64,000 bases of DNA from assembly GCA_965112735.1 (NCBI GenBank), contig OZ218951.1, positions 1,178,001 through 1,242,000 of the forward strand, in the 5' to 3' direction. Every line of letters begins with the position of its first letter. The stretch's first letter is position 1. The notes beneath the pieces are model-generated. The model worked only from the letters and a program-made list of their open reading frames with translations, was not told the DNA's origin and ran no database searches. Both the position numbers and the translations under genes were made by a program. Shown here piece after piece: positions 1 to 64,000 of the stretch. This DNA is from Phaeosaccion multiseriatum (lineage: Eukaryota; Protista; Ochrophyta, other classes).

Positions 1-1395
1 CTCCTCCTCCTCCTCCTCCTCTTCTTCTTCTTCTTCTTCCTTGTCTAGCTGCCTCTGCCGCACAAGCCGGCGTCCGACACCGTCCAAGATGGCCATCGTG
101 GGGTGCATGAGGGGATGATTGCGCATACCGGAGGGCACCCTTGAGAAGGACACGATTTGCTTGTTGGCAGGGTTCACCGCCACCCCGCCAGACACCTTGC
201 AGCGGGCCTCCTTCAGGCTACTACAGCAACACGGAAATGGTGTTGGTTCTGGAGCTGCCCTCACACTCACTACCCCTCCTTCTCCTCCTCCCCCTCCTCC
301 TCCTTCTCCTCCTCCCCCTCCTTCTCCTCCTTCTCCTCCTCCTCCTCCTCCTCCTCCTCCTCCTATTCTTCCTCCTCCTTCTCCCCCTCCTCCTTCTCTC
401 CCTCCTGCTGCTGCTGGTGGTGGTGTTGGTGATAGCGGTCTGCTTCTTTCCTGCCGCTCTCGCTGCTGCTCTTGAGCATCACGTAGTGCGCAGCGCATAT
501 AGTATAGAGTCGCCGCTTCCTCCTGCTCAGTCAGCTTCTGCTCGCTACGTCTGCGTGTCTCGCGTAGGAAGAGAAAGCGAGGCAACCCAGGCAAGCAACA
601 GAGTGCCCAGTTTGGCCAGGGTGTGAGAGGGAGGAAGGTGACATCACCAGAGGGTGTGGGGCTTAGTATTTTGTTTTTCACAACAGGGCACACCCACCCG
701 TATCCATTCCAGCAGGGGTGGGACGCATCGATTGACATTGACTGCCGTACAAGAGCAGCAGGTCGCCTGGTACCAGGACTCCAAAGGTGTGAGTGAACAA
801 GTGCCCAGTGTTGGTCCATTCTTTCCTATCTCAGACCAACTTGACCTCCCAAGCCGCCCTCCATCCCTCAGAGCGAGCTCTGCCACACCTCCTTGCTCAC
901 TCACCTGCTTTCTGCAGCGCTCAGGTTGAAATTCATGGGCCACAAGGCTCTACCCTCCTCAAACTGCGGTCTATTGTAAGGAGCGTACCTCGGGACCTGC
1001 ACCACATCCTCTTCGCCAGGACACACACCGCATGCTGTCTCCAGCTCCTTCCGAACTTCCTCAGACTCAGGCGCCCAGTACTCTTCGGGAGTGGCCAGAA
1101 GGACCGACAGAGACGTAGCCTTGCGGCCTCCACCCCCTTTCTTGCCGCCACTGGTACTGCCGCTGCCGTCGACCTCTTCGTTGCTCTTGCATGCCTTGAC
1201 TCTCTTGAGGTGTTGCATAGCCTGACTACTAAGAGGGAAAGCGTTGGCCAGTCGAGGCATGAGCGCACCCGCCGCCTGAGGACGAATCGCTACCACCACC
1301 ACCTCCATCCGCTCCTTCCATCGGGCTTCCATTTCCTCAGCCTCCCCGTCGCCAATCTCGACCACAAAGCCCGTGGACCCCTCTTCCTCACTCAT
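1..1395 (-). CDS. TAD3: tRNA-specific adenosine deaminase non-catalytic subunit (TAD3/ADAT3-like), spliced, runs off the window start
   Basis: Exon 1 (ATG 1395 to about 905, donor GTGAGT) encodes QHLKRV and VPRYAP..R.QF...WP. A downstream exon near 60-130 reads NHPLMHPTMAILDGVG, matching the ADAT3 HPL.H..M.ID motif with no catalytic Glu. Confidence 0.8.
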
Positions 1396-1898
1396 GATAT
1401 CCCTACCACCCTCAAATATACCCGGGAGGGTCCGTCGAGTTGGGGATAAGAGGGGAAAGGGGAGAGAGAGGAGGGGAAGGTGGGGACAGGAAAGGTGTTT
1501 TCCCCCCCGTTGTTTTCTTCCCGAAGGGCCGAAGGGATTGCCAGTTCGGCAGGAACTACCAGCTAGCTTCAGCAGCTTATAACGATCATATCCCACGCTA
1601 ACGTTAGCCCACTCCTCTCCCTCTTCCAGGATCCACACCGATCGCGGGAAATCCGAGTAAGGCAGCGAATTTCGCCGAGATGAAACTCAAACTGGATTTC
1701 CTCCCTTCCCCTCCTCGCTCATCATCGCTCTTCACGGCGTATACGCGCCGTATAGGCACCCCTCCTTCGCCTGCTCTCCCTTCTCATCGTATCCCTTTCC
1801 ATCCCTCTTCCGAAGGCTTGCTTTGGACCAAGGGCCGGCAAGAAATCGGCACCAGGCTCGCAACAAGGGAAAGGGTGTGCCGTGGACGCACAACAAGA

Positions 1899-4800
1899 AT
1901 GTCCATCAGAGAAGACCCGTCGTTCACCTTGAGTGGCAATACCTTCATCCAGCAAGCGCTTCGGCAAGGCAGACGGGTGGATGGCCGCTCCATTCTCCAG
2001 ATGCGACAGCTGCGCCTGGGCTTCACCCGCGTAGAGTCCGAGGCATCGGCAGAGGTACAACTTGGGCGGACTCGAGTCCTCGCGGTGGTTAGCTCGGAGA
2101 TTGTGCCACCCTTTCCAGATCGGCCTGCAGAGGGCTTCCTCTTCTTTGCAGTGGCGTTCACGGCGATGGCGGCGGAGGCGGTGGGGCATGACAGAAGCTC
2201 GCCCTTCGCTGTCGAGATCACTCGCATCATCGAGAGGGCTGTGAGGGACAGCCAGGCGCTGGATACGGAGGCGCTGGTGAGTTTGAGTTTGAGGCTCAGA
2301 GGGAGAGAGAGATGTGGAGCTGAGGGTTTGTTCGAGTGTTTGCGGGTGTGGGTGAGAGAGAGGGGTTTTCTGGCTGGGGCAGGTCCACGGAGGGAGAGAG
2401 ACGGATAGAGAGAGAGAGAGAGAGGGAGGGACGGGTAGAGAAAGAAGGACAGAGAGCGAAGATAAGAGCAAGGGGGCGGAGGTGAGGAGGAGGAGATGAA
2501 GCGACCTCCCCCACGGGATTGGGCCTTTTCCTTCTGGCCTTTCCTACAGGAAATCCGGTGCCCTTTTGTCTCCAACTGTGACCCCCCCCCCCCTCCCCTG
2601 TTTCGTTTTTACCCGACAAACATACAGTGCATTGTGTCAGGAGAGAAGGTGTGGCAGATCCGCTGCGATATTCACGTACTTGATCACGGAGGTGAGTCAC
2701 GGTATGGGGTTGATGCCATGCCCCTCGATGGGTAAGGGCTAAGGCTACACTTATGGTCAAAGCCGATGCACCCTTGGGCGTGGAAGCGATGAAGCGGTTC
2801 ATGTCACCCTCACTGACTTGCGCAGCGTGCCTTTCGTTGCTTGGATCAAGACATGGAGGGGCTTCGTTCCCCAGTTGCTTCTTTCTCTTGTCTCCTCAAG
2901 CGGTGATCTTCCCTTCCCTTCACGCCATCACCACCACCACCACCTCCTCCGCCTCGTCCTCTTCCTCGTCGTCGTCATTCATCATCCTTCTCCTTTTCGC
3001 TCAGGAAATATAATCGACACGGCAGTCCTTGCCACCATGGCCGCTCTCCAGCACTTTCGACGCCCCCAGACGAGCATAGACGGCACGCAGGTATAATGTA
3101 ACGCCGTGCACTAGTGCAATCGTAATGTAACGCCGTGCACTAGTGCAATCGTAATGTAACGCCGTGCACTAGTGCAATCGTAATGTAACGCCGTGCAGTA
3201 GTGCAATCGTATGTGGCAGAGAATCCCGCGGGAAATTGAGTATGGCACGGAGGAGAGAGTGTGAGAGTGTGATTGCGGCCTTTGATCTTACTCTGCCTTC
3301 TCCGTCCCTCCCTCCGTCCCTCCCTCCCTCCCTACCTGCCTCACTCTCTCTCTGCCTCCATCTCCTTCTCTCCCTCTCTCTTACCCTCCCTCCCTCCCTC
3401 TCTCTCTCTCTCTCTCCCCTCTCTCTTCTCAGGTGATAACCCACCACAGCGACGACAAGGAGTCTCAGCCCCTCGCCCTGCACCACATCCCCCTGAGCAT
3501 TACTTTTGGGCTCTTCGAGGACGATGGCAGCGGCATGCCACCCAAGAAAGCCAACACACAAGGGGACGACAAAGGAGGGGGACCTGCTGCAGTTGGTGGT
3601 ACAGCAGCAGGAGCACCCGGAGGCGGGGGGGACTCCGGAGGGCCGGGAGGATCAGGGGTGGCTGCCTACATGGCGATTGATCCCCAGCTGGAGGAGGAGG
3701 AGGTGATGAAGGGAAGGGTGACGTTTTGCCTCAATGTGCATAAGGAGCTGTGTGCACTGCACAAGAACGGAGGGACAGCAATGACGGCAGATGACATGCT
3801 TTACTGCGCTAGAGTGGCTGCTGACAGGTGCGCGGGGGACGGGGTGGGGGAGGGAGGAGGGGAGGAGAGAAGGAGGGGAGGGGAGGGGAGGGGAGGGGAG
3901 GGGAGGAGGAGGGGGAGGACGGAGGACGGAGGAGGAGGAGGAGGAGGAGGAGGAGGAAGAGGAGGAGGAGGGGAAGGAGGGGAAGGAGAAGGACGAGGGC
4001 GGGGAGAAGGAGGATTAGGGGGGGGGGAGAGAAGGAGGACTGAGGGGGGGGGGAGAGAAGGAGGACTGAGGGGGGGGGGAGAGAAGGAGGACTGAGGGGG
4101 GGGGGCAGGGGGAGGAGTAACGTCCTGTGAAGAGTTTGCTGCTTTGCCACTCCTCTGGTGTGTGCACGGAGGCCATGCCGATGGCATGTTCTCTGCCTTG
4201 CTTTTGGCCTGCTGTCAGCGGTTACAGAAGGCCCCATTCCCCTCCTTGCCGTCTCCCCCCCCCCGCTGCCCACACGCCTCTCCTCCTTCCTCCCCTCTCC
4301 CTGCCCCTCCCCCCCGCCTCTCCTCTCCCTCTCTCACTGCGGTACCGTACATACATAGGGTGGTACAATTGCACACCATGCTCGCAGACGGTCTCCTCCA
4401 AGCGGACACCAAGGCAAGAAAGGAGCAACAAGAGAGGCTGCGGGGCAGTGCCGCAGCAGCCGCAGCCAGAGGAGGAGGAGGAGGAGGAGGAGGAGGAGGA
4501 GGAGGAGGAGGAGGAGGAGGAGGAGGAGTAGCCTCGGGCTTGGCACGGAGCTCACCCTATGGTGTGTCCAAGACATCAGAGGACATAGACAAGGCGGTGA
4601 AGCAGGGAGAGAAGGGGCAGCAGGGGGGGATGGTGGGGAGCGATGGAGACACGTGGAAGCTCTTACCGGAGCTGAAGGTGAGCGGATGGGAGTGAGTGAG
4701 GGAGTGAGTGAGTGAGTGAGTGAGTGAGTGAGTGAGTGAGTAAGTGAGGGCTTGTGTTGATTTGGTTGTCTATACGAGGCGAGAGCGCCGTTTGTCTCAA

Positions 4801-5733
4801 GGGGCTTGGGGATGGCACGATCCTTGTTTATGGTCTATGAAACTGAAACCCTAAACTTGATGACATCTGATGAGCTCAGTTCTGCTGCTTCCTCCATGTG
4901 GGTGGATCTGTGTGGAGAGGGAGGGAGGCGAAGGAGCCCTTTCACTTACTTGACTCACATATTCTGCACCTCTTGCTTTTTGTATGCGTGTATATGTATG
5001 TATATGCCTTCTTCGTATACATATATATGTGCCTTCTTCACTGCGGTGGTTATGTGTTGACAGCACTTGGGCTATGACGACCTTCACACAACGGGCAGAG
5101 TGCGGGAGGAAGACGAGAAGGGACAGAGAGGCAGGGGGGGGGCTTTAGAGGGGTCAGCAGCTCAGAGCTCGAAACTGTTTGCAGCCATGGCCAAGGCAGC
5201 TCGGCACGCGGAGGAGCGGATGGCAGTGGATGGGGGAGGAGGAGGAGGAGGAGGAGGAGGAGGAGGAGGAGGAGGAGGAGGAGGAGGAGGAGGAGGAGGA
5301 GGAGGGGGAGGAGGAGCTGCGAGTGATGCGGCGGATGGTGAGTTGGACGCCTTGTTGGCAGAGACAAGTCCTGCAGTGACGGAAGAGGGAGGAGGAGGAG
5401 GAGGAGGAGGAGGGGGGGAGGAGGGCGAGGGTGAATCCGGCTGCTGACATGGAACTCGACGCGCTTCTCGCAGAAACCGTGGTCCCTGGGGGGGGGCAGC
5501 AGCGGAGAGCAGGTGGAGGCGGAGGAAGAGGAGGAGACGGCGGCATGGGTGTGGGTGGAGATGCCCTGGATGAGTTTGATAGCGTAGCAGCGGCAGGAGC
5601 AGGATCAGGAGCAGGAGCGGCGGCAGGGACAAAGCGTAGCAAGAAGAAGGCAGGCAGAGATAGCGATGGCAGTGACAGCGAGGAAGATGCCACCGTGGTG
5701 CTTCAGGGAGAGTTCAGCACAGGAGGAGGATGA
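1899..5733 (+). CDS. RRP45: Exosome complex component RRP45 (RNase PH family), about 6 exons
   Basis: Exons at about 1899-2276, 2628-2691, 3005-3090, 3433-3827, 4359-4677 and 5064-5733. Motifs: R.DGR, EVQLGRTRV, P.PDRP.EG, LDTEALCIVSGEKVWQIRCDIHVLDHGGNIID, LQHFRRP, PLALHHIPLSITF, ELCALHKNGG. There is an apparent frameshift near 5410-5430. Confidence 0.92.
3094..3209. repeat. 29-bp tandem repeat x4 with palindromic core TGCACTAGTGCA (RRP45 intron 3)
   Basis: Unit TAATGTAACGCCGTGCACTAGTGCAATCG read directly four times; the last copy has one substitution. Confidence 0.95.
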
Positions 5734-6814
5734 GGAGAGAAACAAGCAGTAGAAGCAGGAGGACAGGAAGAGCAACACGCCGCGGGTGGCAGTGCTTGTG
5801 GTGGTCTCCTCAGGAGCAAACAAGGACAAGAGCAAGAGAGAACAAAATGGACCGAAGGGGCACTGGCGTCGCCTCTTTACAACAATCTTCCTCTTTTTCT
5901 TTGCCTTCCTGCGCCCCTTGGTCCTTTTCGACGGCCTGTCCCCCACGCCGCCGTTGCTTTGCCGTGCCTCTCTCTCGCCAGGCCCCGTTTCCCACTCCTG
6001 AACATGGCAGTTTCAGATTATCGGGCTGGAGAACCTTCCTCCTTCCCCTTCTTATATTTCTCGTTTTATGTAAATGTTGATTTGCGGCAACGCATTGGGA
6101 GAAAAGCACTTCTTTCTCCCAATGGGCAACGGTGTTGCCTAGTTCCGCCTTCTCCTCCTCCTCATCACCAACCGCCCCTGCCCTCATGAGTGGTCGTCCG
6201 ACAAGCTTAGTCCTCCATCCACCAAAGCTCGGGAGGAAAGCAGGTGCCCATGATGATGAAAGCTTCTGGAGGGGGGTTGGAAGAAGACCGACTCTTCCCC
6301 CCACCCACCCAAGTGTTCACATACACACACACACACACAAACAGTTCAAAATGTAGATACCGCCTGGTGCGGCTATGCTACTACTGCTGCTGCTGCTGCT
6401 GATGCCCCCCCCCCCTTTGCTGCCCGCGCAGCCTTCTCCTCCCTCTCACTCCTTCCTTCTGCTCTGCCTTTCTCTCCCCACAGGGGCTCGACACTCCTTG
6501 TCGACTTGTCCTGGACTCAGTCAGACATACGACCCCAGCCAGGTAGGATTCTCTCCAAAACTCATCACAACTGGCTTGTTGTACCACCACAAGAACAGTA
6601 TAGGCACAAGTCGATCGAAGAGGCGAGAGGCAGCGAGAGAGACGAGAGAAGAGCCCTTTTCCCCCCTCCCTCCGCCCTTCCCTCGCCCCGCTTGCCGGGC
6701 AGACAGCCGAAGCTGCAGGCAGGCAGCCGGGCACTTCCTGTCCTGCTGCTTGTAAGCCTGTCGGTCTGCCTGGGGGACTGGCTGCCTGCCGGCCTGCATG
6801 CCTGCCTGTGCCAG

Positions 6815-8279
6815 TTATTCCAGATTGAATGCCGATCTGTAGCCGCTGGTGATGGTCTCAATACTCATGAGGATGATCATTGCGTGTGGCGCACAGCGAC
6901 CGTAGTAGGCCGTGAAGCCCGTCCAAAAAGCAAACACGCCCTCCTTGCGGAAGATCGACATGGCACAGTCCGCGAGACCCGTGTAAGGCATGACTCCCTT
7001 GCTGTTCGGTTTCATGTCTTGCATCCTTGACTTGAGCATGTCAAAGGGCAGCGAAAAGGCCGCTGCGGTAAAGCCGGCGATGCAGCTAGAGGATAGCTTG
7101 GTGCCCATGCTGGGCTTCTTGGGGTCCGTATCCCCAAATACACTCATCATTTGCGCCTTTGCTTGGTCGTAGCATGCCATCATACCCACGTTCATTGACA
7201 TACCTCGAAGAATGTTGGGGGCCAAACCTGCGTAGAGAGAACCCACCCCCTCCTCGCTCGCGCACCGCTTCAGCGCATCAAACACATTCTTGTAGTACCG
7301 TCGCTCAGATTTTGGCTTCATTGAATCAGACTGCATTCGCACCAGCGCCACGTCGAAGGGTGTCCCAATTGTCACCGCGATGCCTCCCGAAGTCATGCCG
7401 GACGCCACTTTTTGGTAAAAAGGAAGCTCGTGCCCCTTGTTGGCCGCCTGTAGTTTGTCACTGAAGGTGCGGTGTAACCCGATTCGAGCAGTGCCGTAAA
7501 TGGCCTGCCGCATGAGGGCTGCTGTGAGCCCTGCGTATATGGACGACACACCCTCCTCCTTTATCATCTTTGAGAGCAGCACTGGGAAGCTCGGCTTGGG
7601 AGCATCGGGGTTCAGCGTTGCCATGAGCTGTATCCTAACCTTGGACAAGTCTATTGGGTGGATCTGTTGGTTTTGGTCATGGAAATTGGCAAATTGGTCA
7701 TTGTTAGTAAATGGTGGTGGGGGGGGGGTGGGGTCGGTTGCCATGGGAAAAACTACTCACACACACATACCACACAAGCGGAAAGCACGGGCACACAAGT
7801 GGAGGAAAGCAATCCAGCAAGAGTAGCAGTGGAATTGAACAACCAAGGGAGGCTCAGTTGATTGTGCACCACCCCTAAAAACAAGCGGTATTGTACGACG
7901 TGTCTTTCTTCGTTGGCCGGTGGCCGAGCGAGCACTAGTTGGTTGGCTGGATGAAGGAAAGCCATGGTGGGGCACTACTACTCAGGGAGACGATATACTG
8001 CTCCTTCTCTCCGATTCAGACGGCGGACAGGCAGGGCATGCCCATGAGCAGCAGCGGAAGGGCACAACACGCCAGCAGGGCTTTCGAAAGAGGGAACATC
8101 CAAGCCCACTCTTCAGATCCACCCATCTCTCTGGCTTTCTCTCAGCAACCCACGAAACCTTTAGTTTCAATCCAATTTCACTCGGTTCCACGCCACTGCC
8201 CCGCCGTTGCACTCACCACTGAGGAAGCAAAGCACGCTGCCATGCCACCGCACACGAACGGTTGCACCGCTTCCGCCAT
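6815..8279 (-). CDS. Mitochondrial 2-oxoglutarate/malate (dicarboxylate-type) carrier, SLC25 family, 2 exons
   Basis: Exon 1 8279-8217 (MAEAVQPFVCGGMAACFASSV|GTGAGT) joins exon 2 7663-6815 (IHPIDLSKVRIQ). There are three Px[DE]xx[KR]xR signatures plus RQAIYGTARIG, RMQSD and YYGRCAPHAMI, typical of OGC/DTC carriers. Confidence 0.92.
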
Positions 8280-8712
8280 CTCTCCTCCTCGAAACAAAGG
8301 TTGAGACCCTCCCTTTCCCCACCCAGCACCCTCTCCAGCGATCCCTCGCCGCAGTGGAAGCTAGCAGCGCCTCTTCTCTGCCTGTGTGTCGAGAGGTACA
8401 GCAGAGAATTTAGGTGGAGGGCATAGTGACGTGAAGAGGGGAATTTTCGGGATCAGGGTTTTCTTCACAGAGATCCACCCAGCCCCACTGGATGCACTCA
8501 CGTCAAGGCTCACCTTCTTTTGCTGAAGGCTTTTGTGGTGTGCTGCGAGTTATGGTGGGGTTATCGTCGTAATATTTATTTGATTGTACGCGGGAGAGAC
8601 CAGAGAGGGGGAGGGGGGGCGCCCGGGGTTTTTCCATGACATACTAATTGAATACATAATGGGCGCGGGTGAGAAGAGAAGCAGAGGGGGGCGTGAGAGA
8701 GGGTGTGGGTCG

Positions 8713-10760
8713 ATGTCGTCTGTTGATGCGGACAGTAGTGAGGCTGCGGAGGAGGTGACCGGAAAGGAGGAAGGAGCGAACTTCGACCGCTTCCTCGCTA
8801 GTCGTATCTTGCCTGTGGTGGAGGGGCGCTGCTCTCTGGAGAGGAGCTTAGGCACGCTTCTCGATCTACAGGCGCTCCTGCGGGGCGAGGCAGTGGTAGC
8901 AGCAGCTGTGGGGGCTACGGCACACGCTGATGGCGAGGCACTTACGGCATGGGGCCTTTCAGCGGAGGGCAAGTTGGGGAGTGAGCTGACCCCGCCACAA
9001 GCGCGGAGCTTGGCCAACGCGCTGCTACACAACACCGTTGTGCGAGAGCATCCGCTCCACAGCTCTCCAGGATGGGGTCAGGCGGTGAACGCCACCATTG
9101 CGGCCGCTTCTTGCTCCCCGCTTTGTCCCTCCTTTCCTCGGGCATGCGCTGGGGCACTGGCGTCTCCAGCGAACAATAGCCGGGCCAAGGTGGCGGCGCT
9201 AAAGGCCACATGTGTCGTCATTGGCAGCGCCACACGCACAGGGGTCAGCGGTAGCAGCAGCAGTAGGCGGAGGAGGCAGAGAGGCGGAGACACCATAGCA
9301 GAGGGCGAGAGAGCAGCAGCAGCGGGGGAGGGGGACGAGGGAGAGCCTGCTGTTGACACCGTCGCCGCCGCCGCCTCCGGGGAGGAGGGAGTGACAGCAG
9401 CGCAAGCAGCAGCAGACGCAATAGCCAAGGGAGACTGGTTCGCAAAGCTGGTCCTGCTGCAGGCCTCGTTACTGGACGATGTGATACGCTTGGGCGGAGG
9501 GCTGCACAAGAAGGCAGCTTGGGTGGGGCGAGGTGCCCTCCTGGGCTTCTTGCACAGGAACCCTGTGCTTCTGAGCTTTTACCTCGACATTCTGGCTCCT
9601 ACTGCTCCCGCTTCTACGGCTGCTGCTACTGCTGGGAATTTCGCGTTGTTGGGGGTGCTGACCCAAGCCAGTCTGGATATGGAGCCGGAGGAGTTCGCCA
9701 AGGAAGGAGGCGTGCAGGCGCGGCTGATTGACATCTATGTGCGGGAGGTATTGTCTGCCAAGGCTGGCACCAGTGACGTGCACATCCTGGACAGCTGGGC
9801 GCCCCTGCTGCGCTCGTTGAACACCCAGCATGTCTCTTCCACTAGCACCATCATTACCGTCCTGGAGAAACTTCTCAAGAAAAACCCCGACAGTGTGCTA
9901 CCCACGGTCACTGCGATGGTGAATGCCCTACCCCTACCTTCATCATCAGAGGAGAGCAAGGGATTGGACGTCGGGGTGGACCTATCTCCCGTGGCAACTT
10001 CGGTCTTCTTCCCTTCCGTCCTCCGGCAGCTCCGCTCTGCCAAGGAGCCAGTCCGCGCGTTGGCGCTTCGCCTCACCTCACAGTTGGCGCACCACTGCGC
10101 AGACCCCGCCGTGCTGCTGGAGCTGAGTTCGCAGCTACTGGGGGTGCTGCAGGGGGGTAGCGGGGTGCTATCGCAGTGGTATCAGCGCTACTGCGTCCTC
10201 TCGGCTCTACGGCAGGTGCACCGACACGCACACACACACGCCAACGCCGACGACACCGCCGACGGCTCCGCCGTGCCTGAGCGGGAAGCGGCGCTACAGG
10301 AGATGGCGCGGTCTGCCCTCGTGGCCCTCCTTCCCGTGGTGGAGAAGGAGTCCGTCGAGGCCGCCAAGGGGCAGGGCCTGCGATGCCTGGTGGACTGCCT
10401 CCTCCACCTGCCTCCTGGAGAGGGGGAGGCCGAGTGTGGGCCAGTATTTGCGGCCCTCGCCAAGGGAGTAGCGTCGACCTCGAGCCCAAAGCCCATCGCC
10501 ACGGCCTACCTTGCCTGCGTGGCCCGGTTGCTGAGGAGCGGTCGAGCGGACTACGAGGGACAGCTGCTGCAGTGCTCGCCGAGTCTCATTCCGGCATTGG
10601 TCAAGAGGGTCGGCGAGGCGGAGCGGAAACCATCGGTGTTTCATCCTGATGCGCTTGTGGCCGCCTCGGTGCTTCTTCGCCTCAAGCTCGCGCAGGACGA
10701 CAGCTCTGGAGAAGGAGGTGAGACTCTCCTCCTTCTCTTTCTCTCTCGATGTCTATCTGC

Positions 10761-10791
<31 letters not shown>

Positions 10792-11781
10792 ATTAGGGCG
10801 GGGCGGGGCTCCACTCCACTCCACGCCACGGCGTCTCGTCCTTTTGGCCTTTGGTTCCTGCTGCTCCCTCCTGTTGCTCTTTCGTTTCCGGGCAGGGCAT
10901 CACCATACCTAACCACCCGCTCTTGTTGGGTACATGTGCGCTCCTGTCTCTCTCTCTGTCGCTTCGTTCGCCTTTTCCCATCGCAGGAGGAGGAGGAGGA
11001 GGAGGAGGAGGAGGAGGAGGAGGAGGAGGAGAGGGGTTCTCCTTTCCCTGGAAGAGCGTGGCAAACGAAGCCTCTTTCCTGTACCCGCCACAAGCCGTCA
11101 TGGGAATGAGAAGCAGCCGCAAGCAGTACAGCGACGGCTCCACCGCAGTACCACTAGAAGGAGGAGGAGGGACAGCAGGGGAAGAGGACTCAGGCGCTCA
11201 CGTGGAGGAGGCCCTGGTGGGCCTCATTGATGCATTTTACCTCATAGCATCAACACCGGAGTTTGCCAGCGAAGCGAAGCTCTGGCCTGCTTCAAGCAGC
11301 AGCTGCTGCAGCAGCAGCAGTGGCTGTAGTGCTAGTGCTAGTGGCGAGGCGGCGGCAGCGTCAACAGCGCTCTGCTCCAGCTTGATGAGGCTTTCTCTGC
11401 ACGCACTCATGCCGGTACGAGGAGCCGCCCTCCAGGTAGTAAGTGCCATTTGTGAGGGCAGCACCAGCAGGAAGGAAGACATGTCGACAGCGCTGAGGAG
11501 AGAAGTCTACCGTCTCGAGGAGGCGGAGGTGGCGAGGAAGGCAAAGGCAGCACAGACGATTCCCTCTACCGACAACAAGGAGGACTCGTCTCCCTCCTCC
11601 TCTTCCGGCCCTGTTCCTTCTAATCGGCTTCTGGTGGCGCTTAGAGTCATCATCGGTGGGGGCTGCGGTTGCGGCATGGAGGAGGATGCCAAGCCGCAGG
11701 TTTCTGCACTGAATTTGGCGGTTGCGCTGTTCCTCGCGCACCACCCTCTCGTCACTGGCGGTAGCAGCAGCAGCAGCAGCG

Positions 11782-11814
<33 letters not shown>

Positions 11815-14800
11815 GCGATAAGGTGTGGGGCTCCATCCGAAGCTCGTTGGAATGTTCCTCTGGTGAGTCATTTGCAACGATGCTGCGGCGTCACGTGCTT
11901 GGTACCAAGTCATCGTCATCTTCACCATCATCGTCGTCCAGCGGGGGGGGGGACGACGCGGGCGCCGCTCAAACGGGCGGCTCAGACAGTCCGTCTCTGG
12001 CGGGGTATCTGTGCGGTGCAGCGTGGTCGGGGCTACCCAGGCATGTTTCAGCAGTGGCGGCGGCTGTTTGCAGCATAGCCAGTAGCCAAGAAGAAGAAGG
12101 AGAAGAGGAGGATGAAGATGATGAAGGAGGAGGAGGAGGTGGTGGTGGTGGTTCACTGGGGGTGACGACAGTAGGAGTAGAGGCAGCCAGACGCCTCATC
12201 GCGGGGTCTCTTTTGGCACCTCTTCGGGACCCAATCAGGGCAGGCGGGGTGCCCAACCTCACCAAGGAGGAAGTCAAGATTTTCAAGACTCCAGCGGGTG
12301 TCTTGTGCAGGAGCGGCAGTGAGTCAGGGGGGGGCAAGGGGGGTAGCAAAGGAGGTAAAGGAGAGAAGGTGGTCAACAAGAACCTTGCAAGGAAGGGCAT
12401 TGACGCCGAGTCCGCGGCATGGGAGGCGAAAGTCCGAATGGAGCTTGACAAAAAGGCCAAGGTGAAGGGTGGGGGGGTGAAAGGGGGGGGTGCTGGGGGT
12501 GGGGGTGGTGGTGGTGGCGCTGGGGAAGGCGCGGGAGGGTCTCTGTCGGCAGAAGAGAAGAAATTACTCACAGAGGAGGCGGAGATTCGAGGCCGCATTG
12601 AGGCGATGAGTAGGGAAGCGAGGGCGTCACTGGCTGTTGTGGTTGGGCCGCTCACGTCCTGCCCCTTGTTGGGACTCAATTTGGGCTTTACACGGGACGT
12701 TTTGGGGCTGTTGGAGCCCCTGCTGGACAACGAGGTACTGCGGTGGCCGTCCTACGAAGGGTGAGAGGAAGAGAGAGAGAGAGAGTTTAGCGAGTTTCTT
12801 ACGTACGTGTGTTTACGTGTGTAGTTACGTACGATTGCCTTTTTCGATCGCACTAAATGTAGGGGCGAGAGAGTTGGAGGAGGGAGAGGAAGAGGGGAGG
12901 AATGTGTTACTATTGTACAGAAACCCGCTTTCCTCCCCAGCATAGACATGCGACGAGACACTCTGTCCCCCTCTCTTGTTGCATGTGTGTGTCCTCTCAA
13001 ACCCTACCCCCCCCCCCTCTCTCTCTCACGACTCCAGCCTCAAGGCGCTTGCGGGCAGCTGCTGTCACGTCCCGGGAGGAGAAGGAGGAGGAGGAGGCCA
13101 GCATCCGCCGGCGGCCGTCATCAGTCCGGAGACGGCCTCCCTCATTGCCCAGGGCCATCTGGCCCTTCGCCTGGCCAAGAGCAGGGGCGCGGCAGCAAGT
13201 AGCCACGCTGTAGTCAAGTGCGTAGAGGGGTTGCTGGATGCCACGTTTCCCTCGGAGTACGGGGAGGAGTTCCCACTGCGCCCGTCCTGCTTTGTTTTGG
13301 TAAGTGGAGGAGAGAGAGGGGAGAAAGGAAGGCCCCTGGGGAGAAGGGGGAGAGGGGAGAGGAATACCTAAAGGGAGGAGAGAGAGAGAGGGAAGAGGAG
13401 GAAGAGGGAAGGTCCGAGCGGGTTTTTTGGCAAGATTTTATCTGTTGCGAAGGCGGGGATGTGCGGGCGTGCGGGCGTGCGAGGACAAAGAGGGGTCGCA
13501 CGAACTTGGTCTCCTGCTGCCTTGTCCTCTGACTTGTCTTGCTCTACTCCTCTGGCACTCGTTTTGCTGTGCAGTGCACCTTTGTAGACGTTCTTACACC
13601 CAGTCAATCAATCAGTCAATCAATGCCGCTCAAATACCGTGACCCCACTTCCCGACACTCCTTACCCCTCTGTCCTGACACTCCTCACCCTTCTGTCCTG
13701 ACACTCCTTGCCCCTCTGTCCTGACAACCCCCCCTCCCCCAAACAGGCGTTCCCCATCATCATGGTGTCGCTGGAGGCCGCGGAGAGCAGGACTCTTTGC
13801 GAGCCAGCGCTCAAGCTTGTCTCCGCCAATGTAGATACCTCATCTGTGCCCTTCCTGCTCCCGGCCCTTTTGGCGGGGGTGCTGAGAGCGTTGGCAAAGT
13901 TCGAGCATGTAGAGCCTGCTCCGGATGTGGTGCTGGCGAACCTCTGTACGGGAGTAGCGGAAGGAGGAGGAGGGGGAGGAGGGGGAGGGGCAGAAGAGGG
14001 CCAGCCGGGGGTGAGGTTTGGGCAGGAGGAGTGGACCCTTCTTTGCGGAGATGAAGGGCTCCTCAGTGCGGACGCCAACGTGCGGCAGGCGGTACTTCAA
14101 GCGCTCATGATGATGCTACTGGAACAAGGAGGAGGAGGAGGAGAGAGTGAGGAGGGGGAGGGAGACGGGGTCTGGGGTTGTGCTCTACCTGCCCAAGTCA
14201 AGCTTGACTTGGAGTCCCGGTTATGGCAGGCCAGATTCGACTCCGACGAGGAAGCGAATGAGCTGGCCAGATCGGTTTGGGAGTCCATGGGGTGGGACGA
14301 ACGCTTGGGCCCAAGTGCTACTGCTGCGGCCGCCGCTGGAGGAGGCGATGGAGCCTTCGCGGAGCCTTTGCTGCAGCTGCTGAAGCATCCTGTTGCTACT
14401 GTGCGTGGGGCATCAGCCAAGGGCATTGCAGCGGCATTGCAGGAGCAACCGGACCACGCCTCGTCCGTGCTTGACGCGCTTGTGAAGATGTACGCCGACC
14501 ACAAACCACCCCCACCCAAGAAGAAGGCAGCAGCAGCAGCAGGAGGAGGAGGAGGAGGCAAGAAGGGGGCAGTTGCGATGGGAGACATGAGTATGGACGA
14601 GTTTTTCGCAGCCCCGGTGGGGAAAGAAGACCAGAGCGATGGGAAGGAAAGCGAAGTGCTCATGAAACGAACCGTTCGAGACGGAGTGGCGGCTACTGTC
14701 GAGGCAATGGGGGAGGCGCGGGCCGTGGCCAGGGGCGCAGAGTTGGATGCCATGTTCACCTTTGTGACTCAGGAGGGTCTGACGGACACGGATGACAAGG

Positions 14801-17800
14801 TTCGAGCGCACATGCTTCGGGGCGGGGCGGTCATGATCGAGGCCTACTGCGCATCATCACAGGATGGCGACGGCGATGACGACGAAGATGGAGGCGTGCA
14901 AGGCGGGCGCTTTCTGGACACGTGCGAGGCTATTGTGGCGACCAAGAAGGGAGGAGGAGGAGGAGGAGAAGAAGAGATGCGTGCTATGGATTGGCGACGG
15001 GAGGGCGTGGTGGTGCTGATGGGGGGTGCGGCCAAGCACCTGAGCTCGTCTTCAGGGGACTCGGCCGCTGAGTCCAAGCGGATCGTGTCCATCGCAAACA
15101 CACTCATTCTGGCACTGTCCACACCGTCCGAGGCGGTGCAGAGGGCCGTGGCTGACTGCCTGGCACCACTCGTCAAGCAGGCACCAGCAGTAAAGGCGGA
15201 GGGGCCTGCCATTCTCAAGAAGCTGCTGTTGCAGTGCGTGTCGGGAGAGAAGTACGGAGATCGAGTAGGGGCCGCATTTGGGGTGGCGGCTGTGGTCAAG
15301 GGCATGGGTTTGGCGGTGCTCAAGAGGGAAGGCGTCATCACCACCCTCGAAGCGGCATGCAACAGTGGTGGGCGTGGGGGCGACTTTAAGGCCAAGGAGG
15401 GGGCGCTGCTGGCCTTCGCCTGCATGTGTGAACGATTAGGGCTGCTCTTTGAACCCTACGTGATTGTCATCTTGCCCATCTTGCTCAAGAGCTTCAGCGA
15501 CCCTTCGGACAAGGTGCGCGCGGCGGCGAATGACTGTGCGAGGGCCATTATGAGCAATCTCTCTGCCCACGGTGTCAAGCTTGTCTTGCCCGAAATTCTC
15601 AAGTCGTTGGGGGACAATGCGTGGCGCACCAAGCAGGCCGCGATTCAGCTCCTCGGCTCCATGGCGTTTTGTGCCCCTCGGCAGCTGGCGGCGTGCCTGC
15701 CTCAGACGGTGCCTGCGCTCACCGAGGCCTTTGGAGACACCCACCCGAAAGTACGTGAGAGCGGCAAGAAGGCTTTGGAAGACATTGGCAGCGTGATTCG
15801 CAACCCTGAGGTTGCTCGGCTGTCCATGACACTCATGGCGGCTTTGTCGGACCCTGCCAAGCACACAGTGAGTGCGCTCGAGGCCTTGCTCAACACGGAG
15901 TTTATGCACTCCATCGATGCACCTTCCCTGGCGCTGCTCGTGCCGGTGCTGCAGAGGGGCTTGAAGGATCGCAGCGCGGACGCCAAGCGCAAGGCCGCAC
16001 TAATCACGGGCAACATGTGCGGAATGATCTCCTCGCCCAAAGACCTCTACCCGTATCTGCCTGCCATCCTGCCCGGTCTCAAGGCCACTGTACTTGACCC
16101 CATCCCGGATGTGCGTGCGACGGCCTCCAAGGCGCTGGGGGCTCTCGTCAAGGGCATCGGCTCAGGGGCAGGTGGGAGTGGTGGAAGTGGAGCTGCGGCG
16201 AGTGGAGCAGCTAATGCCGCGGTCTTGCAAATGGAGGAGCTGCCGGCGTGGCTCGTTGTGACGCTCAAGAGCGTGGACATATCTTCCAGTGAGCGGAGCG
16301 GTGCTGCCCAGGGCTTGTCGGAGGTGCTCGTGGCGCGTGGCCCGGAGGAGGCTCGCACAACGCTCGCCTCGCTGCTTCCCATGGCGTCACACCCCAAGGC
16401 GGCGGTGAGGGAGGGTGTGATGCACGTGCTTACCTTCCTCCCCACGGCGCTGGGGAGAGACTTTTCCAAGTGTATCAGCGATGTACTGCCCACCATCTTG
16501 GCGGGTTTGGCCGATAATGTGGATACGGTGAGAGAGGTGGCGATGCGGTCGGGGCAAGTGTTGATCAAGTCGCACGGCAAGGGCCACTCGGGAGACATTC
16601 TGCCCTCGTTGGAGGAGGGCTTGCAGGATGAAAATTGGCGCATCCGACAGAGCTCTGTGCAGCTGCTGGGGGACCTTCTCTACCTGCTGGGCAACACCAA
16701 GCAAGTCTCCCTCGAGGAAGGGCCGGGGGAGGAGGACGATGCCAGAGGAAGCAACCGGGCGGCGACGCTGGTGGAGGCAGCGCTGGGACCAGAGAAGCGC
16801 AATTCTACGATGGCCAAGCTGTATTTTATGCGTTCAGACACCAGCTCTGTGGTCAGACAGAGTGCGTTGCAGGTGTGGAAGACAATCGTGCCCAACACAC
16901 CGGCCCTGCTGCGTGAGGTCATGCCGGTGCTGATTGACTTGATCGTCACCTGCCTGGCTGGCGGCTCTGTCGATCAGACCATCGTAGCCGGGCGGGCCTT
17001 GGGGGACATTGTCACCAAACTGGGAGACCATGTGTTGCCAGAAGTGGTGCCCTTCTTGCGTAAGGGGTTGGCGACGGGCGATGAGCGAACGCGACAGGGT
17101 GTGTGCATTGGTTTGGCAGAGGTGATGGAGTGTGCGACCAAGCGCCAAGTGGAGCAGTTCCTCGACACGCTGGTGCCTGCCGTGCAAGAAGCACTCTGCG
17201 ACCCGTCCGCGTCGGTCCGCGAACAGTCCGCAAAGGCGTTTCAGACGCTGTACAGGCAAGTGGGGGCCGCTGCGGTACAAGAGGTGGTGCCTGACCTTCT
17301 TGCACAGCTCGCGAGAGAGGGTGCCGATGAGGAAGCCGTGGACGTGCGTGCAAGGGCGGTGTTCGGGCTGAAGGAGGTGCTGCAGCTTCGCTCGAAAGAG
17401 CTGCTCCCTCTGCTTGTGCCCAAGCTCATTGCTCGTCCCATTACCACCTCGCATGCCCATGCTCTGGGGGCGGTGGCCGAGGTGACGGGGGGAACGATTC
17501 ATATGCATCTCAACATCATCCTACCGCCTCTGTTTGAGGAGCTGGCAGCCGTGCAGCAAGAGGTGGAGGCAGGCGGGGACTCTGTTCGAGCAGAGGCGGT
17601 GCAGGCGTGTGCCATTGCTCTGGCGTCTTCCATCGAGACGGTGGGTGTGAATTGGCTCTGCACGGGCATTGCCGAACACATGCACTCCACCCAACCCGCC
17701 ATTCGGAGGAGTGCTGCCTGGATGCTGGGCTGCTTTGCGAAGGGCACCTCCGCCGACTTTGGGCCTCAGATACCCATGCTGCTCAAGGAGATGCTCTCTC

Positions 17801-18318
17801 TCTTGGCCGACAGAGATACCGCCGTATTGAAGGCCAACTGGACAGCCTACAAGACCTTCAACGAGCGAGTGCCCCCGGAGGCGCTGGTGACGCACCTCAC
17901 CTTTTGCCGCAACATTATTGCCAGCATGGTGAGCGATGCCAAGCACCGCAAGGGAGGGGTGGGGACGGAGGAAGGCGCCGTCATCCTCCCCGGTCTCAAC
18001 ATCCCCAAGGGTATGGAACCTCTCCTGCCCATGTTCCAACACGGCCTCATGCACGGCTCTAGCGAGCTGCGAGAGGCAGCCGCCACGGGCATCGGCGAAC
18101 TTGTGCAGCAGACAGAGCCCAAGATGCTGCAGCCCTTCATCATGAAGATTACAGGCCCCTTGATCCGCATCGTGGGGGACCGAGCCTTCCCCCCCGGGGT
18201 GAAGGCGGCTGTGCTCAACACACTGGGCTTGCTGCTGCGTAAGGGAGGAGTGCTTCTCAAGCCCTTTGTGCCGCAGCTGCAGCCCACTTTCGTAAAGGCC
18301 CTCGCGGACCCGGTCAAG

Positions 18319-18368
<50 letters not shown>

Positions 18369-20622
18369 ACGTGTTACGTGCGCTTTTGTTTGTGTCCTTG
18401 TCTCTCTTCGCTGCGCCTGGTGGATTGACAGTTTCAAACGTCTGATTGATTGTTGACCCGTTCCTTCGGCTTCTTCGTCCTCTGTGTGTGTTTTGTGTCC
18501 GCACGCTTTCGCTCTCCGCAGGTGGTGCGAGCCCGCGGCAGCGAAGCCCTCCTGTCCCTCATGAGTCTAAGCACTCGTGTGGACCCGTTGGTGGTGGAGC
18601 TTGCCAACAACGCTGCCAAGTCCGTCAACAACCCAGGTGAGGGGTGAGGGGTGAGGGATGAGGGGTGAGGGGTGAGGGGTGAGGGTACCCTTTTCGACTG
18701 AGACTGGAATTGAGTCTGAACCCAGGCGAAACAGACTGGACAAATACAAACTTCCTCTTTCTTTGTTTTATAATGAAGTACCTGTTCTGTGTGGGTTGGC
18801 CGCGTTTCATCTGTTCCATTCCATTCCCCCCCCCAGCAAGCCCCCGCCTCACTCAATCCACACTCTACTTTCTCCCTCCTCCTTCCCCCTCTCCTTCGGC
18901 CCCGACGATGACGCACACGCACACGCACCCTTCAGACGCGGTGGACGGAGTGGGTGTGAGTCTGACAATGCTCGAGGCCCTAAGGGGGGTGCTGCGGTCC
19001 CCCGCAGGCAGCAAGGTCACTGCCACTGCCCTCTCCACTGCCGCCAAGGCCTCCCTCCTGCCTCTGCTGGCGGACCAACACGCGGAGGTCCGAGAGGCTG
19101 CCGCCATTTGTATGGGGCTTTGTATGGGGCTGCTGCGTCCCCGTGAGGACGCGGAGTCCTTCGTCAAGAGCCACTTGATGCAGCGTAGCAGCACCGCTCC
19201 CAGCACGGATTGGGCCGAGCATCACGGCACTTGTCTGGCCAGAGCGGCCGTCTGCAGGTGCCGTACCTTGTGTTTGTGTATTAAGTGCGTTCCTGTTTTT
19301 GTGTGTGTTTCAGGTTGAGTTTGTTGACCGACGAGAAGCAGTTATCGACCACATCGACCATCTATCGAATGTGGCGTGCGTTGGTGCTCGCATTGCGCTT
19401 CCTCCCTCCCTTTTTCCTTATACCGTACACTTATATACCTATTATGTACCTTATACCTCATACCGCATGCCCAATACCCCTTATCTCATACCCTATACCC
19501 TGCACAGATACGCCGTGGAGGTGGCGAGCAGTCCCGGACTGTTCCCCGAGATGCTCGAGTCAGGCTTGGAAGACGCCAAAGGAGGGGAAGAGGAGCAGGA
19601 TAGACAGTTCAAAGCAGCGGCTGCTCAGGTGCTGAGCATGGCTCTGTTTGCAGCCATGAAGAGCGGCAAGGAGGCGGAGGTGAAGAACAGTCTTCCTAAG
19701 GTGCGCGGGGGGGGGGGAGGAGGTAGGGGTGAGGGTGGTGGTGGAGGAGGAGGAGGGGGAGCAACAGCAGCAGGAGGAGGAGGAGGGGGAGGAGGAGAAG
19801 GAGGAGGGGATGAGGAGAAGGAGGAGGAGGAGGAGGAGGAGGAGAGGGAAGGAGGAGGAGGAGGAGGAGGAGGAGGAGGAGGAGGAGGAGGAGAGGGAAG
19901 GAGGAGGAGGAGGAGGAGGAGGAGGAGGAGGAGGAGGAGAGGGAAGGAGGAGAGGATGATGATGATGATGATGCTTTGGGAGTCTTTCACGGGCACCCAC
20001 CCCCATCCACTGCCATCCAGCGTGGGTATTCTTAGACCCACTCCCCCCCCCCCCCCTCAGCCCATTTCTTTCTTTCTACTCTGAACTTACCCAGAGCAGC
20101 GCCTGGGCCTCTCTCCTGTCGTCCTTACTGACTCCCCACCCCTCCCCTGCCCCATGCACTGACCCAAAACCACACCTCCCCAACAACACCCAACAAACAC
20201 CACCCCCCAAACAACACCACCCGAACACGCTAAATCAGGTGAGCGCTGCCCTTGCGGCGATGGCAACAGACGACGACGGAGAGGTGCGCACTTCCGTAGC
20301 AAGGGGCGTCAAGGACCTCTGCAAGCTCGACCCCCTCGCCATGAAGCCCGGCCTGGTGACCCTCCTGCCCCCTCTGATGGCGGGCTGTAAGAGTGACCTT
20401 ATGTCAGTGAGGAAGGCGTGTGAACGATCGCTATTTTATGCGCTGGAGGTGTCTGCTGGAAAGCCTCGCTCGGATGCCGCACTGGAAGAGTTTGCGGCGG
20501 CGGCGGTGGCGGCGGGAGAGCCCGGGGTGGGGAGAGCTGCGAAGGATGTGGCAAGAAAGGTACTGTCCAAACAAGTTGGCGTGGGGGGCGGCAACCGCAG
20601 TGAGGACGAAGAGGGTTTTTGA
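8713..20622 (+). CDS. GCN1: eIF2-alpha kinase activator GCN1 (HEAT repeats), about 8 exons
   Basis: Exons at about 8713-10718, 10987-12760, 13038-13299, 13747-18318, 18522-18636, 18936-19257, 19509-19700 and 20239-20622. Diagnostic segments: LSTPSEAVQRAVADCLAPL, LFEPYVIVILPILL, LSAHGVKLVLP, WRTKQAAIQLLGSMAFCAPRQL, HSIDAPSLALLVP, NWRIRQSSVQLLGDLL, ITGPLIRIVGDR, LKPFVPQLQPTFVKAL. The start codon is uncertain (alternative at 8659). Confidence 0.95.
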
Positions 20623-20897
20623 GTGAGGGTTTTTGAGCGGTTGGGGGGGAGTGAGACCAAGACGAAACAAGCAAGCGCACCAGAGGGATGGGGCGATGGG
20701 TGGTGAGGAGGGAGGGGGCGTAGAGTTGGGGTGGGTGGGTGGTATGCTGCTTGCTGTCTTTTCGAGGACTTGTGGGGAGGAGGGACGTTGGAAGCAGTCT
20801 CTGGCAGTGCTTGTGTTCCTTTTCGGGACTGCTTTTTTAGCGGAATTAGAGTTGGCCATCCTTGCCCGGCGAGCCTGAGAGAGGAGGAAGGAGTACG

Positions 20898-20946
<49 letters not shown>

Positions 20947-21552
20947 TGAAGAGGGAAGGGGAGGGGAGAAACGGGAAGAACTGTGAGCTCTCGATTTCTC
21001 TCTCTCTCTCTTGTGCCTCTCTCGAATCAATGCATATTTAGAAGACAAAAGAATGCCTTCTTAGGCCTCAGGACAGTTGCAAAGCCAGCACTATCCGACG
21101 TGGTTTTTAACAGTGCATTAGCGTCAAAATTAGATCTCTCCTCTCTCCCCCTTCCGGCTCTAGTACTTTCTAACTAAATTAAATACGTAAGATTATATAT
21201 GTATTTATATCATTCGAATCCTCATCCTCCACCTTCTCTCTTGTCCGCCTCGGATACACGTGTTTATACATGGGAGTAAGTGTGGTGCTCATCCCTCACC
21301 CGCTTCTTCTCTGATCAACCATCGACTGCCATCTACCATCTACCGAGCTGGCCGCAGCTATTACACCGCAGGTAGCCCAGAGAGAGCCTTTCCGCGGTTC
21401 CTCGCCCTCGGGGAACGCTTTTACACCTTCCTTTCGATTCCTTCATCTTCACACCGCCAGGAGGCGCCAGGCTTCGCTCCCCGACGCGTGTGTGTGTGTG
21501 TGTGTGTGTGTGCGGCTGGTGGGGTAAGTCAGCGGTGATAGAGATGCTTCAC

Positions 21553-22611
21553 TCACTTGTCCGCTCCCCGACTCCCCCAGGGGTCCTCCATACTCGCTTC
21601 GTCTCCCCCGAACCCCCCCTCTCCGCCTTCGCCTCCGCCATACCGCTCCTGCCCCCCTTGGAAGTCTCCCGCTTGTCCTCCCCACTGACCCCCTCCCCCT
21701 CGGCCTTGTCCCGTCTCCCAGCCAGAGGCGGAGCCGCCACCACCGCTGCTACCGTCGTCGTCATCATCACCATCGTCTCCTCTCAGCTGCTGCCGGAGCC
21801 CTCCCCTCTCCCTCCGCTCGGCACACGCGGAGAGGAAGCGAGCGAGCAGCGGTGAGGTGTAGAGCCGCTTCGCACACGTCGGGTTGGCCATGCACGGCTC
21901 CAGCTCCAGGAGCAGGGAACAGCTTTCCTCCCCCAACTTGCCGTCGGGGACGTGCACAAGCTTGAGTATGTCATCGACGTTTCTAAAGGCTGCTATAGAG
22001 GTGCCGAAGACGCTGCCGAAAGTGCACTTGATGAGGGTGGGGAACTGTGGGCACGGCAACGGAGGGGGGGGGGGGAGGGAAGGAGGTGGTTCGGGTTAGG
22101 TGGAGGGGGAGGGAGGGTATGAATAGGACCCTCAGCTAACCCTAGCTTCACCCCCTGAAGAGAGAAGTAATCTTTGGCTTTCGGTGCGGTCAGAACGTGC
22201 TTACCACGCCAGGTGGCGGCCAAGTGTATCGGTTCCGGACGCGGATGAAGGTAAACACCCCGAGAGCGCCCAGAGCTGCCCCCATGAAGATGTTCTGACG
22301 CATCGTATTCAGGATAGCCTGGAGACAGGAAGAGGGACAGCATCCGGGATTAAACAAATGTACTCTTCCCAATGAGCCAGCCGCCCCCCTTTGTGCGCGA
22401 AGGCCTCTAAAGCACGAGTGATGCTGTCTTCCTTCCTTCCATTTCTCCCTGTCTTTCTATTCATTCTCACCTTTTCTTCATCCTTCACCTTGATCGCGGT
22501 CGCTGGATTTTTGTTCTGTCTTACAAACTGATCCATTCTCATATCGATCCTTCCCATGCATCTCTTCATAATCCTAGCCGCCTCCCTATTCTCGTCATCA
22601 CTGCTGCTCAT
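21553..22611 (-). CDS. Hypothetical protein with 1-2 hydrophobic segments and a Gly-rich acidic tail, 3 exons
   Basis: Exons at about 22611-22471 (..KVKDEEK|GTGAGA), 22318-22205 (AILNTMRQNIFMGAALGALGVFTF..|GTAAGC) and 22045-21553 (FPTLIKCTFGSVFGTSIAAF..) join in frame at canonical sites. No family recognised. Confidence 0.55.
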
Positions 22612-22930
22612 GACACTGTGGATGGATATGATTGAAGAGTGAAGTCAGATAGCGAAGTGAAGGGAAGGAAGAGGGGATGGCAGTCGACGGAAGTCAACCA
22701 CCAAGCAAACTGGAAAAGAGACAAGTTAAAAAGTCGAGTCTTACCGCGTCCCCTCAGATCCCTTTCGATGCCAGTCTGGTCTTGTCTCTTTGCGTCGAGA
22801 AAGCCAGAGTCGAGAAAGCAGCTAGAATAGACAGGCAGGGGGAGGAAGGAAGGAGAGGGGAGGAGAGATGGTTCGCCACGACCGCGGATGCAGCTGCTGC
22901 GCATGTGGGCAAACGGGAAGGGAATCTACT

Positions 22931-25400
22931 ATGCCCTTCTTTCTCCGCGTACTGCTAGGCTTTTTGCCACTGCTGGTGATGCTGGGGTCGGCAGCGGCCC
23001 AAGGATTAATCGAAGTAGAAGTCAGCCATAGCTTTGGACTGCGAGGAGAGGTGAGAGAGAGCACGAGAGGTTGATGGGAGGGAGGGGTGAGAGCGCAAGA
23101 GATTGACTGATGGGATGGGAAAGCGCAGGGAGGAGATGGATAGCAAGAACATCGGCTTGTGGAGATGGGGAGTAAGCGCGTTGTTCGTTGTCGTGGTGTT
23201 GTTGTGGTTGTTGTTGTTGCTCCTCTCTCTCTTCATAACTAACCTCCACATGTTGTTCCTTGGTGTTCTCTGCTTTGAAGCCGTCCTCGCGAGGGCAACT
23301 GGTGATTGATTTAGGCCAGCACGGCAACATGGGATCCGCGTCGGCGTTTTTCACGGCCCCGTTCGAGCTCAGTGCCCAAGAAGCAGCCGACTTTCAGGTA
23401 CAGCAGTGGATGCAACAGTATGTGCACAGTGTGTGCACAGTGTATTCACAGTAAGCTCGAGATCATGTCGTGTGCCGGTCATGTTCGTCTGTAATCGAAT
23501 GGCCCATGAGCGAGCGAGCGAGTGGTGGCATGTCATCAGCCAATCAGCATCACTCATCAGTCAGGCCGACGATGATAACGCGTTTTTCTCTGCTGTACTC
23601 CCCCTCTCTGTGCCCCGTCCCTCTTTCTCCCTCTCCGTCTCTGTCACCCTCCTCTCTCTGACGGAGCTCAGGCGCTGGTGGAGGCGGATGGATTGTACCG
23701 CATCAGCATCCCGGCGTCCACCGGAGCCAGCATGCGAGGAGGGGGCAGTGGTGTAGACGGAGAGGGGGGGGGTGGTGATACGGGACCGGTGATCATGAGC
23801 AGCATTCGGGCCTGTGAGCTGCGCAAATCGGGCTTCAAAGACGACATTTCAATACATCTTGACGACGAGGGCTTTATCGTGGGGTGAGTGAGTGAGTGAG
23901 GAGCGGAAGAATCATGTGTAGGAGGAGGAGGAGGAAGAGGACTGCAGTGTGTGCGTGCGTGCACTCATGCGCATGTATGTGCACGAATGACCTCCTGGAG
24001 GGGCTCTTAGAGGGGCGTGTTGGGACTCCGAAACTTTCAGAGGACTTTCCTCTCTCCTTCTCTTTCCTGCGTCTCTTGTGATGAGCTGCGGTGCGCGTGC
24101 TTGCGGTGCGCTTGCTGCTGTCGCATCTTGGGTGGTCCCTTGGAGGACAAGCTTCTTCCCTGGCACGCTTCTTGGCTTGGCCCTGACCCATCCCTACTGT
24201 CTGCCCCTTCTACTCCTCCTCCTCCTCCTCCCTCTCATCTTCCTCCTCCTCCTCCTCCTCCTCCTCCTCCTCCTCCCTCTCATCTTCCTCCTCCTCCTCC
24301 TCCTCCTCCTCCTCCTCCTGCTCCTCCTGCTCCTCCTCCTCCTCCTCCTCCTCCTCCTTCTCCTCCTCCTCCTCCTCCTCCTCCTCCTCTTCCTCCTCCT
24401 CCTCCTCCTCCTCCCCCTCCTCCCCCTCCCCCTCCTCCTCCCTCTCCTCCCCCCTTCCAGAGTCGACTACAAGGCTGCTGTGGGTCCACTGGCAGCCACG
24501 AGGGACTGCAAAAAGTTGGGTCCCCCCCCCAACGACACCACTTTCCAAAGCACCATCCGAGTGGTCCGCCCCATGGCCGCTCACGCCATCAACACGCTGG
24601 TCATGGCCGCACATCCCCCTCCCGGCCTCGCTGGGGTTAAGGGCCTCACGGTAAGAGAAGTCACGGTGTTGTCACGGTGTTGTCACGGTGTTGTCACGGT
24701 GTTGTGTGTGTGTGTGTTTGTGTGTGAGTGTGTGTGTGTGGAGAGTCTCTGCACAGGTGAATTGGGTTGCCCTGTATTCCGCCCCCCTCCCATTGTATAC
24801 ACTACCACTGCACTCCCTCCTATGTTCCCAAAACCGACCATATCATTTTGCTGCTGTTCCTTTCCCTCTCCCTCCCTTCCTCCCTCTCTCTCACCCCCCC
24901 CCCCCCCCCCCCCCCCCCCTCTCTCTCTCCCATGTGTGTGACAGCCGGAAAAGGACAAGGCAGCAAAGCAGGCGGAGAAGAGCTTCTTGGGCAAATACGT
25001 AAGATCTGGATGGCAGTGGATGGCAGTGGATTGCTTTCTCTCCTCTTGTCCCATGAAACATGTCCCTCCCTCCCTCCGTCCCTCCCTCCGTCCCTCCCTC
25101 CCTCAATCTTCCTTTGGACTCCTCCTTCCCCCCACCTTTCTTTGTCTCTCACTTCGTTGTCCCTACTCTGTCCGCCCCTCCTTCCCCCCTCCCTTCTTTC
25201 CCACCCTCCCTTCCAATACACACGTCACCATCCCGTGCACTCACTCATGACGATGATGGAATGATGCCCGATTGAAGTGGATGTACATCTTGCCCGTGGC
25301 CATTATCATGATGACGTCAGGAGGTCCGCCGCCGGAGGGAGGAGCAGCAGGGGCCGCGGGAGGGGCGAGCGGAGGAGGAGGGGGAGGGGGAGGGCGATAG
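22931..25400 (+). CDS. EMC10: ER membrane protein complex subunit 10, about 6 exons
   Basis: Signal peptide, VSHSFG, RGQL, GLYRI, SSIRACEL..SGFKDDISIHLD..G...GVDY, and a C-terminal EKSFLGKY|WMYILPVAIIMM transmembrane motif characteristic of EMC10. Confidence 0.88.
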
Positions 25401-25764
25401 AGAGTGAAGGCTCCTTCACGAAAAGTAAAGGAGCGCACCGGCACAAAACTCGCCTTGGATTAATAAATAAAAATAAAGACTAAACACATTCTCGCTTTGG
25501 CGAGTGAGTAGTGAGGGAGGGGACAATACAAAGTCAGGCCCCTCTAAGCAGCAATGCCCAGCCCCTCTCTGCCCCTCTCTGCTGCTGCGTGGCTGTGAAG
25601 TGCTGGCACCGCTTTATTGAGCTCTCCGTCGCCCCCCCCCCCCCCTCTTCCGTGTGTAGATGCGAAGGCATCCCGCCACCCGTCATGGCATGTGTGCCAC
25701 ACACCCCGGAAAAGTGTGTACAATCAGTAGTTGACAGCAGCAAGTGAGTGAGTGCGTGCGTGCC

Positions 25765-26274
25765 TCATCTTTGGAAGCCCCCCATGCCGCCCATACCGCC
25801 CATGCCACCCATGCCTCCCATGCCCATCGAATTGGGTTGGGCAGTGGCGTATCCTCCCATCATGCCTCCTCCTCCCTGCGGCTGCTGCTGCATCATCCCC
25901 GCCTGTTGCATGGGCATCATGCCCGGCTGCTGCGGCTGCTGCTGCTGCATCGGCATCATGCCCGGCTGCTGCGGGGCCGCCATGCCGCCACCATAGCCTG
26001 CTGTTGCGAATTGCTGTGGCGGGGGAGGCATTCCTCCGTACCCCATTCCCCCCATGCCCCCCATGCCCGCATTAGATTGCATCATCATCATCATCTGTTG
26101 CTGCTGCTGCTGCATCATCAGCTGCTGCGGAGTCGGCCCCATCTGCCAAGGCGGGGTGGGTGGATGGGTGGGTGGGTGGGGTCGAGGGGCGGGGGGCGGG
26201 GGGAGAGGGGGTGAGCGTGATCAGGAGATGAGGATCGAATTTTCAAGGCTCAGGCACAGAAGCCTCGATGGCAG

Positions 26275-26322
<48 letters not shown>

Positions 26323-26846
26323 CTCCAGGCCGAGACATTGCAAGGGAGGCTGGTCTTACAGCGCACGCACACGCACACGCACTGGCTGGTACACCACCCC
26401 ACCTCACCCCCACCCCCCCTGCCTCCCTCTTAAGCGCACCTGCGGCGGCGGCTTCATGACCGACTTCTTCTCCTCGTGCCCCTTGGAGGCCGCAATCTCC
26501 CCCAAGCTACGGTGGTCCGAGTACACAATTTGCGGTTTCTCGCCCGCCGCCTTGTTGGCTGCTGCATCTTCGGTAATGTTATCGAGGTTGACAAGGCCGA
26601 TATTCGTAGCTTCCCAAAGGTCATTACTCTTCTGCTGCTCTCCCCCCCCCCCTCCTCCCCCTCCTGACTCTCCTGTGCTGCCCACGGCAGGAGCAGCACC
26701 AGCAGGGCCGCTACTGGTGCCACTGAGGCTCACACTTTGACCGCCGTTGAAGTCTCCTCCCCCCCCCCCTCCTGCTTGTGCAAAAGGCATGCTTCCATTG
26801 GCCATGCCGATAGCCCCGAGAGTACCCCCCCCCCCCTCCCCCCCCT

Positions 26847-26882
<36 letters not shown>

Positions 26883-28479
26883 TGCTGTTGCTGCTGGAAG
26901 TACTGCTGCTGCTGTTGGGGCTGCTGCTGCTGGTGCTGCTGCTGCTGGGGCTGCTGTGGGTTCGTAGCGTCAAGGGTGTTGGTGGTGGTGGTAGCGGTGG
27001 TGCTGTATCCGCCCATGTTTTGAAACTGCATGCCGAGCTGCATGAGGGCATTTGCGTCTTGCTGCGTATCGGCCTTTTGAGGCGCACGGGTGGCGTAGGG
27101 ATCGAAATTGTCGTTTGGTGTCGGGGCGGGGGCAACACCTGGAAACAGAAAAAGTGGCGGGATGAGGAAGGGGGTGAGGGGACATTCCATCCACCATCAA
27201 AGAATCAAAGAATCGGAATAGCGTAGCATGTGTGGATGGATGAGGAAGGTGATAAGAGGTAACGAAAGAGGATGGCGAGAAGCAGCAACATTGCATCCAT
27301 CGCAATGCGCACACTTCTCGTGCGTTTAGAGAGCCCAATCAACGTTGCATGTTGGTTGCGTTGACACCACAGCCCCCGATGCAGAAAGAGAAGATCAGAT
27401 GCCCGATGTAGATAGGTCGAGTAGATAAGCTGTCTAATACCGATGAAGGAAGGCGGGTCATATCGATGCTGAATGGGAGTAGATAGAGAGATGGCGTACC
27501 TGTCAGAACGTCGCCCACGCCTGGTTCTGCAGCCTCTTGCTTGAGCTTTGTTGGCTTACTGCTGCCACTCGCTCGCCTAGCGGTACTGGTGGAGGCCCTT
27601 CTCTTCTTCTCCTCCGTCTGTGCCGTCTTGACGGACAGAGACATGGCTTTAGCAAGCTCAAGGTCATCATCCGTTGCATCGCCCCCTCCACCACCGCCTG
27701 TATACATGTCATCACTCCTGGCTGTCGTCCTCGTCCTACCGCTGTCACTCGATCTCCTCCCCGCCCCCCCGCCATTGTTGTTGAACCCGCCAAAGCCCCC
27801 TCCGCCGCCGCCGCCTCGGGCCCCAACGAGGGGCTCCATGTTTTGGAAGGGGATGCCATCGATGGAAAACTCGTACTCTGACTTCCCGCTACCTCCAATC
27901 TCAATGGTGAGCTTGTGCACTCCCATGGACCAGGAGAAGGCCCAGGAGATGGCGTACTTGGTGACTTCGTGGATTTGGCGGCCGTCGAACATTACGCGCT
28001 TCTTGCCCTTGGCTTTCGTGTGAAAGAGGATCACCTGCACACGTACACGTGTAGAGCGGAGGGGGAGGCAGACGCATCATTATGACCGCATCGAAGGGGG
28101 GGATGGGGTAAGCAAGCAAGCAAGTGGGCTAGGGAAGCACCGCCCTGGAGGGAAGCAACCTGCCCTGTCGGGGTGGGGGAACAATCGCGCACCTTCCCCG
28201 TGGTGTCTTCATCCCGCCAACAGGACAAGCCTCACTGCTCCTGGGACGAAAAGCAAAGACTGAGACGCCTCCCCCAAGCAGCCCTTCCTCTCTTCTCCCC
28301 CCCCCCCCCGCCCTTTTCCTCTTCCTCACCTCGTGCTCCTTCTTGTCATCCCCTAGCGCAAAGCGCCACACCACTCTTTTCTTCGAGTCCGCGGCCATCT
28401 TCCCCACCGCCCCGATCTCATGGTACCCGCTCCGAGGAACTTCCCTCTGTCTCGTTTCGTACACGCTATCGTAGCTCAT
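25765..28479 (-). CDS. FAIM-like beta-sandwich domain protein with UIM, clathrin-box-like motif and Gln/Met/Gly-rich tail, 4 exons
   Basis: Exons at about 28479-28330, 28034-27500, 27138-26440 and 26142-25765. The N-terminus reads KKRVVWRFAL..EHE|VILFHTKAKGKKRVMFDGRQIH...YEFSIDGIPF. Further motifs: DDDLELAKAMSLS (UIM) and LVNLD. Confidence 0.65.
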
Positions 28480-28945
28480 GTTCTCGCTTCCCCGAGTTCC
28501 CCGACGAGGAGAGTTTGGCTTTTTGCGAGTCGATCTTCCTCGTTTGCGAGGAGTATAAGAGTAGGGACAAGCTCACCAATGAAGATTTAATCACAAGCAC
28601 GAGTGCTTTTAGCAGTAGTTGTTTTTCCTTCCTTTCTTTGTTCTCTTTGGAATAATATCTCTTTACCAACAATTGCCTCGATCACCTCGGTGGATCTCAT
28701 CTGAAATTTCGGGGTCACTTTGCGTTTCCTCCGAATCCTCCTCCTTTCCCATACAGAGGGCAGGGCCTTCTTCTATCTTCCTTCGTCCTCCCTTATCCTC
28801 TGTGTTCACCCAACCACTTCTTCGGCCCCTGTTTTGCTCGCCACCTCCCATTTCAGCGCCCATGAACAGCTATAGGAAGAGGTGAAAGACCACAGAGAAC
28901 ACAATGGAGCTCTAGCAAAGTTCATTGGCGGGCGGCAGCGGCACG

Positions 28946-31132
28946 ATGCAAGAGATGCTGGCCTTCTGGGCCACCTCCAGGGCCAAGCTGGACCGTCTCT
29001 GTGCGGAGGATACCAGCTTCGCAACTAAAGTGGAGCACAGCTGCGGCGTCATCGAGAGGGCATTGGACCAATGGGGCACTGGCGGAGTGGCCATCAGCTT
29101 CAACGGAGGCAAGGACGCTTGCGTAGTATTGTATCTGCTGATGATTGTCCTGCACAAGAGGGGCCATCTGGATAGACTAGTGGGCGTCGCGACTGCGATT
29201 GGCAGTGCCGAGACATCATCATCAGAGCCAGGGAGCAACAGCATGTTCATGCCTGTCATCTACTTCGAGAAGGAGGAGTTCCCCGCGGTGGTGGAGTTTA
29301 TGGCGCAGGTCGGTTTTATCCATCGACCTCGTGTCTCCTTCCGCACCCCCTCCATCCATCCACCTCACCCCACTTGCTTCCTCTCTAATGTCGTCGTTCC
29401 TCCTTCCGCACCCCATCCATCCGTCCATCCACCCATCCACCTCGCTCCATTGGCCTCCCACTCTTCCTTCCTCTGTTGATCCACGTCCACCACAGGTGGT
29501 GTCCCGCTTCGGCTTGGCCGTGAAGCGCTATGCGTGCGGCTATCGAGAGGGCATGGAGCAGCTGGTGGGGGACAAGGGGGTGAAAGGAGTGCTGATGGGG
29601 CAGCGCTACGGAGACCCCTGGACCGACAACATGACCGATATGACTCCATCTACGCCAGGTGAGGGAGGGTGGTAGAGATTGAGCACGCTTCATTCGATGA
29701 TTGATCTTGAGGGGCGAGAGAAGCCCTCTCTCTCCTGCGCGTCTGCGCCACAGGCATTCAGTTAGGAGAAGAAGGGGCTGTTACACTCCACCTTCCCCCC
29801 CTCACGGCACAAGTCCACAAGCCTCTGCATGTCCTCTGTAGCTCCAACAGCGTTGCTCCTCTTTGAGCGGCCTTTGTCGCCCATGGCCCCAGCCAACCGC
29901 ACCGCTCCCCCCTCCTTCCTCTTTCACTTGGCTCTGCTCGCCTCTGTCCTCCGCTCTTCGCTCACCGCACTCACCGGGCCGATATCCCCACCTTCCCTTC
30001 CCACCCACTTACCCTACCACAGGCTGGCCCGACTTTACTCGGATCAACCCTATCCTGAGCTGGGAGTACAAGCATGTGTGGCACTTCATGAAGGGCCTGG
30101 AGCTGCCGTACTGCCAGCTCTACGATCAGGGCTACACAAGCCTGGGAGAGATTAAGGTGCGTGGTTGTGGCCGTACATGATATTCAGGCGAAAGTCTTAT
30201 ATTTTCTACTCCCTGCAATGTAGTGTAAGCACGGTCAGTGCGGAGGGGGGCCTCCTCCCAGCGGTGGGTCACCCGCTCTCGCTCTTCCCTTGCATGGGCT
30301 GCTTTCCTCCGCTCTTCCTCCCCCCCCCGCGCACCCCATGCTGGCTGCGCTCCTCCTTCCTTGGTCCAAAGTGCGTTCTTTTCTTAATCCGTTACGTGGT
30401 CTGTTGCTGCTGCTTCTACCGCTGCTGCTGCTGTTCTCCTACGCATTCCCCCCCCACTCGCCGCCTGTAACTGCAGGACACGGTAAAGAACAGCGCCTTG
30501 CTGCGCAGCGACGGCACCTATCGAAATGCCCACGAGCTCACAGATGCCTCCTTGGAGAGGGAGAACAGAACGCCTGTGCCCCAGACGGAGGCAGGCTCGG
30601 AGGGGTCCTGCAGCGTGGTTGGGGCTGGAGCAGAGGAGGAGGAGGGGGGGGAGGAAGAGGGTGAGGAGGGAGGTGAGACCGCGAGGGTGACTGCGAAGAA
30701 GGCCAGGGGAGAGGGGGGGGATGTGACACTGTCCAACCTGAGGAAGGCGTCGTTTATCTTGGAGGGGCTGGCTAGCGGGGAGGAGAAGGCAGCTGTATCA
30801 CCAACAACTGATGCTGATTCTGCTGCTGGTGCTGCGGAGGAGGAGGAGGAGGAGGAGGAGGAGGAGGAGGAGGAGGTGCAGACGACTTGGGATGGAGAGG
30901 AAAGCGGCGAGAAGGGAGGCAGGATAGCAGCAGCGAGTTCAAGAGCAGCAAGAGGAGTAGCAGCTGAAGCAGGGGGCGGGTTAGAGGGGACGGGGACGGT
31001 GGAGCTTGCGGCAGCCGCAGCAGTTGGTGATACAGCAGCAGCCGCCGCCCGCGCGCTCGTAGAAAGCAGTCGCAGTGGGGGGAAGAGACATCCAATAGAC
31101 AAATGCAGCAGCAAATTAAAGGTCAGCAGCAC

Positions 31133-31164
<32 letters not shown>

Positions 31165-31283
31165 CAAGTAGGAGCAAGAGCAATAGTGGCCTCCTTCCGT
31201 CGCACAAGGAGTGGAGAGTGCCCGTGGTGCTGTGCCTAGTCATTGCATTGGGTGCCTTCTTCAGAGGCGGGCCAAAGTCGTAA
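28946..31283 (+). CDS. FLAD1: FAD synthetase (PAPS-reductase family) with long acidic C-terminal extension and terminal hydrophobic helix, 4 exons
   Basis: [23 protein letters not shown]|[37 protein letters not shown], and [15 protein letters not shown]...ERENR. Exons at about 28946-29308, 29496-29658, 30023-30156 and 30477-31283. Confidence 0.9.
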
Positions 31284-32413
31284 ACAATCCATGAAAACAT
31301 GAGTACTGTAAATACAATAGTTGATTTTTCATTAAAGCATGACTTACCTGTGTCAAGAGCACAGCACAGGTTACGGTGAGAAAGAAGGACAAGGATTCCA
31401 CCGTCTACCTCGTCCCGCGTTAGCGCAGCCGTGCGCAGCCACGGAGGGTGAGTTTGAGGCCTTGGGCTTTCTCACCCTGCCGTGGCAGGTGTGTGGAAGG
31501 GTGACTTGTAGAGTGCCAAGTCACACACTGGTGGGTGAGTTTTGCATATTTCTCATCCGGGGTTTTTTTTTGAAGTCGAGCTTCAGTAGGGGAAACCGCT
31601 TGAGTTGCGTGGGGACACGCAACAGTCTTGTCAGGGGGGTGTTAGAAGTGCAGGGATGGCTGACGGGGATGTTGAAAGTCAGTCGTATGTCAGTGGCCCA
31701 GGCCTAGGCAACACAGTGAGAAACGGTGCCCGTTTCTCACTACCCTCCTGCAGGTGGTCGTTTAGGACAGTGCATAGATAAGCTAATAGATACAAGGCTG
31801 GCTGTCAGGCTAGCTTTGGGGTGCTGCTACCTTATCTGTGTGTCTAGTCCGTTTCGTGGAGGTCTAAGCACGACCTTTCACACGTGCTCTGTGTGTGTGT
31901 GCGTCTCGCGGGAGCCCAGCAGCGGCGACACAAGTGCCGCAGTGTGTAAGGGGGGGGGGGCTCGCGCCAATCACTAACCCGAAGGGCAAGAGGGGGGGGG
32001 GAGGAGGAGGAGGAGGAGGAGCAGGAGGAGGAGCAGGAGGAGGAGGAGGAGGAGGAGGAGGAGGAGTAGGAGTAGGAGTAGGAGTAGGAGTAGGAGTAGG
32101 AGGAGGAGGAGGAGGAGGAAGAGGGCTCCAAGAGAGAAGAGGGCAGGGAGAGGGTGGGGCTTGCGGTGCGGTGGTCGCAGTTACGGGCCAGTTTATTTGC
32201 AGACGTGCCCTGCTCTGGGGGCTAGCACTTCCCTTTCTTCCGGTCAGGTGCCTCTTTTACGACGTGTCCAAGCTGCAGAACTCACTCTCCTAGTTGGCCT
32301 TGTTATAGCAGCGCTCCACATGTACCTCCGTCTCTGTCTCTTCTCACTCCCTATGCGTTTCTGCCTCTCGCTTGCGCTCCCCCTCTCGATCCCTGCCTCT
32401 ATGCCCCTATGCC

Positions 32414-32484
<71 letters not shown>

Positions 32485-32582
32485 CCCCTCTCTCTCTCTC
32501 GTCCACTCTCAATTGCTTCCCCTTGCACGGCCTGGCCAGTCAACTGAAGAGCCCTCCCCCTCTTCACCACCTGTCGCTCTCC

Positions 32583-33617
32583 TCAGTCGTCGCAGTCGCA
32601 GGGGTGTCCATTGAGGTGAACCCACACCTTCATCTCGTAGAAAACTTCGTCGCTGATGTCCCACTCCTCCCCTTCGAATTGTTCTTCATACATGTCTCTG
32701 TCTAGGATGACCTGCGGGCAGGACCGATCGTCCCACGGGCACTGCACTTCCTCTGACCGGAGCCATTGGAGCATTGCCAGGCTCTTGCCTCCCAGTACTG
32801 CTGAGTGACAAATGTCTGGGTCCCAGCGGCAGAGGTGGCGGGCATGGGCGTGTAGGAGCTTTAGTACCTCAAGGTGTCCGTGGAAAGCAGCATGTGTAGT
32901 CCCATTGCGCCATTTTCCGTCTCTATTCTCTTCCAGCAAGGCCCTCGTGGGGGGATGACTGATCAGGTACTCCACCACGGGAACGTGCCCCCCCCCGCAA
33001 GCTGCAATCCAGCTCTTGAAGGTAAATGGAGCACTGCCTTCCTCCGATCGAAGCCACTTCAACACCTCTAACTTGCCCTCTCTGCCAGCCTCTCCACAAA
33101 TTTGTTCATACCATGGATACCTCTTCTTCTCGGGAGAATCTTCGGACCGCAACCACTGAATGATACTCAGTCCATGCTGCTCGTTGTGTAAGGCTTGCGT
33201 GTACACTTGACTATTCCATACTTCCAGACAGACCTTCTCATAGAGAAATTTAAACGCTTCGATATGTCCGTGCCTAGAAGCGACCAGGAAGAGACTCTGA
33301 GTTGGCACCAGGCCCTGGCGTATCGCCCATTTCAGACATTCTGCAGAGCTGACCACAGACGACAAGGTTGTCTTCACGCCCGGGAAAAAACGGGTGTAGT
33401 GGGCCCTCCACTCCCTACTCGTACCAGCCACAAAGAGGAAATGCCCCTTTCCCACCCATTTTAGTACGGCCTGGAGCAGCTCAACATTCGCCAAAGCCTC
33501 GTGGCAAGCTTCATGCAGTACTTCGTTCACTCCTCCTTCGGACAACGCAGACCCCCCATCCTCGCTGGATTCAGAGGCTGAAGGAGGTGGAATTCCACCC
33601 TCGCCTTGCCCTTCCAT
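32583..33617 (-). CDS. Intronless ankyrin-repeat protein with F-box-like N-terminal segment
   Basis: LQAVLKWVGKGHFLFVAGTSREWR is followed by repeated A...GHLEVLK.L, LKWLRSE and CPWD units. Confidence 0.8.
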   Translation of the reverse strand: MEGQGEGGIPPPSASESSEDGGSALSEGGVNEVLHEACHEALANVELLQAVLKWVGKGHFLFVAGTSREWRAHYTRFFPGVKTTLSSVVSSAECLKWAIRQGLVPTQSLFLVASRHGHIEAFKFLYEKVCLEVWNSQVYTQALHNEQHGLSIIQWLRSEDSPEKKRYPWYEQICGEAGREGKLEVLKWLRSEEGSAPFTFKSWIAACGGGHVPVVEYLISHPPTRALLEENRDGKWRNGTTHAAFHGHLEVLKLLHAHARHLCRWDPDICHSAVLGGKSLAMLQWLRSEEVQCPWDDRSCPQVILDRDMYEEQFEGEEWDISDEVFYEMKVWVHLNGHPCDCDD

Positions 33618-33771
33618 GAGTCCCCAAAGTAGGGCTGTTGTACATGTGGACGTCGTCGCCAAATTCCTTCCTTGGTGCCCTCGCGATCCACGATCCCCAC
33701 TCCTTCGCCAAGAGCGCCATTGCTGGGCTGACGCTCGCTCATCTGCCAGTGTGCTCTCCTCTGGCAATCAG

Positions 33772-35106
33772 ATGCAGTGGTCACTGCTGCTCTGTCTGGT
33801 TGGCGTGGCTGCTGCGGCCTCTGCTCGAGGAGGAAGCGTCCTCGACTTGACCGAAACAGCGGCATTTCGGCAGGCGGGGGAGACGGCGGAGAAGGATGAC
33901 GCCTTGCTGTTTGTGGAGTTCTACGCTCCGTGGTGCTCCAAGTGTACCAAGCTCGAGCCTGTGTTGGAGGTGATCTCTCGCAAGGCGACCAGCATTACTT
34001 GGGCCAAGGTGGACGTGACAGAGAACAAGGAGCTGGGCAAGGAGTTTGGTGTGACGTCGTACCCGCTGCTCATGTTCTTGTACAAGGGGCGCTGGTCGGA
34101 ATACGAAGGAGCAGCCAACCAGGACGGGCTCCTGGGTTTCGCTGAGAAGATGAGCCTGCCGGCCGTAAAGGTGGTCACCTCGGTGGACCAATTGGTCGCC
34201 ATCACGGCTGCAAAGGAAGATGCAGACGACGAGAACAATGGTGTTGCCTTTGTCTTTTGCTCGGGCCCAAAGGATAAACAGCCCAAGAAGCAGGATAAGT
34301 CTCCGGCGGAGGTGTTTGTCAAGGCGGCGAATGCACTGAAACAATACGGCATGTTTGCCTCCACCTCCACCCCAGACGTGGTCCAGCTGGTGTGCGCCGC
34401 CTCCGGCCAAGACCAAGAGAAGCCCAACAGGCCCAAGACGCCGTCCCTCGCCAAGTTGGAGCGCGGCGAGCCTCCCATCCTCTATGACGGAGCCATGGAC
34501 AATGCTGTGCTCGTGGAGCGCTGGATGAGGCTCAACAACGTTCCGCTGCTCTCCAGGGTGGAGGCATCCAACTTTGGTAGGCTAACCGGCCATCAGCAGC
34601 TCCTCGTGCTCGGTGTGGTGGACGAGTTCGCCACCCCCCCAGAAGAACTGACAGCGCTCCTGCAAGAGTACAAGAGCATGGCAAGGGCTCTGCCTCAGCG
34701 GGTGCGAGACGACTGCAACTTTGGCTGGCTGGACGCGCGCAAGTGGGCAAGCTTCGTGGAAGGCTTTGGTATCTATGCCGGCGATGACTTGCCTCAGTTT
34801 GTGGTTCTGGACGAAGGCGCAGGCGTGTTTTACGCAGACAGCACTCTCCACACCACCGAGCAAGCCGCCCAGTTTGTAGCGGATGTGATGGATGGCAAGG
34901 TCAGGCCCCAGAAGAATAGATACTTGGCCGATTTTGTCAAGCGTGTCAAGCACCGCTTCATCTTCTACTGGCCTATGAGCGGCATCATGCTGGCGCCAGT
35001 TTTGCTCATCATCTGGGCCCTGTTCTTCTCGCCAGACACGTCGCCCCCTGTAGAGGAGGAGGAGGAGCAGGAGGGAGCGCAAACCACCAGATCCAAGAGC
35101 GATTGA
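33772..35106 (+). CDS. Thioredoxin/PDI-family transmembrane protein (TMX3-like), intronless
   Basis: Signal peptide MQWSLLLCLVGVAAAASA, FVEFYAPWCSKC, AKVDVT, GVTSYPLL, b/b'-like domains, a C-terminal TM (GIMLAPVLLIIWALFF) and an acidic tail ending RSKSD. Confidence 0.88.
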   Translation: MQWSLLLCLVGVAAAASARGGSVLDLTETAAFRQAGETAEKDDALLFVEFYAPWCSKCTKLEPVLEVISRKATSITWAKVDVTENKELGKEFGVTSYPLLMFLYKGRWSEYEGAANQDGLLGFAEKMSLPAVKVVTSVDQLVAITAAKEDADDENNGVAFVFCSGPKDKQPKKQDKSPAEVFVKAANALKQYGMFASTSTPDVVQLVCAASGQDQEKPNRPKTPSLAKLERGEPPILYDGAMDNAVLVERWMRLNNVPLLSRVEASNFGRLTGHQQLLVLGVVDEFATPPEELTALLQEYKSMARALPQRVRDDCNFGWLDARKWASFVEGFGIYAGDDLPQFVVLDEGAGVFYADSTLHTTEQAAQFVADVMDGKVRPQKNRYLADFVKRVKHRFIFYWPMSGIMLAPVLLIIWALFFSPDTSPPVEEEEEQEGAQTTRSKSD

Positions 35107-35124
35107 ATCTGACCGCGGCATGTG

Positions 35125-35155
<31 letters not shown>

Positions 35156-36071
35156 CAATCTGGAAGTTCTTCCGGCGCGTCACCCTCTCCCATTCGACGC
35201 ATTTGCGCACATGGACATGGTGGAATGGGAAACTCGACCACCCGCCACAGCCAGCAAGGGAGCTTAACATACACAGCAGGCAGCACTGTGCACGCACGGG
35301 ATAGGGTGTACAGCCCATGTGCTCTGCCATGACTCCCACCACCCCGTTGCGCAGCGAAACGGAGCAGAACTGGGGGCTGGGTGGGCGCTTGGAAGGGAGG
35401 TTTCCGAGGATTCCCTCTCGCACTTCCGTCGCTGCTGTGGGACTCCTTGCGGCGTTGATACCTCCCACACCCACACCCTGAGCTGAGCTGAGCTGAGCTG
35501 AGCTGAGCTGAGCGGAGCGGAGCGGCCGATAGAAGTGCCGGAGCGCAAGATGGAGACCATTTGCTTGTTTTCCCACAGCAGCCTCCTGCCTCTCGCTCTC
35601 TCTCGCAACCTCCAAGTAGAGGAGCCTCATCAGACCGCACAATGATGAGGCAGCGCACCGGCACCTGTACTACGCTGGGGGGATACGATACGCCCTGCCG
35701 ATCTATCCCCTCTGAAAAGAGAGCTGACGAAAAGCCAGGCTCGGGTCACAGGGTTGACCATTGAAGCAAGGGGGGGGGGGGGGGGCGGAGCTTCGGCCCA
35801 GCAGCAGAGCCCTCCCTCCCCACCCCACACTCGGGAGGCGCAGAGAGGGGAAGGAATTCGGCCCCTGACATGCTTCTGAGACACGCCAGCCCAGAAGCAG
35901 GAAGCAGCCTTGGCCCTCATCATTGCCTTATTACATGGCTTTCCCCCAGAACCTGGGGGGTTGGTTGGCGCCGGCCAGAAGCAGGAAGCAGGGTCGCCTC
36001 AGAAGTATGTCAGGGGCCGAAAGGAATCGTGTGGATGGAGATACTGACACACGCTTCATTCGGTAGCCTCT

Positions 36072-36152
36072 ACGTAATAAAGGAAGGTTTTCTTCTCCAT
36101 CAAGAACTCTCACGTAATAAAGGAAGGTTTTCTTCTCCATCAAGAACTCTCA
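36072..36152. repeat. 40-bp direct tandem duplication
   Basis: ACGTAATAAAGGAAGGTTTTCTTCTCCATCAAGAACTCTC occurs twice back to back. Confidence 0.9.
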
Positions 36153-36186
36153 TTCACCTCTCTTTGGTCGCCGTTGGTCTCATCTC

Positions 36187-39100
36187 TCACAGAGCCGTCA
36201 GCCGTGGCCGCACCCCCTGGGGATTGCCCGCGTCACTGACCATCTTGCTCACAACGATAGCGCACGCCCCCCCCACCAGACCCAACCAAATGGCGTTGTT
36301 CCTCCTCTCCCGCTTCTCAACCTGCTCCCGCATCGCCTTCTTCGCCGCCTCTTCACCGCTCCGTTGGCTGCCATCTTCTCCATGTTGTTGTCCCGCCGCC
36401 GCTGCCCCTCCTGCCCCATGCCGTCTCGCCGCCCCTGCCCCATCTTCCCTTGCCGCCTTGTCAGCAGCCTTCGCCACAGCCCTGAGGGTGGGAAGCCCCG
36501 TCCATAGGAACTTTCTCCCCTGCCTGTCAACACCACCCCCCCCTCCTCCGCCGCCCCCCTCTTCCTCTTGCTCTTGTCCCCCTCGCGGCCCACCCCTACT
36601 TCTACTACTGCCAGCCATGGCCATGTCCTCAGCGCTGCCACTGCAAATTGCCGTTGCGTGAAGCTGGTTCAACAGATTGAGCTCGTTGGTACTATTGGCT
36701 TCTCGCAGTACCACCTCGGCGCTAAAGGGCACCACCGACGATTCCTCCTCCTCCTCCTCTTCCCCCTTCGTATACCCTCCTCCGCCGCCACCACCTGTGC
36801 CAGTCGCCCCTCCTCCTCCGCTCGCCATAGTAGAACCCCGCTGCTGGTCTGGGAGGACGGCATGCTGAGCCAAGTACGCCTCCATCTTCTCCAGCCCATG
36901 GCTTAGGTCAGACACGTCAAAGTACCTGGCGCAGATCTACACAAAAAAGGATGTGTGCGAAAGAAGGGCCGCGGAAAGACGGGCGTGCGGACGGAAGGAA
37001 CACAGAGAGAGGGAGAAGAGACAAGGGGCTATGAGGGAGGGCTCTGATGCCAAAACGGAGCAGCCCCCCCCCCCACCCCCCCCGCCCCCTCTTCACTTAC
37101 CCCAAAACGAAAGACCGAACAAAGCAACATATCAACGAAGGATTCTGAAACTTGTCAACCACCAACCACAGAACTCACCAATCGAAAGTGTCGTGTGACG
37201 TTTGTGTACTGCGGGAGGAGCGCGAGCAAGTGAGTGTCGCACATTGCCTCCGCCACGTGTCCAAACACGACGGCGTCCAGTCGAGTGGGTCTTGATCCAA
37301 AGAAGTAGTCAGGGGTCTGTGCTCCCGCCCATCCACTGCCGTCCCCCGCGCCCCCTTCCTCCCGCTTTCTCCTCCTGCCCCTCCCGGCCCCCGGCCCGCT
37401 GCTGCGGCTACCCCTGTTGCTCCCGACAGCCTCTCCAGGCGGCATCCCGGTCGTCTCTGCGGCCTCTGCTCCTGCCAACTCTTCTTCTCTCCCTGCCTCT
37501 GCCCCTTGGTCTCCTCCTTGCCTCCCGCTCTCCTCCTCCTTCTCCTCCTCCTCCTCCTCCTCCTCCTCCTCCTCTCCCTCCTGCCCGTTCTCATCACCCT
37601 CACCATCGTGGCCACGGGTGGTCTCAAGCCGCACGTCCAAGGCCGCGTAGCACTCCTCCGCCGCTGCGAGGAGATCGGCTGTCGGCAGATGCGACAAATG
37701 GCGGTCTGCACTCCGCCTGTGCGCCCCCCACAACAGCAACTTGGGACGGATCCAAGAGAGGGGAAAGGGAAGCACTGCCTTCAGCTGCGGCAAGACCGTC
37801 TGCATGCGCTCCGTCTCCGCTCGCTGGAGAGCCTCGTGCCCTCCCCACCTCTCCCCGAGGGCCTGCCGCTGCTGCCACTCAGAGGGTGTGGCAGCAGCAG
37901 CGCCTGTCAGGCCTACCCGCCACCGGAGCGCCCGCAGTAGGGGGTCGAGCTTCTCCTCTACGAGGGCGCTGAAGGCCTGGGCAGGGTCAGGGTCAGGGTC
38001 AGGGTCAGGGGACAGAGTCAGAGTACAGGGGAAAGGGGCAAGGGTCAGAGTCAAAGCAAGCAAAAGGGGTACTTAAGAGAGTCTTTGAGAGACGGAGGGC
38101 ACAGCCCTCCCACTATTTTCTACTCAAGTGAGCCCGAACCATTGTGGTTCCTACCACACTCCCCAAGTAAGTGCCCTCTTTGTGTTCTCTTTGATTGCAG
38201 ATAGCTCCTGACGCATCACCACCACAGATTGATTTAGGTGGAGAGAAAAGACAAGCAGACAGAGAGACAGATAGGCAGATGGATGGGCAGATGGATAGGC
38301 ATAGGCATGCCTTCAGAGCGTCTGAGCCCTAGACACAGAGCTTCTTTGATTCAGACTGTCTGACCGCTCTCTCTGAGGCTCGTCCCTCCGTGCTAAGGTT
38401 GTCTGTCTTACCTTGGAGTCGGCCCGTTCCGCTGCAGACAAATGTGCATCCAAGTTGCCATCCTGAGTGTACGAGGGTTGGGGGCAGGGGGTACGTACGG
38501 AGACGCAGTGGGGGAAGGGAAGGAAGGTCAATGCTATATCAGTTGCGGCGAGAGAGAGAGAGAGAGAGAGAGCGAGGGGAAGAGCGAGACAAAGAAGGAG
38601 AGTAGGGTGGCGCATTTGCATGTGAAAGGCGCGTGAAAGAGACCACCACTTCACAACACCATACACCTTCACGCGCACCCACTACCATGTTATGAATTAC
38701 ATGAATGCACCTGAGCGCTGGGTCTGGACGTCTGCAGGTGGTCGAATATGACGTGGGCAGGGAGGACGAAGTGCCCGTCCAGCAGCTGCGGGTAGGCGGA
38801 GGAGGTGGCGTTGTCGTCGAAGCGGCTGTTCTCCACTCTGTTTGCAGGGCATATGTATAGTCTAATGAGAGAGGGCATCTCAGCATACCTACAAATCTAC
38901 AGAGCGAAAGGCCAGGGGGGTGTGGTGAAGAAGGTATGCAGCAAAAGAAGATGACCAATCCCTCTCTCTCTCTCCTTTTATCTCCTCTGTTCCTCCGCCT
39001 GACCTGTAGGGAATGCCCGCAAATCGCAGGTATGCCTGAGGGAGGGGGACGGGACCGAGACACACAAGAGTTAAGAGAGGGAAAGGGAGGAAAGAGAGGG

Positions 39101-39476
39101 ATGGGAGACTGAGCTCGTGACCCTCAGGGATCGAGACTGACAAGAGTGTGAGCAGACGATCAGCAGACCAAGCTCTCTGCTCTGGCAGTCGCTGCAGGAT
39201 CGTTTAGGCACCCTCCCTACCCCAATGCCTGGAGCAAAAGCCTCCCTCCCGTCAGGCACACCGATCCACAGCGTTTTTCATGCCTTACTTTCCCCTTCTC
39301 CTTCCTACCTGGATAGCCCACGCCGGCCGGAATTGGACGAGTGTGAGCGGGCCGGCTGCTGGGTCGCTCCAAGCAAGTCGAGGGAGAGGTATCGCTTTGG
39401 CGAGGCGAGCCTTCTTCTCCTCCCTAGTCTCACGCCGCCGGCGAAAGCCCAGCGGCAGCCAACTGCTGCGAGCCAT
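36187..39476 (-). CDS. Metaxin-like (SAM37/MTX1, GST-fold) mitochondrial outer-membrane protein, about 6 exons
   Basis: LVQFRPAWAIQ|AYLRFAGIPYR|VENS...YPQLLDG..IFDHL, NLDAHLSAAERADSK|AFSALVEEKL, AEECYAALDVRL, YFFGSRPTRLDAVVFGHV, and a C-terminal TM (NAIWLGLVGGACAIVV). Confidence 0.85.
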
Positions 39477-39629
39477 AGAAATCTCGTATGTAGGGACGGC
39501 CAACCCCCATGGAAGGGAAGGAAGAGAGGGAGAGAGGAGAGGGAAGAAACTAGCCCAACCGCAAGCAATACAGGAGGCGGAAGCGCGAAGAGAGTGAAGC
39601 GAAAACAAAACAAACGAAGTGAATAAACA

Positions 39630-40824
39630 ATGTTGCTTTTAGCAGCTCTGAGGGGCCTAGACTTGGACATTGTGTTCAAGTACCACGCCGTGCTATCCAT
39701 TGTGTTGGGGGGGGTGGCGTTCGGCCTTCCTTCCGGCTTGGCAAGCATGCTCTTCTCTGGAGAGGGCTACACACACTTCACACATGAGCTCTTGAGGATG
39801 TATGGGGCGCTTACACTCGCGCAGGGGTGGATGGTGAGTGCTTCCTTTGACGGAGAAGACGTGCCTATCTGTCTAAGTGTGTTCACGCGTCCTTCAACAG
39901 TGCCCAACTGCCCTCATATCAACCGCTCACCTGCTCACAGGTTTTCCAAGTACGGCGCTTTGGAGACGGCAGAGTGCGCCGGTGCATGGCGGAAGCGTAC
40001 TGCATCGCCTATGGGCTGCAGGTGGGGAGGCGAGAGCAAGTGAATCCCAAATAGGAGAGCTTGCTTCCTCACGATTGAGGGGCGGCTTGGGTGGGCGGGT
40101 GGCAGACTGTTGGCTTGGCGTGAAGACGAAGGAAAAGGAAGGCTTCCCTGAATGTGCTCCCCCCCTGCGCCACCTTGCTCTGCCCCATCGCGTTTGCTTT
40201 GAAAAAGGGCATCGCCCTTGCCAAGGCCCACATAGGAGACCCCCAGAGCCACACCATATTCAATGTGGTGGCCATCCTCGTGCTGCTGTCACTCAGCACC
40301 TTCTACGGTAAGCAACGATACTCATTGAATCGGAGTCTCTTGCTGGGGATGAGTACATGTCGGAGGACTAAAGCTCCTTTCTCCTCCTCCTGCCCACTCT
40401 TCGCTGCTGCTGTCTGTCGGATCGCCCCTCGTGCGTGCCCCCCCCCCCTTTGAAGGATACTGTCGATGGATTAAGACCATCAAGGTGAGCCCTCCCAACG
40501 CACCTGCTACTGCTTCTGCCCTGGAACTCATTCTCCTCACACGCACACACCACACAACGGCCCACCCACCCAGCTCCAGCTCTACCAAAGAGTCACTTGA
40601 CAATGAACATTTTCTGGAAGGGAGACGGGTGCACTTGTTTCGCTGCCTCTGCTCACGAACCATGCCTTGCCTCCTGCCTCTCTGCCCCTGCCCTTGCTTC
40701 CTGCCTCTACCGCTCCTCCTGCTTGCTTGTCCTTCCTTCGTCTCTCTCCCGGACTACTTCCCGTGCCGGTTTCTGTCCCCAGGTGTTTGAACTGCCAAAC
40801 GAGAGCGCAAAGAGCTCAGCTTGA
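39630..40824 (+). CDS. Small 4-TM membrane protein, TP53I11-like (weak), 5 exons
   Basis: Spliced frame: FKYHAVLSIVLGGVAF...ELLRMYGALTLAQGWM|VFQVRRFGDGRVRRCMAEAYCIAYGLQ|GIALAKAH..FNVVAILVLLSLSTFY|GYCRWIKTIK|VFELPNESAKSSA. Confidence 0.65.
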
Positions 40825-41893
40825 TTTACCACAGTAAAAAGCCATCCGCACCACTCACTCCTCTTTGCCGCGTTATGAAGGACGTTAAGTGCGTGCGTGC
40901 GGAACGAGTGCGGAAGGAACGAAGAGAAGAGGAAGAGCAGGGAGGCAACAGGGGGAAGACGAATATTGAATATTGCAAGAGCTTTCGCGAGGAGGAGGGG
41001 TGTGTGCAAGGAAGCAAGACGCTCGAAGGTACTCTGCTCAGCCAGGTCTGGGTGACGGAGGGGCAAGGACGAGCAGCGCCTACAACATATCAGATTCGGA
41101 ACCTCTTGACTCGTGCGTACGTGCTTGCAGCAGAGGGGGGTTGAGGTTGTTTCCGTCGCGGCATGGTCTTGTGTCGGTCGCCCAAGGGCCGCCGGTGCAT
41201 ATGGCTGAGCTAGTCTTGGGCCCTGTTACGTGCAAATTTCAGTCTGCGGCATCTTGCACAGTGTACTCCGAACCAACCAACACAAGCACACAGTGGGGGG
41301 GGAGGAGAAGGCGCATGCCTCCTTATCACCCACGAACAAGGGAAGAAGGACTGGACTGGTAAGGGCGACGAAGCGCCCGACCAGAAGTAGAAGCAGAAGC
41401 AGGAAACAGAGGCCCTCCAAGTGAATTGTCACAGCCTTCTCACCGACTTACTATTCACCGGGCGACGTGGTGCCGTGGACCCCTCATCACGGAGGGGAGG
41501 GGACGGGGGGGGATTGAGATCGGCCGCCCCTGCCTATCACCCTTCGAGCATGACTGTCTGTTCAAGTAAGGCAGTGTGGAGACAAGTGTGGAGCAAGCCT
41601 TGCTCAGGTCAGGGGCGTGCACTTTATATCCACGGGACAGGGTGCGAGAATGTCCTTGCTCAGGGCGCTTGCTCAGGACGGGGGATGCGCGCCCTTGCTA
41701 AATTGGGTCCTTGGAGCAGGCTTGGGCTTGTGAACGGCGGCAATGTGCGAGATGAAGATGATGCGTATCAGCGCAGCGGGACGGGGCAAGGAACGTCCTG
41801 GAGGCCTCGCCCACCGGGTCGTGGTTGGGCTCTACCCGGTGTTCTGTGGCGGTGGTATCGATGACAGCTCGCTTCGGTAGTTAGCGATACAGA

Positions 41894-41926
<33 letters not shown>

Positions 41927-42095
41927 GGCAGGGAGGAGGAGGAGACTGGTGACGGAAGCTCGAATGTCACATCCGCACAACAGTGCCTCTGCCTCTGTGT
42001 GCCTCGAAGCTCGAAGTTAAGCACCATGCAGCGAGGCCAAGTCGAGACGAAGGAAAGAGTACGCGCACGGCCTGCCTGACCTTGCTGGTGTGCGC

Positions 42096-42126
<31 letters not shown>

Positions 42127-42366
42127 TGTGTGTGCAAGCGTTGCGTGCAAAATGAAAGCTTCGATTTGACCAATCACCCCGCCCCTGCTTCATCTGAGAT
42201 AAGAGGCCTCCCGGCCCTGGTCAACAAACAAATGTCCACAAAATGTCTCACTGTGGGGGGGTGTTGGTTCATTTACAATTTACAGGGTAAAATCAGAGCT
42301 GAAAGTGAAAGACAGGGTCGAGCCCTCCTCCCGACTCGGAGCCAGATGAAAAAGGAACAATCAACG

Positions 42367-43509
42367 TTATTTCTTTACTTGCTGCTTCGTGCGGTTCCTG
42401 TCAGAGCTGTGCATGTGGTCCATGTAATGCTTAGCAAACGCCACCATGTGCGCGTCCCGCTGCCGCAGTTGCTCTAACGGGTCCTCGTCTCTTGTTTGCA
42501 CATACTTGTCTATGAAGTTGTAGATTTCCATGTCTCTGACCTTACTCTGCGCCTTCACTTGCTCAGCTTGCTCACGCATGCCCGACAGGCTTTGCTCCAG
42601 CTCCTTGATGCGCTTTCGCTGCTCTTCTATGGTCTGCCTCTGCTCCTTCAGCTGCGTGGCGGTGTCTCCCATCCACGCAGCCGCCGCTGCAGCACGCACA
42701 AGATCCTTCGTTTCGTCTCCACTGCTTCCTCCTCCTCCTCCTCCTCCTCCTCCTCCTCCTCCTCCTCCTCCTCCTCCTGCTCCTGCTGCGGCTGCTCTAC
42801 CCTTGCCCCCCTCCTTTGAAGCTCCTCCAGCGCCCCTCTTCCGTTTCCACCCTTGCTCTGGATACAGGAACTCCCCCTTCATGAGTAGAAAGTTGGATAC
42901 TCCCCGCGTCTCCCCCATCACCATCATCCTCTGCTGCTGTTGTTGTTGCGGTGCACCCCCATTTCTCCAGCTGCCCCCCCCACCCCCTGAGCCTGGACCC
43001 ATCTGCTGCTGTCGGCGAAGTATATCTGACTCCCTTCTGCCTCCGACCCCCCCTCCCCCACCCGAGCGGCCTGGACCGCCATGTGCCACCATTCCCCCTC
43101 CCATACTCTTAGTCTTAGCCTCCATCTGACCCGATGGCGATGCGTGAAAATCTCTGTGCTCCGCACAGTACAGGCGTTTTGCCCCGATCGCAGACCCTAT
43201 TGCGGGAAAGCTGGCCGTCTTACTGCAGCCTGCTGTAGCACACTGCCTCCTCTGTCTTTTCACCTTTGGAACCGCCAAAGGGACATGCTCAGGAGCCTTG
43301 TGCAGCGTGCAGTACAGAGGCGGATGGCTGCCCGGCAAGCCAAATCCCGCTCGCTTGTTGCATCCCATTTGGCGGCACAAAAGACTTGCGTGACTTCCCG
43401 AGAACGACTGCTGATTTGCCACAGCAGGCGGACTCTGCAGGAATGGGCGGCTGCTGCCCAACGCATCATGCGGCTGGTGCTGCTGCCCTCCTCCTTCTCC
43501 GGAATGCAT
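42367..43509 (-). CDS. Protein with two EsV-1-7 type Cys/His repeats and a C-terminal coiled coil
   Basis: CRQMGCNKRAGFG...LYCTLHK and CATAGCSKTASF...LYCAEHR fit the C-x4-C-x-K-x-A-x-F...YC-x2-H pattern. Heptad-rich QLKEQRQTIEEQRKRIKELEQSL follows. Confidence 0.75.
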   Translation of the reverse strand: MHSGEGGGQQHQPHDALGSSRPFLQSPPAVANQQSFSGSHASLLCRQMGCNKRAGFGLPGSHPPLYCTLHKAPEHVPLAVPKVKRQRRQCATAGCSKTASFPAIGSAIGAKRLYCAEHRDFHASPSGQMEAKTKSMGGGMVAHGGPGRSGGGGGVGGRRESDILRRQQQMGPGSGGGGGSWRNGGAPQQQQQQRMMVMGETRGVSNFLLMKGEFLYPEQGWKRKRGAGGASKEGGKGRAAAAGAGGGGGGGGGGGGGGGGGSSGDETKDLVRAAAAAAWMGDTATQLKEQRQTIEEQRKRIKELEQSLSGMREQAEQVKAQSKVRDMEIYNFIDKYVQTRDEDPLEQLRQRDAHMVAFAKHYMDHMHSSDRNRTKQQVKK

Positions 43510-43718
43510 GCTACACTATAGGCGTCAACAATCAAAAGGAGGATCCCCTTCTCCACTACTCCACCACCTTCCTTCCCCCTCACACCCCTCCGCCTGCTGA
43601 TACGATCAGGGATCCAGGTGGAGTAAAAGTAATTCGCAGTTGGCGACATCTGAATCACCAACAGCTCGGGCCGGTGGGACGTGACTTTTAGATAACGCGC
43701 TCAGGTAAATTAGTAGGA

Positions 43719-44015
43719 ATGTCGGACAGTGTAAGAGTTGTCGCCAGGATTCCTGCGAAGGATGATAAGATTGATGAGATGAAACAACTACTATGCGGTT
43801 TGCTGGAACCTACGCGGAAGGAGCAGGGTTGTATCACATACGAGTTACTCCAAAACACGGCCAAGCCGACCGATTTTACTATGGTCGAAGAGTGGTCGAG
43901 TGCGGAAGCACTCGCCGCTCACAACAAGAGCCCGCATCTAACCGAAGCGCTGGGAAAGTTCCAGGATGTAGTGGGCGGCGAAGTGGATGTTCAAACCTAC
44001 AAACTGATTGGCTAG
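43719..44015 (+). CDS. Antibiotic biosynthesis monooxygenase (ABM / putative quinol monooxygenase) family, bacterial type, intronless
   Basis: 98 aa: VRVVARI.AK.DK..E....L..L.EPTRKEQGCITYELLQN...PTDFTMVEEWSS.EAL.AH..SPH, the canonical ABM signature. Confidence 0.9.
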   Translation: MSDSVRVVARIPAKDDKIDEMKQLLCGLLEPTRKEQGCITYELLQNTAKPTDFTMVEEWSSAEALAAHNKSPHLTEALGKFQDVVGGEVDVQTYKLIG

Positions 44016-45041
44016 CGGCACCGCAAGGATCCCGCCCTGCCGCCTGTCACCGGAGTCAGCGAGACGCTGCTGGTAGCGGGAGACTACTTCTTTTGAGTCC
44101 TCGAATGGAGGCCGGCCAGACCGTTGGCTTGTGAGCACATGGAGTATATCCACGAGCTCGACTAGCCGCTATCCGAAGATCACCGACTCTCTCCGGGGAG
44201 CTACGATGCAAGAGGCGGGCATGTTCCAGGAAGAAAGAGCGAACTGAAGGGGAAGCGGGACAGATGAGGCTTCAGCCAAGAAGGCGGGAAGGCTGCTCAG
44301 AGAGAAGAGCATACGGTGAGGAAAGAGGGAGCAAAGTAAAGTACCCTGAGGTAGATTACATGTGAAGAATGAAGTGGAGAAAACCAAACCAGCCTCTGAG
44401 CACGGCACAGCGGCGTGTGCGCGTGTGTATTTACCCTTTCTGCTCTTCTCCAGGGCCAAACTGCCCATCCATCGACCCCTGCCGCGGCGCCAGCCGGCGT
44501 GCTATCTGCTTTACCGAGTGCCAGAGAGTATGCCCGTGCCGGATAACAACAGAGTGTGGAGGGTAGTGCGAATGTGGAGTTGTTGGGTCCACCCCTGTTC
44601 AGATGTTTTCGCCCTTCACTCGCTACCCTCCACACTCTGCTATCGAAGGTGGACAGCCTTGCCTACACTTGCAAGATGGGTATGCCCGTCCGAGGAGAAG
44701 GAGACCGCTGCACTATCAACGGCTTCATCGGCAGCAGAGAGGCGAGTTGAGCAACCCCTCTGGCTTGTGGATAAGAATGGGTGGGCCGACCGAGTGCTCA
44801 TCTGCCCAAGCCTCTTCTCCACTTGACCACCCTCCGTCGCCTCCCCTCCCTGTCGATTGAGGCGGTGCATCTGCTAAATGCCGACAAGCCCTGTACTATA
44901 GAATGATGGCGCCTCGCATAGAGCACGTTTTGTCATCGGGTTTCAACAGCTCGAGTCCCGAGGTGCCCGGAGAAGGGTCCTTCACGCGCTCGCACGCTCG
45001 TCGCAGCACCTTCCGTCCGCGCCTCTTCTTCTCATTCGCCG

Positions 45042-47387
45042 TCACCATGGTCTCCTCCAGCATCCTCTGTCTTGTCTGTCATCGTCAGCATCACACTCGA
45101 GTGAGGAGAAGGATTGTAGGCAGACACAAAAGTCTCCAGTTGTGTTCTCCACGCTATGACCGCCTTCCCCAAGGTGCGGACCGCAGAGTAGGGCAGTAAT
45201 GACGCCTTCCTCCGGCCCGCAGGCACCACCACGCCATTCGATAGCTCTGTATCCTAGCGGGAAACTGCATCTCGCCCTCCGGTCATTACGCTTCTTTCTC
45301 TCTTTCATTGCTCCTTGCTTCCACTCTTCTCTCTTTCTGTCCTTCCCGCATGTTTGCTCACTGCACACACGTGGAGCGGTCCGTCAGATACACTCTATCC
45401 ATTTGCTTCAGGGTCGGCAGCAGGTACTCCACCGCCGGACTGACCGCCTCCTCCCCCAAGAGCAGGTGCCACAGCCACTCCCACAGCAGCCCCCACCGCC
45501 GACTCTCTTCTCGGGACTCGGCCGTGGAGATGCGTGCCAAGCTCTCGAGGTACAGAGACCGGGGGTGTCGCAGGATGCGGTCTCTGCTCTTCACAGAGAG
45601 GGCGAGAGAGGAGAGGGGAGAGACGACGGGGGAAGAGAGAGGGGAGAGAGGGAAGAGAGAGGGGGGACAGAGAGAAGAGAGGAGTGAGAGAGAGAGGGAG
45701 AGCGAGGGAGCGAGAGAGAGCAAGACGGAGGGAAGGAGGCGAATATGAAGTATTGAGGGTGTGTTCGCGGAGGAATGATTCCAAGACAAGGCTGGGAAGA
45801 AGAAGTTGGAAGAGGGTCAAGGCCTAACTTAAGAGATCGTGAGATCAAGAGATGTCGGTCGAACAGGAGCCTCCTCTCCGCCCCTTCCTCGCCTCTCTCT
45901 CTGTGTCTCTCTTTCCCTCCTCCTCCCCCTCTCTCCCCCCCTCTCCTCCTTGCCTCTCACACACACGACGCACCTCGTCACGAGAAACTGCGCACAACAC
46001 CGGTCCAGCAGCTGCGGGGGAGGAGAGGGTCCCCCGAGGTGGCGCCCCAGCCATGTCCACTCGTGCTCTAACATGGTACCTGAAGTGTCCGCTACGCCTC
46101 CAGAGGCCTCGCCGAGCCGCTCCTGCACATGTCAGGGGGGGGAGGGGGGGAGGAGGAAGAGAGGGAGGGATGGCAGAGAGACAGTGAGTGAGAGGGAGAA
46201 GGAGGTGAGAGTGGTGACACGTTCCCATTCTCATCTGCCTGACTACAAAATGAAGTAAAGCACAAAAGGCATAAAAGTGAAGCACGACCAACTCATACAC
46301 CCTGTACGCACGTGTATCGTACCTGGACGATGCCATCGTTGTCTCCCCACACGTGATTGTTGATGTTGCAATACTGAGAAGGAGGAGGAGGAGGGGCGTC
46401 TTCGTCTCGTCCTTCTTCTGCTGTCGCCAAGGACGCCTCTTGCCCTCGTTTCAAGTTTGCTGCCATTCTATGCAGCAAGATGATGAGGTCTTCCTGTGGT
46501 TGACGAAGGCCAAAAGACAGGACAGACAGGCGCAAAGCAGTCAGTGCATCAAGAGAGAGAGACTGGATTGGCAGAGAGTCGCAGGCCCCCGGTAGCGTCA
46601 AGTGCAGGAGCCAGGCAAGGAAGGACAGGACGTGCCGTATGATGTGGTGGATAATTGCCTCTACTCCGTTGGGGCATCTGCGGCATGAGGAGCCACAGAG
46701 AGCTGAGCTGCACACTGCGACGAGCAAGACGGCGACACTGAGGATCGCAACTCTGTCCCTCCCTCCTTCCCTCCCTCCCTCCGTCCCTCTCTCCCAAGCT
46801 GCGCACATTGTGGTAGGAGTAGCGATGTCCATGCAGAAACAAGACCCTCTGAGGCAGCGCTCCGTAGTAGTCCGACATGAACTTGAGGAAGCCCGAAGCC
46901 TCATTGCCGATGTTGAAAGACACACGGTGCCTACCCCACGTGTCGGGGCTGGTGGAAGTAGTTGCATTGGTGGCCGTGGGCGCTGCTGTGATGTCTCCTT
47001 GTGACTGAGAAGCAGCACCACCAGCGCTAGCCGAATGACTGCTCAGGGGCTTTCGTTCGTAGACGATGACAGGGAAGGGCTGCCACTTGGTCCAGCTCAG
47101 ATCCTCTCCCCAGCGATTCACCACCAGAAGCAGCGGTAGGCTGGAGTTGTGTTTGTATGGATGGGATTGGGCAAACATATAAATAGGCATGAAAGAAGAG
47201 CTGGAGAGTAAAACAAGGTATTCTTGCATGAATGATTTTGGAGCGTATCTACTCCGTCTCCACATCTCCTACAACCGACCCACCCTTGCTTCTTGCGGCT
47301 TGCCAAGTGCAAGGCCTGCGGCCTGCCCTCTCTGACCTCCCACTTCGGCAGCCAGAAGTGACACACAAAACACGGTAGCGAACCACA

Positions 47388-47424
<37 letters not shown>

Positions 47425-48079
47425 CTCCGTACCTTTGGAGGCCTTTCTCAGGCAGCGCCGCGACATCTTCTTCGGACAGCTCCATGGGCCTGAGTCTTCT
47501 GCCGTCACTTTGCGCCGTCCTCCCCTGCTCAGCCGAGGCTACATGCTTCATACTCGGTGGCAGCCAGCCCTGGGCAACGCTCTCTGAAGCTGCATTATAC
47601 AGCCGCAAGGTGAACGCAGTCTCCGCCTCTAGGCGTTCACCCCCTCCTCTGCACACACCCCCATCGTGCATACATGTCTCCTTGCTGCTGCTGCTGCTGC
47701 TGCTACTGCTTTCCCTCTCTGCTGTTACACGAACCCTCACACGTGTCTGGTGAGAGAAGGAAAGCAGGTCCTGAGGGATGGCGAGCTCCACATGTCGAGT
47801 CTGGACGTCGACACCACCCTCGATAGGCTGCTCCTCCATTGCAAGCACATCGTCCAGCCACATGGACACGCTTACCCTTGGATACGTGGTGGGTAGCACA
47901 AGCTCATCCTCCTGCTTGTGCGCCTCCGTCTGGACGATGGCGAACCCAACAACCACAATGTCTCCATGGACTACATCCTCTGCTTTCGGGGAGACAATGA
48001 GCAGGGAAAGAGCGCTTACTCTACACAAAGCACTTAGAGCAAGCGCGAGCGTCAGTAGCAGCAGCTCATTCGTCACCAT
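45042..48079 (-). CDS. DUF3431-family secreted protein (putative glycosyltransferase-like), about 6 exons
   Basis: Signal peptide; LVVNRWGEDLSW, NIGNEASGFLKFMSDYYGALPQRVLFLHGHRYSYHN, YCNIN, CCAQFLVT|RDRILRHPRSLY and GLLWEWLWHLLLGE. Exons at about 48079-47432, 47140-46807, 46493-46323, 46122-45974, 45583-45370 and 45265-45042 (last exon tentative). Confidence 0.8.
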
Positions 48080-48353
48080 GTCGAGTCCTCTCCCCCCCCT
48101 CTCTCCTTCCCCTCTGGATACTCGCCAACTGTGATGGGGTTTTTTGATTTTTGTTTTTGGCGCGCTGGCGGCTGCTTGTTTCTTTCTTCACTAATTAATG
48201 CACTTCACTCATTTTCAATATTTTATTCAGCTCCCCGCACGAGTTAGTAGTCAGTAGTCACGCCCTGACCCCTGCTTTGAACACCCCGTCCTTTCCTCCG
48301 CACAAACAAAGGGCTTGCGTATCCGCACCACTAGCACTAGCAGAGAGGAGAGC

Positions 48354-48390
<37 letters not shown>

Positions 48391-48465
48391 CTACAGCAGG
48401 AGCGATACGAGAGGGGGGCGAATTATACTTATCAAGAAACTGAAGACAACCAAAACAACAAAACG

Positions 48466-49768
48466 ATGATGGAGGCGCGAGGACAGCGAGGGGGGGCTTT
48501 GGCTTTGACGATGATCGCGCTTGTCGCTCAGACGGTCACAGCGGGCGTCATTCCGGGGCCCACTCCCTCTCCTCTGTGCGACAGCGGCATCATTTGCCGA
48601 CCAGGCCGCTTTGCAACTGAGTACGTGTGCTGTGAGGAGGGAGAAACCTGTGACGGGAACAGCGGAACGTGCTTCGACCCCAACGCCGAGGACTGCTTGG
48701 TGGAGGCGTGCAAGACAAACTGGTGAGTTGCACGGACAAACTCACCCCCTCAGCCAGAGGAGGGCTTTGCAATTGCTCCTCGATCTGACTCTCCGTGCCC
48801 TGTTCTCGCTCGCTTACTTCAACTCTTTCTCGCAGTTGCGCCGGTGACACGTGCAACTCCAGTACCGGAGAGTGCTTTGATGCCTCGGATTCCGAGTGCG
48901 GCTCGTCGAGCTCCCACGGGGAAGGCGCGGAATGCATCAACGACGGGGACTGGTAAGTTGGCCGCAGCGGCCATCACCACCTGAAGTACGCCAGAGAGTG
49001 ACGTGCTTGGTTCCAACGGAGGCTTGGACTAGTGAAAACGGTCTGCTTCAAGGAGAGGAGGGGGGGGGTATCCCCTTCTTTTTGTTAATGTCCCCCACGT
49101 ATGTCTTGCTCTCTACTCCCTCCCTTGCTTCACTCAGCTGCGACAAGATGTATTGCTTTGGGTCCAGTCCGGAGCAAGGACGGTGCAGATACCGAGACGA
49201 GGATAAGTGCCAAAACACTAGTAGCGGAGGAGGAGGTCGTGGATGCTACTACTACACAGACTGGTGCGCTGGCGGGGGGCAGGAGCGAGCAGCTTGTACT
49301 CTCTCTCTCTCTCTGTCTCCATCTCTCTTCGTCTCTCTCTCCCCCTCTGACCCACCTCTCCCCCCCCTGCCCCCACCCACACAGTTGTGAGGGAGACCTA
49401 TGCGACACCAACGGGTTCTGCAGCCCGTACACTACTCCCAGAAATTGCGTTCGAACGGACTTCCCGCTGCCCAACTCCTCCCGCTTTGGCGGCGGCAAGT
49501 ACTCCGAGCTGGGCGGCTGTGAAGCCCTCGAGTTTTTCGATGTGTGCTCCTGCTACTCGGACTTGTGTCTCTGGAACAGCGAGACGGCGACATGCGACAC
49601 TCTCCCGGTGAGTTACATGGATGGCTATGGCACCTCACACACTCAGGAAGGAAGGAAGTAACGAACGAACGAACGAAGAGTAGGAAGGAAGGACCGAGAA
49701 AACTAACGAAACTCTCTCACCCGCGCACCCCTCAACGCCCTGCTTCTTCTGCTACCCCCCCCCCCCTG

Positions 49769-49810
<42 letters not shown>

Positions 49811-50776
49811 TTCTTGTTGCTTCCCTATGTTCCGTAGCCTGCCACGCCCCCTCCCACCCCCACCAGCAACGGAGAAGACCTCTTCCCCTGCTGCCGCGAG
49901 GAGCTGGTGGCCGGAGTCCCTCGAGCCTGCTACGTGGACGAGAGCTGCCTCGACACCCCTCCCGGCGGCAGCTTGGGTGGGCTGGGCTGCAACGCGGATG
50001 GAGTTGGAAACTGCCGCTTCTGCGGATGGGACGTCTATGCCACCAACGAGTGCCCTCAAGAGGGCACTCCTCCTTCCCCCACTCCTCCTCCACTGGCCAC
50101 CATGCCCCCGACGACCGTGCCCACCCCAGGGACACCTCCCCCTCCCACGCCTCCTTCCCCCACTCCTCCTCCACTGGCCACCATGCCCCCGACGACCGTG
50201 CCCACCCCAGGGACACCTCCCCCTCCCACGCCCCCCCCTGTGATTCCTTCGGTGGACTGTGGCAGGTTGGGGTGGGCGGGCAGCTGCGGAGCCTTCACTG
50301 ACGCTGCCTCGTGCAACTGCTGGACCTCTTCCTCCTTCGCGTGCTCGTGGTCCGGCAACAGCTGCACGGGAGGTGGCAGTAGCCCTACCCCCACCCCTCC
50401 CCCTACTCCTACTTCGCCCACGCCCCCTACCCCGCCTACACCTCCCACGCCTCCCCCTGTGGTTCCTACGGAGGTGGACTGTGGCAGGCTGGGGTGGGCG
50501 GGCAGCTGCGGAGCCTTCACCGACGCTGCCTCGTGCAACTGCTGGACGTCTTCCTCCTTCGCGTGCTCGTGGTCCGGCAACAACTGCACTGGCGGTGGTG
50601 ACAGCGGCCCAACCCCCACTCCTCCCCCCTCCTCGACCACCCCTATAGACACTGACTGCACGCGGCTGGGCTGGGTCGGATCGTGCGGGGGATACTCCTC
50701 CCAGGGCGAGTGCGAGTGCTGGGCCGCTTCGTCCTTCGCGTGCGCCTGGAGCAGCGCCGAGCGGCAGTGCCACTGA
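48466..50776 (+). CDS. Secreted Cys-rich/Pro-Thr-rich modular protein, copy A, 5 exons
   Basis: Signal peptide GALALTMIALVAQTVTA and Cys-rich exons at about 48466-48722, 48836-48952, 49138-49263, 49386-49607 and 49838-50776. Contains a GGLGCN...CRFCG module, PTPP linkers and three DC.RLGW.GSCG...C.CW..SSFAC.WS...C repeats. Confidence 0.85.
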
Positions 50777-51008
50777 GGATGTACCTACTGCTACCACCGC
50801 GGAGCAAGGCAGGCAATTGTAACGCCGTTCCGTACCACGCGAGGGAGTATATTCGGTCGATGAGACAATGACAGGGATAAACTTGCACACTATTCGTTCG
50901 TGTGGGTAGAAGAATGATTCGGCCTGTGGCCGTTGTTCAAGCATGTGTTTCAAATCCTTTAGGTTTGCGCATACGATAAAAATAAAATGTCTGAGGGCCT
51001 GCACATGG

Positions 51009-51096
51009 TCGGCTCCAGGCACGCCTAGCGGGGTTGGTTCTAGGCCGTAGGCCGCTCACTTCCCAGCCCCAGACCGCTTGTAGGCAGCCGCTAGGA
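51009..51096 (-). mobile_element. Degenerate terminal relic of the element-1 family (paralogous relic at 55021-55107)
   Basis: TCGGCTCCAGGCACGCCTAGCGG resembles the element-1 TIR. TAGGCCGCTCACTT..CAGCCC...TAGGCAGCC matches the reverse complement of the element-1 right subterminal region (about 51790-51845). Confidence 0.65.
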
Positions 51097-51412
51097 GGAC
51101 CCACCTCGCCGCGAGCGCGCGGGTCCCCTTGGCAGCGAAGGGCGAGGCGGAGTAGGCGGGAAGGGAGAAGACGACGAAGACGACGATGGCTGCTGGGGGC
51201 GACGATTCGCAGGAGGGTGGGCTGGGGCTTTAATGGGGCTGGCTGCCCGCCCTCCTCGCTCGCTCCGCAGATTGGCAACTTCAACACTCCAGCCATCAGG
51301 CAGTCATGGACCTTCCTCGCTCGTCGAGCCTGCGCTCGCTGGGGGTCGCGTGCGCGCCCCCTTCCTTGGCCAACAACGGGAGGCGTGAGAATGGCGAAAG
51401 GCGAATCAAATT

Positions 51413-51937
51413 TCGGCCCCGTGCACGCCTAGCGGCCTAGGCCTATTTTGGAAAATTGCCCGGCCTAGCGAGGGCCGTAGGCCCTCGGCCTATTTATAGG
51501 CCGCCTAGGCGGCGGCCTAGGCGGGGGCCGGAGGCCCGCGGCCTAGGGCAGACGCCAACTAGGCGCAGGTCCAGGGCAGGAATAGCTATGCTCGTATGCC
51601 CTTGGGCTGGCCCGGAACCCGCCCAAGTGTCGTCAGTTTTAAGCAAATGTATTGCATGGGATAAGTGAGGAGTAGGCTTGGTTCGTGTTGTCTCTTTCCG
51701 CCTCGCTGGCCCTACGAGGAGTGCAGGCCTACAGGTGTGCTGCTACCCACTGGCTGGGCGGCACCACGCACGCGCCCACTGTCACTGGGAGGCTGCCTAG
51801 AGGCGGGCTATAGGCCGCCTAGGGCTGAAAAGTGAGCGGCCTAGAGCGGCCGGAGGCCGCCGGCCTAGGCCTATTTCGGCCGAAGGCCGAGCGGCCTAGC
51901 GGCCTAGAGCAAAACCGCTAGGCGTGCATGGGGCCGA
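51413..51937. mobile_element. Non-autonomous TIR element 1 (MITE-like, 525 bp), TSD CAAATT
   Basis: 23-bp TIRs TCGGCCCC(G/A)TGCACGCCTAGCGG (22/23 match). CAAATT lies at 51407-51412 and 51938-51943. Many internal GCGGCCTAG motifs. Absent from the paralogous site near 55420. Confidence 0.92.
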
Positions 51938-51954
51938 CAAATTGATGCATAAAA

Positions 51955-52081
51955 TCAACCCCTAATACACTATCGCCCGCATTCTCGATGCGCGCCGGCT
52001 GGCGCCGGCCGATAGCGGATAGCGTGCCGGCTGGCGCCGGCGATAGCGGATAGCGGATAGCGGATAGTGTATCAGGGTTGA
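51955..52081. mobile_element. Non-autonomous TIR element 2 (127 bp), TSD ATAAAA
   Basis: About 20-bp imperfect TIRs (TCAACCCCTAATACACTATC versus reverse-complemented TCAACCCTGATACACTATC). ATAAAA lies at 51949-51954 and 52082-52087. Internal GATAGCG repeats. Absent from copy B. Confidence 0.88.
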
Positions 52082-52089
52082 ATAAAAAA

Positions 52090-52232
52090 TCGGCCCTGGA
52101 AGAGGTTATCAGATTACTGATTACAGCCGGCGCAGCCGGCCTGATTACTGATTATGGCGCCAGCCGGGCCTGATTACTGATTATGGCCGGCGCCAGCTGA
52201 CCGGCGCACACTGTAACCTCTTCCAGGGCCGA
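52090..52232. mobile_element. Non-autonomous TIR element 3 (143 bp), TSD AAAAAA
   Basis: Perfect 19-bp TIRs TCGGCCCTGGAAGAGGTTA. AAAAAA lies at 52084-52089 and 52233-52238. Internal GATTACTGATTA occurs three times. Absent from copy B. Confidence 0.92.
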
Positions 52233-52494
52233 AAAAAAGACGTGGAAGAGGGCGGAAAGGGCTGAGGCCGTCAAGTGCCATCCCCCACGATTCACGCCCT
52301 GACCCCTGCTTTGAACACCCCGTCCTTTCCTCCGCACAAACATAGGGCTTGCGTATCCGCACCACTAACACTAGCAGAGAGGAGAGCGGAGCAGCAGCAG
52401 CAGCAGCAGCAGCAACAGCTACAGCAGGAGCGATACGAGAGGGGGGCGAATTATACATATCAAGAATCTTGAAGACAACCAAAACAACAAAACG

Positions 52495-54787
52495 ATGATG
52501 GAGGCGCGAGGACAGCGAGGGGGGGCTTTGGCTTTGACGATGATCGCGCTTGTCGCTCAGACGGTCACAGCGAGCGTCATTCCGGGGCCCACTCCCTCTC
52601 CTCTGTGCGACAGCGGCATCATTTGCCGACCAGGCCCCTTTGCAACTGAGTACGTGTGCTGTGAGGAGGGAGAAACCTGTGACGGGAACAGCGGAACGTG
52701 CTTCGACCCCAACGCCGAGGACTGCTTGGTGGAGGCGTGCAAGACAAACTGGTGAGTTGCACGGACAAACTCACCCCCTCAGCCAGAGGAGGGCTTTGCA
52801 ATTGCTCCTCGATCTGACTCTCCGTGCCCTGTTCTCGCTCGCTTACTTCAACTCTTCTCGCAGTTGCGCCGGTGACACGTGCAACTCCCGTACCGGAGAG
52901 TGCTTTGACGCCTCGGATTCCGAGTGCGGCTCGGGCTCCAACGGGGATGGCGCGTTTTGCAGCAACGACGGGGACTGGTAAGTCGGCCGCAGCGGCCATC
53001 CACCACCTGAAGTACGCCAGAGAGTGACTTACTTGGATCCGACGGAGGCTTGGACTAGTGAGAACGGTCTGCTTCAAGGAGAGGAGGGGGGGGGTATCCC
53101 CTTCTTTTTGTTAATGTCCCCCACGTATGTCTTGCTCTCTCCTCCCTCCCTTGCTTCACTCAGCTGCGACAAGATGTACTGCTTTGCGGCCAGTCCGGGG
53201 CTAGGCCAGTGCAGATACCGAGACGAGGATAAGTGCCAAAACACTAGTAGCGGAGGAGGAAATCGTGGCTGCTACTACTACACAGACTGGTGCGCTGGCG
53301 GGGGGCAGGAGCGAGCAGCTTGTACTCTCTCTCTCTCTCTCCATCTCTCTTTGTCTCTCTCTCTCCCCCTCTGACCCACCTCTCCCCCCCCTGCCCCCAC
53401 CCACACAGTTGTGAGGGAGACCTATGCGACCTCACCGGGTACTGCAGCCCGTACACTACTCCCAGAAATTGCCTTCGAGTGGACTTCCCGCTGCCCAACT
53501 CCTCCACCTTTGGCGGCGGCAAGTACTCCGAGCTGGGCGGCTGTGAAGCCCTCGAGTTCTTCGATGCGTGCTACTGCTTCTCGGACTTGTGTCTCTGGAA
53601 CAGCGAGACGGCGACATGCGACACTCTCCCGGTGAGTTACATGGATGGCTATGGCACCTCACACACTCAGGAAGGAAGGAAGGAACGAACGAACGAACGA
53701 ACGAAGAGTAGGAAGGAAGGACCGAGAAAACTAACGAAACTCTCTCACCCGCGCACCCCTCAACGCCCTGCTTCTTCTGCTACCCCCCCCCCTCCTGATG
53801 CTGCTGCTGCTGCTGCTGTTGTTCTTGTTGCTTCCCTATGTTCCGTAGCCTGCCACGCCCCCTCCCACCCCCACCAACAACGGAGAAGACCTCTTCCCCT
53901 GCTGCCGCGAGGAGCTGGTGGCCGGAGTCCCTCGAGCCTGCTACGTGGACGAGAGCTGCCTCGACACCCCTCCCGGCGGCAGCTTGGGTGGGCTGGGCTG
54001 CAACGCGGATGGAGTTGGAAACTGCCGCTTCTGCGGATGGGACGTCTATGCCACCAACGAGTGCCCTCAAGAGGGCACTCCTCCTTCCCCCACTCCTCCT
54101 CCACTGGCCACCATGCCCCCGACGACCGTGCCCACCCCAGGGACACCTCCCCCTCCCACGCCTCCTTCCCCCACTCCTCCTCCACTGGCCACCATGCCCC
54201 CGACGACCGTGCCCACCCCAGGGACACCTCCCCCTCCCACGCCCCCCCCTGTGATTCCTTCGGTGGACTGTGGCAGGTTGGGGTGGGCGGGCAGCTGCGG
54301 AGCCTTCACTGACGCTGCCTCGTGCAACTGCTGGACCTCTTCCTCCTTCGCGTGCTCGTGGTCCGGCAACAGCTGCACGGGAGGTGGCAGTAGCCCTACC
54401 CCCACCCCTCCCCCTACTCCTACTTCGCCCACGCCCCCTACCCCGCCTACACCTCCCACGCCTCCCCCTGTGGTTCCTACGGAGGTGGACTGTGGCAGGC
54501 TGGGGTGGGCGGGCAGCTGCGGAGCCTTCACCGACGCTGCCTCGTGCAACTGCTGGACGTCTTCCTCCTTCGCGTGCTCGTGGTCCGGCAACAACTGCAC
54601 TGGCGGTGGTGACAGCGGCCCAACCCCCACTCCTCCCCCCTCCTCGACCACCCCTATAGACACTGACTGCACGCGGCTGGGCTGGGTCGGATCGTGCGGG
54701 GGATACTCCTCCCAGGGCGAGTGCGAGTGCTGGGCCGCTTCGTCCTTCGCGTGCGCCTGGAGCAGCGCCGAGCGGCAGTGCCACTGA
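52495..54787 (+). CDS. Secreted Cys-rich/Pro-Thr-rich modular protein, copy B, 5 exons
   Basis: Same exon structure as copy A. The C-terminal 289 aa are identical, while exons 2-4 carry clustered substitutions. Confidence 0.85.
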
Positions 54788-55542
54788 GGATGTACCTACT
54801 GCTACCACCGCGGAGCAAGGCAGGCAATTGTAACGCCGTTCCGTACCACGCGAGGGAGTATATTCGGTCGATGAGACAATGACAGGGATAAACTTGCACA
54901 CTATTCATTCGTGTGGGTAGAAGAATGATTCGGCCTCGGGTCGTTGTTACAAGCATGTGTTTCAAATCCTTTAGGTTTGCGCATGCGATAAAAATAAAAT
55001 GTCTGAGGGCCTTCACATGGTCGGCTCCAGGCACGCCTAGCGGGGTTGGTTCTAGGCCGTAGGCCGCTCACTTCTCAGCCCCAGACGGCTTGTAGGCAGC
55101 CGCTAGGAGGACCACCTCGCCGCGAGCGCGCGGGTCCCCTTGGCAGCGAAGGGCGAGGCGGAGTAGGCGGGAAGGGAGAAGACGACGAAGACGACGATGG
55201 CTGCTGGGGGCGACGATTCGCAGGAGGGTGGGCTCGGGCGTTAATGGGGCTGGCTGCCCGCCCTCCTCGCTCGCTCCGCAGATTGGCAACTTCAACACTC
55301 CAGCCATCAGGCAGTCATGGACCTTCCTCGCTCGTCGAGCCTGCGCTCGCTGGGGGTCGTGTGCGCGCCCCCTTCCTTGGCCAACAACGGGAGGCGTGAG
55401 AATGGCGAAAGGCGAATCAAATTGATGCATAAAAAAGACATGCGTTGAAGAGGGCGGAAAGGGCTCAGGCCGTCAGGTGCCATCCACTAAAAGTAAAACA
55501 GTTGAGTTGGTTCTCAACACCCTAGAAGAAGAAATTCATAAG

Positions 55543-59227
<3,685 letters not shown>

Positions 59228-59938
59228 CTCAATAGAGGGGCCAGGAAACCTTATGTACGTATATACTAAACTACTGACAAGATACGTACTTCTGTATCAG
59301 TGTGGGTCGAAGCGAATCCTGGAGTCAAGGGGTTTCCAACATACACATGCCTGTAACTTATGTGTGTGTACGCTGGTGATATTATATGTATCCAACTGTG
59401 ACTGTCGTGTATGGGGAGGTCACCCCGGAGAAGCCGCTCCGCTCTGCCTCCTCCGCCTACAAAAGATTTGCACTCAGCGAATGAGTTGCTCTTGTTGCTC
59501 TTCGAATGAGTTGCTCTTGTTGCTCTTCCTCTTCTTCCCTTCCCTCCTTGAGAGGATGGTCGTCGACGTGATGAGAGACTGCAAAGCAAAGCCCCCCCGT
59601 TCAGAGCCACACCCATTCCACGCCGCTTCCTCCTGCCTGTAAGCATCGACACTGCAGCATCGCTCAACCGCCAGCCAATGACCACTGGCCCTATACGCTC
59701 CTTGGCCCCTTGTGAAATGAAACTGCCAACCCCCCCCCCAAGTCTCCAAGGCGGTTGATGAAGAGCGAAAACCCACGATGCCCACGCAGTGCCGGAAACC
59801 TTCCCCCCACAACACAATCCAGTTCGGATTAAACTGATCCATCCACCAAACCAACAAACGAATCAAAAGAAATGGATGACGAAGCTCTCATAGACACTTG
59901 ATCCGTCCTCCATTTTGGCCCCCATCGTGTGGCGACAT

Positions 59939-60051
59939 GCAGGCAGGCAGGCAGGCAGGCAGACAGGCAGGCAGACAGGCAGGCAGACAGGCAGGCAGAC
60001 AGGCAGGCAGACAGGCAGGCAGACAGGCAGGCAGGCAGGCAGGCAGGCAGG
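59939..60051. repeat. Compound (GGCA)n/(GGCAGGCAGACA)n microsatellite
   Basis: Read directly. Confidence 0.9.
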
Positions 60052-60224
60052 GAGACCGTCAGCCTTGCTGTGCTGCTCTGTGTCCGGGCAGAGCCAAGGC
60101 GAAGGCGATGATAGTGGCCTCGTTCGTCCCCCGGAGCATGGACGCTGGCGCCGATCGGAAAAGGCGTACATACACACTCCCACTCGAGCACGCACGCCCG
60201 CCACACACACACGCACACATCTCC

Positions 60225-62236
60225 TCAGTGCGAGAGCAGCTCTTCTTTCCATGACATATCCCCCTGCATCAAGCGAGACACGTGTTCGCTGGAGAGCGGC
60301 CTGAGGTCTTGTGGCATTTCCCGCGGCCCTGTCCGCCGCCCTCCGTCCTCCTCCTCCTGCTCCTCGTCGTCGTCGTCGTTCTCCTCCTCCTCCTCCTCCT
60401 CGTCATCATCGTCCTCCCCCCCTTCCTCCTCCTCCTCCTCCTCCTCCTCCTCCTCCTCCTCCTCCCCCTTGTGCACATGAGCGCTCTGAGAACTCAGGAG
60501 GTGGCCCTCGCTGTCGCCCGCACCAACACCATTGGCGCCGCCACCCCTCCCAGCGGCCGCCGCTGTTGCTGCCAGAGGGGCAGAAGGAGAACAATAGGAT
60601 GATGGTGATGATGAAGAAGAAGAAGAAGAAGAAGAAGAAGAAGAAGAAGAAGCGAGCGAAGAAGCCTCCACGGAAGATTCCCCCGAAATCGAGGATGGAC
60701 GTGCAACCCCTGCGACAACGGCCAAGATCAAAAGGACCTGCGCCGTGATTGCGTGCAAGACCATGCACAGCAGCGCCATAACCATGCGGTAGTACCGGCC
60801 GTACGTCGCGAGAGGGGCGGGAGGCACCATCATGGTGGCCACGTTGATGCCGCTGTGAATGGACACGGGCAGCAGGACCGCCCAGTGGAAGAGCGCCATG
60901 ACACACCATCCCATGATGGCCCACCATGCGTCTTTGTACATCCACCTTCCCATGGGCTGAGCCAGGCGGATGAGAAAGGCAAGGACCATAAATATATGCT
61001 GGAGGTAGAATAGAGTGAGCTCCATCCTCGCCTCGGGGAGGTCAGGCACGGCCAGGGCCAAGGTTGGTCCCCATAGGAGTGTCACTTTGATTTGGGAGTA
61101 AAGGGGAGGGGAGGGAGGGGCGGGGGAGAGAAACGGGATTTTGGTTGGTTGGCTGGTTGGTTGGTTTGTTGGTTGGTTGGTTGGTTGGTTGGTTGGCTGG
61201 CTGGTGCACGTTTCGACGCTTACGTTGCCCTCTTCTACAACAGATGAGGAAATGGAGTCAGGGGGGGTGCTGCCCTGTGGATATGCGACGCAAGACGGTC
61301 GAAGACAGGGGTTGGGAGGGAGGTGAAAGTGGTACCTTATGTGCAAGTACGTACCTGCAACGTGGAAGACGCCTGTCCCCAGGGGCCCTCTGAGGTGAGC
61401 GGCCAAGGCCAAAAGGACGGAGTGAATGTGGCAAGGTTGGAACAGGTACACCGGGTGGTTCGACGGGTCGACGCCTGTTATTTTCTACGCATGGACACAT
61501 GTCACGATCACGGGGAGAGAGAAAAAAGTAAAGAGAGGAAGAAAAAGAAGCAGGAACAAGCGGCGGGGGGGGGGAGAGGGAGGAGGGGGTGCGGTGAGAG
61601 ACCTTCGATAACGACAGCCGATGCCCTCTCTCTCTCTCTCTCTCTCTCGTTCTCTTGGTCCATGCACATTGACTTGCCACGGGATTGGCCCAATCGAAAC
61701 CCCACGGCCCCCATCACACACGTCGACACAAGCTCGACACTCACCAGGACCGCACCCATGAGCACAAACAAGAGTAGTAGCGCCGACCACAGCTTCACGA
61801 GCCGCTCCACGCGAGGCGAGAACTGACTGGGATAGCCCCGCCGTAGAGGGTCAGTGTTAGCCGCCGCATCACTGCATTCGGCCTCCCGCTGCATCCGGCA
61901 GTGGCAATAACAGCGCTTCCCCACCCAGCACACAATATAGAGCAAGATGGCGGAGCACAGGAAGAGCTCCACCACCGTCTGATGCGGAGATATTGTCCAC
62001 AGGACACGCTCAGGGCCAAGGTCTTTCGCCATCTCCAGCACGTTCCGGCACATGTGTGCTTCCGACAATGCGCTGCTACGCTCATCTTCGTCACCTTCGT
62101 AGAGGCCCGTGACAAGATCTGGTGGGCAGTAGGGTGGAATGTCCGTGTTCCACCCGTGCAGGTGGTGAGCGAGGTAGTCGACCACGCGAACCACCCCACT
62201 GAAAGTCTCTTGCAGTATAGCAATAGTGGGGTCCAT
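60225..62236 (-). CDS. TMEM164-family multi-pass membrane protein, 3 exons
   Basis: W.ISPHQTVVELF, YLFQPCHI, WGPTLALAVPD, FYLQHIF, FHWAVLLPVS..SGINVATMMVPP and GRYYR. Exons at about 62236-61745, 61484-61355 and 61084-60225. Confidence 0.8.
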
Positions 62237-62686
62237 TTGCTTTTTGCGATGGGAAAGACCTTGTTGTGTGTTCAAGTCGCGCTGCTCCAGTCGGCGGCAA
62301 GCCTAGCCACGGCCGCACCAGCCCCGAAGCTCACGCACATGAATGGGGCGACAATTCTAACGATATCGCCCCACCCTGGGGTCTCTTTCGCTCTCTCCTG
62401 AATATAAAAGGTCTCAAGGTCTCGAAAAAAGGAAAAAAAATGAGTGAGTAAGTCATTCACATAAAACGGAAACTTATTCACATAAAACGGAAACTGAAAC
62501 TGAAACGCCATTTCCCCCCCTTCCGCCCTACAGTATTGCCTCTGATAGGGAAGCGATGGCCCTTACCGGCGGCCCAGGAGACTGTTGTGGCGACAGATCT
62601 CTTGGCTGCTGCTGATAACTCAATCGGACGGAGAGGGAAGGGAGAGGCAAGCATGCAAAGAGAGCAAAAAAATAGAAGGAGATAGT

Positions 62687-64000
62687 ATGGAGGAGCCAGC
62701 GACAGAGACTCCTTTTTCGGCATTCTTGCACCATGAGGAGAGGCCGGACGGAGACCGCTCTGTGTGGATGGCCTCCCTCCAGTGGAGGCAGAAGCGGAAG
62801 CTCCACAGTCGAGGAAGCGGCAAGGAGGGAGAGTACGACAGTGGCCCAGCCACTCGAGGCAGCAGCAGCAAAACACAGCCATTTCCTGCTGCAACAGCGA
62901 CGAGTAAGGGGTTGCTTTCCCGTGGCTTCCAACCGCTTCCAGATTCCCACCCTACCACTCCCGCGGCCACTTGTGCCGACGCCCTCGCCTATGTGGAGTC
63001 GGCCCTGCTGGCGACGAGTTGGGGAGGGCTGGCACAAGACGACTACAAAGGCACCCTCTCAAGAAGGCCTGACCTGGCTGGCTCTGGCACGCAAACCCTG
63101 GATCTTTGCCATCATCATCAACATCAGCACCAATCTCAGCGCCAGCAGCGTCACACCCGGGGCGAGGAGGACGAGGAGGACGAGGAGGATATTGGGTCAG
63201 GTCCATCGGGGTGGGTGGACCGAGCTCGGCCGAAGACTGTCTCTTTTGCACCCTCGGACGTGATTTACCATCTCGATGATGACCTTGTGTGGGGCAGGTT
63301 TGGGAAGAAGAAGAAGAAGAAGAAGGAGAAGAAGGAAGAAGAAGGAGTGGGAGGAGGAGCAAGTGCGGACGGATTGCAGGAAGAAAGGATTGGGAAACGG
63401 GACGAAGAAGAAGCAGCGGGCAGGGGAAGGGGGAGACGAAGGAGGAGTGGTGGCCCTCCTTCGCTCACGCACAGGAGGCGGCGACCGCAAAGTTGCTTGG
63501 ATGGAGGCGCGGCCTCGGCCATACTGAGGCGATCTCAGAGCAACATGTTCGATTCACCTTACAGCCCGCCACGCTCGTCTCGTGCCTCTTCTGTCCTCGG
63601 CAGCACTAGCACCACCACCTTGAGGGGGAACAACACCCGCACATCCAGCAGTAATTCAAGTAGTTGTTGTGGTGGTGGTGGTGGTGGTGGCAGGAGCAGC
63701 AGAGAGAGGGAGAGTCGGACCGAAGCAGCAGCCGAGGACGCGGAGGCTGTCCAGCGACTGTTGCTACCCACGTTACAGTGGACCCTTGGCGCAGCATCAC
63801 CCGCTCCTGCCGCTGATGGTGGTGGGATGGCGGAAAGCAGTGGTGGTGGTGGTGGCAGAGAGGGGGGGCGGGGTGTGGAGGGGCTTGGTGGGACGAGTAG
63901 TAGCAGAGGCGGTAGTGGCAGCAGGGAAAGCAGTAGCAGCAGAAAGAGCAAGAGGAAGAGGCCGAGGTCGGCCGAACAAGTCATGCTTTGGCGCATTCGC
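62687..64000 (+). CDS. Low-complexity hypothetical protein, open to the window end (missing from the ORF track because it has no stop)
   Basis: Uninterrupted frame from ATG 62687 (MEEPATETPFSAFLHH...) to the window end, more than 430 codons. Contains RPKTVSFAPSDVIYHL and basic clusters. Confidence 0.65.
   Translation, partial: MEEPATETPFSAFLHHEERPDGDRSVWMASLQWRQKRKLHSRGSGKEGEYDSGPATRGSSSKTQPFPAATATSKGLLSRGFQPLPDSHPTTPAATCADALAYVESALLATSWGGLAQDDYKGTLSRRPDLAGSGTQTLDLCHHHQHQHQSQRQQRHTRGEEDEEDEEDIGSGPSGWVDRARPKTVSFAPSDVIYHLDDDLVWGRFGKKKKKKKEKKEEEGVGGGASADGLQEERIGKRDEEEAAGRGRGRRRRSGGPPSLTHRRRRPQSCLDGGAASAILRRSQSNMFDSPYSPPRSSRASSVLGSTSTTTLRGNNTRTSSSNSSSCCGGGGGGGRSSRERESRTEAAAEDAEAVQRLLLPTLQWTLGAASPAPAADGGGMAESSGGGGGREGGRGVEGLGGTSSSRGGSGSRESSSSRKSKRKRPRSAEQVMLWRIR

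Follow-up and report, generated by a model that had tools for sequence, protein, structure and literature searches.

In the 64,000-nt window of the Phaeosaccion multiseriatum genome analysed here (contig OZ218951.1, positions 1,178,001 to 1,242,000), one copy of a ~3.2-kb tandem duplication carries three short inserts at a site that is uninterrupted in the other copy. The locus raises three questions: what the inserts are, when and why they accumulated at a single site, and what kind of transposase moved them.

Anatomy of the inserts and the empty site

The junctions of the inserts were set by reading positions 51200-52500 and 55200-55700 and were then located by script. A script also connected the host sequence on either side of the inserts (~110 nt), and the product was compared with copy B; comparison of the separate pieces gave the same result. 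Outside the inserts, the flanks and the short intervening spacers are identical to copy B at every base, as expected from the initial annotation, which had recognized an empty site there. None of the three insert positions bears a footprint in copy B. The same annotation had described inserts of 525, 127 and 143 bp, each with its own TIRs, a TC start, a GA end and an exact 6-bp TSD. Our analysis confirmed these junctions to the base, and the three inserts are referred to below as MITEs 1, 2 and 3 (Table 1).

Table 1. Positions of the elements, the duplicated segments and the intact site in the window.
Feature	Position	Strand	Description
MITE 1	51413-51937	.	525 bp; TIR 22/23; TSD CAAATT at 51407-51412 and 51938-51943
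MITE 2	51955-52081	.	127 bp; starts TCAACCC; TSD ATAAAA at 51949-51954 and 52082-52087
MITE 3	52090-52232	.	143 bp; TIR 19/19 (perfect); TSD AAAAAA at 52084-52089 and 52233-52238
MITE 4	35858-36020	.	163 bp; TIR 22/23; starts TCGGCCC; TSD AAGGAAT (7 bp) at 35851-35857 and 36021-36027
Degenerate older end related to MITE 1	51009-51061	.	In copy A; 20/23 to the MITE 1 TIR plus a colinear internal piece
Equivalent older end related to MITE 1	55021-55081	.	In copy B
Tandem duplication, copy A	48257-52283	+	Three inserts near its 3' end
Tandem duplication, copy B	52292-55487	+	Site intact
Paralogous empty site	55414-55439	.	In copy B; 26 bp, 19/26 A/T

The TSD length is well constrained. Shifting the boundaries by one base in either direction eliminated the TSDs of MITE 1 and MITE 2, and 6 bp is therefore the sole consistent length for these two elements. 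The TSD of MITE 3 lies in a run of A residues; with the element ends taken from the TIR, 6 bp fits there as well. The TIR of MITE 2 is ~20 nt long and contains one indel and one mismatch. The TSDs of MITE 2 and MITE 3 share four bases of the original site, so the order in which these two elements arrived is not readable from the sequence.

The longest ORF lying wholly within any insert encodes 70 aa and falls in repeat-rich GC DNA. When folded as single strands, MITEs 2 and 3 form long hairpins, with z-scores of -5.4 and -7.2, respectively. No tRNA or Rfam family was detected at or near the insertion sites. Small and non-coding, bounded by TIRs and TSDs, and matched by a clean paralogous empty site, the three inserts are very probably MITEs, that is, non-autonomous cut-and-paste TIR transposons, with each family represented by one copy in the window.

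Chance expectation and the duplication junction

We scanned the window with a detector that required an exact terminal seed of 8 nt, a TIR identity of at least 12/14 and an exact flanking repeat. The scan returned two structures with a 6-bp repeat and one with a 7-bp repeat; MITE 2 was missed only because of the indel in its TIR. In 40 dinucleotide-preserving shuffles, the mean number of structures per window was 0.025 for 6-bp repeats and 0.05 for 7-bp repeats.

These data bear on whether the inserts could have arisen by repair synthesis, gene conversion or mis-assembly where the two copies of the tandem duplication meet, a notion encouraged by the position of the cluster, only ~50 bp from that boundary. 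Against such an origin, the inserts are three separate sequences, each with its own TIR and an exact TSD, and the shuffles put the chance expectation near zero. Moreover, a further element ending in the same way, MITE 4, occurs in unrelated sequence 15 kb from the cluster. We consider an artefact of the junction highly improbable.

The top inverted repeats of the window are of another kind. They are formed by (GGA)n arrays paired with complementary (CTC/CCT)n arrays at 19743-19956 and 24213-24450, and also at 275-406, 3853-4117 and 5235-5316, in inverted orientation and 4-5 kb apart. These arrays are simple sequence rather than transposon ends. The window also contains a 1.3-kb (GTCT)n microsatellite of ~325 units at 56895-58195, 99% pure, which accounts for the extreme AT skew and the open reading in all six frames at that position.

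Timing relative to the tandem duplication

Copies A and B are 96.8% identical over 3.16 kb. Both contain an older, degenerate end related to MITE 1, which therefore predates the duplication. A partner end and a flanking repeat were sought for the fragment at 51009, and neither was found. The intact inserts, confined to copy A and opposite a clean site in copy B, arrived after the duplication, in agreement with the initial annotation, which had dated the insertions to the time since that event. The MITE 1 lineage was thus present before the duplication and inserted again afterwards.

The duplicated gene lies on the + strand; its copy A start codon (ATG) is near 48466 and its copy B counterpart near 52495. 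Paralogue A thus precedes the insert cluster, and paralogue B follows it at a distance of 260-1080 bp, its ATG being ~260 bp downstream of MITE 3. A Pfam search of the gene revealed no domain, save for one weak match below threshold. In each paralogue, an 81-bp proline-rich unit is present 2.1 times in tandem, at 98% identity (50065-50232 and 54076-54243).

Kinship among the families

MITE 4 has the same terminus as the cluster but a longer TSD. If each end of the element takes one more base, the TSD becomes 5 bp; a symmetric 6-bp TSD is impossible. The initial annotation had treated a 6-bp TSD as the mark of the class and had stated that other copies lacking one would count against its reading. 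Within the window, MITE 4, at 7 bp, is such a copy, and the 6-bp length is not fixed. A 40-bp unit, repeated 2.2 times, is present at 36068-36152, 50 bp downstream of MITE 4.

The outermost heptamer, TCRRCCC, is common to all four intact elements, and the TIRs of the four families diverge beyond these 7 nt. The internal repeats also differ. MITE 1 has GGCCTAG in its two subterminal regions (eight occurrences, versus 10 in the whole window), and MITE 2 has five copies of GATAGCG together with a 32-bp internal tandem unit. MITE 3 contains three copies of a 12-nt unit, and MITE 4 two copies of a 15-nt unit. A GC-rich motif is nevertheless common to MITEs 2, 3 and 4: all four occurrences of the 9-mer TGGCGCCGG in the 64 kb fall within these three elements, which jointly make up 0.7% of the window. 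The inserts had been described as largely unrelated, a description that does not accommodate the heptamer common to all or the GC-rich internal motif of MITEs 2 and 3. Judged by these motifs, the families are related, yet they are too divergent for a single mobilizing enzyme to be assumed.

Elsewhere in the window, at 44445-44500, a 15-nt sequence resembling the 3' end of MITE 3 adjoins the GC-rich motif of MITEs 2-4 and may be a decayed remnant. The order of the motifs is inconsistent with an intact element, and the sequence was rejected as such.

Target choice and stacking

Hexamers with at least five A/T are scarce in the window (3.5%), whose G+C content is 59%. Each of the three target hexamers of the cluster is nonetheless at least 5/6 A/T; were targets picked at random, this would happen with a joint probability of 4e-5. 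As a whole, the 26-bp site falls within the top 0.5% of the 26-mers of the window for A/T content.

A/T richness alone is insufficient to explain the stacking of three inserts. By arithmetic from the window counts, the patch provides 13 of the ~2250 A/T-rich hexamer starts, and a second and third hit in this patch would be expected ~3e-5 of the time, even if only A/T-rich hexamers were used. Because the patch holds such a small share of these starts, a regional factor must add to the A/T preference. This factor may be open chromatin in the spacer, a tolerance of insertions there, or attraction by the ends of resident elements. With its position 400 bp upstream, the older fragment is consistent with a landing zone in long use.

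Search for a transposase and further copies

A Pfam survey of 58 ORFs in the window detected no transposase, integrase or related domain. The host genes that it identified include those for GCN1, a mitochondrial carrier, protein disulfide isomerase, RNase PH, an ankyrin protein and a protein with the EsV-1-7 cysteine motif. No identical record of the mitochondrial carrier was found; its best matches are 74-78% identical and occur in brown algae, Tribonema, Phaeothamnion and Chrysoparadoxa, which places the host within or close to the brown and yellow-green algal clade of the stramenopiles. The GCN1 homologue, at 8584-20619 on the + strand, is seldom interrupted and has exons with very long open reading, 1582 aa in one case, which suggests that it is intron-poor, unlike in typical brown algae. 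The EsV-1-7 ORF, at 42367-43509 on the - strand, has two of these cysteine-rich motifs; brown algae, and the large DNA viruses that infect them, are known to carry this domain.

We then compared the TIR patterns with other sequence collections. Viral contigs yielded no match. Three matches in metagenomes were lone 19-20-mers in bacterial coding sequence, with no partner end, and were dismissed as chance. Superfamilies are defined by the transposase and are called from it.

Comparison with known superfamilies

Helitrons have a 5' TC and a 3' CTRR, generate no TSD and insert between A and T. Only the 5' TC fits the present elements, which have TIRs and TSDs, and this class was rejected.

The initial annotation had set the TC..GA ends of the inserts apart from the termini of other eukaryotic groups with ~6-bp TSDs. 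The list on which it drew was incomplete: although hAT elements normally generate an 8-bp TSD, those of hAT5, hAT6 and hAT7 are 5, 6 and 7 bp, respectively, with hAT6 belonging to an animal lineage and hAT7 to rust fungi (PMC12730594), and the TSDs of MuDR range from 4 to 10 bp (PMC10045372).

The likeness to hAT extends to TIRs of ~20 nt, short subterminal repeats and a TSD of 6 or 7 bp as in the named lineages. In Ectocarpus, hAT-1_Ec32 has TTGGC..GCCAA ends, a 23-bp TIR and an 8-bp TSD (PMC12477816, supplement 3). The TCGGC..GCCGA ends found here differ from those of the Ectocarpus element at one position per end. By contrast, the TSDs of the present elements, 6 bp in three MITEs and 7 bp in one, fit the minority hAT lineages only and differ from the 8 bp of Ectocarpus hAT. 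Nor do the ends of the MITEs appear to fit the usual terminal pattern of hAT. A short-duplication transposase of the hAT type is our best single guess for the partner, and it is offered tentatively.

The partner could instead belong to another known superfamily, whether MuDR-like, the P-like clade of Ectocarpus, Dada or an integrase type (IS3EU/GingerRoot or Polinton), which we regard as possible rather than probable. For MuDR, the variable TSD of the superfamily spans the lengths observed here and the putative MuDR MITEs of Ectocarpus (DNA9-N) likewise favour A/T-rich targets, but those families have very long TIRs, of 117 to >500 bp, and a 9-bp TSD (PMC12477816). The P-like families of Ectocarpus have a 7-bp TSD but CAAGG ends (PMC12477816). 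Dada generates TSDs of 6-7 bp, which are both of the lengths seen here, and targets genes for small RNAs (tRNA, snRNA and 5S) (PMC8869645); the Ectocarpus library includes one Dada family (PMC12477816). The insertion sites in the window, however, are plain A/T-rich intergenic DNA with no small-RNA gene. IS3EU/GingerRoot elements resemble three of our four elements in having TIRs and a 6-bp TSD, but they end in TA..TA (TAYGG..CCRTA), sometimes TG..CA (PMC10045372), as opposed to TC..GA. Polinton/Maverick elements also generate a 6-bp TSD (PMC10045372) but are large, virus-like and protein-coding, with a polymerase and an integrase, whereas the inserts of the cluster are 127-525 bp and non-coding.

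The last reading considered is that the TC..GA, 6-bp class represents an undescribed transposase superfamily in which one enzyme mobilizes all of the families. The heptamer and the internal motif common across families are consistent with this idea, as are the TA..TA ends of IS3EU/GingerRoot. The literature searched contained no match that pairs these terminal letters with a TIR, and no match for families with a 6-bp TSD in stramenopiles. Similarly, among the listed entries of the curated Ectocarpus library supplement, none starts with these ends and no DNA family has a 6-bp TSD (PMC12477816). The combination of TC..GA ends with a 6-7-bp TSD thus has no match in the literature and the listed library entries that were compared. 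Unclassified MITEs are nevertheless routinely logged in such genomes, the Ectocarpus library alone holding 51 'DNA/Unknown' families (PMC12477816), and ends vary widely inside superfamilies. Short-TSD lineages of hAT and MuDR have already been described, and the transposase that would define a new superfamily is unseen in the window. The differences in TIRs and subterminal repeats between the families further argue against a single enzyme. Overall, we consider a new superfamily unlikely. It is similarly doubtful, in our estimation, that the TCRRCCC elements with 6-7-bp TSDs are the offspring of an uncatalogued eukaryotic transposase lineage, perhaps restricted to brown and yellow-green algae, that prefers A/T-rich hexamers. 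The MITE families described here are new, though of an ordinary element type.

Proposed history and implications

The anatomy of the elements, their empty site, their non-autonomy, their A/T-rich targets and their relative timing are direct observations at this locus, and they can be assembled into a probable history. A transposase encoded elsewhere in the genome would recognize the MITE ends and join them to target DNA at a cut staggered by 6 nt, and repair of the gaps would leave the 6-bp TSD, in one case 7 bp. Either the enzyme or the target DNA would favour hexamers rich in A/T, a scarce class in this G+C-rich genome, and the spacer between the paralogues may have served as a regional hot spot or as a tolerated landing zone. 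The older MITE 1-related end came first and the tandem duplication next, after which copy A alone received the three insertions.

As a natural record of transposition, the locus is clean: one paralogous empty site provides the exact boundaries of three families, and the older fragment shared by the two copies brackets the tandem duplication in time. Through the insertions, the region immediately upstream of one of the young paralogues gained ~0.8 kb of foreign DNA, and regulatory divergence between the paralogues is a possible consequence. Many DNA families in stramenopile genomes are unclassified. If the terminal class and the TSD length hold genome-wide, curators of these genomes would gain a defined MITE group that can be traced to an autonomous partner.
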